A stretch of DNA of 64,000 nucleotides from Raillietiella orientalis (taxonomy: Eukaryota): the NCBI GenBank assembly GCA_036172245.1, contig JAYWIR010000132.1:1-64000 (forward strand), read 5' to 3'. The translations under genes were made by a program, and so were the position numbers. Of this stretch, positions 1 through 64,000 are shown one piece after another. Below the pieces are notes generated by a model, which worked only from the letters and a program-made list of their open reading frames with translations, made no database searches and had not been told where the DNA came from. Position 1 is the first letter of the stretch, and the number at the start of each line of letters is the position of its first letter.

Positions 1-3000
1 GAAACATCCGTTGGCAGCCCGAGGCAATCTACCGTCATGGATCACCGCACTACCTTGCGATTTCCTGTTTTCAGAGGTGGATTAAAAAAAGTCCGACATT
101 TCATTAGGGTGGCACTTTGCACTCCGTGTTGTTTTCATGGCAACCACTTTCGGAATTGAAAAGTGAATTATTTTATTCGATCTGATTCACGGTATGGTAT
201 AAATTTACATCTTTTGCTGGTTTGTAATCAATTCGAAGTACGGAGATTTCCCCATTGCACTTTTGCACTTCTTCACGAAGCATCCGTTGGCAGCGCGAGG
301 AAATCTACCGGCATGGATCACCACACTACCTTGCGATTTCCTGCGTTTAGAGGTGGATAAAGAACAGTCCGTCATTTCATTAGGCCGGGGCACTTTGCAC
401 GCCGTGTTGTTTTCATGGCAACCACTGTCGGAATTGAAATGGGAATTATTTAATTCGATCTGATTCATGGTGTGGTACAAATTTACATCTTTTGCTGGTT
501 TGTAATGAATTCGAAGTGAGGAGATTTCACCATGCACTGTTGCGCTTTTTCGCGAAACATCCGTTGGCAGCCCGAGGCAATCTACCGTCATGGATCACCG
601 CACTACCTTGCGATTTGCTGTTTCCCGAGGTGGATTTAGAAAAGTCCGAAATTTCATCAGGGCGGAACACTTTGCACTGCGTGTTGTTTTCATGGCAAGC
701 ACTATCGGAATTAGAAAGTGAATTATTTAATTCGATCTGATTCATGGTGTGGTACAAATTTACATCTTTTGCTGGTTTGTAATCAATTCGAAGTACGGAG
801 ATTTCCCCATTGCACTTTTGCACTTCTTCACGAAGCATCCGTTGGCAGCGCGAGGAAATCTACCGGCATGGATCACCACACTACCTTGCGAATTCCTGCG
901 TTTAGAGGTGGATGAAGAACAGTCCGACATTTCATTAGGCCGGGGCACTTTGCACGCCGTGTTGTTTTCATGGCAACCACTGTCGGAATTGGAATGCGAA
1001 TTAATTATTTCGATCTGATTCATGGTGTGGTACAAATCTAAACCTTTTGCTGGTTTGTAATGAATTCGAAGTGAGGAGATTTCGGCATGCACTCTTGCGC
1101 TTTTTCACGAAACATCCGTTGGCAGCCCGAGGCAACCTACCGTCATGAATAACCGCACCACCTTGCGATTTCCTGGTTTCAGAGGTGGACTAAGAAAAGT
1201 CCGAAATTTGATTAGGGTGGGACACTTTGCACTCCGTGTTGTTTTCATGGCAACCACTATCGGAATTAGAAAGTGAATTATTTAATTCGATCTGATTCAT
1301 GGTGTGGCACAAATTTACATATTTTGCTGGTTTGTAATCAATTCGAAGTACGGAGATTTCACCATGCACTGTTGCGCTTTTTCACGAAGCATCCGTTGGC
1401 AGCGCGAGGCGATGTACCGTCATGGATCACCGCACCATCATGCGACTTCCTGGTTTCGGAGGTGGATTAAGAAAAGTCCGACATTTCATTAACGCGGGGT
1501 ACTTTGCACTCCGTATTGTTTTCATGGCAACCACTATCGGAATTAGAAAGTGAATTATTTAATTCGATCTGATTCATGGTGTGGTACAAATTTACATCTT
1601 TTGCTGGTTTGTAATCAATTCGAAGTGAGGAGATTTCACCATGCACTGTTGCGCTTTTTCACGAAGCATCCGTTGGCAGCGCGAGGCAATCTACCGTCAT
1701 GGATAACCGCACCATCATGCGATTTCCTGGTTTCAGAGGTGGATTTAGAAAAGTCCGAAATTTCATCAGGGCGGAACACTTTGCACTGCGTGTTGTTTTC
1801 ATGGCAACCACTATCGGAATTAGAAAGTGAATTATATAATTCGATCTGATTCATGGTGTGGTACAAATTTACATCTTTTGCTGGTTTGTAATGAATTCGA
1901 AGTCAGGAGATTTAACCATGCACTGTTGCGCTTTTTCGCGAAACATCCGTTGGCAGCCCGAGGCAATCTACCGTCATGAATAACCGCACCACCTTGCGAT
2001 TTGCTGGTTTCAGAGGTGGATTAAGAAAAGTCCGACATTTTAATAGGGTGGGACACTTTGCACTCCGTGTTGTTTTCATGGAAACCACTATCGGAATTAG
2101 AAAGTGAATTATTTAATTCGATCTGATTCATGGTGTGGTACAAATTTACATCTTTTGCAGGTTTGTAATCAATTCGAAGTGAGGAGATTTCACCATGCAC
2201 TGTTGCGCTTTTTCACGAAGCATCCGTTGGCAGCGCGAGGCAATCTACCGTCATGGATAACCGCATCATCATGCGATTTCCTGGTTTCAGAGGTGGATTT
2301 AGAAAAGTCCGAAATTTCATCAGGGCGGAACACTTTGCACTGCGTGTTGTTTTCATGGCAACCACTATCGGAATTAGAAAGTGATTTATTTAATTCGATC
2401 TGATTCATGGTGTGGTACAAATTTACATCTTTTGCTGGTTTGTAATGAATTCGAAGTGAGGAGATTTGACTATGCACTGTTGCGCTTTTTCGCGAAACAT
2501 CCGTTGGCAGCCCGAGGCAATCTACCGTCATGGATAACCGCACCACCTTGCGATTTGCTGGTTTCAGAGGTGGATTAAGAAAAGTCCGACATTTTAATAG
2601 GGTGGGACACTTTGCACTCCGTGTTGTTTTCATGGAAACCACTATCGGAATTAGAAAGTGAATTATTTAATTCGATCTGATTCATGGTGTGGTACAAATT
2701 TACATCTTTTGCTGGTTTGTAATCATTTCGAAGTGAGGAGATTTCACCATGCACTGTTGCACTTTTTCACGAAGCATCCGTTGGTAGCGCGAGGCAATCT
2801 ACCGTTATGGATAACCGCACCATCATGCGATTTCCTGGTTTCAGACGTGGATTTAGAAGAGTCCGAAATTTCATCAGGGCGGAACACTTTGCACTGCGTG
2901 TTGTTTTCATGGCAACCACTATCGGAATTAGAAAGTGAATTATTTAATTCGATCTGATTCATGGTGTGGTACAAATTTACATCTTTTGCTGGTTTGTAAT

Positions 3001-6000
3001 GAATTCGTAGTCAGGAGATTTCACCATGCACTGTTGCGCTTTTTCGCGAAACATCCGTTGGCAGCCCGAGGCAATCTACCGTCATGGATCACCGCACTAC
3101 CTTGCGATTTGCTGTTTCCCGAGGTGGATTTAGAAAAGTCCGAAATTTCATCAGGGCGGAACACTTTGCACTGCGTGTTCTTTTCATGGCAACCACTATC
3201 GGAATTAGAAAGTGATTTATTTAATTCGATCTGATTCATGGTGTGGCACAAATTTACATCTTTTGCTGGTTTGTAATCAATTCGAAGTGAGGAGATTTCA
3301 CCATGCACTGTTGCACTTTTTCACGATGCATCCGTTGGCAGCGCGAGGCAATCTACCGTCATGGATAACCGCACCATCATGCGATTTCCTGGTTTCAGAG
3401 GTGGATTTAGAAAAGTCCGAAATTTCATCAGGGCGGAACACTTTGCACTGCGTGTTGTTTTCATGGCAAGCACTATCGGAATTAGAAAGTGAATTATTTA
3501 ATTCGATCTGATTCATGGTGTGGTACAAATTTACATCTTTTGCTGGTTTTTAATGAATTCGAAGTGAGGAGATTTCACCATGCACTGTTGCGCTTTTTCG
3601 CGAAACATCCGTTGGCAGCCCGAGGCAATCTACCGTCATGGATCACCGCACTACCTTGCGATTTGCTGTTTTCCGAGGTGTATTAAAAAAAGTCCGACAT
3701 TTCATTAAGGCGAGGCACTTTGCACTCCGTATTGTTCTCATGGCAACCACTTTCGGAATTGAAAAGTGAATTATTTTTTTCGATCTGATTCACGGTGTGG
3801 CACAAATTTACATCTTTTGCTGGTTTGTAATCAATTCGAAGTACGCAGATTTCACCATGCACTGTTGCGCTTTTTCACGAAGCATCCGTTGGCAGCGCGA
3901 GGCGATCTACCGTCATGGATCACCGCACCATCATGCGATTTCCTGGTTTCAGAGGTGGATTAAGAAAAGTCCGACATTTCATTAGGGCGGGGCACTTTGC
4001 ACTCCGTGTTGTTTTCATGGCAACCACTATCGGAATTAGAAAGTGAATTATTTAATTCGATCTGATTCATGGTGTGGTACAAATTTACATCTTTTGCTGG
4101 TTTGTAATGAATTCGAAGTGAGGAGATTTCACCATGCACTGTTGCGCTTTTTCACGAAGCATCCGTTGGCAGCGCGAGGCAATCTACCGTCATGGATAAC
4201 CGCACCATCATGCGATTTCCTGGTTTCAGAGGTGGATTTAGAAAAGTCCGAAATTTCATCAGGGCGGAACACTTTGCACTGCGTGTTGTTTTCATGGCAA
4301 CCACTATCGGAATTAGAAAGTGAATTATATAATTCGATCTGATTCATGGTGTGGTACAAATTTACATCTTTTGCTGGTTTGTAATGAATTCGAAGTCAGG
4401 AGATTTAACCATGCACTGTTGCGCTTTTTCGCGAAACATCCGTTGGCAGCCCGAGGCAATCTACCGTCATGAATAACCGCACCACCTTGCGATTTGCTGG
4501 TTTCAGAGGTGGATTAAGAAAAGTCCGACATTTTAATAGGGTGGGACACTTTGCACTCCGTGTTGTTTTCATGGAAACCACTATCGGAATTAGAAAGTGA
4601 ATTATTTAATTCGATCTGATTCATGGTGTGGTACAAATTTACATCTTTTGCAGGTTTGTAATCAATTCGAAGTGAGGAGATTTCACCATGCACTGTTGCG
4701 CTTTTTCACGAAGCATCCGTTGGCAGCGCGAGGCAATCTACCGTCATGGATAACCGCATCATCATGCGATTTCCTGGTTTCAGAGGTGGATTTAGAAAAG
4801 TCCGAAATTTCATCAGGGCGGAACACTTTGCACTGCGTGTTGTTTTCATGACAACCACTATCGTAATTAGAAAGTGATTTATTTAATTCGATCTGATTCA
4901 TGGTGTGGTACAAATTTACATCTTTTGCTGGTTTGTAATGAATTCGAAGTGAGGAGATTTGACTATGCACTGTTGCGCTTTTTCGCGAAACATCCGTTGG
5001 CAGCCCGAGGCAATCTACCGTCATGGATAACCGCACCACCTTGCGATTTGCTGGTTTCAGAGGTGGATTAAGAAAAGTCCGACATTTTAATAGGGTGGGA
5101 CACTTTGCACTCCGTGTTGTTTTCATGGAAACCACTATCGGAATTAGAAAGTGAATTATTTAATTCGATCTGATTCATGGTGTGGTACAAATTTACATCT
5201 TTTGCAGGTTTGTAATCAATTCGAAGTGAGGAGATTTCACCAAGCACTGTTGCGCTTTTTCCCGAAGCATCCGTTGGCAGCGCGAGGCAATCTACCGTCA
5301 TGGATAACCGCACCATCATGCGATTTCCTGGTTTCAGAGGTGGATTTAGAAAAGTCCGAAATTTCATCAGGGCGGAACACTTTGCACTGCGTGTTGTTTT
5401 CATGGCAACCACTATCGGAATTAGAAAGTGATTTATTTAATTCGATCTGATTCATGGTGTGGTACAAATTTACATCTTTTGCTGGTTTGTAATGAATTCG
5501 AAGTGAGGAGATTTGACCATGCACTGTTGCGCTTTTTCGCGAAACATCCGTTGGCAGCCCGAGGCAATCTACCGTCATGGATAACCGCATCATCATGCGA
5601 TTTCCTGGTTTCAGAGGTGGATTTAGAAAAGTCCGAAATTTCATCAGGGCGGAACACTTTGCACTGCGTGTTGTTTTCATGACAACCACTATCGGAATTA
5701 GAAAGTGATTTATTTAATTCGATCTGATTCATGGTGTGGTACAAATTTACATCTTTTGCTGGTTTGTAATGAATTCGAAGTGAGAAGATTTGACTATGCA
5801 CTGTTGCGCTTTTTCGCGAAACATCCGTTGGCAGCCCGAGGCAATCTACCGTCATGGATAACCGCACCACCTTGCGATTTGCTGGTTTCAGAGGTGGATT
5901 TAGAAAAGTCCGAAATTTCATCAGGGCGGAACACTTTGCACTGCGTGTTGTTTTCATGGCAACCACTATCGGAATTAGAAAGTGAATTATTTAATTCGAT

Positions 6001-9000
6001 CTGATACACGGTATGGTATAAATTTCCATCTTTTGCTGGTTTGTAATCAATTCGAAATGAGGAGATTTCACCATGCTCTGTTGCGCTTTTTCACGAAACA
6101 TCCGTTGGTAGCCCGAGGCAATCTACCTTCATGAATAACCGCACCACATTGCGATTTCCTGGTTTCAGAGGTGGATTAAGAAAAGTCCGACATTTGATTA
6201 GGGTGGGACACTTTGCACTCCGTGTTGTTTTCATGGCAACCAATATCGGAATTAGAAAGTGAATTATTTAATTCGATCTGATTCTTGGTGTGGCACAAAT
6301 TTACATCTTTTGCTGGTTTGTAATCAATTCGAAGTGAGGAGATTTCACCATGCTCTGTTGCGCTTTTTCACGAAACATCCGTTGGTAGCCCGAGGCAATC
6401 TACCTTCATGAATAACCGCACCACCTTGCGATTTCCTGGTTTCAGAGGTGGATTAAGAAAAGTCCGACATTTCATTACGGCGGGGTGCTTTGAACTCCGT
6501 GTTGTTTTGATGGCAACCACTATCGGAATTAGAAAGCGAATTATTTAATTCGATCTGATTAATTTTATGGTACAAATTTACATCTTATGCTGGTTTGTAA
6601 TCAATTCGAAGTACGGAGATTTCACCATGCACTGTTGCGCTTTTTCACGAAGCATCCGTTGGCAGCGCGAGTCAATCTACCGTCATGGATAACCGCATCA
6701 TCATGCGATTTCCTGGTTTCAGAGGTGGATTTAGAAAAGTCCGAAATTTCATCAGGGCGGAACACTTTGCACTGCGTGTTGTTTTCATGACAACCACTAT
6801 CGTAATTAGAAAGTGATTTATTTAATTCGATCTGATTCATGGTGTGGTACAAATTTACATCTTTTGCTGGTTTGTAATGAATTCGAAGTGAGGAGATTTG
6901 ACTATGCACTGTTGCGCTTTTTCGCGAAACATCCGTTGGCAGCCCGAGGCAATCTACCGTCATGGATAACCGCACCACCTTGCGATTTGCTGGTTTCAGA
7001 GGTGGATTAAGAAAAGTCCGACATTTTAATAGGGTGGGACACTTTGCACTCCGTGTTGTTTTCATGGAAACCACTATCGGAATTAGAAAGTGAATTATTT
7101 AATTCGATCTGATTCATGGTGTGGTACAAATTTACATCTTTTGCAGGTTTGTAATCAATTCGAAGTGAGGAGATTTCACCATGCACTGTTGCGCTTTTTC
7201 ACGAAGCATCCGTTGGCAGCGCGAGGCAATCTACCGTCATGGATAACCGCAGCATCATGCGATTTCCTTTTTTCAGAGGTGGATTTAGAAAAGTCCGAAA
7301 TTTCATCAGGGCGGAACACTTTGCACTGCGTGTTGTTTTCATGACAACCACTATCGGAATTAGAAAGTGATTTATTTAATTCGATCTGATTCATGGTGTG
7401 GTACAAATTTACATCTTTTGCTGGTTTGTAATGAATTCGAAGTGAGGAGATTTGACTATGCACTGTTGCGCTTTTTCGCGAAACATCCGTTGGCAGCCCG
7501 AGGCAATCTACCGTCATGGATAACCGCACCACCTTGCGATTTGCTGGTTTCAGAGGTGGATTAAGAAAAGTCCGACATTTTAATAGGGTGGGACACTTTG
7601 CACTCCGTGTTGTTTTCATGGAAACCACTATCGGAATTAGAAAGTGAATTATTTAATTCGATCTGATTCATGGTGTGGTACAAATTTACATCTTTTGCAG
7701 GTTTGTAATCAATTCGAAGTGAGGAGATTTCACCATGCACTGTTGCGCTTTTTCACGAAGCATCCGTTGGCAGCGCGAGGCAATCTACCGTCATGGATAA
7801 CCGCACCATCATGCGATTTCCTGGTTTCAGAGGTGGATTTAGAAAAGTCCGAAATTTCATCAGGGCGGAACACTTTGCACTGCGTGTTGTTTTCATGGCA
7901 ACCACTATCGGAATTAGAAAGTGATTTATTTAATTCGATCTGATTCATGGTGTGGTACAAATTTACATCTTTTGCTGGTTTGTAATGAATTCGAAGTGAG
8001 GAGATTTGACCATGCACTGTTGCGCTTTTTCGCGAAACATCCGTTGGCAGCCCGAGGCAATCTACCGTCATGGATAACCGCACCATCATGCGATTTCCTG
8101 GTTTCAGAGGTGGATTTAGAAAAGTCCGAAATTTCATCAGGGCGGAACACTTTGCACTGCGTGTTGTTTTCATGACAACCACTATCGGAATTAGAAAGTG
8201 ATTTATTTAATTCGATCTGATTCATGGTGTGGTACAAATTTACATCTTTTGCTGGTTTGTAATGAATTCGAAGTGAGAAGATTTGACTATGCACTGTTGC
8301 GCTTTTTCGCGAAACATCCGTTGGCAGCCCGAGGCAATCTACCGTCATGGATAACCGCACCACCTTGCGATTTGCTGGTTTCAGAGGTGGATTTAGAAAA
8401 GTCCGAAATTTCATCAGGGCGGAACACTTTGCACTGCGTGTTGTTTTCATGGCAACCACTATCGGAATTAGAAAGTGAATTATTTAATTCGATCTGATAC
8501 ACGGTATGGTATAAATTTCCATCTTTTGCTGGTTTGTAATCAATTCGAAATGAGGAGATTTCACCATGCTCTGTTGCGCTTTTTCACGAAACATCCGTTG
8601 GTAGCCCGAGGCAATCTACCTTCATGAATAACCGCACCACATTGCGATTTCCTGGTTTCAGAGGTGGATTAAGAAAAGTCCGACATTTGATTAGGGTGGG
8701 ACACTTTGCACTCCGTGTTGTTTTCATGGCAACCAATATCGGAATTAGAAAGTGAATTATTTAATTCGATCTGATTCTTGGTGTGGCACAAATTTACATC
8801 TTTTGCTGGTTTGTAATCAATTCGAAGTGAGGAGATTTCACCATGCTCTGTTGCGCTTTTTCACGAAACATCCGTTGGTAGCCCGAGGCAATCTACCTTC
8901 ATGAATAACCGCACCACCTTGCGATTTCCTGGTTTCAGAGGTGGATTAAGAAAAGTCCGACATTTCATTACGGCGGGGTGCTTTGAACTCCGTGTTGTTT

Positions 9001-12000
9001 TGATGGCAACCACTATCGGAATTAGAAAGCGAATTATTTAATTCGATCTGATTAATTTTATGGTACAAATTTACATCTTATGCTGGTTTGTAATCAATTC
9101 GAAGTACGGAGATTTCACCATGCACTGTTGCGCTTTTTCACGAAGCATCCGTTGGCAGCGCGAGGCAATCTACCGTCATGGATAACCGCATCATCATGCG
9201 ATTTCCTGGTTTCAGAGGTGGATTTAGAAAAGTCCGAAATTTCATCAGGGCGGAACACTTTGCACTGCGTGTTGTTTTCATGACAACCACTATCGGAATT
9301 AGAAAGTGATTTATTTAATTCGATCTGATTCATGGTGTGGTACAAATTTACATCTTTTGCTGGTTTGTAATGAATTCGAAGTGAGGAGATTTGACTATGC
9401 ACTGTTGCGCTTTTTCGCGAAACATCCGTTGGCAGCCCGAGGCAATCTACCGTCATGGATAACCGCACCACCTTGCGATTTGCTGGTTTCAGAGGTGGAT
9501 TAAGAAAAGTCCGACATTTTAATAGGGTGGGACACTTTGCACTCCGTGTTGTTTTCATGGAAACCACTATCGGAATTAGAAAGTGAATTATTTAATTCGA
9601 TCTGATTCATGGTGTGGTACAAATTTACATCTTTTGCAGGTTTGTAATCAATTCGAAGTGAGGAGATTTCACCATGCACTGTTGCGCTTTTTCACGAAGC
9701 ATCCGTTGGCAGCGCGAGGCAATCTACCGTCATGGATAACCGCAGCATCATGCGATTTCCTTTTTTCAGAGGTGGATTTAGAAAAGTCCGAAATTTCATC
9801 AGGGCGGAACACTTTGCACTGCGTGTTGTTTTCATGACAACCACTATCGGAATTAGAAAGTGATTTATTTAATTCGATCTGATTCATGGTGTGGTACAAA
9901 TTTACATCTTTTGCTGGTTTGTAATGAATTCGAAGTGAGGAGATTTGACTATGCACTGTTGCGCTTTTTCGCGAAACATCCGTTGGCAGCCCGAGGCAAT
10001 CTACCGTCATGGATAACCGCACCACCTTGCGATTTGCTGGTTTCAGAGGTGGATTAAGAAAAGTCCGACATTTTAATAGGGTGGGACACTTTGCACTCCG
10101 TGTTGTTTTCATGGAAACCACTATCGGAATTAGAAAGTGAATTATTTAATTCGATCTGATTCATGGTGTGGTACAAATTTACATCTTTTGCTGGTTTGTA
10201 ATCAATTCGAAGTGAGGAGATTTCACCAAGCACTGTTGCGCTTTTTCACGAAACATCCGTTGGCAGCGCGAGGCAATCTACCGTCATGGATAACCGCACC
10301 ATCATGCGATTTCCTGGTTTCAGAGGTGGATTTAGAAAAGTCCGAAATTTCATCGGGCGGAACACTTTGCACTGCGTGTTGTTTTCATGGCAACCACTAT
10401 CGGAATTAGAAAGTGATTTATTTAATTCGATCTGATTCATGGTGTGGTACAAATTTACATCTTTTGCTGGTTTGTAATGAATTCGAAGTGAGGAGATTTG
10501 ACCATGCACTGTTGCGCTTTTTCGCGAAACATCCGTTGGCAGCCCGAGGCAATCTACCGTCATGGATAACCGCACCATCATGCGATTTCCTGGTTTCAGA
10601 GGTGGATTTAGAAAAGTCCGAAATTTCATCAGGGCGGAACACTTTGCACTGCGTGTTGTTTTCATGGCAACCACTATCGGAATTAGAAAGTGAATTATTT
10701 AATTCGATCTGATACACGGTATGGTATAAATTTCCATCTTTTGCTGGTTTGTAATCAATTCGAAATGAGGAGATTTCACCATGCACTGTTGCGCTTTTTC
10801 ACGAAACATACGTTGGTAGCCCGAGGCAATCTACCTTCATGAATAACCGCACCACATTGCGATTTCCTGGTTTCAGAGGTGGATTAAGAAAAGTCCGACA
10901 TTTGATTAGGGTGGGACACTTTGCACTCCGTGTTGTTTTCATGGCAACCACTATCGGAATTAGAAAGCGAATTATTTAATTCGATCTGATTCTTGGTGTG
11001 GCACAAATTTACATCTTTTGCTGGTTTGTAATCAATTCGAAGTGAGGAGATTTCACCATGCTCTGTTGCGCTTTTTCACGAAACATCCGTTGGTAGCCCG
11101 AGGCAATCTACCTTCATGAATAACCGCACCACCTTGCGATTTCCTGGTTTCAGAGGTGGATTAAGAAAAGTCCGACATTTCATTACGGCGGGGTGCTTTG
11201 AACTCCGTGTTGTTTTGATGGCAACCACTATCGGAATTAGAAAGCGAATTATTTAATTCGATCTGATTAATTTTATGGTACAAATTTACATCTTATGCTG
11301 GTTTGTAATCAATTCGAAGTACGGAGATTTCACCATGCACTGTTGCGCTTTTTCACGAAACATACGTTGGCTGTGCGAGGCAATCTACCGTCATGGATAA
11401 CCGCACAACCTTCCGATTTCCGGGTTTCAGAGGTGGATTAAGATAAGTCCTACATTTGATTTGGGTGGGATACTTTGCACTCCGTATTGTTCTCATGGCT
11501 ACCACAGTCGGAATTAGAAAGTGAATTATTCAATTCGATCTGATTCATGGTGTGGTACAAATTTACATCTTACGCTGGTTTGTAATCAATTCGAAGTACG
11601 GAGATTTCACCATGCACTGTTGCGCTTTTTCACGAAGCATCCGTTGGCAGCGCGAGGCGATCTACCGTCATGGATCACCACACTACCTTGCGATTTCCTG
11701 CGTTTAGAGGTTGATGAAGAACAGTCCGACATTTCATTAGGGCGGGGCACTTTGCACGCCGTGTTGTTTTCATGGCAACCACTGTCGGAATTGAAATGCC
11801 AATTATTCAATTCGATCTGATTGACGGTATGGTATAAATTTCCATCTTTTGCTGGTTTGTAATCAATTCGTAGTACGGAGATTTCACCATTGCACTGTTG
11901 CGCTTTTTCACGAAACATACGTTGGCAGTGCAAGGCAATCTACCGTCATGGATAACCGCACAAACTTCCGATTTCCTGGTTTCAGAGGTGGATTAAGAGA

Positions 12001-15000
12001 AGTCCGACATTTGATTTGGGTGGGACACTTTGCTCTCCGTATTGTTTTCATGTCAACCACTATCGGAATTAGAAAGTGAATTATTTAATTCGATCTGATT
12101 CATGCGGTGGTACAAATTTACATCTTTTGCTGGTTTGTAATCAATTCGAAGTGAGGAGATTTCACCATGCACTGTTGCGCTTTTTCACGAAGCATCAGTT
12201 GGCAGCGCGAGGCAATCTACCGTCATGGATAACCGCACCATCATGCGATTCCCTGGTTTCAGAAGTGGATTTAGAAAAGTCCAAAATTTCATCAGGGCGG
12301 AACACTTTGCACTGCGTGTTGTTTTCATGGCAACCACTATCGGAATCAGAAAGTGAATTATTTAATTCGATCTGATTCATGGTGTGGCACAAATTTACAT
12401 CTTTTGCTGGTTTGTAATCAATTCGAAGTACGGAGATTTCACCATGCACTGTTGCGCTTTTTCACGAAGCATCCGTTGGCTGCGCGAGGCGATCTACCGT
12501 CATGGATCACCGCACCATCATGCGTCTTCCTGGCTTCGGAGGTGGATTAAGAAAAGTCCGACATTTCATTAACGCGGGGTACTTTGCACTCCGTATTGTT
12601 TTCATGGCAACCACTATCGGAATTAGAAAGTGAATTATTTAATTCGATCTGATTCATGGTGTGGTACAAATCTACATCTTTTGCTGGTTTCTAATCAATT
12701 CGAAATGAGGAGATTTCACCATGCACTGTTGCACTTTTTCACGAAGCATCCGATGGCAGCGCGAGGCAATCTACCGTCATGGATAACCGCACCATCATGC
12801 GATTTCCTGGTTTCAGAGGTGGATTTGGAAAAGTCCGAAATTTCATCAGGGCGGAACACTTTGCACGGCGTGTTGTTTTCATGGCAACCACTATCGGAAT
12901 TAGAAAGTGATTTATTTAATTAGATATGATTCACGGTATGATATAAATTTACATCTTTTGCTGGTTTGTAATCAATCCGAAGTACGGGGATTTCCCCATT
13001 GCACTTTTGCACTTCTTCACGAAGCATCCGTTGGCAGCGCGAGGAAATCTACCGGCATGGATCACCACACTACCTTGCGATTTCCTGCGTTTAGAGGTGG
13101 ATGAAGAACAGTCCGACATTTCATTAGGCCGGGGCACTTTGCACGCCGTGTTGTATTCATGGCAGCCACTGTCGGAATTGAAATGCGAATTATTTAATAT
13201 TATGTGATTCATGGTGTGGTACAAATTTACATCTTTTGCTGGTTTGTAATCAATTCCAAGTGAGGAGATTTCACCATGCACTGTTGCACTTTTTCACGAA
13301 GCATCCGTTGGCAGCGCGAGGCAATCTACCGTCATGGATAACCGAACCATCATGCAATTTCCTGGTTTCAGAGGTGGATTTAGAAAAGTCCGAAATTTCA
13401 TCAGGGCGGAACACTTTGCACTGCGTGTTGTTTTCATGGCAACCACTATCGAAATTAGAAAGTGAATTATTTAATTCGATCTGATTCATGGTGTGGTACA
13501 AATTTACATCTTTTGCTGGTTTGTAATCAATTCGAAGTACGGAGATTTGACCATGCACTGTTGCGCTTTTTCACGAAGCATCCGTTAGCAGCGCGAGGCG
13601 ATCTACCGTCATGGATCACCACACCATCATGCGACTTCCTGGTTTCGGAGGTGGATTAAGAAAAGTCCGACATTTCATTAACGCGGGGTACTTTGCACTG
13701 CGTATTGTTTTCATGGCAACCACTATCGGAATTAGAAAGTGAATTATTTAATTCGATCTGATTCATGGTGTGGTACAAATTTACATCTTTTGCTGGTTTG
13801 TAATCAATTCGAAGTGAGGAGATTACACCATGCACTGTTGCAGTTTTTCACGAAGCATCCGATGGCAGCGCGAGGCAATCTACCGTCATGGATAACCGCA
13901 CCATTATGCGATTTCCCGGTTTCAGAGGTGGATTTAGAAAAGTCCGAAATTTCATCAGGGCGGAACACTTTGCACTGCGTGTTGTTTTCATGGCAACCAC
14001 TATCGGAATTAGAAAGTGATTTATTTAATTCGATCTGATTCACGGTATGCTATAAATTTACATCTTTTGCTGGTTTGTAATCAATTCGAAGTACGGAGAT
14101 TTCCCCATTGCACTTTTGCACTTCTTCACGAAGCATCCGTTGGCAGCGCGAGGAAATCTACCGGCATGGATCACCACACTACCTTGCGATTTCCTGCGTT
14201 TAGAGGTGGATGAAGAACAGTCCGACATTTCATTAGGCCGGGGCACTTTGCATGCCGTGTTGTTTTCATGGCAACCACTGTCGGAATTGAAATGCGAATT
14301 ATTTAATATTATCTGATTCATGGTGTGGTACAAATTTACATCTTTTGCTGGTTTGTAATCAATTCCAAGTGAGGAGATTTCACCATGCACTGTTGCACTT
14401 TTTCACGAAGCATCCGTTGGCAGCGCGAGGCAATCTACCGTCATGGATAACCGAACCATCATGCAATTTCCTGGTTTCAGAGGTGGATTTAGAAAAGTCC
14501 GAAATTTCATCAGGGCGGAACACTTTGCACTGCGTGTTGTTTTCATGGCAACCACTATCGAAATTAGAAAGTGAATTATTTAATTCGATCTGATTCATGG
14601 TGTGGTACAAATTTACATCTTTTGCTGGTTTGTCATGAATTCGAAGTGAGGAGATTTCACCATGCACTGTTGCGCTTTTTCGCGAAACATCCGTTGGCAG
14701 CCGGAGGCAATCTACCGTCATGGATCACCGCACTACCTTGCGATTTCCTGTTTTCCGAGGTGTATTAAAAAAAGTCCGACATTTCATTAGGGCGAGGCAC
14801 TTTGCACTCCGTGTTATTGTCATGACAACCACTTTCGGAATTGAAAAGTGAATTATTTTATTCGATCTGATTCACGGTATGCTATAAATTTACATCTTTT
14901 GCTGGTTTGTAATCAATTCGAAGTACGGAGATTTCCCCATTGCACTTTTGCACTTCTTCACGAAGCATCCGTTGGCAGCGCGAGGAAATCTACCGGCATG

Positions 15001-18000
15001 GATCACCACACTACCTTGCGATTTCCTGCGATTAGAGGTGGATGAAGAACAGTCCGACATTTCATTAGGCCGGGGCACCTTGCACGCCGTGTTGTTTTCA
15101 TGGCAACCACTGTCGGAATTGAAATGCGAATTAATTAATTCGATCTGATTCATGGTGTGGTACAAATTTAAACCTTTTGCTGGTTTGTAATGAATTCGAA
15201 GTGAAGAGATTTCACCATGCACTCTTGCGCTTTTTCACGAAACATCCGTTGGCAGCCCGAGGCAATCTACCGTCATGAATAACCGCACCACCTTGCGATT
15301 TCCTGGTTTCAGAGGTGGATTAAGAAATGTCCGACATTTGATTAGGGTGCAACACTTTGCACTCCGTGTTGTTTTCATGGCAAGCACTATCGGAATTAGA
15401 AAGTGAATTATTTAATCCGATCTGATTCATGGTGTGGCACAAATTTACATATTTTGCTGGTTTGTAATCAATTCGAAGTACGGAGATTTCACCATGCACT
15501 GTTGCGCTTTTTCACGAAGCATTCCTTGGCAGCGCGAGGCGATGTACCGTCATGGATCACCGCACCATCATGCGACTTCCTGGTTTCGGAGGTGGATTAA
15601 GAAAAGTCCGACATTTCATTAACGCGGGGTACTTTGCACTCCGTATTGTTTTCATGGCAACCACTATCGGAATTAGAAAGAAAATTATTTAATTCGATCT
15701 GATTCATGGTGTGGTACAAATTTACATCTTTTGCTGGTTTGTTATCAATTCGAAGTGAAGAGATTTCACCATGCACTGTTGCGCTTTTTCACGAAGCATC
15801 CGTTGGGAGCGCGAGGCAATCTACCGTCATGGATAACCGCACCATCATGCGATTTCCTGGTTTCAGAGGTGGATTTAGAAAAGTCCGAAATTTCATCAGG
15901 GCGGAACACTTTGCACTGCGTGTTGTTTTCATGGCAACCACTATCGGAATTAGAAAGTGAATTATATAATTCGATCTGATTCATGGTTTGGTACGAATTT
16001 ACATCTTTTGCTGGTTTGTAATGAATTCGAAGTGAGGAGATTTGACCATGCACTGTTGCGCTTTTTCGCGAAACATCCGTTGGCAGCCCGAGGCAATCTA
16101 CCGTCATGAATAAGCGCACCACCTTGCGATTTCCTGGTTTCAGAGGTGGATTTAGAAAAGTCCGAAATTTCATCAGGGCGGAACACTTTGCACTGCGTGT
16201 TGTTTTCATGGAAACCACTATCGGAATTACAAAGTGAATTATTTAATTCGATCTGATTCATGGTGTGCTACAAATTTACATCTTTTGCTGGTTTGCAATC
16301 AATTCGAAGTGAGGAGATTTCACCATGCACTGTTGCGCTTTTTCACGAAGCATCCGTTGGCAGCGCGAGGCAATCTACCGTCATGGATTACCGCACCATC
16401 ATGCGATTTCCTGGTTTCAGAGGTGGATTTAGAAAAGTCCGAAATTGCATCAGGGCGGAACACTTTGCACTGATTGTTGTTTTCATGGCAACCACTATCG
16501 GAATTAGAAAGTGAATTATTTAATTCGATCTGATTCACGGTATGGTATAAATTTACATCTTTTGCTGGTTTGTAATCAATTCGAAGTGAGGAGATTTCAC
16601 CATGCACTGTTGCGGTTTTTCACGAAGCATCCGTTGGCAACGCGAGGCGATCTAACGTCATGGATCACCGCACCATCATGCGACTTCCTGGTTTCAGAGG
16701 TGGATTTAGAAAAGTCCGACATTTGATTTGGGTGGGACACTTTGCTCTCCGTAATGTTTTCATGGCAACCACTATCGGAATCAGAAAGTGAATTATTTAA
16801 TTCGATCTGATTCATGGTGTGGTACAAATTTACATCTTTTGCTGGTTTGTAATCAATTCGAAGTACGGAGATTTCACCATGCACTGTTGCGCTTTTTCAC
16901 GAAGCATCCGTTGGCAACGCGAGGCGATCTAACGTCATGGATCACCGCACCATCATGCGACTTCCTGGTTTCGGAGGTGGATTAAGAAAAGTCCGACATT
17001 TCATTACGGCGGGGTACTTTGCACTCCGTGTTGTTTTGATGGCAACCACTATCGGAATTAGAAAGCGAATTATTTAATTCGATCTGATTCATTTTATGGT
17101 ACAAATTTACATCTTATGCTGGTTTGTAATCAATTGGAAGTACGGAGATTTCACCATGCACTGTTGCGCTTTTTCACGAAGCATCCGTTGGCAGCGCGAG
17201 GCAATCTACCGTCATCGATAACCGCACCACCTTGCGATTTCCTAGTTTCAGTGGTGGATTAAGAAAAGTCCGACATTTGATTTGGGTGGGACACTTTGCA
17301 CTCCGTATTGTTTTCATGGCAACCGCTATCGGAATTAGAAAGTGAATTTTTTAATTCGATCTGATTCACGGTATGGTATAAATTTACATCTTTTGCTGGT
17401 TTGTAATCAATTCGTAGTACGGAGATTTCACCATTGCACTGTTGCGCTTTTTCACGAAACATACGTTGGCTGTGCGAGGCATTCTACCGTCATGGATAAC
17501 CGCACAACCTTTCGATTTCCTAGTTTCAGAGGTGGATTAAGAAAAGTCCGACATTTGATTTGGGTGGGACACTTTGCACTCCGTATTGTTTTCATGGCAA
17601 CCGCTATCGGAATTAGAAAGTGAATTTTTTAATTCGATCTGATTGATTTTATGGTAAAAATTTCCATCTTTTGCTGGTTTGGAATCAATTCGAAGTACGG
17701 AGATTTCACCATTTCACTTTTGCACTTCTTCACGAAGCATCCGTTGGCAGCGCGAGGAAATCTACCGGCATAGATCACCACACTACCTAGTGATTTCCTG
17801 CGTTTAGAGGTGGATGAAGAACAGTCCGACATTTCATTAGGGCGGGGCACTTTGCACGCCGTGTTGTTTTCCTGGCAACCACTGTCGGAATTGAAATGCG
17901 AATTATTTAATTCGATCTGATTCACTGTGTGGTATAAATTTGCATCTTTTGCTGGTTTGTAATCAATTCGAAGTGAGAAGATTTCACCATGCACTGTTGC

Positions 18001-19029
18001 GCTTTTTCACGAAACATCCGTTGGCAGCCCGAGGCATTCTACCGTCATGAATAACCGCACCACATTGCGATTTCCTGGTTTCCGAGGTGGATTAAGAAAA
18101 GTCCGACATTTGAATAGGGTGGGACACTTTGCACTCCGTGTTGTTTTGATGGCAACCACTGTCGGAGATAAAAACTGAATTATTCAATTGGATCTGATTC
18201 ACGGTATGGTATAAATTTACATCTTTTGCTGGATTGTAATCAATTCGTAGTACGGAGATTTCACCATTGCAGTGTTGCGCTTTTTCACGAAACATACGTT
18301 GGCAGTGCGAGGCAATCTACCGTCATGGATAACCGCACAACCTTCCGATTTCCTGGTTTCAGAGGTGGATTAAGAAAAGTCCGACATTTGATTAGGGTGG
18401 GACACTTTGCTCTCCGTGTTGTTTTGATGGCAACCTCTGTCGGAGATAAAAACTGAATTATTTAATTCGATCTGATTCATGGGGTGGTACAAATTCACAT
18501 CTTTTGCTGGTTTGTAATCAATTCGAAGTGAGGAGATTTCACCCTGCACTGTTGCGCTTTTTCACGAAGCATCCGTTGGCAGCCCGTGGCAATGTACCGT
18601 CATGGAAAACCGCACCACCTTGCGATTTCCTGGTTTCAGAGGTGGATTAAAAAAATTCCAACATTTGATTATGGTGGGACACTTTGCACTGCGTGTTGTT
18701 TTCATCGCAACCATTCGGAGTGAGTAGAAGAATTTTTTAATTCGAGCTCAATCATTTTATCGTACAAATTTAAATCTTTTGCTGGTTTCTAATCAATTCG
18801 AAGTACGGAGATTTCACCATGCACTGTTGCGCTTTTTCACGAAGCATCCGTTGGCAGCGGGAGGCAATCTACCGTCATGGATCACCGCACTACCTTGCAA
18901 TTTCCTGCTTTCAGAGGTGCATTAAGAACACTCCGATATTTGATTAGCGTGAGACACTTTGCACTCCGTGTTGTTTTCATGGCAAGCACTGTAGGAATTA
19001 GAAAGTGAATTATTTAATTTGATCTGATT
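1..19029 (+). repeat. Tandem satellite DNA array, ~277-bp monomer (278-bp variants present), ~69 copies, open at the left window edge
   Basis: The monomer GTGAATTATTTAATTCGATCTGATTCATGGTGTGGTACAAATTTACATC...CCACTATCGGAATTAGAAA recurs every 277-278 bp (e.g. starts 1273, 1550, 2104, 2381, 2658, 2935). Confidence 0.98.
4597..11520 (+). repeat. Higher-order repeat of the satellite: 9-mer (2493 bp) with an 8-mer variant
   Basis: The diagnostic variants GATACACGGTATGGTATAAATTTCC (~6003, 8496, 10711) and ATTAATTTTATGG (~6558, 9051, 11266) recur at 2493 then ~2215 bp. Identical spurious ORFs are offset by 2493 (5705/8198, 6813/9306, 7090/9583). Confidence 0.9.
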
Positions 19030-22000
19030 GTGAAATCTGCTCAGTTCGTAATGATTACAAAGCAGAAAAAGATTTCAATTTGGGCCACATAATGGATATG
19101 AACGAAGAACATCAATTTCTTTCTAATTCCGACAGTTGTTGCCATAAATACAACACAGAGTCCACAGTGACCCGCTCTAATGAAATATCGGATTCATTTT
19201 TATCATGCTCTGCAACGAGAAAATTGCATGGATGTGCGGTGATCCATGACGGTAGCATGCCTGTCGCTGGAAATGGATGCGTGCAGAAGTTGCGTAAAAT
19301 GCAGTGCTAAAATCTCCTCATACCAAATTGATTACAAACCAGCAAGAGATTTAAATTTGGACTACATAATGGATCAGATCTAAGGAAAACATTCCCTTTC
19401 TAATTCCCATACTGGTTACCATGAAAACAACACACAATCCAAAGTTCCCCGCACTAATGAAATGTCGGATTCTTATTCATCATCTTCTGAATCGAGGAAA
19501 TTGGAAGGATGTGCGGCTTCATGTCGTGATTGTGCCACTCGCTGGAAATGGATAATTCTTGAAGAAGCGCCAAAGTGCAATGTTGAAATGTCCTCATTTC
19601 GAATTGACTACAAAACAGGAAAAGATGTAAATTTGGTTTATATTATGAATAAGATTGAAGAAAACCATTTTCTTTCTAATTCCTACAGTTGTTACCATGA
19701 ATGCAACACAGACACCAAAGTGACCCGCTCTAATGAAATATCGGATTCATTTTAATCATGCTCTGAAACTAGCAAATTGGAAAGATGTGCGGTGATCCAT
19801 GAAGGTAGGACGCCTCTCGCTGGAAATGGATACGTGGTGAATTAGCGTAAAATGCAATGCTTAAATCTCCTCATTCCTAATTGATTACAAACCTGCAAAA
19901 GATGTACATTTGACCCACACAATCAATCAGATCTAAGGTAAAAGTTACTTTTCTAATTCCGAAACTCCTTACCATGTAAACAACACAAAGTTTAAAGTGA
20001 TCCGCGTTATTGAAATTGGCGACTCATCTCAATCATTCTCCGAAACCAGGATGTTGCAAGGATGTACGGCTCCTTGCCGTGAATTTGACACTCACTCCAA
20101 ATGGGTGTTTCTCGAATGAGCGCAAAATTGCAATGGTCAAATCTGCTTATTTCGAATTGATTGCAAAGCTGCCAAAGATGCAAATTTGGACTACATAATG
20201 AATATGATTGAAGAAAAACATTTTCTTTCCTATTCCGACAGTGGTTACCATAAAAACAACACAGAGTCCAAAGTGCCCCGCACTAATGAAATGTCGGATT
20301 CTTATTCATCATCCTCTGTAACCAGGAAATTGGAAGGATGTGCGGCTCCATGTCGTGAATATGCCAGTCGATGTTAATGGATGCTTCTTTTAGAAACGCG
20401 AAGGTGCAATGTTGAAATGTCCTCATTTTGAATTGATTACAAAACAGGAAAAGATGCAAATTTGGCCCATATAATGAATAAGATCGAAGAAAAACATTTT
20501 CTTTCTACTTACTACAGTTGTTACCATCAATACAACACAGAGTCCAAAGTGACCCGCTCTAATCAAATAACGGATTTATTTGAATCATGCTCTGAAACTA
20601 GCAAATTGCAAGGATGTGCGTTGATCCATGAAGGTAGGATGCCTCTCGCTGGAAATGGATGCGTGGTGAAGTAGTGTAAAATGCAATGCTGAAATCTCCT
20701 CATTCCGAATTGATTACAAACCAGCAAAAGATGTAAATTCGCACCAGATAACGAATCAGATCAAAGGAAAACATTGCCTTTCTAATTCCGTCTCTGGTTT
20801 GCGTGAAAACAACACAGAGTCCAAAGTGCCCAACTCAAATGAAATGTCGGATTCTTATTCATCAATTTCTGAAACTAGGAAATTCGAAGGATTTGTGGCT
20901 CCATATCGTGAATGTGCCACTCGCTGCAATTGGATGCTTTTTGAAGAAGCACAAAAGAGCAATGTTGAAATGTCCTCATTTCGAATTGATTACATAACAG
21001 GAAAAGATGTAAATTTGGACCATATAATGAATAACATCGAAGAAAAACATTCTCTTTCTAATTCCTAAAGTTGCTACCATGAATACGATACAGAGACCAC
21101 AGTGTCCCGCTCCAATGAAATATTGGATACTTTATAAACATCCTCTGAAATTAGAACATTTTAAGGATGTGCGGTGATCCTTGACGGTAGCATGCCCTTC
21201 CCTGAAAATGGATGCGTGGTGAGGTAGCGTAAAATGCAATGCTGAAATCTCCTCATATCGAATTGATTACAAACCAGCAAAAGATGTAAATTTGGACCAC
21301 ATAATAAATAAAATCTAATGAGAACATTCCCACTCTAATTCCGTCGCTGTTTACCAAGAAAACAACACAGACTACAAAGTGTCCCGCTGGAATGAAATAG
21401 CGGACTCTTATTCATTATCCTCTGTAATGAGGAAATTGGAAGCATGGGCGGCTCCATTTCGTGAATGTGCCACTCGCTGCAATTGGATGCTTCTTGAAGA
21501 AGCGCAAAAGTGCAATGGTGAAATGTTCTCATTTCGAATTGATTACAAACCTGCAAAAGATGTCAGTTTCCACCACATAATAATTAAGATCGAAGTAAAA
21601 CATTTTCTTTCCAATTCTGACAGTTGTTACCATGAAAACAACACAGACTTCAAAGTGACCCGCTCTATTGAAATATTCGATTCTTTATAATCATCCTCTG
21701 AAACCAGAAAATTGAAAGGATGTGCGGTGATCCATGACGGTAGCATGCCTCTCGCTGGAAATGGATGCGTGTTGAAGTAGCGTAAAATGCAATGCTGAAA
21801 TCTATTCATTCCGAATTGATTACAATCCCGCAAAAGGTGAACATTTGAACCACACAATCGATCAGATCTAAGGTAAAAATTCCCCTTCTAATTCCGACAC
21901 TGGTTACCATGTAAACAGCACAGAGTCCAGAGTGACCCGCGCTATTGAAATTTCCGACTCATCTTAATCATTCTCCGAAACCAGGATGTTGCTAGGATGT

Positions 22001-25000
22001 GCGGCTCGATGTCGTGAATTTGGCACTCACTGCAAATGGGTGTTTCTGGAGTAAGCGCAAAATTGCAATGGTGAAATCTGCCCATTTTGTATTGATTACA
22101 AAGCTGCAAATAATGTAAATTTGGATCACATAATGAATATGATGGAAGAAATACATTTGCTTTCTAATTCCGACAGTTGTTGACATGCAAACAACACAGA
22201 GTCAAAATTGATCCGCTCTTATCAATTATTGGATTCTTTTTAATCATCCTCTGAAACTAGGAAATTGCAAGGATGTGCGTTGGTCCATGAAGGTAGGATG
22301 CCTCTCGCTGGAAATGGATGCGTGGTGAAGTAGCGTAAAATGCAATGCTGAAATCTTCTCATATTGAATTGATTACAAACCAGCAAAAGATGTACATTTG
22401 GACCACATAATGAATCAAATCTAATGAGAACATTCCCATTCTAATTCCGACGCTGGTTACCAAGAAAACAACACAGACTACAAAGTGCTCCGCTGGAATG
22501 AAATCTCGGACTCTTATTCAATATCCTCTGTAATCAGGAAATTGGAACAATGGGCGGCTCCATTTCGTGAATGTGCCACTCGCTGCAATTGGATGGTTCT
22601 TGAAGAAGCGCAAAAGTGCAATTACAAACCAGCAAAAGATGTCAGTTTCCACCACATAATAATTAAGATCGAAGAAAAACATTTTCTTTCCAATTCCGAC
22701 AGTTGTTACCATGAAAACAACACAGAATTCAAAGTGACCCGCTCTAATGAAATATTCGATTCTTTATAAACATCCTCTGAAATTACAACATTTTAAGGAT
22801 GTGCGGTGATCCATGATGGTAGCATGCCTCTCCCTTAAAATGGATGCGTGGTGAAGTTGCGTAAAATGCAATGCTGAAATCTCCTCATTCCGAATTGATT
22901 ACAAACCAGCAAAAGATGTAAATTCGCACCACATAACGAATCAGATCTAAGGAAAACATTGTCATTCTAATTCCGTCTCTGGTTTGCGTAAAAACAACAC
23001 AGAGTCCAAAGTGCCCAACACTAACGAAATGTCGGATTCTTATTCATCATCCTCTGAAACTAGGAAATTGGAAGGATGTGAAGCTTCATGTCGTGAATGT
23101 GCCAATCGCTGCAAATGGATGCTTCTTGAAGAAGCGCAAAAGAGCAATGTTGAAATGTCCTAATTTCGAATTGATTACAAAACAGGAAAAGATGTTAATT
23201 TGGACCATATAATGAATAACATCGAAGAAAAACATTCTCTTTCTAATTCCTAAAGTTGTCACTATGAATACGATACTGAGACCAAAGTGACCCGCTCTAA
23301 TCAAATAACGGATTTATTTTAATCATGCTCTGAAACTAGGAAATTGCAAGGATGTGCGTTGATGCATGAAGGTAGGATGCCTCTCGCTGGAAATGGATGC
23401 GTGGTGAAGTAGCGTAAAATGCAATGCTGAAATCTCCTCATATCGAATTGATTACAAACCAGCAAAAGATGTAAATTTGGACCACATAATGAATCAAATC
23501 TAATGAGAACATTCCCATTCTAATTCCGACGCTGGTTACCAAGAAAACAACACAGACTACAAAGTGCCCCGCTGGAATGAAATCTCGGACTCTTATTCAT
23601 TATCCTCCGTAATCAGGAAATTGGAAGCATGGGCAGCTCCATTTCGTGAATGTACCACTCGCTGCAATTCGATGCTTCTTGAAGAAGCGCAAAAGTGCAA
23701 TGGTGAAATGTCCTCATTTCGAATTGATTACAAAACAGCAAAAGATGTAAAATTGGACCATATAATGAATAAGATTGAAGAAAAACATTTTCTTTCTACT
23801 TAATACAGTTGTTACCATCAATACAACACAGAGTCCAAAGTGACCCGCTATAAAAAAATCTTGGATTCTTTATAAACATCCTCTGAAATTACAACATTTC
23901 AAGGATGTGCGGTGATCCATGACGGTAGCATGCCTCTCCCTGAAAATGGATGCGTGGTGAAGTAGCGTAAAATGCAATGCTGAAATCTATTCATTCCGAA
24001 TTGATTACAATCCCGCAAAAGATGAACATTTGAACCACACAATCGATCAGATCTAAGGTAAAAATTCCCCTTCTAATTCCGACACTGTTTACCATGTAAA
24101 CAGCACAGAGTCCAGAATGACCCGCGCTATTGAAATTTCCGACTCATCTTAATCATTCTCCGAAACCAGGATGTTGCAACGATGTGCGGCTCGATGTCGT
24201 GAATTTGGCACTCACTCCAAATGGGTGTTTCTGGAGTAAGCGCAAAATTGCAATGGTGAAATCTGCCCATTATGTATTGATTACAAAGCTGCAAATAATG
24301 TAAATTTGGATCACATAATGAATATGATGGAAGAAATACATTTGCTTTATAATTCCGACAGTTGTTGACATGCAAACAACACAGAGTCAAAATTGACCCG
24401 CTCTTATCAATTATTGGATTCTTTTTAAGCATCCTCTGAAACTAGAAAATTGCAACGATGTGCGCTGATTCATGACGGTAGCATGCCTCTCGCTGGAAAT
24501 GGATGCGTGGTGAAGTAGCGTAAAATGCAATGCTGAAATCTCCTTATTCCGAATTGATTATTAACCACGAAGAAATGGAAATTTTGACAACATACCAATG
24601 AGATTGAAGTTAAACATTCCTTTCTAATTCCGATACTGGTTTCCATGAAAACAACACAGATTTCAAACTGACCCGCTCTAAGGAAATATCGGATTCTTTT
24701 TAATCATCCTCTGAAACCAGAAAATTGCAAGGATGTGCGTTGGTCCGTGAAGGTAGGATGCCTCTCGCTGGAAATGGATGCGTGGTGAAGTAGCGTAAAA
24801 TGCAATGCTGAAATCTTCTCATATTGAATTGATTGCAAACCAGCAAAAGATGTACATTTGGACCACATAATGAATCAAATCTAATGAGAACATTCCCATT
24901 CTAATTCCGACGCTGGTTACCAAGAAAACAACACAGACTACAAAGTGCCCCGCTGGAATGAAATCTCGGACTCTTATTCATTATCCTCTGTAATCAGGAA

Positions 25001-25668
25001 ATTGGAAGCATGGGCGGCTCCATTTCGTGAATGTGCCACTCGCTGCAATTGGATGCTTCTTGAAGAAGCGCAAAAGTGCAATGGTGAAAGGTCCTCATTT
25101 CGAATTGATTACAAACCAGCAAAAGATGTCAGTTTCCACCACATAATAATTAAGATCGAAGAAAAACATTTTCTTTCCAATCCAGACAGTTGTTACCATG
25201 AAAACAACACAGAATTCAAAATCACCCGCTCTAATGATATATTCGATTCTTTATAAACCTCCTCTGAAATTACAACATTTTAAGGATGTGCGGTGATCTA
25301 TAATGGTAGCATGCCTGTCGCTGGAAATGGATGCGTGGTGAAGTTGCGTAAAATGCAATGCTGAAATCTCCTCATTCCGAATTGATTACAAAGCAGCAAA
25401 AGATGTAAATTCGCACCACATAACGAATCAGATCTAAGGAAAACATTGTCTTTCTAATTCCGTCTCTGGTTTGCGTAAAAACAACACAGAGTCCAAAGTG
25501 CCCAACTCTAATGAAATGTCGGACTGTTCTTCATCCACCTCTAAACGCAGGAAATCGCAAGGTAGTGTGGTGAACCATGCCGGTAGATTTCCTAGCGCTG
25601 CCAGCGGATGCTTCGTGAAGAAGCGTAAAAGTGCAATGGTGAAATCTCCGTACTTCGAATTGATTACA
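19030..25668 (-). repeat. Inverted block of a diverged subfamily of the same 277-bp satellite, ~24 copies
   Basis: Reverse-complement monomer motifs (GAATTGATTACAAACCAGCAAAAGATGTAAATTTG, TTTCTAATTCCGA, CATGAAAACAACAC) recur at ~277-bp spacing, with many more substitutions than in the forward array. Confidence 0.95.
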
Positions 25669-26681
25669 TGAATGCACATTGATAAATTCCTGGGTATGAA
25701 AATCTAGAGTGTGTTTCTTTGAAGAATGGCGGATTTTGAAAGGCATCGAGCGGGATTCCATTAACCACTGTTGGCAACCTTGTGTGCGCATGTGTGCTTT
25801 CGCCATGCTTTCTGAGAGCGCGGGCGGAACAATTTTCGCGAGGTTAAAGCAAAGGTTAGAGTGACTCGGGTTTCTTCTTCGGAAATACCGCGTCATTCAT
25901 GTGCCGTGTAAGCTAGGTATTTCGCATCATTTGGCAGCATGTGGATTTTGTGGGATTGGATTACTTAGTACATTAGTGCTCTGCGAGTGTCTGATATTAA
26001 AGTTGCACAATATTGGCTATGCATCCCCTGGATTAGTGCGAAATTTCAAGCATGCATATTCGCAAATCAAACCGGGAGAGGAAAAAAGAAGAGCTTCTGA
26101 ATGTAGCTGTGAGATTTACGGAAGAAACTGATGAAGACTCGCAGGTTTGTGAAAAAATTTTAATTGGTATTACGTAATTTCATCATATTCCTTATTTCAA
26201 AACGAATCAGCAGGATCAACAGTACTCGTACACCATACATGTGAATGTTGCCAGTACATTGCTTAATTGGTTACCAGGAAATCACTTGATGTAGTGCTTT
26301 TGAGTAGTATCTCCCGAAAGAATGCACTCCTAAGATGGATTGTTTTGTTTTAGTCGTTTTGTTCCATTTTTTTGCCAAGGATTTTGTGACTTGGAAACCT
26401 TTCTGTATCTGTAGAATTAGGCAGATTACGATAACCAAAATCTGTGCGAACTGAAATTCAGTTGAACACAGAATCTTGACGTGGGTAAATGATTGCTATT
26501 AAGGAATATTTGAACCAGCAAAATAGTAATTTTGCTGGTTTAACGTTTTATAGCTCCATGATTGTTTCAGTGCATTTTGATAAGATCATTATAAAAAGAA
26601 ATAAAATCTCAAACAAGTAAGACTGAATTACACGAGGATTTGTGAAAGTGAGAAATCCTCTTTTAATGTGGGTACTCAGTT

Positions 26682-26725
26682 CTTCCAACTCAGCAAGGAC
26701 TCAGAATTCCTTGCTGAGTTGGAAG
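26682..26725. repeat. Perfect inverted repeat, 18-bp arms, 8-nt spacer
   Basis: CTTCCAACTCAGCAAGGA-ctcagaat-TCCTTGCTGAGTTGGAAG. Confidence 0.9.
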
Positions 26726-27020
26726 TAGAGTTAGGAGAAGTATGTAAAGGGTAAAAACAAAAAGATAAGAGGGTAAAGAGGGTAACTGACATGCCTAATG
26801 AACTCTGTATAGACTGGGTACTACTGTGGTTTGTGATAAAAAGGTACAACAAGTAAATTCTGGTATTTGTAATTTACTTTTGGCATTCTGGTATTCATGT
26901 TAAGTTAATGTATAATCCAGCAGGTTTTGGATATTAGAGTGACTGCCTGTGTTTGAAGATGCCAATGCAAAGAAAATGCTGAGAAATTCCAATATGGAAT
27001 TGTTGATGAACTGAAGAATT

Positions 27021-27073
27021 TTCAATTTCCACACTGAAGATGTGGCAACCACATCTTCAGTGTGGAAATTGAA
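27021..27073. repeat. Perfect inverted repeat, 25-bp arms, 3-nt loop
   Basis: TTCAATTTCCACACTGAAGATGTGG-caa-CCACATCTTCAGTGTGGAAATTGAA. Confidence 0.92.
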
Positions 27074-29164
27074 TGTGGTTTCTTATTGAAATTGATAACG
27101 CTGAAGTTCGTCTATGGCTTGTGATTTTGATGCTTTCTTTGATGATGGCATAGCTCTTATTGTGTTTCCACTGCTCTCTGGATAGTTTGGAAACAGGACA
27201 GTAGTACATAGTTTTTCATGATTGTTTTTCAGCATGAGCATTTTATTCAGCACTATAGTTTGGAGTGTAATTTGATGCATTGAGGAAACAAGTGCACTGT
27301 GAGATTGTTGCACAAAAAAATTCCAAATTGCAAGTTTTCGATTGATTCCTGGTAATTGTTTAAATTATTGTCATGACAATTATGATGGTAGAAGGACTGC
27401 ACTGACTGAATGTGGAAGCAAAATCAAAGTCTTTTGGTCTTAGAGTGCACCGCTTTTAAGATGATGTGTTGTATCTATCCTGATTTACTATCTTTTCTTT
27501 TTGGTGTTTATGACATAGTTTGCGCTCTCAAAGTTGAGCATACGTTTATTTCCATGCACCAAAGCCAATATTGTTTTCTGTTTGCTAATCAGTGTGCTTC
27601 TGATCATAAGTTGGAAAGCTGTTGCTTAGTCATCCTACTGAACTGCAGATTCTATTGAGTCTTTGTTAGTATGCTGCTTCTAGTAAAATAATATAAGCCT
27701 TACAGATCAACGGGGTCATTACATGGCTTTCTTCAAGTTGTATGGAATTAGAAAACAAAGGAAAACTTGATACTGTAACACCTAATAAAGCAAACATTTC
27801 AATGGACTTATTCTTTGGAGGATATCTGGTTCCATGGTTATTGTGTGTGTGTGAAGGAACTTGTAACAGTGTTTCAGCCTGGTTTGACTTGCTGCTTTGC
27901 CTTTTTAAATGAGATTTACACATTGTTGTTGTATATTAACTTGCTAGTGCTTCCACCATCAAATTTCTTCACATTCCAGCTTCTCAGAAGCTCTTTGATG
28001 CACTTACATTGTGGAACAACTGGTGGCCACAGCAAGTAGCATGAAATGGACACTCCCGGTTGTGTGTTTTTTCCTTACACTGGTGGTTTGTCCTGTAACC
28101 AGTTTGTAGCATTTATTACAATCACAAGCCAGTGGTACAACAAGATATTTTTGGAGGAAGGGAATGATGGGTTCCAAACCAACTTGACAGTAATGGCATT
28201 CATTTATTGTGCAGGCTAATTGTGATGGGATGCACAGGGGTGATGTACTGGTAAGGAAACGTTTGTGGGAGACAACCATGCATCAAAAGAGTTGTCTCAT
28301 CAATGCTTCTCCGCATTGAAATATCAACTTGGCAAAGAAAATTCTGTGGTAGCGGAAAACTGTTATGTATTTTGCTATGGATGCTCAGTTGCCATCGTTT
28401 GATAGTCGTTACCTTGGTTCGGAATGGTCCGTTCTTGGTTTTTGCAGGGAGAATCACTTTTTCGTTAAGTTCATTTAAGATGTCAATGATCCACAAAAGA
28501 TGGGTCGTGTTCGAAAACCTCGAGAATGTTCTGATTCTATACCCCTGAATTTCCACAGTATGAATTATTGGCAGTTTTCTGGGAAACTCCTAACATATGC
28601 GTGATCATTCTGCTCATTCAGAAAGTGCTAATTCAAACATTTAGTGCATCTTTGTATTGTATAAAGGAACTGGGCCTCTTTGAATTTGTGTTCTTTGCGA
28701 GTTTGTTGTAAGGTATTTTTTAAGCACTTAGAATCCATGCATCGTGATGCAATAAGTACAGATTGTGAGGTTAGGTGCGACGTGAACAGTACCTTTTTTT
28801 TTTTTTTTTTTTTATCAGATTCATCGTCCGTGACAGTGATGGCGAACCTTTTTATTTGTGCGTGCCAATAATTTACAAATAATGTTTATCGAGATGCTAA
28901 GGTCATGGGGTTTGGAAAAAAAGGAAAGTTGCTCATAGCAGGATTTTAATAAAATAATTTGAAAGTTAAGGTAAAGTGATTCAAAGTAGCATAAAAAAAT
29001 TCATGTATTCGGAACTTGATATATTTGAAAAATTAATGGAATTTTCGTTGTATTTTTGATGCTCAATGTTTTGCATCGGTTTCATATTTAGGGCATTGAA
29101 GTGTAGCATTTAATTGATTTTAATTTTAGCACGAATTATTAAAAAAACATTAGTATTGGAAGCT

Positions 29165-30290
29165 ACTCGATGTCCAGTAACTGATTGTATTTGTGAATGA
29201 TGTTTTTCATAATGTAAAAAGTCCAACCTCATGTAAGCACTCAACAAATCTTGGGAGGACCTTTCGACCACTTAACCATCGGACCTTGTTGTGCATAAGC
29301 AAGCCATTGTCCACTGCATGTATTTCATTGAATGATTCTAAAACTTTTCGTTTCTTTAAAGCGCGTGCAGTTATAAAAATTAACCCGTTTTGTTAGAAGG
29401 CTCATAATATCATCCACTGGCTTGAGACTTGGCTTTGCGCGTAAAACCTGCTGCTGTTTAAACTGCAATGCAGTTTAGACCCAGAATTGAATGCCCAATG
29501 TGTTTGGTGAAAATTAACAAAGCCATTTTCCTCCTTATTCGTGCTTCGAACGCCATCAGTCATTACTGATACAGTTTTAGAATGACATGTTTCTCTTTCA
29601 TTAAGTGCGTGTGCAATCGTATTGCAATTTTGTATTCCTCTCGTTTTTGCTGCTAATGATTTTATGTCCATGAACCCTTGAAGTTCTTAGTAGAATGTGA
29701 CATGTAAATTGCTAAACAAGAGGATCCAGTGATGTCTGCACTTTTATCAAGACTAAGAGAGATTTAGGCGGAAGACTTTCATTTGAATCTTCTGCCTATA
29801 CGTCGAATTTTAAGCCATTTCCAATATTCCGTTTTTTATGTTGTTTGTGGCCAATGGCATATGTTTTATTCTTGGAATGATGTTCCTCTTGTTCTCCAAA
29901 TCTTCAGAGAACTGGTATACAATTTAAGCATGCTCCTTTATACATTCACCATTATTAAAAGGTTTTCCGTGTTTGGCAATTACATGCGAGTCAAAAACAT
30001 TAGCGGCAGTTATATCGGAAATCGTTCCTGGAACGATTTCCGATAAAGTCCATCAGGGCATTTGATTGAATGTTTCCGTTTTCAATTGCCTGAGCAATGA
30101 ATCTTTTGTGGTCGTCTTTTCTCAAGGGGCGATTTATGTTTCCTCTCATAATGGTGACGTCCTACATACAACTAACTGTTCCTGAAAATACAACACACAG
30201 CTTTATGATCTTCGTGAAGCGTGCCATAATGTTTAGTCCACCAGGTTTGGGAATGTCAGTTGCTGGATTCAGATGGGTTTTGTTTTCCAT
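29165..30290 (-). pseudogene. hAT transposase remnant (GTF2IRD2/ZBED5/ZBED8-like group), many stops and frameshifts, C-terminal part missing
   Basis: Manual multi-frame translation gives family-like motifs in the correct order: HKAVC..HYERKH (BED-like), IAKHGKPFNNGECIKE, SLSLDKSADITG, KTRG, VSVMTDG, LHC, ITARALKKR, LLMHNKVRWLSGRKVLPRF. Confidence 0.85.
30013..30045. repeat. Perfect palindrome, 16-bp arms, 1-nt centre
   Basis: TATCGGAAATCGTTCC-t-GGAACGATTTCCGATA. Confidence 0.88.
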
Positions 30291-30813
30291 TTTGGCTAGT
30301 CAAATCGAAATAGTGAAGGAGATGATTCATCGGTGGAGAGGAAGTTTTGGATAAGTGTTGTGGCATGGGTCTTTCACCCGGGTGAGCCGGAGCTTTTATT
30401 ATTAAAATTTTTGACATCGACAGAAATTTCATAGCAAAGTCTTTTTTGTTAAGTCTTTTAGGTCAGCACTGTAATTGTTTCTGTATTTTGGCATGGGTGC
30501 GACTGGAGGGACGGGATTTTTGAGTGATGAGTTGATTGTTTCAGATGGAGGAATGGGTGGTCCTTTCCTCGGTGGAAACGTTCTGCTTTCACGACCCTTG
30601 GTTTTTCGATCCGACTTGGGCGGGCGGCTGTAATCGTAGGAAGTTATCACTGCTTGTTTGCATTGTAACTGCAGCTCTGAGAATGAGTCTGGTAGCTGCT
30701 GGTGTTGAACCGCTTTTGAAAAAGTTAAAAACGGGGAAACGTACCTCTCCAATTCGCTTCTCGTGCATTCAGTTCGTATGTCCTTTCGGAGGCTTGTGGA
30801 AGAGTAGACACTC

Positions 30814-30842
30814 AGATAATCTGGCATCTTGCCAGATTATCT
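30814..30842. repeat. Perfect inverted repeat, 13-bp arms, 3-nt loop
   Basis: AGATAATCTGGCA-tct-TGCCAGATTATCT. Confidence 0.8.
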
Positions 30843-31733
30843 TTGTCCGCATGGAAACCCATGGAGTCGTACCCTTTAGAATTTTCGCTTCTTCATTTTT
30901 TTATCCAGATGTTGCTGCGTAAACCGATGTAGCTCTAAAGACACGTGATATCCAGAATCGCAAATTACTTTTCTTTGGAATGCACTTCTGTAAAGGTACA
31001 TTTGTCTGAGGTGCGATACCGAACAAGATACGTGAGCAGCGTATTGATGCGAAGCATCCCCACTTCCAGCAGCACCAAGGGAGCTCTTTGATTTCCGTTC
31101 TTCCCTTCACTGATAAATGCTTACGTGCAGAATGAATCAGTTCCCCCCTGAAAAGCAAAGTAACACAAATACATGAATGTTTGAGATGACGTCTCACCCA
31201 CAGGCACATTTCTATTCGGTGAAGACAATGGAAATTTAGTTAATGATGGGCTCGTTAAGAATCAGACAGACCTGGGACTTCATGTCGTGTTCTCGTCACC
31301 ACGAATACGGTTCGTCACCCATCATAGAGTAGACGTTGGAATTATCTCCTGAAGCACATATCTTCAAGTAGTGTTGCTCACCGTTGCGAAGGCAAGTCAC
31401 GCATATGGCATGGAAGTGCTACGTGAATAGCAAGCATGCGAGAGGTCGAGCTTTCAAAGGGTAGCAAGCAAACGCCAATTAGGGAAATGCGAAAACATTT
31501 CCCCAAAGACGTCTGCGCAACTGCCATCGCCTACGTGGTACCTTTTAGCATGAGTCAAGCACAAATACGAAATGCGATCCTTTACCACGTTGGGACCTAC
31601 AGGTGCGTCAGCGAAAAGGTGTCGTTAGCGGCTGCGTACTAACGACTGCAATTTCCCTATACAGTTGTCTGGCCTTCGCCTTCTTATCTCTTGCTGCTGA
31701 GTCATGATCTCTGTGAGATCTTAACCTGAGTGG

Positions 31734-34040
31734 TAACCGTCGATACGCCGTTCTTCCCCTGGCGTCCCGGGAATACCTAATCTCGTCCAGGATGTTCAAG
31801 TCACCCACGACGATGATGATGTCCTTCGGTGGCACTCGTTTGCGGAGTTCTTCTTGCAGTTTCTCCGCGCACCGATGCTTGATCTTGTGCGGTCCGTAAA
31901 CGTTCACCAGGAAGAGGTGAACGTTACTGGACCAGGACAGTCGCACGCCGATTACTCTGCCAGTTACCGGACAGATGGTTTCCAGAATGGTGTGGGCTAG
32001 CTCGTTCTTGATGAGACTCGCCACATCCATGGTACTCTTCTGTTCTTCGCTGGCGAACAGTTGTTCGTTTAAACGGCGTTCTATCTCCAGGGTGATCTGA
32101 TGCCCGATACGGTGGGCTTCTGAAATGGAAAGCATATCTTGTCTTGCGATGGTCCGGATGCCACTTTTGCTCTTGCCTTCGTTAGTAGGGCCATTGAGGT
32201 TCCAGGAGGCGATGTTAATTCACCTGACGGTGGACAGCCACGAGGCCTAAAACGGGTTTATTTACTTGTTTTTCTTGCTTTTCTTAGCATCTGCTGGGGA
32301 GACCTTTGCTGTTTCCCTGCAGAAGAAGCGGGTTTCTCACTACCGGCATCGCTCTCGGTGCCGGTGTGGGAGGTGGACTCTGGTTATTCCACGGAGCGTT
32401 CCGCCATGGCGATCACTTTGCGCGGGAGGATCTCTAGCGAGACCGTCGCACAGTAGGCCGCCTTGACATCGCAAAGCTGGGTCTCCAGTTTCTCCCGCTC
32501 CGGCTCCACACCCACGCGGTTGACGTTCTCATGGGTCTCGCAGATACGGTTCAGTAGCTGCTGCTGCTGCGCTTCTGTCCGGATTTGACGGATTTCTTCC
32601 GTAACCTTGACCACCTCCTCCGTGAGCTGCAGGGCATCCTGCGTCTCCGTGGTGGGTTCTGGCCTTTTCGCCTCCTCAATTTCTTCCGCAACCTCCATCG
32701 ACTCGCCTTCCACAGCTTCTACTTCCGGGGTAACAAGAGTTTGCTGCTCCCTGACGAGCATCTTCTTCCTCTTCCCTTTTTTCCCGAACTTTACAAACCC
32801 GTCCGCCTAAACCGGGGCGGCCTCCTTCGCCTTATTCTGCTTTTGTATTTGAGGTTTTATCACCTCCGCATCACCCTTTCCCTCACGGGGATTCGCCTCT
32901 CATCCTCCGGTAGTTGGCGTTCTCCGGACGACTCCATTTCGCATGCCCGGTTTGTTTGCAAAAGGAGCAAAGTTCGGGCATGCTGCAGTTTCGGACCTGA
33001 TCGCCCTGCTTCCCACAACGAAAACATCGCGACCTAGGGCATGCGCCCATCCGGTATCCAAAGTTTTTGCAACCGGTACAAAATATCGGCTGCTGCCTAT
33101 ATCGAATGGAGACATCTTGGAATGCCTTGTCGATATATCATTTCAAGGGATTTGCGCCCCCTCTTTCAGCTTCATCTTGATGAGCTCGCCCGAGTAGATG
33201 TTACCGGATATATTCTGGGTTTTCATCTCCAGAATTTCTCCGTACTGCGATAGGAAGTCCCACACCGTTTCTCGTTCGGTGAGTATTCCTATCTCGTTTT
33301 ACGAATACGGTCGTGTAAGGCATTTCCCCAATGCCTTGGACCATCTTCCCCTGTATATTAATCCTCTTCTCAATTAGGGTCTCTCGCAGGATTTCGCAAT
33401 CCGTGTACAAGATGAATCCCGCTGAATTCCGGAAGATCGCTTGAAGGCGATCGAAATCAGCATTGGTCTTGTATAAGGCACAGTACACCCCTTTTACATT
33501 GTTAAACCGGATTAATCCGGTTTTGAAAATCGTTGGTTTCTATGCCGGACTAAGACGAACCATCGGTTCTTTACACTTTGTGATGGTTTCGCTTCCGGCT
33601 TACGAATTTTCTGTTCGGCTGGGCACTGGCCTGTCCCGCCGCCATCGTCGCATAAGATAAAGGCTGCACCGCCGCAGCCGAGCAAGATGGCGTCGCAACT
33701 TGTAGCATGAGCACCGCGTCGACGTCCGCGGGTCCCGCGTGGGGCTCAGCCGCCGCGGGCGCAACCCTCGGCATTGCCGCCGTTATCGCTGAAGCAGGCG
33801 GAACCCTCGGCATCACCGCCGCGGGCGCGATCCTCGGCGTCGTCGCCGCGGTCACGACCTCTAAGGTCGTTGCCGCGGGCACGACCTTTGGCAACGCCGC
33901 AGCCGGCGAAGAAATTGGCGCCTCGAGCGCGATCGTCGGCATCGGCGCCGTCTCGCCATTGCCGTACTGTAACTCCATCTGCATGGGAGACGTCGGCCTC
34001 TCCGCTCCTCTTCCTTCCTGTATCCTTGCGGCCACCGCCA
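31734..34040 (-). mobile_element. Tx1/L1-clade LINE copy E5 (family A-related, most decayed): ORF1 plus N-terminal part of the endonuclease, truncated at both ends
   Basis: Fragments YCALYKTNADFDRLQAI...GEMPYTTVFV, coiled-coil tail AYCATVSLEILPRKV and EN segment HLFLVNVYGPH..VGDLN..AYRRL, all homologous to neighbouring copies. Confidence 0.9.
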
Positions 34041-35672
34041 GCCTTCGCCATGTTGGTGAACACCAGCACCACGTCCTCGATGACCTATCGGCTGAGTCCC
34101 ACGGTGGCCTGGCCACACTTGACATTGTCCAATATGTGGCGTCCGTGCACCGCACATGTTTGGACCGGAGAGATCAGCCTCGACATGACCCTGCCTAAGC
34201 GGTTGGACCAGATCTTCGCCAACCACTTGGCATCGGAGTTCAGGATCGAGATTGGCCTCCATTGACCGACCTGCGTGAGATCGCCTCCTTTTGGCAAGAA
34301 TCTCATCCGACTCTCGTAGAAGGATTCCGGTAGTCTTCCTTGTACTCGGATGCAGTGTCACCTGGTGGAACACACGCAGGTAGGCGTGCAAGTACCGCTG
34401 ATAGTGCGAGATGGGTACACTATCAGGGCCTGCTGCCACGTCCTTGCGAAGTTGCCCAAACGCAGCCTTCGCTTCATCTTCGGATAACTTCTCCTCCAGT
34501 CTACTTCTTTAGAGGTCGTCCGTCCTCTTCTCGAGGTATCCCAGGAAGGCTTGCTGACTCGAGCGGCAGAGATCTTGTCGTCGGAAGTGTCTCGCGTAAT
34601 GCCTGTGAAAGGCTTCCGCGATATCATCCGACGTGTGCCGCTCTTGGCCGTCGTACTGGGTGCAGAAGATATCTGTTGCCAGATTTCTCTTTACCAGCAC
34701 GCCGAACTCCCCTTTCCTGTTCTGGAAGACGTACCGACTCTCGTACTGATCGAAGTACTTCGACAGGGAGCGATCTTGGATGTTCAGCTCCTGGTACGCT
34801 TCCTGCCACATGCCCTTACAGAAATACTGCATGTTGCAGAAGAGATGGATTCTGTGCTTCAACCGGTCCCAGTCGGCGACCCTGCGGATGGTAGTATCTT
34901 GCAGGATCGCCTCGATGACTTCCTGGTGACCGGGAAGCGTTTCGAACCAGGCGGGCATGCAGATGAGCGCCGCCCTGGTGGCCTTTTCTTTACGAGGATT
35001 CTCAGTGCGGAGTGTAAACCGTACCAATGGGTGATCGGACAACAGGTGTGGAATGTCACGAAAACCCTGGATGCGGTTGTCTATCTCCGCACTGTGGAGG
35101 ACGTGATCGATCGGCTTGTGGCTAGCCGTTCGCCACACAAGTCCGAACTCGTCGGACAGCCGCCGATACGCCGCTCTTCACCTTGCATCCTGAGAATACT
35201 TGATTTCATCAAGGATGTTGAAATCCCCAGCGACGATGGCTATGTCCTTCGGTGCCACTCGTTTGCGGAGTTCTTCTTGCAGTTTCTCCGCGCACCGATG
35301 CTTGATCTTGTGCGGTCCGTAGACGTTCACCAGGAAGAGGTGAACGTTACTGGACCAGGACAGTCGCACGCCGATTACTCTGCCAGGTACCGGACAGAAG
35401 GTTTCCAAAATGGTGTGGGCGAGCTCGTTCTTGATGAGGATCGCCACCCCCATGGTCTTCTTCTGTCCCTCGCTGGCGAACAGTTGTCCGTCGAATCGGC
35501 GTTCCATCTCCAGGGCGTTCTGTTGCCCGAGACGGTGGATTTCTTGTAGGCACACCACATTAAATTTTGCGATGGTCCGCATGATGATCTTTCTCTTTCC
35601 CTGGTCCGTCAGTCCATTCACATTCCAGGAGGCGATGTTAATCCTCCTGGCACTGGACAGCGACGAGGCCAT
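34041..35672 (-). pseudogene. E4 ORF2 (APE endonuclease + start of RT), disrupted and truncated
   Basis: SWNVNG, CLQE, AGDFN, IDH, SDH and WRPISILNSDAK motifs; in-frame TGA at 35178. Confidence 0.9.
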
Positions 35673-35688
35673 GAAAGGGGAGAGAGTC

Positions 35689-37448
35689 CTACTTGTTTTT
35701 GCGCGCCTTCCTTAACTTCTTCTGCTGGGGAGACTTGTTAAGTTTCCCCGCTGAAGAAGTGGGTTTTTCGCTACCGGCATCGCTCTCGGTGCCGGTGTGG
35801 TCGGTCGACTCGGGATCTTCTCCGGAGCGTTCCGCCTTGGCGATCACCTTGCGCGGGAGGGTCTCCAGGGAGACCGTCGCGCAGTAGACCGCCTTGACTT
35901 CCGAGAGCTGGGCCTCCAGCTTCTCTCGCTCCGGCTCCACAACCATACGGTTGACTTCGTCTTGAGCCTCGGAGATGCGGGTCAGGAGTTGCTCCTGTTG
36001 CGCCTCTGTCTGGCCTTGACGAACTTCCTCCGCTAGTTTGACCACCTCCTCGGTGAGTTGCAGGGCCTCCTGCGACTCCGGGGTGGGTTCCGGCATCTTC
36101 ACCACTTCCTCTGTCACCTCCATCTTCTCGCCTTCCACTGCTGCAACCTCACGAGTAGGGGGGTTTGTTGCTCCCTCACGAGCATCTTCCTCTTCCCCTT
36201 TTTCCCTATCTCGACGAACCCGTCCGCCGAGACCGGAGCTGCCTCCCTCACCTTCTTTTGTTTGGCTAGCTGAGGTTTGATCACCTCAGCTAGCACCCTT
36301 TCCCTCACGGGGGATTCTCCACGGATTGTCCGGTAGTTAGCAAACTCCGGACAACTCCATTTCGCATGCCCGGGTTGTTTGCAGAAAGAGCAAACTTCGG
36401 GCATGGTGCAATTTCGGACCACGTGGCCCATCTTTCCGCACCGGAAACAGCGCGACCTAGGGCACGCGCCCATCCGGTGGCCAAAGTTTTTGCAGCCGGT
36501 GCAAACGATCGGCTGCTGCCTGTATCGAATTGAGACGTCCTGCGACGCCTCGTCGATATGGACGTTTCCGGGGATTTGCGCCCCCTCCTTTAATTATATC
36601 TTGGCGATCAGCTCGCCCGAGAAGATGTTTCCGGAGATGTTCTGGGTTTTCATCTCTAGAACTTCTCCGTATTGGGACAGGAAGTCCCACACCGTTTGTC
36701 TCTCGGTGAGGATACCAAGGCCATTCACGAAGACGGTCGTGTAAGGCATCTCGCCGATGCCTTGCACCATCTTCCCTTGGATATTGATGCCCTTTTCGAT
36801 AAGGGCCTCCCGCAGCTCCTCGCAGTCTGTATAGAGGATAAATCCCGCTGAGTTCGGGATTATCGCCTGCAGCCGGTCAAAATCGACGTTTGTCTTATAG
36901 AGGGCGCAGTACACCTCCCTCACATTGTTGAACCGGATCAGTCCGGTTTTAAAAATTATCGGCTTGGACGCCGGGCTGAGTCGAACCATCGGCTCTTTCG
37001 TTCGAGTGATGATTTCACTCGCCGGTATGCCGAATGTTCTGTTTGGTTGGGCAGAGGCCTGCCCCGCCGTCACCGCCGCATACGAAAAAGGCGGCTTCGC
37101 CGCCGTCGCCGAGCAAGATGTCGTCGCACCTTGCACTGTGTGCGCCGCGTGGACGCCCGCGGCTCCCGCCTGGGACGCCGCCGCCACCGCGGGCGCAACC
37201 CTCGTCGTCGCCGTCGCCGATGTCGCCGTAGGCGGGACCTTCGGCATCGCCGCCGCCGGCACGACCTTCCCCGCCGCGGGCGCGATCCTCGGCGTCGCCG
37301 CCGCGGGCACGACCACCATCGCCGTCGCCGCGGGCACGACCCTCGGCATCGCCGCCGCCGGCGCAGCAAAGCCTGCCGCGGGCGCGACCCTCGGCGTCGC
37401 CGCTGCCTCCTCGCCAGTGCCGCATATTACCTCCATGTGTTCTTCCAT
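35689..37448 (-). pseudogene. E4 ORF1 (Ala/Pro-rich repeats, RRM-like region, 3 CCHC zinc knuckles, coiled-coil tail)
   Basis: CTGCKNFGHRMGAC, CFRCGKMGHVVRNC, CSFCKQPGHAKWSC. Premature stop at 36594 and frameshift near 36140. First ATG at 37448, but the frame is open further upstream. Confidence 0.88.
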
Positions 37449-37620
37449 GGGGGTCGACGGCTGCTCCACTTCCTGTAGGTGCCTCCTTGCGGCCGCCGTT
37501 GCTGCCGCACTTCCTGTTTGGAGGACTTCCACCTCGGGTCCTTCGGCGCTGCTGCTTCTGCTGCTGTCGGGTATTTCCCTCGGTGGCACAGTCACTTCCA
37601 CACTATTCTTCACCAGGCAC

Positions 37621-37748
37621 TTGCCCTGTCAGGGCACTCAAAAATTGCCGCGGCAGTGGTTTTACGCACTGCCTTGGCGGGGTATTGGGTAAAGTTTTCA
37701 ACTAGCAATAATCGCGGCTCAGTGGCCTTCCTCGCCTATTTTCCCCAG
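37621..37748 (-). ncRNA. U4: U4 snRNA-like sequence at the E3/E4 junction (5' end non-canonical, 3-nt deletion in the 5' stem)
   Basis: Minus strand reads GAGCCGCGAUUAUUGCUAGUUGAAAACUUUACCCAAUACCCCGCC...GGCAAUUUUUGAGUGCCCUGACAGGGCA, matching the metazoan U4 core, Sm site and terminal hairpin. Confidence 0.85.
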
Positions 37749-37894
37749 GTCCCACAAGGGGTGGGGTAAATTTATTTTTCTATAAAACATTCACGCTACA
37801 TTCACATTCATACAATTTCACTTCTTTTGGACTTATCACTTGGGCACTTTTCTTTAAAGTTCACTTCTGGGCGTCTGAAAACTCACTGCTCTAC

Positions 37895-40800
37895 TTACCT
37901 GGGATCCGCTTGGGTTCGGAGACTTCCTTCTATCCTTCTCAGGATGTGTCGGTTGTTCCAAACTTGCACTCGACCGCAGTTTCGGATGCCAATCTCCTTC
38001 TGGATAAACCCTTGCAGGATCTCCATCGGAGATATGGCGGTCCTCGTGGTCCTCATCTTCCACCACCGCACAAGGATGGCGGTGATGAAAAGGGCGATGG
38101 TCAATCTGACCATGGGGTTGTAGCGTGTAACCGTTCCAGTTCCCTGGAACATTCCTGCCAGAACGTCCATGGTCGAGGCGTTGTGCAGCCCGATGACCCT
38201 TTTCAGGGTTGTCCACTCGGATTGCAATGTGGGACAGGTCAAGACATGTCTGTCTGACTCTAATCCACCACATGCTTTGCAGGTTTCTTCTTCTCGTCGT
38301 CCCGTGAAGAGCTTCATTCTCGTGCCGCACAGGATCCCCCCATGATAAAACATGAGGAGGTTGGCCTGTGTATCTGGTGGTAGGTCTCTCCTACATAGTA
38401 CAGTACCGATCGCTAGTGGGTTAAATCCACTGCTTGCGTGTCGGTCGGCAGCATCTTGGAGGGCACTGTGATCTTGTTCTTCCGTGATTATTTCTTTCTT
38501 GTTCTTCTTCGTTACCCTGAACCACGCATGGTTACGATGACTTTTCCATACCTCGCGGGTCTTCAAGGTAACGGATCCACTCATCCTTTCCACGTGCCGA
38601 AGTACCCTTGAATGATGAAGGTATCTTGGCCGTGTCCAGGATTCCAGTTCTCCGAAGGTAACTCTGGACCGCTGGCGTATCCAGCTCCTCGTGTCATCCT
38701 GCACGGGGAGCATCCAGGGGATAACCAGGATGGATTCCTCCTGCCAGAGTTCCTTGCTCCTCGGCATGATCTTGATCCCCTCGCTCTTCATCAGTCGCTG
38801 TTTCCGCCTCCACGTTGGGTCGATCGTTGATCATTCGTCCACTCTGCCGACGAGCGCAGTCATCAGGCCCCTCGAGTTGTTAATTAACAACGAGTATGCC
38901 CTATGTGCCGCGTACGGCCAGTCGTCCCAGTTGGAAGACATCTCCAGGATGTGTCGCACGTCCATGCTGTTCACGGCGTGTGCATTCGACTTCATCCCGG
39001 TTCCTCCCTCCTCCCTCGGACGACAAAGTGGCTTCAGGCGTACTCTCGGACGGTATCCTCCCCACAGGGTCTTCCTCTGTAGCTTTTCCACTTCTCGCTT
39101 GGTGTCTTTCGACATGTTGCTGAAGGCCGCTCCGAAAAGTATCTTCGGAAGGAGAACTCCATTCCAAAGGTTGGCCCTCTGCTTCATGTTGAAGTCCGAG
39201 CGCATGTACTTCGCTCCTTCTTCAGATACTTTCCCCAGGATTTCCTTCCACAACAGTTGGGATGCGGATGCATCGCCAATGTGGATACCTAGGTACTTAA
39301 TCGTGTCCACCGTACGGAAACCTTCACTCACGATTTTGTGAGGTCCAGGATGCCGACGGGCAAGAGTTTGCTTTTCTGGGCATTGATTTTAAGCCTCAGT
39401 CCTTTCTCCATGAGCTCAACCACATGCAAGAAGCCTCGCTGATCTCTCTCCCCTTTAAGAAAGAAGAGAAGATCGTCCGCGTAGGCAAGATGGGTGAGTC
39501 TCTGTTTGTCAATTTCGATTCCTCGGAGATACCCGGTTCTGTCGATGAACGACGAGAGGGCCTCCATGTAGATGACAAACAGCATCGGACTTAGCGCGTC
39601 GCCCTGACGGACTCCGTGTTCCATCCTGATAGCTGCTGTCGTTTCCCCATTGACGGTGATGCGGAATTCTTGGTCTTGTAGTACCATCCTGACGAGGTTG
39701 CTGAAGTATTCCGGGAGGTCCAGTCTTCCTAGAATCTTCAGCAGCATCCCATGGTCTACCGTGTCGAAGGCTTTCTCCATGTCAGTGAACACCAGCACCA
39801 GGTTCTCGCCTGTGTATCGGCTGAGTCCTATGGTGGCTTGAGCACACTTGACTTTGTCCGACATGTGACGACCGGGCACCGCACATGTCTGGACCGGAGA
39901 TATAAGCCGCGGCATGACCTTGCCTAAGCGGTTGGCCCAGATCTTCGCCAACCACTTGGCATCGGAGTTCAGGATCGAGATTGGCCTCCATTGAGTGACC
40001 TGCGTTAGGTCACCGCCTTTCGGCAACAATCTCATCCGACTCTTGCTGAAGGACTTTGGTATTCTTCCTTCTTCTTTGATGCATAGCGTCAGCTGGAGGA
40101 ACAGTCGCCGGTAGGCATGCAGATACCTCTGATAGTGGGAGATTGGAATACTATCAGGGCCTGCCGCCACATCCTTGCGAAGTTCCTGGAACGCAGCTTT
40201 CACTTCTTCATCGGAGATATCTTCTTCCAGCATCTACTTGCTCTTCTCGTCAAGCCGGTTTTCCAGATGTTTCAGGAATACTTGTTCGTATGTCTCGTCC
40301 AGTTGTTTCATACGGAAGTGTTCTGCATAATGCCTGTGGAAGGCTTCTGCGATGCCCTCCGTCTTGTTCCTCGTCTGGCCTGCGTACTGGATGCTGAAGA
40401 TATCTGTTGCCAGATTCTTCTTCTCCAGTACGCCAACTTCACCCTTGATGCTGCTGAAGACGTAACGGCTCTGGTACTGTTGCCAGTACTTGGAGAGCGA
40501 GCGATCTTGGATGTTGAGCTCGCGGTACGCCTCCTGCCTCATTCTCTTGTCGCCAAACTGTATGTTGCAGAACAAATGGATGCGGTGCTTGAGGCTGTAC
40601 CAATCGGCGACCCTGCTGATGGTTGTTGTTTGCAGGATCACCTCCATCAGATCTTGATGATGGGGATGGGTCTCGAACCATTGGGGCATGGTGAGAATTG
40701 CCTCCCTCGTTGGCTTGCTTCGTCGAGGGTTTTCCGTCCGCAAGGTGAACCTCATCAACGGATGATCGGACACAGAGTGGGGAGTGTCTCGAAAACCGAG

Positions 40801-41403
40801 GACTCGGTTCCCAATGTCGGCGCTGTAGAGAACGTGGTCGATCGGCTTGTGGCTCGCTGTCAGCCACTGGAATCCGAACTCGTCGGAAAGCCGCCGATAC
40901 GCCTCCCTTCCTCTGACGTCCCGGGAATAGATGACTTCGTCCAGGATGTTGAAGTCCCCAGCGATGATGACGATGTCCTTCGCCTGCACTTTCTGGCGGA
41001 GGGCTTCATAAAGCACCTCCACGCACTGGTGCTTTAGGTGATGCGGCCCGTAAACGTTCACCAGGAATAGGTGAACGTTCGCGGACCAGGACAATCGTGA
41101 GACGAGAATTCTTCCAGGAACGGGACAGAAGACTTCGAGGATGGTGGCGGCAAGGTGGTTCATGATTGCCGTTGCCACCCCCATGGTGTACCTCTGTCCC
41201 ACGCTGGTGAACAGTTGGACGTTCATTCGTCTCTCCAATTCCAGTCTGATCTGCTGCCCCATCTCGTGGGTTTCCTGCAGGCAAACGATGTCGAAGTGCC
41301 TGATCTTGTGGGCTATTCTTGGTCTTCGCACCGGATCTTGCATTCCATTGACGTTCCAGGAGGCGATGGTCAGTCTCCCGGCTGTCGACAAGGATGAGGC
41401 CAT
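37895..41403 (-). pseudogene. E3 ORF2: APE endonuclease, reverse transcriptase, C-terminal zinc finger (~1170 codons; 2 stops, 1 frameshift)
   Basis: SWNVNG/LQETH/GDFN/IDH/SDH; WRPISILNSDAK, DMEKAFD, GVRQGDALSP, YADD, KYLG; CKACG..HVLTC. Stops at 40234 and 38831, frameshift near 39330. Confidence 0.95.
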
Positions 41404-41415
41404 AAAAGGGTGGTT

Positions 41416-43131
41416 TTAGTTTTTGCCTTCCCGCAGCTTCTTCTGGCGGGGAGACCTTTCTCTCCTTACCGCCGTCGAAGCTGGCTTCTCACTCGCGGCA
41501 TCGCTCTCTCTGCCGGTGTGGTCTGTGGTGTCATTGTCCTGTTCACTGGAGCGCTCGAGCTTGGCGACTGTTTTCAGCTTAAGGTTCTCCAGGGAGACCT
41601 TGGCGCAGTAGTTCGCCTTTACGATGCAGAGCTTGTTCTCCAGCCTGCCGCGCTCTTCCGGATCTATGAAGGCGTTGATTCCCTCCTGAGTTTCCCCAAT
41701 GCGTGTCAGGAGCTTCGCCTGCTACACTTGGTTCACCTCCGCCTGTACCTCGTTTGCCAGCTTCACCACCTCCTCGGTGAGCTGCGCCGCCTCTTGCGAT
41801 GCCGGGGTAGCTTCAGTGATTTCCATCACCTCAGCTTCCGGCACTCCCTTCTGCTCAACAACCTCCTGCTGTCTTTCCACTGCCACGCCAACCGCCTGCT
41901 CGCCAACCTGCTGCATCTCCTCGCCTACCTGCTTCTCGGCCTGTGCAGAGGAGGAGGATTCGGGCTCCCTCACGAGCATCCTCCTCTTGCCGCCCTTCCC
42001 CACCGTCGTGAAGCCGTCCTCCGAAACGGGAGCGGCCTCCTTCGCCTTCCTCTGCTTCAGTGCTCTCTGAGGCTTGATCACCTCTTCGAGCACTCGCGCC
42101 CTGACCGGTGACTGGCCCCTCATCGTCCGGTAATTGGCAAACTCGGGGCAGCACCATATTGCGTGCCCTGGGGCCTTGCAAAATGAGCATACCTCCGGCA
42201 TGCTGCAATCCCGGACTTGGTGGCCTTGCTTCCCACAGCGGAAGCATTTCGATTTGGGACAGACACGCTGCCTGTGGCCGAACGATTTGCAACCGTTGCA
42301 GAAAACGGGTTGCGCCCTGTACCTCACAGAGACTCCCTGATCGTCACCCTCGAAATGGATGGTTCCAGGAATCTGGGCATCCTCCAACAGCTTCATCCTT
42401 ACAGTCGCTTCTCCCGAAAAGATCTTCAACGAAATGTTGTGGTAATTGCGGTCCAGTACCTCGCCGTACTGCGACAGGCGTTTCCACACAGCCTTCTGTG
42501 TGATAAACGGCCTTAGCCCGCTCAGAAAAACGGTGGTGTACGGCATTTCGCCGACTGCACACACCATTTTACCCTGGATGTTGATTCCTTTTTCGATGAA
42601 CTCCTGGCGGAGTTCATCGCACTCTGTGTAGATCGTGAACCCGAATGGCCCGGGCACGATCGCCTGCAACTTATCAAAGCCTACCTGTTGCTTGTACAGC
42701 GCCAGGTAGACTTCCCGAATGTTATGCATCCTGATGAGCCCTGTTCGAAACGTAACCTTCTTGACGTTTGGGCCCAACTTGACTATGGGCTCGTCAACGT
42801 CCTTAATCGGCCCGGACTCGGGCCTTCCGAATTTTCTCTGCGGTTGGGTTGTTGCCTTCCCAGCCGCCACCGCCGCATAGGAAAACGTCGCCGCCGCCGG
42901 CAACCGCCCCACGGTCGCAGCCACCGCGCAAGATGACGTCGCGTCATTAGCAACGGTTGGGCCTACGAGCCCTGCCGTTGCTAGGGACGCTTCCGCCGTC
43001 GCCGTCTCCTTCGCAGCCACCACCGTGGCCTGCCTTGCCTCCACCGCCGGTGTGGCGCCAGAAACACACGATTGCCCTACCTCCATAGGCTGAGGCTTCT
43101 CCGTGGTTCCCATCCACGGCATCTGTTGCAT
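41416..43131 (-). pseudogene. E3 ORF1 (RRM-like region, 3 CCHC knuckles, coiled coil), one premature stop
   Basis: CNGCKSFGHRQRVC, CFRCGKQGHQVRDC, CSFCKAPGHAIWCC; TAG at 41722 where copy E1 has CAG. Confidence 0.9.
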
Positions 43132-43270
43132 CTTGACGGGGTGCTGCTGCACCGCCGCCGGGGAGGGTCGCGACTCCTACACCTTGGACTCCCTCTGGTT
43201 GCTGCTGGTGCTGCTGCAGTCGCTGTGGGACGTCCTGGGTAGCGCACTCACTGTCTTTACACTTAAGCAC

Positions 43271-43402
43271 TTGCCCTCTCGGGGCACGCAAAAATTCCCG
43301 CGGCAGTGGTTTTACGCACTGCCTTGGCGGGGTATTGGGTAAAGTTTTCAACTAGCAATAATCGCGGCTCAGTCGCCTTCCTCGCCTACGATTTTCCCCA
43401 AG
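43271..43402 (-). ncRNA. U4: U4 snRNA-like sequence at the E2/E3 junction
   Basis: CUUGGGGAAAAUCGUAGGCGAGGAAGGCGACUGAGCCGCGAUUAUUGCUAGUUGAAAACUUUACCCAAUACCCCGCC-hairpin-AAUUUUUG-CG-UGCCCCGAGAGGGCA. Confidence 0.88.
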
Positions 43403-43538
43403 TCCCACAGGGGGTGGGGTGAATTTATTTTCTATAAAAATAGCATTCACACTACAATTTTCATTCACACTCTCATTCACGCCACGTTTACCAACACTTG
43501 TTCACTTGGATGTCCTGGGTTTCACTCGAGTTCTGCTA

Positions 43539-46500
43539 TCAGGTTGGGGGTCCAGATGTTTGTTCCCGGGCGTCGTCCTCGATCCTCTTCAGGATGAATC
43601 TGTACGTCCAGGCTTGGATTCTTCCGCAGTTCCTGATGCCGATTTCCTTCTTCAGGAGTCCTTGGAGGATCTCCATCGGAGGTGCGGCTCTCCTGGCTTT
43701 CCTCATCTTCCACCACCGCACAAGTATGGCGGTGATGAAGAGGGCGATGGTCGTCCTCACCATGGGATTGTAACAGGGAACATTACCATCTCCCTGAAAC
43801 ATCCCGGCGAGGATTTCCATTACGGAGCTGGTGGTGCGTCCGATGATCCTTTTCAGGATCAGCCAGTCGTGAAGCAGTGTGGGACACGTCAAGATGTGGA
43901 GTCTTGTGTCAGTGTCACCACACCCCGTGCAGTCTCTGTCGTCCCTCGTTCCCGTGAAGTGCTGTAGTCTGGACCCCGTCAGAATTCCTCCATGGTAGAA
44001 CATCAGGAGGTTGTCCTGGGTGTCCGGCGGAAGGTCACTCCTCCAGAGCGTTGTGCCGATCGCCAACAGGTTGATGCGATCGCTCCCGTAGCGGTCGGCG
44101 GCTTCTTGGAGGGCACTGGTGTCCTTTTCCTCGTCTCTGATCATCTTCCGCAGGTTCATTTTGGTCACCCTCGACCACGCGAAGTCGTTGTTGTTAATCC
44201 ACACCTCGCAGGTCTGGTGGGTGAACCTCCCTAACATCATCTCTATGTACCGAAGTACACGAGAATGATGTAGGTATCCTCCTCGGAGCCATTCCTGGAT
44301 CCGTTGCAGGGTAACTCTGGGCCGCTTGTAGATCCAGCTTCTCGTGTCCGAAGGGACCGGAAGCATCCAGGGGATCACCAGGATGGACTCGTCCTGCCAG
44401 AGTTCCCTGCTTCTTGGCACGATCTTCATCTTGTGCTTTCGCACAAGCCGCTGTTTTCTTCTCCAGGTAGGGTCGATGGTGATCCATTCCCCTGCTCGGC
44501 CTAGCAGCGCAGTCATCAGGCCTTTCGAGTTGTTGAGCAACAACGCGTAGGCCCTGTGCGCCGCATACGGCCAGTCATCCCAGTGGGTGGCTATGTCCAG
44601 GATGTGTCGCGTATCCATGATTTCCATGGAATGTGCAGGCGACTTCATCCCGGAACCGCCTTCTTCCCTGGGACGACACAGAGGTTTGAGACGGACTCTT
44701 GGGCGATAATGGCCCCACAAAGTTTTTCTTTGCAGCTTTTCTACTTCCCTCGTGGTATCTTTATTCATTCTTGCGAAGGCCGCCCCAAAGAGTATCTTTG
44801 GTAGAAGTACTGCGTTCCAAAGGTTGGCTCTTCGCTTCATGTTTAAGTCCACTCGAGTGTACTTTGCTGCTTCCTTAGACGTTTTCCCCAGGATTTCCGT
44901 CCACAGCAGCTTCGACGCAGAGTCGTCGCCGATGTAGACTCCCAGGTACTTGGCCGTATCCACCGTACGGAATCCACTCCCCGTTAGAGTGGAGAGGTTC
45001 AGGATACCGACGGGCAAAAGCTGGCTTTTTTGGGCGTTGATTTTCAAGCCCAGTCCCTGTTCCATGAGGTCGACCACATCCAGGAACGCTTGTTGATTCC
45101 TCTCTCCCTTGATGAAGAGGAGGAGATCATCTGCGTATGCCAGATGGGTCAGGTGCTGACCATCAATGGAAATCCCTGATAGGCGACCGCTTCTCTCGAT
45201 GTAAGAAGACAGCGCATCCATGTATATGACGAACAGCATTGGACTTAGCGAGTCGCCCTGCCGGACTCCTCGTTCCATCCTAATTGATGCCGTCTCTTGG
45301 CCGTTGATTTTGATACGGCAGTACTGGTTTTGGAGTACCGCCCTCACGAAGTTGCTGAACTGTTCCGGAAGCCCAAGCTTCTGCAGAACTTTCAGCAGCA
45401 TCCCGTGGTCGATGGAGAAGAAGGCCTTCTCCATGTCAGTGAATACCAGCACCAGGTTCTCGCCGACGTATCGGCTGAGTCCGACGGTGGCCTGGGCGCA
45501 CTTGACATTGTCAGACATGTGTCGTCCTGGGACTGCACACGTCTGGACCAAAGAGATCAGCCTCGACATGAACCTGCCTAAGCGGTTGGACGAGATCTTC
45601 GCCAATCACTTTGCATCTGAGTTTAGGATCGAGATCGGCCTCCATTGAGCGACCTGCGTGAGATCGCCTCCTTTTGGCAGCAATCTCATCCTACTCTCGA
45701 AGAAGGATTCCGGAAGTCGTCCTTCTTCTCGGATGCAGAGTGTCAACTGGTGGAACAAACGCAGGTAGGCGTGCAGGTACCGCTGACAGTGCGAGATTGG
45801 TACACTATCAGGGCCTGCTGCCACATCCTTGCGAAGCTGCCCAAACGCAGTCTTCACTTCCTCTTCGGAGAACGCCTCCTCCAGTCTACTTCTTTGGAGG
45901 TCGTCCGTCCTCTTCTCGAGGTAACCCAGAAAGGCTTGCTGACTCGAGCGGAAGAGATCTTGTCGTCGGAAGTGTCTCGCGTAATGCCTGTGAAAGGCTT
46001 CCGCGATATCCTCCGACGTGTGCCGCTCTTGGCCGTCGTACTGGATGCAGAAGATACCTGTTGCCAGATTCCTCTTTTCCAGCACGCCGACCTCCCCTTT
46101 CATGTTCTGCAAGACGTACCGACTCTCGTACTGATCGAAGTACTTCGAGAGGGAGCGATCTTGGATGTTCAGCTCCCGGTACGCTTCAAGCCTCATGCGC
46201 TTACAAAAGTACTGCATATTGCAGAACAGATGGATCCTGTGCTTCAACCTGTCCCAGTCGGCGACTCTGCGGATGGTGGTGTCCCGCAGAATCGCCTCGA
46301 TGACCTTCTGGTGACAGGGAAGCGTTTCGAACCAGGCGGGCATGCAGATGAGCGCCGCCCTGGTGGCCTTTTTCCTATGGGGATTTTCAGTGCGGAGTGT
46401 AAACCGTACCAATGGGTGATCGGACAACAGGTGTGGGATGTCACGAAAACCCTGGATGCGGTTGTCTATCTCCGCACTGTGGAGGACGTGATCGATCGGC

Positions 46501-47047
46501 TTGTGGCTAGCCGTTCGCCACACAAGTCCGACAGCCGCCGATACGCCGCTCTTCACCTTGCATCCTGAGAATACTTGATTTCATCAAGGCTGTTGAAATC
46601 CCCAGCGACGATGACTATGTCCTTCGGTGCCACTCGTTTGCGGAGTTCTTCTTGCAGTTTCTCCGCGCACCGATGCTTGATCTTGTGCGGTCCGTAAACG
46701 TTCACCAGGAAGAGGTGAACGTTACTGGACCAGCACAGTCGCACGCCGATTACTCTGCCAGGTACCGGACAGAAGGTTTCCAAAATGGTGTGGGCGAGCT
46801 CGTTCTTGATGAGGATCGCCACCCCCATGGTCTTCTTCGGTCCCTCGCTGGCGAACAGTTATCCGTCGATTCGGCGTTCCATCTCCAGGGCGTTCTGCTG
46901 CCCGAGACGGTGGATTTCTTGTAGGCACACCACATCCTGTCTTGCGATGGTCCGCATGACACTTTTTCTCTTTCCCTGATCCGTCAGTCCATTCACATTC
47001 CAGGAGGCGATGTTAATCCTCCTGGCACTGGACAGCGACGAGGCCAT
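43539..47047 (-). pseudogene. E2 ORF2: APE endonuclease, RT, zinc finger (disrupted)
   Basis: Same motif set (GVRQGDSLSP, YADD, CTGCG..HILTC). Stops at 46859, 46553 and 45606; ~10-bp deletion near 46530 relative to E4. Confidence 0.95.
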
Positions 47048-47087
47048 GAAAGGGGAGGGAGTCCTACTTCATTTTTCTTGCCTTGCT

Positions 47088-48824
47088 TTACTTCTTCTGC
47101 TGGGGAGACTTGTTCAGTTTCCCCGCTGAAGAAGTGGATTTTTCACTGCCGGCATCGCTCTCGGTGCCGGTGTGATCAGTGGACTCCTGTTCGTCCACAG
47201 AGCGTTCCGCCTTGGCGACCACCTTGCGCGGAAGGGTCTCCAGCGAGACCGTCGCACAGAATGCTGCCTTGAGGTCGCCTAACTGATCCTCCAACTTTTC
47301 CCGCTCTCTTTCTACAACCATGCGGTTGACGTCGTCTTGGACCTCACAGATGCGGTCCAGGATTTTTGTCTGTTCTGCCTCCGGTTGGCCCTGGCGAACC
47401 TCTTCCGCCAGTTTTATCACTTCCTCGGAGAGTTGCAGGGCCTCCTGCGTCTGCGTGACTGGTTCTGGCGTCTTCTCCTCCTTCTCCGTTTCCTCCGCCA
47501 CCTCCATGCTCTTGCCTACCACTGCTTCAACTACCGGGGTTTGAGGAATCTGATGCTCCCTTGCGAGCATCTTCCTTTTCCCCTTCTTCCCCACCTTCAC
47601 GAAACCGTCCGCCGAAACCGGAGCGGCCTCTCTTGCTTTCCTCTGTTTTGCTAGCTGAGGTTTGATTACCTCAGCTAGCACCCTTTCCCTCACTTGGGAC
47701 TCTCCTCTAATCGTCCGGTAGTTTGCATACTCCGGACAACTCCATTTCGCATGCCCTGGTTGCTTGCAGAAGGAGCAAAGCTCGAGCATGCTACAGTTCC
47801 GGACCTGGTGGCCCTGTTTCCCGCACCTGAAGCAGCGAGATCTAGGGCAGGCACCCATCCGGTGGCCAAAGTCCTTGCAACCGAGACAGAAGATCGTTTG
47901 CTGGCGGTACCTGACGTTCACCTCTTGCGAGGCTTCGTCAATGTGCAGCAAACCCGGGATTTGGGCACCTTCCTTAAGTTTAATATTGGCGAATACTTCG
48001 CCCGAGAAGATGTCTCCGAAGATGTTCTGGAAGTTTACATCCAAAACCTCCCCGTATTTCTCCAGGAAATCCCACACCGTTTTTTATTCGGTGAAGATTC
48101 CCACTCCGCTGAGATGGACGGTGGTGTAACGCATTTCGCCTACGCCTTGTACCATTTTGCCTTGAATATTGATACCCTTTTCGATTAGGGCCTCCCGCAA
48201 TTCTTCGCAGTCCGTGTACAGTGTAACACCTGACGTGCTAGGAATGATCGCTTGGAGACGATCAAAGTCGACGTTGGTTTCAAAGTGAGCACAGTACACC
48301 TCTCTTACATTATTAAACCGGATCAATCCGGTCTTGAACATAATTGGTTTCGACGCTAGACTTAAGCCAACCATTGGTTCTTTGCATCGCGTGATGCGTC
48401 CAGTCGTCGGCTTCTTAAATGTTCGGTTTGGCTGGGCAGAGGCCTGCCCCGCCGTAACCGCCGCATACGAAAACGGCTTTGTAGCCGAACCCGAACAAGA
48501 TGGCGTCGCCATGTACGCCGCGTGGACGCCCGGGGCTCCCGCCTGGGACGCCGCCGCCGCCGCTGCGGGCGCAACCCTCGTCGTCGCCGTCGCCGATGTC
48601 GCCGTAGGCGGGACCTTCGGCATCGCCGCCGCCGGCACGACCTTCCCCGCCGCGGGCGCGATCCTCGGCGTCGCCGCCGCGGGCACGACCTCCATCGCCG
48701 TCGCCGCGGGCACGACCCTCGGCATCGCCGCCGCCGGCGCAGCAAAGCCTGCCGCGGGCGAGACCCTCGGCGTCGCCGCTGCCTCCTCGCCACTGCCGCA
48801 TATTACCTCCATGTGTTCTTCCAT
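47088..48824 (-). pseudogene. E2 ORF1 (Ala/Pro repeats, RRM-like region, 3 CCHC knuckles), premature stop
   Basis: CLGCKDFGHRMGAC, CFRCGKQGHQVRNC, CSFCKQPGHAKWSC. In-frame TAA at 48084; the frame is open upstream to 49013. Confidence 0.9.
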
Positions 48825-48996
48825 GGGGGTCGACGGCTGCTCCACTCCTTGTATGTGCCTCCTTGCGGCTGCCGTTGCTGCCGCACTTCTTGTTTGGAGG
48901 ACTTCCACCTCGGGTCCTTCGGCGCTGCTGCTGCTGCTGCTGTCGGGTATTTCCCTCGGTGGCACAGTCACTTCCACACTATTCTTCACCAGGCAC

Positions 48997-49128
48997 TTGC
49001 CCTGTGAGGGCACACAAAAATTGCCGCGGCAGTGGTTTTACGCACTGCCTTGGCGGGGTATTGGGTAAAGTTTTCAACTAGCAATAATCGCGGCTCAGTC
49101 GCCTTCCTCGCCTACGATTTTCCCCAAG
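48997..49128 (-). ncRNA. U4: U4 snRNA-like sequence at the E1/E2 junction
   Basis: Core identical to the copy at 43271-43402; Sm site AAUUUUUG (49015-49022), terminal hairpin UGCCCU-CAC-AGGGCA. Confidence 0.88.
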
Positions 49129-49285
49129 TCCCACAGGGGGTGGGGTAAATTTATTTTCTGTAAAACATTCACGCTACAATCACATTCATACACTTTCACT
49201 TTTCTTTTTCCTCACTTGTCATCGATCACTTGGGCACTTGTTCTTAAAGTTCACTTCTGGGCGTCTGAAAAGTCCACTGCTCTAC

Positions 49286-52200
49286 TTACCTTGGATCCGC
49301 TTGGGTTCGGAGACTTCCTTCTATCCTCCTCAGGATGTGTCGGTAGTTCCAAACTTGCACTCGTCCGCAGTTTCGGATGCCAATCTCCTTCTGGATCAAC
49401 CCTTGCAGGATCTCCATCGGAGATATGGCGGTCCTCGTGGTCCTCATCTTCCACCACCGCACAAGGATGGCGGTGATATAAAGGGCAATGGTCACTCTGA
49501 CCATGGGGTTGTAGCGTGGAACCGTTCCAGTTCCCTGGAACATTCCTGCCAGAACGTCCATGGTCGAGGCGTTGTTCAGCCCGATGACCCTTTTCAGGGT
49601 TGTCCACTCGGATTGCAATGTGGGGCAGGTCAAGACATGTCTGTCTGAATCTAATCCACCACATGCTTTGCAGGTTTCTTCTTCTCGTCGTCAGGTGAAG
49701 AGCTTCATTCTCGTGCCGCACAAAATCCCCCCATGATAAAACATGAGGAGGTTGTCCTGTGTATCTGGTGGTAGGTCACTCCTCCATAGTACCGTACCGA
49801 TGGCTAGTGGGTTAAATCCACTGCTTGCGTATCGGTCGGCAGCATCTTGGAGGGCACTGTGATCTTTTTCTTCCGTGATTATTTGTTTCTTGTTCTTCTT
49901 CGTTACCCTGGACCACGCATGGTTACGATGACTTTTCCATACCTCGCGGGTCTTCAGGGTATCGGATCCACTCATCGTTTCCACGTGCCGAAGTACCCTT
50001 GAATGATGAAGGTATCTTCGCCGTGTCCAGGATTCCAGTTCCCCGAAGGTAACTCTGGACCGCTGGCGCATCCAGCTCCTCGTGTCATCCTGCACGGGGA
50101 GCATCCAAGGGATAACCAGGATGGATTCCTCCTGCCAGAGTTCCTTGCTTCTCGGGATGAACTTGATCCCCTCGCTCTTGGTTAATCTTTGTTTCCGCCT
50201 CCAAGTTGGGTCGATGGTTGACCATTCGTCCACTCTGCCGACGAGCGCAGTCATCAGGCCCCTCGAGTTATTAATTAACAACGAGTATGCCCTATGCGCC
50301 GCGTACGGCCAGTCGTCCCAGTTGGAAGACATCTCCAGGATGTGTCGCACCTCCATGTTGTTCACGGCGTGTGCAGGCGACTTCATTCCGGTTCCTCCCT
50401 CCTCCCTCGGTCGACAAAGTGGCTTCAGGCGTACTCTCGGACGGTATCCTCCCCACAGGGTCTTCCTCTGTAGCTTTTCCACTTCTCGCTTGGTGTCTTT
50501 CGACATGTTGCTGAAGGCCGCTCCGAAAAGTATCTTCGGAAGGAGAACTCCATTCTAAAGGTTGGCCCTCTGCTTCATGTTGAAGTCCGAGCGCATGTAC
50601 TTCGCTCCTTCTTCAGATACTTTCCCCAGGATTTCCTTCCACAACAGTTGGGATGCGGATGCATCGCCTATGTGGATACATAGGTACTTAATCGTGTCCA
50701 CCGTACGGAAACCTTCACTCACGATTATTGTGAGGTCCAGGATGCCGACGGGCAAGAGTTTGCTTTTCTGGGCATTGATTTTAAGCCTCAGTCCTTTCTC
50801 CATGAGCTCAACCACATGCAAGAAGCCTCGCTGATCTCTCTCCCCTTTAAGAAAGAAGAGAAGATCGTCCGCGTAGGCAAGATGGGTGAGTCTCTGTTTG
50901 TCAATTTCGATTCCTCGGAGATACCCGGTTCTGTCGATGAACGACGAGAGGGCCTCCATGTAGATGACAAACAGCATCGGACTTAGCGCGTCGCCCTGAC
51001 GGACTCCGTGTTCCATCCTGATAGCTGCTGTCTTTTCCCCATTGACGGTGATGCGGAATTCTTGATCTTGTAGTATCATCCTGACGAAGTTGCTGAACTG
51101 TTCCGGAAGCCCAAGCTTCTCCAGAACCTTCAGCAGCATCCCATGGTCGATGGAGTCGAAGGCCTTCTCCATGTCAGTGAACACCAGCACCAGGTTCTCG
51201 CCTCTGTATCGGCTGAGTCCTATGGTGGCTTGAGCACACTTGACTTTGTCCGAGATGTGACGACCGGGCACCGCACATGTCTGGACCGGAGATATAAGCC
51301 GCGGCATGACCTTGCCTAAGCGGTTGTCTCGTCCAGTTGTTTCATACGGAAGTGTTCTGTATAATGCCTGTAGAAGGCTTCTGCGATGTCTTCCGTCTTG
51401 TTCCTCGTTTGGCCTGCGTACTGGATGCTGAAGATATCTGTTGCCAGATTCTTCTTCTCCAGTACGCCAACTTCACCCTTGATGCTGCTGAAGACGTAAC
51501 GGCTCTGGTACTGTTGCCAGTACTTGGAGAGCGAGCGATCTTGGATGTTGAGCTCGCGGTACGCCTCCTGCCTCATTCTCTTGTCGCCAAACTGTATGTT
51601 GCAGAACAAATGGATGCGGTGCTTGAGGCTGTACCAATCGGCGACCCTGCTGATGGTTGTTGTTTGCAGGATCACCTCCATCAGATCTTGATGATGGGGA
51701 TGGGTCTCGAACCATTGGGGCATGGTGAGAATTGCCTCCCTCGTTGGCTTGCTTCGTCGAGGGTTTTCCGTCCGCAAGGTGAACCTCATCAACGGATGAT
51801 CGGACACAGAGTGGGGAGTGTCTCGAAAATTGAGGACTCGGTTCCCAATGTCGGCGCTGTAGAGAACGTGGTCGATCGGCTTGTGGCTCGCTGTCAGCCA
51901 CTGGAATCCGAACTCGTCGGAAAGCCGCCGATACGCCTCCCTTCCTCTGACGTCCCGGGAATAGATGACTTCGTCCAAGATGTTGAAGTCCCCAGCGATG
52001 ATGACGATGTCCTTCGCCTGCACTTTCTGGCGGAGGGCTTCATGAAGCACCTCCACGCACTGGTGCTTTAGATGATGCGGCCCGTAAAGGTTCCCCAGGA
52101 ATAGGTGAACGTTCGCGGACCAGGACAATCGTGAGACGAGAATTCTTCCAGGAACGGGACAGAAGACTTCGAGGATGGTGGCGGCAAGGTGGTTCTTGAT

Positions 52201-52437
52201 TGCCGTTGCCACCCCCATGGTGTACCTCTGTCCCACGCTGGTGAACAGTTGGACGTTCATTCGTCTCTGCAATTCCAGTCCGATCTGCTGCCCCATCTCG
52301 TGGGTTTCCTGCAGGCAAACGATGTCGAAGTGCCTGATCTTGTTTGCTATTCTTCGTCTTCGCACCGGATCTTGCATTCCATTGACGTTCCAGGAGGCGA
52401 TGCTCAGTCTCCCGGCTGTCGACAAGGATGAGGCCAT
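49286..52437 (-). pseudogene. E1 ORF2 (EN-RT-ZnF), disrupted
   Basis: EN and RT motifs as in E3; deletion near 51325, stops at 50555 and 49691. Confidence 0.93.
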
Positions 52438-52449
52438 AAAAGGGTGGTT

Positions 52450-53123
52450 TTAGTATTTGCCTTTCCGCAGCTTCTTCTGGCGGGTAGACCTTTCTCTCCT
52501 TACCACCGTCGAAGCTGGCTTCTCACTTCCGGCATCGCTCTCTGTGCCGGTGTGATCTGTGGTGTCAATGTCCTGTTCGCTGGAGCGCTCGAGCTTGGCG
52601 ACTGTTTTGCGCGAAAGGTTCTCCAGGGAGACCTTGGCGCAGTAGTTCGCCTTTACGATGCAGAGCTTGTTCTCCAGCCTGCCGCGCTCTTCCGGATCTA
52701 TGAGGGCGTTGATTCCCTCCTGAGTTTCCCCAACGCGTGTCAGGAGCTTCGCCTGCTGCACTTGGTTCACCTCCGCCTGTACCTCGTCCGCCAGCTTCAC
52801 CACCTCCTCGGTGAGCTGCGCCGCCTCTTGCGATGCCGGGGTAGCTTCAGTGATTTCCATCACCTCAGCTTCGGGCACTCCCTTCTGCTCAACAACCTCC
52901 TGCTGTCTTTCCACTGCCACGCCAACCGCCTGCTCGCCAACCGCCTGCTCGCCAACCTCCTGCATCTCCTCGCCTACCTGCTTCTCGGCCTGTGCAGAGG
53001 AGGAGGATTCGGGCTCCCTCACAAGCATCCTCCTCTTGCCGCCCTTCCCCACTGTCGTAAAGCAGTCCTCAGAAACGGGAGCGGCCTCCTTCGCCTTCCT
53101 CTGCTTCAGTGCTCTCTGAGGCT
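52450..53123 (-). pseudogene. E1 ORF1 C-terminal fragment
   Basis: PQRALKQRKAKEAAPVSED...QKKLRKGKY, homologous to the E3 ORF1 tail. Confidence 0.88.
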
Positions 53124-53143
53124 CTCTGGTAGATTGCTCTCGC

Positions 53144-56100
53144 AGCGCGAGGCAATCTACCGTCATGGATAACCGCACCACCTTGCGATTTCCTGGTTTC
53201 AGAGGTGGATTAAGAAAAGTCCGACATTTGATTAGGGCGAACACTTTCCACTGCGTGTTGTTTTGATGGCAACCACTGTCGGAGTTAAAAAATGAATTTT
53301 TTAATTCGATCTGATTCACGGTATGGTATAAATTTACAACTAATTTCTGGTTTGTAATCAATTCGAAGTGAAAAAATTTCAGCTTTCGCTGTTGCGCTTT
53401 TTCACAAAGCATACGTTGAGAGCGCGAGGCAATCTACCGTCATGGATAACCGCACCACCTTGCGATTTCCTGGTTTCAGAGGTGGATTAAGAAAAGTCTG
53501 ACATTTCATTAGGGCGGGGCACTTTGCACTCCGTGTTGTTTTCATGGCAACCACTATTGGAATTAGAAAGTGAATTATTTAATTCGATCTGATTCATTTT
53601 ATGGCACAAATTTACATCTTTTGCTGGTTTGTAATCATTTCGAAGTACGGAGATTTAATCATTGAACTTTTGCGCTTCTTGGCGAAGCATCCGTTGGCAG
53701 CGCGAGGCAATCTACCGTCATGGATCACCACACTTTCTTGCGATTTCCTGTGTTTAGAGGTGGATGAAGAACAGTCCGACATTTCATTAGGGCGGGGCAC
53801 TTTGCACTCCTTGTTGTTTTCATGGCAACCACTATCGGAATTAGAAAGTGAATTATTTAATTCGATCTGATTCATTTTATGGTACAAATTTACATCTTTT
53901 GCTGGTTTGTAATCATTTCGAAGTACGGAGATTTAATCATTCAACTTTTGCGCTTCTTCGAGAAGCATCCGTTGGCAACGCGAGGCAATCTACCGTCATG
54001 GATCACCACACTTTCTTGCGATTTCCCGCGTTTGGAGGTGGATGAAGAACAGTCCGACATTTGATTAGGGCGGGGCATTTTGCACTCCGTGTTGTTTTCG
54101 TGGCAACCACTGTCGGAATTGAAAAGTGAATTATTTAGTTCGATCTGATTCATTTTATGGTACAAATTAACATCTTTTGCTGGTTTGTAATCAATTCCAA
54201 GTGAGGAGATTTCACCCTGCACTTTTGCACTTCTTCACGCAACAGACGTTGGCAGTCCGAGTCAATCTACCGTCATGGATAACCGCACCACCTTGCGATT
54301 TCCTGGTTTCCGAGGTGGATTAAGAAATGTCCGACATTTGATCAGGGTGGGACATTTTGCACACCGAGTTGTTTTGATGGCAACCACTGTCGGAGAGAAA
54401 AAGTGAATTTTTTAATTCGATCTGATTCACGGTATGGTATAAATTTATATCTTTTTGTGGTTTGTAAACAATTCGAAGTGAGGAAATTTCACCATGCGCT
54501 GTTGCGCTTTTTCACGAAGCATGCGTTGAGAGCGCGAGGCAATCTACCGTCATGGATAACCGCACCACCTTGCGATTTCCTGGTTTCAGAGGTGGATTAA
54601 GAAAAGTCCGACATTTCATTAGGGCGGGGCACTTTGCACTCCTTGTTGTTTTCATGGCAACCACTATCGGAATTAGAAAGTGAAGTATTTAATTCGATCT
54701 GATTCATTTTATGGTACAAATTTACATCTTTTGCTGGTTTGTAATCATTTCGAAGTACGGAGATTTAATCATTCAACTTTTGCGCTTCTTCGCGAAGCAT
54801 CCGTTGGCAGCGCGAGGCAATCTACCGTCATGGATCACCACACTTTCTTGCGATTTCCTGCGTTTGGAGGTGGATGAAGAACAGTCCCACATTTGATTAG
54901 GGCGGGGCATTTTGCACTCCGTGTTGTTTTCGTGGCAACCACTGTCGGAATTGAAAAGTGAATTATTTAGTTCGATCTGATTCATTTTATGTTACAAATT
55001 AACATCTTTTGCTGGTTTGTAATCAATTCCAAGTGAGGAGATTTCACCCTGCACTTTTGCACTTTTTCACGGAGCATACGTTGGCAGTGCGAGGCAATCT
55101 ACTGTCATGGATAACCGAACAACCTTCCGATTTCATGGTTTCAGAGGTGGATTAGGAAAACTCCGACATTTGATTGGGTTGGAACACTTTGAACTCCGTG
55201 TTGTTTTGATGGCAACCACTGTGGCAATTAAAAAGTGAATTATTTAATTCGATCTGATTCATTTTATGGTACAAATTTACATCTTTTGCTGGTTTGTAAT
55301 CAATTCGAAGTACAGAGATTTCACCATGCACTGTTGCGCTTTTTCAAGAAGCATCCGTTGCAGCGCGAGGCAATCTACCGTCATGGATAACCTAACAACC
55401 CTACAATTTCCTGGTTTCAAAGGTGGATTAACAAAAGTCCGACATTTGATTAGGGTGGGACACTTTGCACTCCGTGTTGTTTTGATAACAACCACTGTCG
55501 GAGATAAAAAGTGAATTTTCTAATTCGATCTGATTCATGGTATGGTATAAATTTACATCTTTTGCTGGTTTGTAATCAATTCGAAGTGAGGAGATTTCAC
55601 CATGCACTGTTGCGTTTTTTCACGAAGCATCCGTTGGCAGCGCGAGGAAATCTACCGGCACGGATCACCACACTATCTTGCGATTTCCTGCGTTTAGAGG
55701 TGGATGAAGAACAGTCCGACATTTCATTAGAGAGGGGAACTTTGCACGCCGTGTTTTTTTCATGGCAACCACTGTCGGATTTGAAATGCGAATTATTTAA
55801 TTCGATCTGATTCACGATATGGTATAGATTTACATCTTTTGTTGGTTTGTAATCAATTCGTAGTACGGAGATTCCACCATTGCACTTTTGCGCTTCTTCA
55901 CGAAGCATCCGTTGGCAGCGCGTGGAAATCTACCGGCATGGATCACCACACTACCTTGCGATTTCCTGCGTTTAGAGGTGGATTAAGAAAAGTCCGACAT
56001 TTGATTAGGGTGGGACACTTTGCACTCCGTGTTGTTTTGATGGCAACCACTGTCGGAGTTAAAAAGTGAATTTTTTAATTCGATCTGATTCACGGTATGG

Positions 56101-59100
56101 TATAAATTTACATTTTTTGCTGGTTTGTAATCAATTCGAAGTACGGAGATTTCACCATGCACTGTTGCACTTTTTCACGAAGCATCCGTTGGCAGCGCGA
56201 GGCAATCTACCGTCATGGATCACCGCACCATCATGCGATTTCCTGGTTTCAGAGGTGGATTAAGAAAAGTCCGACATTTCATTAGGGCGGTGCACTTTGT
56301 ACTCCGTGTTGTTTTCATGGCAACCACTGTCGGAGTTAAAAAGTGAATTTTTTAATTCGATCTGATTCACGGTATGGTATAAATTTACATCTTTTGCTGG
56401 TTTGTAATCAATTCGTAGTACGGAGATTTCACCATTGCACTTTTGCGCTTCTTCACGAAGCATCCGTTGGCAGCGCGTGGAAATCTACCGGCATGGATCA
56501 CCACACTACCTTGCGATTTCCTGCGTTTAGAGGTCGATGAAGAACAGTCCGACATTTCATTAGGGCGAGTCACTTTGCACTCCGTGTTATTGTCATGGCA
56601 ACCACTTTCGGAATTGAAAAGTGAATTATTTAATTCGATCTGATTCACGGTATGCTATAAATTTACATCTTTTGGTGGTTTGTAATCAATTCGTAGAAGG
56701 GAGATTCCACCATTGCACTTTTGCGCTTCTTCACGAAGCATCCGTTGGCAGCGCGTGGAAATCTACCGGCATGGATCACCACACTACCTTGCGATTTCCT
56801 GCGTTTAGAGGTGGATTAAGAAAAGTCCGACATTTGATTAGGGTGGGACACTTTGCACTCCGTGTTGTTTTCATAACAACCACTGTCGGAGTTAAAAAGT
56901 GAATTTTTTAATTCGATCTGATTCATGGTATGGTATAAATTTACATCTTTTGCTGGTTTGTAATCAATTCGAAGTGAGGAGATTTCACCATGCACTGTTG
57001 CGCTTTTTCAAGAAGCATCCGTTGCAGCGCGAGGCAATCTACCGTCATGGATAACCTAACAACCTTCCGATTTCCTGGTTTCAAAGGTGGATTAAGAAAA
57101 GTCCTACATTTGATTAGGGTGGGACACTTTGCACTCCGTGTTGTTTTGATAACAACCACTGTCGGAGTTAAAAAGTGAATTTTTTAATTCGATCTGATTC
57201 ATGGTATGGTATAAATTTACATCTTTTGCTGGTTTGTAATCAATTCGAAGTGAGGAGATTTCACCATGCACTGTTGCGCTTTTTCAAGAAGCATCCGTTG
57301 CAGCGCGAGGCAATCTACCGTCATGGATAACCGCACAACCTTCCGATTTCCTGGTTTCAAAGGTGGATTAACAAAAGTCCGACATTTGATTAGGGTGGGA
57401 CACTTTGCACTCCGTGTTGTTTTGATAACAACCACTGTCGGAGTTAAAAAGTGAATTTTTTAATTCGATCTGATTCATGGTATGGTATAAATTTCCATCT
57501 TTTGCTGGTTTGTAATCAATTCGAAGTGAGGAGATTTCAACATGCACTGTTGCGCTTTTTCACGCAGCATCCGTTGGCAGCGCGAGGCAATCTACCGTAA
57601 TGGATAACCACACCATCATGCGATTTCCTGGTTTCAGAGGTGGATTAAGAAATGTCCGACATTTGATTAGGGTGGGACACTTTGCACTCCGAGTTGTTTT
57701 GATGGCAACCACTGTCGGAGTTAAAAAGTGAATTTTTTAATTCGATCTGATTCACGGTATGGTATAAATTTACATCTTTTGCTGGTTTGTAATCAATTCG
57801 AAGTGAGGAAATTTCACCATGCACTGTTGCGTTTTTTCACGAAGCATCCGTTGGCAGCGCGAGGAAATCTACCGGCACGGATCACCACACTATCTTGCGA
57901 TTTCCTGCGTTTAGAGGTGGATGAAGAACAGTCCGACATTTCATTAGGGAGGGGAACTTTGCACGCCGTGTTTTTTTCATGGCAACCACTGTCGGATTTG
58001 AAATGCGAATTATTTAATTCGATCTGATTCACCATATGGTATAGATTGACATCTTTTGTTGGTTTGTAATCAATTCGTAGTACGGAGATTCCACCATTGC
58101 ACTTTTGCGCTTCTTCACGAAGCATCCGTTGGCAGCGCGTGGAAATCTACCGGCATGGATCACCACACTACCTTGCGATTTGCTGCGTTTAGAGGTGGAT
58201 TAAGAAAAGTCCGACATTTGATTAGGGTGGGACACTTTGCACTCCGTGTTGTTTTGATAACAACCACTGTCGGAGTTAAAAAGTGAATTTTTTAATTCGA
58301 TCTGATTCATGGTATGGTGTAAATTTACATCTTTTGCTTTTTTGTAATCAATTCGAAGTGAGGAGATTTCACCATGCACTGTTGCTCTTTTTCAAGAAGC
58401 ATCCGTTGCAGCGCGAGGCAATCTACCGTCATGGATAACCTAACAACCTTCCGATTTCCTGGTTTCAAAGGTGGATTAAGAAAAGTCCTACATTTGATTA
58501 GGGTGGGACACTTTGCACTCCGTGTTGTTTTGATAACAACCACTGTCGGAGTTAAAAAGTGAATTTTTTCATTCGATCTTATTCACGGTATGGTATAAAT
58601 TTACATCTTTTGCTGGTTTGTAATCAATTCGAAGTGAGGAAGTTTCACCATGCGCTTTTGCGCTTTTTCACGAAGCATACGTTGGGAGCGCGAGGCAATC
58701 TACCGTCATGGATAACCGCACCACCTTGCGATTTCCTGCGTTTAGAGGTGTATTAAGAAAAGTCCGGCATTTCATTAGGGCGGGTAACCTTGCACTCCGT
58801 GTTGTTTTCATGACAACCACTGTCGGAATTAAAAAGTGAATTATTTAGTTCGATCTGATTCATTTTATGGTACAAATTTACATCTTTTGCTGGTTTGTAA
58901 TCAATTCCAAGTGAGGAGATTTCACCCTGCACTGTTGCACTTTTTCACGCAGCAGACGTTGGCAGCCTGCGTCAATCTACCGTCATGGATAACCGCACCA
59001 CCTTGCGATTACCTGGTTTCCGAGGTGGATTAAGAAATGTCCGACATTTGATTAGGGTGGGACACTTTGCACTCCGAGTTGTTTTGAAGGCAACCACTGT

Positions 59101-62100
59101 CGGAGTTAAAAAGTGAATTTTTTAATTCGATCTGATTCACGGTATGGTATAAATTTACATCTTTTGCTGGTTTGTAATCAATTCGAAGTGAGGAAATTTC
59201 ACCATGCGCTGTTGCGCTTTTTCACGAAGCATACGTTGGGAGCGCGAGGCAATCTACCGTCATGGATAACCGCACCACCTTGCGATTTCCTGGTTTCACA
59301 GGTGGATTAAGAAAAGTTCGACATTTGATTAGGATGGGAAACTTTGCACTCCGAGTTGTTTTGATGGCAACAACTGTCGGAGTTAAAAAGTGAATTTTTT
59401 TATTCGATCTGATTCACGGTATGGTATAAATTTACATCTTTTTGTGGTTTGTATTCAATTCGAAGTGAGGAAATTTCACCATGCGCTGTTGCGCTATTTC
59501 ACGAAGCATACGTGGAGAGCGCGAGGCAATATACCGTCATGGATAACCGCACCACCTTGCGATTTCCTGGTTTCGGAGGTGGATTAAGAAAAGTCCGACA
59601 TTTCATTATGGCGCGACACTTTGCACTCCGTGTTGTTTTGACTGCAACCACTATCGGAATTAGAAAGTGAATTATTTAATTCGATCTGATTCATTTTATG
59701 GTACAAATCTACATCTTTTGCTGGTTTGTAATCATTTCGAAGTACGAAGATTTAATCATTGAACTTTTGCGCTTCTTGGCGAAGCATCCGTTGGCAGCGC
59801 GAGGCAATCTACCGTCATGGATCACCACACTTTCTTGCGATTTCCTGTGTTTAGAGGTGGATGAAGAACAGTCCGACATTTCATTAGGGCGGGGCACTTT
59901 GCACTCCTTGTTGTTTTCATGGCAACCACTATCGGAATTAGAAAGTGAATTATTTAATTCGATCTGATTCACGGTATGGTATAAATTTACATCTTTTTGT
60001 GGTTTGTAATCAATTCGAAGTGAGGAAGTTTCACCATGCGCTTTTGCGCTTTTTCACGAAGCATACGTTGGGAGCGCGAGGCAATCTACCGTCATGGATA
60101 ACCGCACCACCTTGCGATTTCCTGCGTTTAGAGCTGGATTAAGAAAAGTCCGGCATTTCATTAGGGCGGGTAACTTTGCACTCCGTGTTGTTTTCATGAC
60201 AACCACTGTCGGAATTAAAAAGTGAATTATTTAGTTCGATCTCATTCATTTTATGGTACAAATTTACATCTTTTGCTGGTTTGTAATCAATTCCAAGTGA
60301 GGAGATTTCACCCTGCACTGTTGCACTTTTTCACGCAGCAGACGTTTTCAACCCGCGTCAATCTACCGTCATGGATAACCGCACCACCTTGCGATTTCCT
60401 GGTTTCCGAGGTGGATTAAGAAATGTCCGACATTTGATTAGGGTGGGACACTTTGCACTCCGAGTTGTTTTGATGGCCACCACTGTCGGAGTTAAAAAGT
60501 GAATTTTTTTATTCGATCTGATTCACGGTATGGTATAAATTTACATCTTTTTGTGGTTTGTATTCAATTCGAAGTGAGGAAATTTCACCATGCGCTGGTG
60601 CGCTATTTCACGAAGCATACGTGGAGAGCGCGAGGCAATGTACCGTCATGGATAACCGCACCACCTTGCGATTTCCTGGTTTCAGAGGTGGATTAAGAAA
60701 TGTCCGACATTTGATTAGGGTGGGACACTTTGCACTCCGTGTTGTTTTGATAACAACCACTGTCGGAGTTAAAAAGTGAATTTTTTAATTCGATCTGATT
60801 AATGGTATGGTATAAATTTACATCTTTTGCTTTTTTGTAATCAATTCGAAGTGAGGAAATTTCAACATGCACTGTTGCGCTTTTTCACGCAGCATCCGTT
60901 GGCAGCGCGAGGCAATCTACCGTAATGGATAACCACACCATCATGCGATTTCCTGGTTTCAGAGGTGGATTAAGAAATGTCCGACATTTGATTAGGGTGG
61001 GACACTTTGCACTCCGAGTTGTTTTGATGGCAACCACTGTCGGAGTTAAAAAGTGAATTTTTTAATTCGATCTGATTCACGGTATGGTATAAATTTACAT
61101 CTTTTGCTGGTTTGTAATCAATTCGAAGTGAGGAAATTTCACCATGCACTGTTGCGTTTTTTCACGAAGCATCCGTTGGCAGCGCGAGGAAATCTACCGG
61201 CACGGATCACCACACTATCTTCCGATTTCCTGCGTTTAGAGGTGGATGAAGAACAGTCCCACATTTCATTAGGGAGGGGAACTTTGCACGCCGTGTTTTT
61301 TTCATGGCAACCACTGTCGGATTTGAAATGCGAATTATTTAATTCGATCTGATTCACGATATGGTATAGATTGACATCTTTTGTTGGTTTGTAATCAATT
61401 CGTAGTACGGAGATTCCACCATTGCACTTTTGCGCTTCTTCACGAAGCATCCGTTGGCAGCGCGTGGAAATCTACCGGCATGGATCACCACACTACCTTG
61501 CGATTTGCTGCGTTTAGAGGTGGATTAAGAAAAGTCCGACATTTGATTAGGGTGGGACACTTTGCACTCCGTGTTGTTTTGATAACAACCACTGTCGGAG
61601 TTAAAAAGTGAATTTTTTAATTCGATCTGATTCATGGTATGGTATAAATTTACATCTTTTGCTGGTTTGTAATCAATTCGAAGTGAGGAGATTTCACCAT
61701 GCACTGTTGCTCTTTTTCAAGAAGCATCCGTTGCAGCGCGAGGCAATCTACCGTCATGGATAACCTAACAACCTTCCGATTTCCTGGTTTCAAAGGTGGA
61801 TTAAGAAAAGTCCTACATTTGATTAGGGTGGGACACTTTGCACTCCGTGTTGTTTTGATAACAACCACTGTCGGAGTTAAAAAGTGAATTTTTTAATTCG
61901 ATCTGATTCACGGTATGGTATAAATTTACATCTTTTGCTGGTTTGTAATCAATTCGAAGTGAGGAGATTTCACCATGCACTGTTGCGCTTTTTCACGAAA
62001 CATACGTTGGCAGCGCGAGGCAATGTACCGTCATGGATAACCGCACCACCTTGCGATTTCCTGCGTTTAGAGGTGGATTAAGAAAAGTCCGGCAATTTAT

Positions 62101-64000
62101 TAGGGCGGGTAACTTTGCACTCCGTGTTGTTTTCATGACAACCACTGTCGGAATTAGAAAGTGAATTATTTAGTTCGATCTGATTCATTTTATGGTACAA
62201 ATTTACATCTTTTGCTGGTTTGCAATCAATTCCAAGTGAGGAGATTTCACCTTGAACTGTTGCACTTTTTCACGCAGCAGACGTTGGCATCCCGAGTCAA
62301 TCTACCGTCATGGATAACCGCACCACCTTGCGATTTCCTGGATTCCAAGGTGCATTAAGAAATGTCCGACATTTGATTAGGGTGGGACACTTTGCAGTCC
62401 GAGTTGTTTTGATGGCAACCACTGTCGGAGTTAAAAAGTGAATTTTTTCATTCGATCTTATTCACGGTATGGTATAAATTTACATCTTTTGCTGGTTTGT
62501 AATCAATTCGAAGTGAGAAAATTTCACCATGCGCTTTTGCGCTTTTTCACGAAGCATACGTTGGGAGCGCGAGGCAATCTACCGTCATGGATAACCGCAC
62601 CACCTTGCGATTTTCTGCGTTTAGAGGTGGATTAAGAAAACTCCGGCATTTCATTAGGGCGGGTAACTTTGCACTCCGTGTTGTTTTCATGACAACCACT
62701 GTCGGAATTAAAAAGTTAATTATTTAGTTCGATCTGATTCATTTTATGGTACAAATTTACATCTTTTTGTGGTTTGTATTCAATTCGAAGTGAGGAAATT
62801 TCACCATGCGCTGTTGCGCTATTTCACGAAGCATACGTGGAGAGCGCGAGGCAATGTACCGTCATGGATAACCGCACCACCTTGCGATTTCCTGGTTTCG
62901 GAGGTGGATTAACAAAAGTCCGACATTTGATTATGGTGCGACACTTTGCACTCCGTGTTGATTTGACTGCAGCCACTATCGGAATTAGAAAGTGAATTAT
63001 TTAATTCGATCTGATTCATTTTATGGTACAAATTTACATCTTTTTGTGGTTTGTATTCAATTCGAAGTGAGGAAATTTCACCATGCGCTGTTGCGCTATT
63101 TCACGAAGCATACGTGGAGAGCGCGAGGCAATGTACTGTCATGGATAACCGAACAACCTTCCGATTTCATGGTTTGATAGGTGGATTAAGAAAAGTCCGA
63201 CATTTGATTGGGGTGGAACACTTTGCACTCCGTGTTCTTTTCATGACAACCACTGTCGGAATTAGAAAGTGAATTATTTAGTTCGATCTGATTCATTTTA
63301 TGGTACAAATTTACATCTTTTCCTGGTTTGTAATCAATTCGAAGTGAGGAGATTTCACCATGCACTGTTGCGCTTTTTCGCGAAGCATACGTTGGCAGTG
63401 CGAGGCAATCTACTGTCATGGATAACCGAACAACCTTCCGATTTCATGGTTTGAGAGGTGGATTAAGAAAAGTCCGACATTTGATTGTGGTGCGACACTT
63501 CGCATTCCGAGTTGTTTTGATGGCAACCACTGTAGGAGTTAAAAAGTGAATTTTTTAATTCGATCTGATGCACGGTATGGTGTAAATTTACATCTTTTGC
63601 TGGTTTGTAATCAATTCGAAGTGAGGAAATTTCACCATGCGCTGTTGCGCTTTTTCACGAAGCATACGTTGGGAGCGCGAGGCAATCTACCGTCATGGAT
63701 CACCGCACCACCTTGCGATTTGCTCTTCTCCGAGGTGTATTAAAAAAAGTCCGACATTTCATTTGAGCGGGGCACCTTCTCCTCTGTGTTGTATTCATGG
63801 AAACCAGGGAAGAAATGAGAAAGGGAATTTTTTAATTCCATCTGATTTATTGTATGTTACAAATTTACATCTTTTGCTGGTTGGTAATCAATTCGTAGTA
63901 CGGAGATTTCACCATTGCACTGTTGCGCTTTTTCACGAAGCATCCGTTGGCAGCGCGAGGCAATCTACCGTCATGGATAACCGCACCACCTTGCGATTTC
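53144..64000 (+). repeat. Second forward 277-bp satellite array (~39 copies, 276/278-bp variants), open at the right edge
   Basis: Same monomer with a different variant mix (GGAGTTAAAAAGTGAATTTTTT, CATTTTATGG). The marker GAGGGGAACTTTGCACG recurs at ~55733, 57950 and 61275 (2217 and 3325 bp; 8-mer and 12-mer). Confidence 0.98.

What the first reader, a model, noticed from the sequence alone, without database searches (positions are those of the whole stretch)
37621..49146. Tx1-clade retrotransposons joined by U4 snRNA-like modules: candidate U4-headed / U4-targeting LINE system
Seen: all three intact junctions (37621-37767, 43271-43420, 48997-49146) hold a ~150-nt block that is nearly identical even though the flanking A and B families are clearly diverged. 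On the element strand it reads GCGAUUAUUGCUAGUUGAAAACUUUACCCAAUACCCCGCC...AAUUUUUG. Known: this is the metazoan U4 core and Sm site. Sequence-specific non-LTR elements target small-RNA genes (Keno/Tx1 and Utopia at U2, Mutsu at 5S rDNA), but I know of none at U4. Inference: the elements carry most of U4 as their head and insert near the U4 5' end. That would rebuild a U4 gene upstream, borrow the snRNA Pol II promoter and recreate a target in every copy, producing head-to-tail arrays. Alternative: U4 is a 3'-transduced tail. This window cannot separate the two models.
Basis: partly seen in the sequence, partly recalled or inferred. Interest (0 to 1): 0.92.

Follow-up and report, generated by a model that had tools for sequence, protein, structure and literature searches.

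The report
LINE array with U4 snRNA junctions
Two diverged families of LINE jumping genes sit head-to-tail inside a satellite, and a near-identical copy of most of the U4 spliceosomal RNA (about base 20 to its end) lies at every junction, a LINE–U4 link I could not find described in print.

Summary
Rfam U4 (RF00015) hits the minus strand at 49138-49000, 43412-43273 and 37761-37624 (77, 71 and 63 bits; gathering 46). Real U4 homology starts only at about U4 nt 20. The first ~20 nt of each hit are the 3' end of the upstream LINE. Contigs of a public run confirm this terminus: three leave the A-type 3' UTR at 43393 for unrelated sequence.

The elements are decayed L1/Tx1-type LINEs (CCHC ORF1; APE endonuclease plus RT). 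Families A and B are 25-87% identical everywhere except a 96-99% block: the last ~45 nt of the 3' UTR plus U4.

Each U4 piece ends ~7 nt past its 3' stem-loop, directly before the next element's 5' UTR. Same-family copies are mosaic, so the array is not one duplicated dimer.

The 3'-tail model is disfavoured. The best reading (about 0.45) is insertion at U4 nt 19/20, with a U4 copy kept or rebuilt in front of each full-length element. Targeting is not shown: no U4 nt 1-19 or snRNA promoter is present, and no genome is held. The Tx1-clade label could not be tested. I rate it a new variant of a known kind (compare Keno and Utopia at U2).

The parts
53142..64000 (.). 277-bp satellite flanking the array on the high-coordinate side (upstream on the element strand)
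   Evidence: TRF: period 277, 39.2 copies, 88% matches. The monomer BLAST gives 40 hits, all plus. No U4 hit at E<=10 over 54000-55200.
53124..53141 (-). About 18 nt of filler between the satellite and B', including a 10-nt inverted copy of the adjacent satellite
   Evidence: B' homology to B begins at window 53123. The satellite ends at about 53142. The inverted 10-mer was read.
49119..53123 (-). Element B': a B-family LINE, 5'-truncated (starts ~1.2 kb into B), with no U4 in front and a 355-nt internal deletion relative to B
   Evidence: BLAST B' vs B: 94% over 424 nt, starting at the equivalent of B 42074. B vs B' identity is 0.90-1.00 per 200 columns, apart from the deleted stretch.
48993..49118 (-). 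U4 module J3: U4 from about nt 20 to ~7 nt past the 3' stem-loop, between the B' 3' terminus and the A 5' UTR
   Evidence: Rfam U4 77.3 bits over 49138-49000. Alignments A1 and A2.
43393..48992 (-). Element A (full length, decayed): 5' UTR ~168 nt, ORF1 from the ATG at 48824 (one in-frame stop), ORF2 with RT, 3' UTR ending ...CTTGGGGAAA at 43393
   Evidence: Stop-to-stop frames. Pfam zf-CCHC (E 6e-4) and RVT_1 (E 5e-27). ATG position. The 3' terminus is supported by 3 contigs that leave at 43393.
43267..43392 (-). U4 module J2, between the A 3' terminus and the B 5' UTR
   Evidence: Rfam U4 70.6 bits over 43412-43273. Contig record 5 of X1 bridges 43268-43722 with 5 differences.
37740..43266 (-). 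Element B (full length, decayed): 5' UTR ~135 nt, ORF1 43131-41722 (CCHC), ORF2 with APE endonuclease and RT, broken by 2 in-frame stops and 1 frameshift
   Evidence: Frames. Pfam zf-CCHC (3.7e-6), Exo_endo_phos (4e-16) and RVT_1 (6e-31). ATG position.
37617..37739 (-). U4 module J1, between the B 3' terminus and the A' 5' UTR; it lacks 3 nt at the LINE/U4 boundary, which breaks the base of the U4 5' stem-loop
   Evidence: Rfam U4 62.6 bits over 37761-37624. Alignment A1. Pair table.
34041..37616 (-). Element A': A-like, U4-preceded, 3'-truncated inside ORF2; a mosaic relative to A
   Evidence: BLAST 87% over 3739 nt. Identity to A is 0.96-0.99 over the first 600 nt, 0.73-0.86 over the next ~1.4 kb and 0.90-0.98 after that.
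31737..34009 (-). Element A'': a further partial copy (ORF1 to mid-endonuclease), joined to A' by a non-LINE-type junction and broken at 31737
   Evidence: BLAST 75% to A over 2337 nt. Repeat families D4, D10, D16 and D18. Sequence.
43424..43429 (-). AATAAA poly(A)-signal-like hexamer about 30 nt upstream of the A 3' terminus, conserved in all three 3' ends
   Evidence: Read and alignment A1. Its function is inferred.

Best explanation
This is a lineage of L1/Tx1-type LINEs (at least families A and B plus mosaic sublineages) that is mechanistically coupled to U4 snRNA. Shown: each element's true 3' terminus (...CTTGGGGAAA) abuts U4 at about nt 20. Each full-length element's 5' UTR is directly preceded by the rest of U4, up to ~7 nt past the 3' stem-loop. 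Inferred mechanism: the endonuclease nicks U4 DNA between nt 19 and 20, and reverse transcription is primed there. Each full-length integration leaves a U4 copy in front of its own 5' end. This could arise in three ways: the element RNA carries U4 as a 5' leader acquired by read-through from a U4 gene, a long target duplication spans U4 nt 20 to its end, or the RT jumps onto U4 RNA. The site is therefore re-created and hit again, by whichever family is active. The result is head-to-tail arrays of mixed families separated by U4(20-end), ended upstream by the first 5'-truncated insertion. The U4 pieces stay nearly identical because they are copied from, or held to, the host's working U4 and do not evolve with the LINE body.
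For: All 3 intact 3' termini in the window run into U4 at nt ~20 (J2, J3) or ~23-24 (J1), and all 3 intact 5' UTRs follow U4. There are 0 stray U4 fragments and 0 further 3' termini. Both families occur on both sides of a U4: B'|U4|A, A|U4|B and B|U4|A'. The junction block is 0.96-0.99 identical between the A and B units, while the RT core is at most 0.87. The modules keep the U4 5' stem-loop through 2 double compensatory changes relative to a genuine U4 (L001), plus the Sm site and 3' hairpin, so they derive from a functional-type U4. The copies are independent insertions and not a duplicated dimer: A vs A' is mosaic (0.73-0.99), and B vs B' differs by ~3% plus a 355-nt deletion. All internal units are full length and only the upstream-most unit (B') is 5'-truncated, as growth at a re-created upstream site predicts. 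About 10 nt after the U4 3' hairpin, the A-type leader resembles the 3'-flank motif of the genuine U4 gene in L001 at the same offset: 24 of 5000 shuffles and 0 of 61 control windows score as high. This hints at a gene or read-through origin. Precedents come from passages and sections read. Utopia families lie in arrays with U2 genes, with U2 starting at nt 39 after each LINE 3' UTR and intact U2 upstream (PMC4640811, sections 6-7). The Fig. 3 legend of PMC4494074 lists Tx1 targets U2, U5, 5S and satellites. R1 arrays are separated by retained 33-nt target pieces (10.1101/158386).
Against: No U4 nt 1-19, PSE or other snRNA promoter is seen anywhere in the window. Upstream of B' there is only 18 nt of filler and then satellite, although the region is rearranged: an inverted satellite block lies at 19031-25668. 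In run X1, three contigs carry the A-type 3' end into mutually unrelated non-U4 sequence (agreement 0.6), so targeting is not strict, or those are rearrangements. A plain target duplication gives no reason for the U4 piece to stop at the RNA's 3' end. Differences among modules cluster in the 3' stem-loop and are not spread evenly, which a purely target-derived piece does not predict. The B-type leader does not match the L001 flank above chance (1905 of 5000 shuffles). No genome was available to count junction types. Only 10 of 84 loose ends from the single read-laying run were shown.
Confidence: 0.45

Rival explanations
1. The LINE is U4-headed but does not target U4. U4(20-end) is a heritable or recurrently added 5' appendage, made by the RT jumping from the LINE RNA's 5' end onto U4 RNA. 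Arrays arise because the RT jumps end-to-end from one headed RNA to the 3' end of the next within one integration, or because new copies integrate at the 3' termini of resident copies.
For: The U4 piece ends within ~7 nt of the 3' stem-loop and directly abuts the LINE 5' UTR in both families, the geometry of snRNA/LINE template-switch chimeras. All internal units are full length, only the last-copied (upstream-most) unit is truncated, and it is joined to satellite through filler, as serial jumping predicts. The array lies in satellite with no U4 gene flank. A-type 3' ends also occur at non-U4 sites. Precedents from passages read: recurrent 5' addition of U1/U2 sequence to SINEU elements mobilised by Tx1 (PMC4494074); U1, U2, U4, U5, U6, U3 and 5S chimeras with human L1 (10.1101/2025.02.02.635956); in-cell fusions of transgene 5' ends to U6 RNA and head-to-tail tandem copies with R2 proteins (PMC11371274).
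Against: It gives no reason for the head to begin at nt 20 in two junctions and nt 23-24 in the third, when known U6/L1 chimeras carry full-length snRNA. A heritable head should have diverged between A and B like the rest of the element (73% overall), yet it is 96-99% identical. A cDNA of more than 20 kb from one event would be unusually long. The 3'-flank-like motif in the A leader fits a gene or read-through origin better than mature U4 RNA. snRNA genes have no internal promoter (stated in PMC4494074, introduction), so such a head would not by itself give transcription.
Confidence: 0.25
2. The junction is a local accident amplified in heterochromatin. One or two chance LINE/U4 chimeric junctions were formed once and then multiplied by unequal exchange or segmental duplication and gene conversion inside the satellite, so the U4 link is not a property of the LINE families.
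For: The array lies inside a 277-bp satellite with an inverted, diverged block next to it. It contains non-LINE-type rearrangements (the A'/A'' junction at 34041/34009 and the break at 31737). B and B' are 11.4 kb apart and ~97% identical. Gene conversion could homogenise the junction block.
Against: Both orders exist (A 3' end|U4|B 5' end and B 3' end|U4|A 5' end), so at least two junctions of the same design had to form independently. A vs A' is mosaic with a ~1.4-kb stretch at 0.73-0.86, and J1 differs from J3 by a 3-nt deletion at the boundary and a different 3' UTR upstream, which is not a clean higher-order repeat. A contig of run X1 bridges the A 3' UTR-U4 junction with 5 differences in 455 nt, while most laid contigs of that run are under 95% like the window (89 of 128), so related copies exist beyond this exact array. 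X1 could still be the assembly's own sample.
Confidence: 0.1
3. U4 is a 3'-transduced tail. The mobile RNA is LINE plus U4(20-end), read through from an original insertion into a U4 gene, and new copies integrate at the 3' end of a U4 sequence.
For: The highly conserved block is continuous across the last ~45 nt of the 3' UTR and U4, as expected if together they form the RT-recognised 3' end. This model would also give LINE-U4-LINE-U4 arrays.
Against: Three contigs end the A-type 3' UTR at 43393 and continue into unrelated sequence, so the LINE has a terminus of its own upstream of U4. An AATAAA lies about 30 nt before that terminus in all three copies. The model needs two different site specificities: nt 19/20 to acquire the tail and the U4 3' end to build arrays.
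Confidence: 0.07

Closest known systems
Utopia (restriction-like-endonuclease LINEs at U2 snRNA genes) and Keno (Tx1-clade, same U2 site); PMC4640811, sections 6-7 read
   Same: The LINE 3' UTR abuts an snRNA sequence that lacks its first tens of nucleotides (U2 from nt 39 there; U4 from about nt 20 here). Different LINE families are interleaved with snRNA copies in arrays (Phytophthora). The expected upstream snRNA fragment is not found. Some families show weak specificity, with insertions elsewhere.
   Different: The partner is U4, not U2. Here the snRNA piece is the only spacer: the next LINE's 5' UTR starts ~7 nt after the U4 3' hairpin, with no intergenic DNA. No intact U4 gene is seen in the window. 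Targeting is not demonstrated by a genome census, as it was for Utopia.
Drosophila R1 tandem array separated by a retained 33-nt rDNA target piece (as described in 10.1101/158386, passages read)
   Same: Head-to-tail LINEs have a constant piece of their target in each junction, explained by repeated insertion at one site followed by expansion, and located in heterochromatin with internal deletions.
   Different: The spacer here is ~126 nt and corresponds to a structural RNA from an internal point to its 3' end. Two diverged families alternate.
snRNA/LINE-1 template-switch chimeras (U6/L1 and, more rarely, U1, U2, U4, U5, U3, 5S; 10.1101/2025.02.02.635956, passages read) and U6 fusions in R2-driven transgene insertion (PMC11371274, passages read)
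   Same: The snRNA lies in sense orientation immediately 5' of the LINE sequence, with the snRNA's 3' end at the joint.
   Different: Those are one-off events with 5'-truncated LINEs that do not propagate, and U6 is full length. Here the joint is at the full-length 5' UTR in two diverged families, and U4 lacks nt 1-19.
SINEU: crocodilian SINEs with U1/U2-derived heads mobilised by Tx1 (PMC4494074, abstract and passages read)
   Same: snRNA-derived sequence sits at the 5' end of a retroposon of the Tx1 system, with recurrent 5' addition of snRNA sequence.
   Different: Those are non-autonomous SINEs with U1 or U2 heads that target a Mariner transposon. Here the elements are autonomous LINEs with U4.

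Membership tests
U4 spliceosomal RNA (Rfam RF00015) | Covariance-model score at or above the gathering score | tested here: met
   77.3, 70.6 and 62.6 bits against a gathering score of 46. A genuine U4 with the same core scores 105.9.
U4 spliceosomal RNA (Rfam RF00015) | Conserved 5' end (nt 1-19, the part that pairs with U6) | tested here: not met
   The first ~20 aligned positions do not match the consensus or L001. Contigs show that this stretch is the LINE's own 3' terminus. The modules are therefore U4 fragments, not U4 genes.
U4 spliceosomal RNA (Rfam RF00015) | 5' stem-loop, central stem-loop, Sm site and 3' hairpin kept | tested here: met
   RNAalifold on L001 plus the 3 modules: 35 pairs, 4 with both sides changed and the pair kept, 2 of them in the 5' stem-loop. 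AATTTTTG is invariant. J1 breaks 3 pairs at the base of the 5' stem.
Tx1 clade of non-LTR retrotransposons | APE-type endonuclease plus RT in ORF2; ORF1 with a CCHC knuckle and not the mammalian L1-type ORF1 | tested here: met
   Pfam Exo_endo_phos 4e-16, RVT_1 6e-31 and 5e-27, zf-CCHC 3.7e-6. There was no Transposase_22 hit. These features are shared with plant-type L1, so they do not discriminate. That ORF1 type separates the clades is recalled knowledge.
Tx1 clade of non-LTR retrotransposons | RT-domain phylogeny placing the element with Tx1 references and not L1 | not testable with these tools
   No labelled Tx1 or Repbase reference was retrievable. The best hits are <=36% identical and include plant L1-type (PF13966) and Anolis L1 with PF02994.
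snRNA-gene-specific LINEs (Keno/Utopia type behaviour) | 3' junction at one fixed position of the snRNA | tested here: met
   3 of 3 intact 3' termini in the window abut U4 at nt ~20, ~20 and ~23-24.
snRNA-gene-specific LINEs (Keno/Utopia type behaviour) | Most genomic copies with intact 3' ends are flanked by the target | tested here: inconclusive
   No genome is held. In run X1, one contig bridges the 3' UTR into U4 and three contigs leave the 3' terminus for unrelated sequence. Only 10 of 84 loose ends were shown.
snRNA-gene-specific LINEs (Keno/Utopia type behaviour) | The upstream part of the target (U4 nt 1-19, promoter) lies on the 5' side of at least some insertions | tested here: not met
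   0 of 4 element 5' sides in the window show it. Three are preceded by U4(20-end) plus a LINE 3' end, and B' is preceded by filler plus satellite. The region is rearranged, so this is weak negative evidence.
snRNA/LINE template-switch chimeras | One-off events with the LINE part 5'-truncated at variable positions | tested here: not met
   The joint is at the same full-length 5' UTR start in A, A' and B.

The most novel reading that the evidence does not exclude
The element is a promoter-less LINE that carries U4 nt 20 to the end, plus a weakened 3' box, as its 5' leader. It integrates precisely between nt 19 and 20 of U4 genes. Each full-length insertion therefore rebuilds a complete, possibly still functional, U4 gene in front of itself, is transcribed by read-through from the snRNA promoter, and leaves the target usable for the next insertion. 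The principle resembles integrative elements that carry the 3' part of the tRNA gene they insert into (textbook knowledge, recalled), and it has not been described for a LINE.
Probability: 0.2. Interest if true: 0.85.

Novelty: new variant of a known kind. Interest (0 to 1): 0.6.

Why it matters
In the papers I could search, LINEs tied to small-RNA genes are known for U2 (Keno, Utopia), U5, 5S and rRNA, but not for U4. This would add a new partner and a new endonuclease specificity. Such specificities are of practical interest for site-directed insertion into multicopy 'safe' genes, as in R2-based work. The architecture is also unusual: a structural RNA from an internal point to its exact 3' end is the only spacer between full-length elements of different families. 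That makes three questions directly testable: how a promoter-less LINE gets transcribed, how 5' junctions are resolved, and how LINE arrays seed satellite-like DNA. If the U4 piece proves to be only a local heterochromatic accident, the finding is minor.

Tried and rejected
- Whole genome: none is held for this window, so no census of junctions was possible.
- Earlier scan notes: nothing for this genome, for the junction sequence or for the key words. The 'snRNA retrotransposon' notes concern other genomes and unrelated cases.
- Sequencing runs: 1 holder (X1, share 0.34). No RNA holder is listed. X2 and X3 covered only an unrelated 35-nt stretch. The single read-laying run showed 10 of 84 loose ends, so I could not see whether U4 heads with non-LINE upstream flanks exist.
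- The first ~20 nt of the Rfam hits as diverged U4 nt 1-19: rejected.
- The 277-bp satellite as U4-derived, prompted by a loose motif resemblance: no U4 hit at E<=10 in either satellite orientation block.
- Pairing of the LINE 3' terminus with U4 nt 1-19: -10.6 kcal/mol, and 1289 of 2000 shuffles do as well. Rejected.
- Dada transposons as a precedent for carrying part of the target gene: the passages read (PMC3706591) do not say so, and PMC8869645 has 0 mentions of U4 snRNA.
- Tx1 clade test: two protein searches found no labelled Tx1 reference.
- Metagenome scan for the U4 core: 1 locus, an unrelated genuine U4 gene with no LINE. It was useful only as a U4 reference.
- ORFs in 25.5-31.3 kb: 0 Pfam hits for 5 of 5.
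- Literature for a U4-linked LINE: searches found none. Repbase Reports and most subscription papers are not searchable here.


Full report
**What is there.**
The window is mostly a 277-bp satellite: 1-19029 and 53142-64000 in one orientation, and a diverged copy (~75% identical) in inverted orientation at 19031-25668. A GC-rich block (55% against ~42%) at 31737-53141 is a head-to-tail array of LINE-like elements on the minus strand.

Reading the minus strand, the order is:
- satellite
- 18 nt of filler
- B' (53123→49119), 5'-truncated ~1.2 kb into the element
- U4 module J3
- A (48992→43393)
- U4 module J2
- B (43266→37740)
- U4 module J1
- A' (37616→34041), cut inside ORF2
- A'' (34009→31737), a partial copy
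- ~6 kb of AT-rich sequence with no Pfam match

The elements encode an ORF1 with a CCHC knuckle and an ORF2 with an APE-type endonuclease and a reverse transcriptase. No copy has an open ORF2: each is broken by in-frame stops and frameshifts. A and B are about 73% identical overall.

**The observation.**
Rfam finds exactly three RNA-family hits at gathering threshold. All are U4 on the minus strand at the three junctions, with 77.3, 70.6 and 62.6 bits against a gathering score of 46. A laxer scan of the array and its edges adds no further U4. The U4 core occurs three times without mismatch, and none of 100 shuffles gave a match.

The junction block is the only part of the unit where A and B contexts agree. 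Identity is 0.96-0.99 there, against 0.25-0.87 elsewhere, RT core included.

**Where U4 really begins and ends.**
The Rfam alignments are end-to-end on the model, but their first ~20 positions fit neither the consensus nor a genuine U4 gene with the same core. I fetched that gene from a metagenome contig (L001, 105.9 bits); it starts with the canonical 5' end. U4 homology starts at about nt 20 in J2 and J3. In J1 three nucleotides are missing at that point.

The stretch before it is the LINE's own 3' end. When contigs of public run X1 were laid on 40500-46500, the best-supported loose end of the whole stretch was at 43393. There, three contigs follow the A-type 3' UTR and then continue into sequence unlike the window. 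Their agreement with each other is 0.6, about what three unrelated sequences give by my arithmetic. Another contig bridges 43268-43722 (3' UTR plus U4) with 5 differences and stops where the A and B 5' UTRs diverge.

An AATAAA lies about 30 nt upstream of the terminus in all three copies. The last ~45 nt of the 3' UTR are as conserved between families as U4 is, which is usual for the RT-recognised end of a LINE.

Downstream, conservation between A-type and B-type junctions stops ~7 nt after the U4 3' hairpin. The 5' UTRs (about 168 nt in A, 135 nt in B) and the ORF1 start codons follow.

The module is therefore U4 from about nt 20 to its 3' end, set between a LINE 3' terminus and a LINE 5' UTR.

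**Nature of the U4 piece.**
Relative to L001, the modules keep the 5' stem-loop through two double compensatory changes. They also keep the single-stranded core, the central hairpin, the Sm site and the 3' hairpin. They derive from a working type of U4 and are not random decay.

They are not U4 genes, because nt 1-19 are absent. The few differences among the three modules cluster in the 3' hairpin.

About 10 nt after the hairpin, the A-type leader resembles the 3'-flank motif of the L001 gene at the same offset. Only 24 of 5000 shuffles and 0 of 61 control windows from element A score as high. The B-type leader does not match L001 above chance (1905 of 5000). It does resemble a recalled 3'-box consensus with 2 mismatches; that consensus is from memory, so this is only a lead.

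**Is the array just a local duplication?**
Probably not.
- Both orders occur (A 3' end|U4|B 5' end and B 3' end|U4|A 5' end), so the design arose at least twice.
- A and A' are mosaic: 0.96-0.99 over the first 600 nt, 0.73-0.86 over the next ~1.4 kb, then 0.90-0.98.
- B and B' differ by about 3% and a 355-nt deletion.
- J1 and J3 differ at the boundary and in the upstream 3' UTR.

The region is nevertheless rearranged. There is the inverted satellite block, the A'/A'' joint and the break at 31737. The outer flanks of the array therefore carry little weight.

**Mechanism.**
Four readings fit the three junctions.
1. **Site-specific insertion at U4 nt 19/20, with a U4 copy kept or rebuilt in front of each full-length element.** The U4 copy could be a heritable 5' leader, a long target duplication, or a jump onto U4 RNA. 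The site is re-created and hit repeatedly.
2. **A U4-headed LINE without U4 targeting.** Arrays are made by serial end-to-end template jumping or by integration at resident 3' termini.
3. **A local accident amplified in heterochromatin.**
4. **U4 as a 3'-transduced tail.**

Reading 4 is disfavoured by the independent 3' terminus and the AATAAA.

Reading 3 is disfavoured by the two junction orders and the mosaicism.

Readings 1 and 2 both predict what is seen: internal units are full length and only the upstream-most unit is truncated.

Reading 1 best explains why modules next to different families are nearly identical and why U4 starts at one fixed position. It also has close precedents. Utopia and U2 form arrays in Phytophthora, with U2 starting at nt 39 after each LINE and intact U2 upstream (PMC4640811, sections 6-7 read). 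The figure legend of PMC4494074 lists Tx1 families at U2, U5 and 5S. R1 arrays keep a 33-nt target piece in each junction (10.1101/158386, passages read).

Reading 2 best explains why the U4 piece ends at the RNA's 3' end and why the array lies in satellite with no U4 gene flank. Its precedents are the recurrent 5' addition of U1/U2 to Tx1-mobilised SINEU (PMC4494074), sporadic snRNA/L1 chimeras that include U4 (10.1101/2025.02.02.635956, passages read), and U6 fusions and head-to-tail copies in R2-driven insertion (PMC11371274, passages read).

I put reading 1 at about 0.45, reading 2 at 0.25, reading 3 at 0.10 and reading 4 at 0.07.

**What is not shown.**
- No promoter, no U4 nt 1-19 and no intact U4 gene is present in the window.
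- Targeting has not been counted genome-wide, because no genome is held.
- Three non-U4 3' flanks show that targeting is not strict.
- No RNA data bear on transcription.
- The 'Tx1-clade' label is untested. The nearest proteins are <=36% identical, and the named ones span plant L1-type and Anolis L1-type.

**Novelty.**
Four full-text searches found no LINE described as U4-targeting or U4-headed. A 2015 paper lists only Keno and Utopia (U2), Dada-U1 and Dada-U6 as transposons aimed at snRNA genes (PMC4640811, section 11 passage). A 2015 figure legend adds U5 for Tx1 (PMC4494074). A 2022 Dada survey does not mention U4 snRNA. Repbase Reports and most subscription journals could not be searched. 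I rate this a new variant of a known kind and not a new kind.

Noticed in passing
window 19029-19031 and 19031-25668: The 277-bp satellite switches orientation abruptly at ~19030. The inverted block is much more diverged (TRF 73% matches; ~75% to a monomer from the other side) than the flanking arrays (88-90%). This suggests an old inversion or a palindromic junction beside the LINE array.
   Followed up: partly
window 25669-31736: About 6 kb of AT-rich (39% GC), non-satellite, non-LINE sequence lies between the inverted satellite and the broken end of the array. 5 of 5 ORFs of at least 100 aa have no Pfam match. The only RNA hit is a sub-threshold mir-547 match (27 bits against 90).
   Followed up: partly
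window 48950-48985 (A), 37575-37610 (A') and 43230-43260 (B), minus strand: Just after the U4 3' hairpin, the A-type 5' UTR carries a motif like the 3' flank of a genuine U4 gene (L001) at the same offset (24 of 5000 shuffles score as high). B has a different motif at that offset, which resembles a 3' box only by a recalled consensus. The U4 piece may have been copied from a gene or read-through transcript and not from mature RNA.
   Followed up: partly
window 53124-53141, minus strand: The 18-nt filler at the B'/satellite joint contains a 10-nt inverted copy of the immediately adjacent satellite. This fits either a microhomology or snap-back 5' junction of a truncated LINE insertion, or an inversion breakpoint.
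   Followed up: no
window 34009-34041: A' (cut inside ORF2) is joined to A'' (starting ~150 nt into the element) through ~30 nt that belong to neither. This is a rearrangement and not a retrotransposition junction. A'' is 83-88% like the matching part of A'.
   Followed up: partly
window 48540-47350 versus 36960-35770: A and A' share near-identical U4, 5' UTR and ORF1 start but differ by 20-27% across the rest of ORF1 and the start of ORF2. This points to recombination (probably RNA template switching) between sublineages of this LINE.
   Followed up: partly
L001 1150-1295, minus strand: A metagenome contig holds a full U4 gene (105.9 bits) whose single-stranded core is identical to the window's modules over 33 nt, although its hairpins differ. 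It was used here only as a reference for the U4 5' end and 3' flank.
   Followed up: yes
window 42203-42237: Runs X2 and X3 each have one high-depth contig matching only this 35-nt stretch of B ORF1, with long unrelated sequence on both sides. This is probably a chance or low-complexity match.
   Followed up: no

Follow-up and report, generated by a model that had tools for sequence, protein, structure and literature searches.

Truncated U4 snRNA gene bodies between head-to-tail LINE copies: a possible new target of snRNA-gene-targeting non-LTR retrotransposons

The window, by which we mean the whole analysed stretch of 64,000 nucleotides, consists of a 277-bp satellite interrupted by a GC-rich block at 31737-53143. 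The satellite occupies 53147..64000 and also about 1-18000, flanking the block on both sides, and amounts to about 107 copies in register with 85-100% identity; its subtypes alternate, which suggests a higher-order repeat. An inverted and more divergent variant, with 276/277-bp units and a 553-bp dimer periodicity, lies at about 19000-25690. Between this variant and the GC-rich block there is about 6 kb of AT-rich (36-37% GC) unique DNA (25700-31736), in which we found neither an ORF of at least 150 aa nor any Rfam match above chance (a mir-547-like hit reached 27 bits against a gathering score of 90). The GC-rich block itself is made up of non-LTR retrotransposons (LINEs), all on the minus strand, arranged head-to-tail and belonging to two families, A and B. 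Read 5' to 3', the order is satellite, E1, U4b, E2, U4a, E3, U4c, E4, E5 and the AT-rich DNA of about 6 kb, where E1 to E5 denote LINE copies and U4a to U4c denote the U4-like modules.

The LINEs encode an ORF1 with a zf-CCHC domain and an ORF2 with an APE endonuclease (Exo_endo_phos, E 4e-16) and a reverse transcriptase (RVT_1, E 5e-27 and 6e-31), so that both enzymes of an autonomous element are found, in degenerate copies. E1 (49139..53143, minus strand), which belongs to family A and is 95-97% identical to E3, is 5'-truncated at position 1339 of the E3 reference (43412->37762, used for all LINE comparisons) and abuts the 277-bp satellite there. E2 (43413..48989, minus strand; family B) and E3 (37762..43264, minus strand; family A) are full length and degenerate. 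ORF1 of E2 carries an in-frame TAA at 48084 and its ORF2 is left in two pieces, 46580-45606 and 45605-43539 (RVT_1), with in-frame stops of all three kinds in each of the two frames. E3, the 3' UTR of which extends to 37762, has an ORF1 (zf-CCHC) running from an ATG at 43131 to a stop at 41725, followed by an ORF2 (APE, RT) that starts with an ATG at 41403 and is damaged by an in-frame TAG (40234-40236), a frameshift near 39388 and a further stop, and that ends with a TAA at 37895-37897. A segment of 357 bp in the APE/RT linker (39935-40290) is present in E3 and absent from E1. E4 (34041..37616, minus strand; family B) is mosaic with respect to E2 and 3'-truncated inside ORF2, and E5 (31737..33964, minus strand) is a fragment reaching from ORF1 to the APE region, truncated at both ends and 76-79% identical to E4 and E2. 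All of the LINE copies that flank the modules are dead through in-frame stops and frameshifts. A non-standard genetic code behind the in-frame stops was considered and dropped, since TAA, TAG and TGA all occur. A search of 5.8 billion proteins returned no close family of these LINEs, the nearest proteins being 22-38% identical and generic L1/Tx1-like entries with automatic names.

Scanning the 64-kb window with cmscan against Rfam 15 yielded exactly three matches at or above the gathering score, all of them to U4 (RF00015, gathering score 46) and all on the minus strand. The module under study, U4a (43412-43273; 70.6 bits, E 1.1e-13), is placed between the 3' UTR of E2 and the 5' UTR of E3, U4b (49138-49000; 77.3 bits, E 2e-15) between E1 (family A) and E2 (family B), and U4c (37761-37624; 62.6 bits, E 1.5e-11) between E3 (family A) and E4 (family B). 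When 25000-54000 was rescanned with laxer filters, the same three U4 matches were recovered together with only two weak ones at chance level. An identity as U4atac was dropped, as clan competition keeps U4.

Each copy contains the kink-turn 5' stem-loop, the stem I strand, the 3' stem-loop, the Sm site and the terminal hairpin. An earlier note on this DNA had described these parts from the letters of the sequence, and its anatomy was borne out: the 5' stem-loop GGC-GAG-GA-AG-GCGA-CU-GA-GCC with its tandem G-A pairs, the strand for U6 stem I (UGCUAGUU), the 3' stem-loop GGCAGUG/CACUGCC and the Sm site (AAUUUUUG) are all present, and the three variants of the terminal hairpin (UGCCCU-GAC-AGGGCA, UGCCCU-CAC-AGGGCA and UGCCC-CGAGA-GGGCA) are exactly as it quoted them. 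The 5' stem-loop is carried by a lower stem, AUCGU/GCGAU, and its tetraloop is GCCA in U4c, which also lacks the UCG directly after AAAA at the LINE/U4 border. With regard to intactness, U4c is without three pairs of the lower stem and U4a has two broken pairs. In minimum-free-energy folds of the three modules, the 5' stem-loop formed in two, the 3' stem-loop in all three and the terminal hairpin in two, with all three structures appearing together in U4a only. Transcription of the module by Pol III was considered and dropped; a T run such as that of the Sm site terminates Pol III. The U4-like modules are real, and what is repeated is a structurally intact U4 body without the strand of U6 stem II.

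The part of U4 that the modules lack is the 5' end. Similarity to U4 is unambiguous from AUCGUAGG on, which in U4a corresponds to 43391->43273, and the 21 nt that precede it (43412->43392, CCCUGUGGGACUUGGGGAAAA) are non-canonical for U4. Positions 1-10 of the RF00015 model (AUCuUUGcGC), a consensus that may not equal the host U4, match CCCUGUGGGA at 5 of 10 positions. A canonical U4 5' motif of 15 nt, with up to three mismatches allowed, had 0 occurrences in the window, where chance alone predicts 2.1. The absence of the canonical 5' strand that pairs with U6 in stem II, also claimed in the earlier note, holds when judged by the consensus, from which the host U6 may differ. Signs of an snRNA-type promoter, assessed by eye, consist of an upstream TATA-like/AATAAA motif and, downstream, only a weak 3'-box-like run.

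At the other end, the U4 sequence is complete and continues beyond the terminal hairpin with the bases AGUGC(C/U)U (43265..43272 on the minus strand in U4a), of which AGUGC (43271->43267) is invariant among the three copies, the base at 43266 is C or U, and 43265 is U throughout. Similarity between the families collapses right after AAGUGC(C/U)U, and we propose this site as either the LINE 5' border or the site of top-strand cleavage. An AGTG-rich stretch on the minus strand (43180-43262 and 48900-48990; sequence in family A: GTGTAAAGACAGTG) is found in both LINE families directly after the U4 3' end; it bears a loose resemblance to an snRNA 3' box and leads into a (CAG)n run with which the ORF1 region starts.

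Upstream of the module the border is of a different kind. The conserved 3'-terminal part of the LINE 3' UTR (43413..43477, minus strand) contains GTGAATG repeats, TTTTATAGAAAATAAATT (TATA-like/AATAAA) and then a C-rich run, and is about 88% alike between A and B, as compared with about 45-55% for the remaining UTR; similarity declines gradually through about 55 nt, and the GTGAATG repeats pass unbroken from the family-specific 3' UTR into the conserved stretch. AATAAA lies 26 nt before AAAA, which directly precedes UCGUAGG. This spacing and the continuity of the repeats indicate that the LINE 3' end reaches the U4 border, where, judging from its letters, it looks like a polyadenylation signal with a cleavage distance and a short A tail. 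All three LINE 3' termini (43413-43440, 49139-49165 and 37762-37790, minus strand) carry TTTTATAGAAAATAAATT, a TATA-like run overlapping AATAAA, and then CCCCACCCCCUGUGGG, which can form a small CCCAC/GUGGG hairpin and is kept across both LINE families.

LINE 3' ends are joined to U4 in 3 of 3 cases and in both families, twice at the same base and once with an offset of 3 nt, keeping in mind that all three junctions belong to one locus and hence have limited independence. U4c is missing UCG, and this sole length difference inside the block falls precisely on the AAAA|UCG border, the point at which similarity to U4 sets in; independent 3' junctions that were slightly displaced would give such an offset. 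Every intact LINE 3' end in the window is followed by a module (3/3), and every full-length LINE 5' end is preceded by one (3/3). The map of the borders thus identifies the module as a U4 gene body without its 5' end, with its 3' end and a little flank, fused to the LINE 3' end.

The conservation of the block stands out against that of its surroundings. Families A and B are about 73% identical overall, with 81-87% in the best RT windows and about 45-55% in the UTR flanks, whereas across the families the U4 block is identical at 95-99 of 100 positions. U4a and U4b have no difference over 123 columns (alignment A1, 202-324), a run that takes in the 21 non-canonical bases and every loop except the terminal one, and the 21 nt outside U4 and the loops are as conserved as the stems. 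Such a difference between blocks and families is expected of a host-derived or duplicated flank and not of a vertically inherited UTR.

The earlier note had gone further and proposed that selection acts on the modules at the RNA level. Its remark that base pairs are swapped but preserved holds when the Rfam consensus is the reference, as the helix differences are marked as pair-preserving in the cmscan alignment; these differences from vertebrate or consensus U4 may be those of the host lineage's own U4. The claim of selection itself did not find support. When the three modules were aligned on the U4 structure (26 pairs, 75 cells), 0 of 26 pairs had a compensatory change among the copies and none had a one-sided change with pairing kept, in a sample of three that gives a test for selection no statistical power. 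The changes that do fall in helices are disruptive: in U4a, G faces G at the foot of the 3' stem-loop and a closing pair is C-A, and in U4c a 3-nt deletion takes out three pairs of the lower stem. Three copies beside dead elements cannot show selection, and the modules are probably not an RNA element that selection maintains.

These data weigh against the reading in which the module would be selected within the retrotransposon transcript, bind Snu13/15.5K and an Sm ring without stem II pairing to U6, and so hijack snRNP biogenesis to gain stability, a hypermethylated cap or import into the nucleus. It would agree with the K-turn, the Sm site and both hairpins being intact in two of the three copies, with the pair-preserving character of the differences from the consensus, and with a U4 block whose conservation far exceeds that of all coding parts of the LINEs. 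Against it stand the lack of compensatory change together with the disruptive helix changes, and the fact that the copies are dead elements, so that their similarity reflects a recent common origin; moreover, the equal conservation of stems, loops and non-U4 bases suggests recent copying and argues against structural selection. We regard this reading as quite unlikely, and binding of Sm and Snu13, cap hypermethylation and nuclear import of the module, as suggested in the earlier note, are speculation. The stronger notion that the element RNA might deliberately carry the Snu13- and Sm-binding U4 body and ride on snRNP import, or, in a milder variant, that the duplication might rebuild an intact U4 gene at each insertion, appears to us just as improbable. 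Were the milder variant true, the duplication of ~140 bp would constitute a self-healing, reusable landing site.

The reading that we prefer, and to which we give a probability of roughly one half, is that the modules are 5'-truncated copies of a host U4 gene lying directly 3' of a U4-targeting, APE-type (L1/Tx1-like) LINE and duplicated or transduced with each insertion. The element endonuclease would nick U4 DNA on its bottom strand, somewhere in the first ~10-20 nt, and target-primed reverse transcription would attach the LINE 3' end (...AAUAAA-26 nt-AAAA) to the U4 sequence that starts at about nt 20. A top-strand cut a few bases past the U4 3' end would then duplicate the U4 body, about 140 bp, which would be unusually long for a target-site duplication; alternatively, the U4 remnant may have been carried along by read-through (3' transduction). 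Each insertion beside an existing remnant would add one LINE-U4' unit and in this way build a head-to-tail array of two families. With U4 as the target, the intact K-turn, Sm site and hairpins would be a legacy of a functional gene and not something that the element maintains, and the missing stem II strand would be the part of the gene beyond the insertion site. The earlier suggestion that the module could yield functional U4 if the host supplied the first ~10 nt comes close to this, in that the module would be what lies downstream of the point at which a site-specific LINE has split a U4 gene.

The observations that support a target remnant include the polarity of the modules (U4 5' end absent; 3' end complete and followed by AGUGC, C/U and U beyond the terminal hairpin) and their context, all three U4 matches being located between head-to-tail LINE copies. 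No upstream half of U4 was found on the 5' side of any LINE in the window, where the flank is the 3' end of a truncated U4 (3/3 full-length copies) or satellite (E1). Given that the window holds no U4 5' half and that E1 lies against satellite, a test for target sequence on both sides of the insertion fails here, or the evidence was erased by rearrangement. The reading of U4 as a target is drawn from one locus, and the presence of a module before 3/3 full-length LINE 5' ends counters it, as this fits a module at the head of the element equally well.

In that alternative, the LINE would own the module as an integral part, its 5' head (5' UTR). Either the head was captured once from U4, or transcription of the LINE starts, in the manner of Drosophila HeT-A, from a TATA-like promoter at the 3' end of the element upstream of it in the head-to-tail array; arrays would result from new copies inserting at the tails of old ones. 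A module in the same position in front of all three full-length 5' ends is what it predicts, and E1, which has no U4 on its 5' side, resembles an ordinary 5'-truncated first insertion into the satellite. Further, TTTTATAG, overlapping AATAAA, is situated about 23-27 nt upstream of the module start, and gene conversion, indicated by the mosaic map described below, could explain the high identity of the blocks. The U4 coding sequence, on the other hand, has no internal promoter, a property that speaks against its use as a head, and a further assumption would be required to explain why blocks in families 73% alike are 95-99% identical. The question of an internal promoter is also discussed for U1 and U2 in the consulted part of a paper on SINEU (PMC4494074), and the same part describes SINEU, which is mobilised by Tx1, as having 5' heads derived from snRNA, a precedent in favour of a head. 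In heads that arise by template switching it is the snRNA 5' end that survives and the 3' end that is lost, the reverse of the state of the modules.

Contigs of a sequencing run also give a hint against a 5' head. Among the sequencing runs searched for words sampled from the element, one DNA run, X1, matched, with 26% of the words, and no RNA run did; as X1 may be the source of the window itself, it is not independent support. It gave 83 Logan contigs on 37700-43700, most of which differ from the window by 5-15%. One contig of 455 nt (depth 25.9, 5 differences) runs unbroken from the 3' end of family-B ORF2 across the 3' UTR and all of the module, stopping 5 bases beyond it, and in other contigs differing LINE 3' regions are joined to the module start. 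The 5' regions had lower depth: a contig over the family-A 5' UTR and ORF1 start had a depth of 7.9 and 37 unaligned letters on the U4 side. Since contig ends are not molecule ends, this is only a hint that the module accompanies the 3' end of the LINE rather than its 5' end. On balance, we consider a 5' head possible and rather doubtful.

A third alternative dispenses with specificity for U4 altogether and has unequal crossing-over and gene conversion amplify either a tandem array of truncated U4 pseudogenes that was there beforehand (a U4-derived satellite) or one LINE-U4 pseudogene junction. The setting lends it some weight, as the cluster sits in satellite DNA with inversions and truncations, and tandem repeats with similarity to U4 and U5 are listed for a frog genome (PMC12054243, Table 2, from the consulted part of that paper). 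To examine the array itself, the two A-U4-B junction regions (45424-51326 and 34041-39934) were compared. The mismatch map is a mosaic in which blocks with 0-2 mismatches per 150 nt adjoin blocks with 34-46 (25-30% divergent), an example of the latter being 48500-47200 in ORF1. It has no step at either U4 border and, the copies being mosaic, it does not indicate which neighbour is the module's own. As read from this map, the mosaic points to recombination or gene conversion between LINE subfamilies, and gene conversion inside the array could alone keep the U4 blocks alike; together with the A-B-A-B order, it documents duplication and conversion of the kind that this alternative invokes. This alternative does not readily account for A-U4-B and B-U4-A junctions that both carry the module at the same borders, for the absence of a LINE-free U4-U4 dimer from the window, or for the X1 contigs that differ by 5-10% in the LINE body and also join the LINE 3' UTR to the module. 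We judge it unlikely.

Distantly related LINEs were used as a control only. A U4-like stretch was found in 0 of 80 metagenome LINE loci, the best 80 of 547 confirmed (413,913 bases; nhmmer, E<=10), which indicates that the association of LINE and U4 is specific to this lineage, and an exact pattern of the central 34 nt of U4 had 0 matches in the metagenome contigs.

Multicopy RNA genes serve some retrotransposons as homing sites, and such elements are models for safe-harbour integration and are sought as tools for targeted gene delivery. If targeting of U4 is confirmed, the list of targets would gain U4 and, with it, an APE-type endonuclease of new specificity, and the locus may exemplify a way of inserting in which nearly all of the gene body is duplicated. 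It would also carry a warning for annotation, since 'U4 genes' that are significant by Rfam would, in such arrays, be gene fragments.

Several known systems resemble this arrangement in part. The telomeric retrotransposon HeT-A of Drosophila forms head-to-tail arrays in which a 3'-terminal promoter drives the next element ('promoting in tandem'). The LINEs in the window share with it the head-to-tail array and a TATA-like box at the 3' end, but this box is a candidate promoter only, the context is not telomeric, and HeT-A has no segment derived from an snRNA. In kinetoplastids, SLACS is reportedly flanked by a target duplication of 49 bp. The insertion site of CZAR and SLACS, elements of trypanosomatid spliced-leader RNA genes, lies between nt 11 and 12 of the mini-exon (PMC5814959), and CRE-clade elements make target-site duplications of variable size (PMC12278014), as stated in the parts of these papers that were consulted. 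Insertion very near the 5' end of a small RNA gene of the Sm class is common to these elements and to the U4-targeting LINE that we propose. They differ from the LINEs in the window in having a restriction-like endonuclease, a single ORF, kinetoplastid hosts and a different target gene.

Chimeras of snRNA and LINE sequences offer a closer comparison at first sight. In the consulted sections, U6/L1 chimeras are described as carrying mostly full-length U6 ahead of a 5'-truncated L1 (PMC11838501), and SINEU heads as keeping the snRNA 5' end with the 3' side truncated, a product of template switching (PMC4494074). Both share with our modules a sense-oriented snRNA directly 5' of LINE sequence, and the mobilisation of SINEU by Tx1-type elements is a further likeness. 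In these chimeras, however, the snRNA retains its 5' end, and the point at which the LINE is truncated on its 5' side, as it usually is, varies. In the window, by contrast, the snRNA is without its 5' end and has its 3' end with some flank, and it meets full-length LINEs at a border that does not vary. A template-switch chimera was accordingly rejected, the 5' end being absent and the border fixed in 3/3 cases.

The closest parallel is found among elements that target snRNA genes. Utopia (RLE-type) and Keno (APE-type, Tx1 group) are non-LTR retrotransposons that target the U2 snRNA gene (Kojima & Jurka 2015, PMC4640811), and the part of this paper that was consulted gives, as of 2015, only U2 (Keno, Utopia), U1 (Dada-U1) and U6 (Dada-U6) as reported snRNA-gene targets. 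No U4-targeting element was found in the literature searched, in which a 2022 paper on Dada makes no mention of U4. From what the sequence and these sources offer, U4 seems to be a target so far unreported for such elements, and the locus probably represents a new target for a known kind, the non-LTR retrotransposons that target snRNA genes. The arrangement differs from that of Utopia and Keno, as described in the same part, in that the target is U4 and not U2, the break falls in the first ~10-20 nt and not at nt 38/39, and the snRNA body flanks both sides of every full-length LINE, which implies a long duplication or a transduction. It differs as well in that no upstream gene half is seen in the window; for U2-targeting elements, according to the consulted text, the upstream fragment is often not found and is absent with Utopia in Phytophthora (PMC4640811). 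It is like them in having a 5'-truncated fragment of an snRNA gene directly after the element 3' UTR, a precise 3' junction, several element families in one array and tandem insertions, and like Keno in its APE-type endonuclease. By analogy with these elements, and as far as the consulted parts of the sources describe them, the pattern of the modules matches the signature of U2-gene targeting and is the reverse of that left by template-switch snRNA heads.
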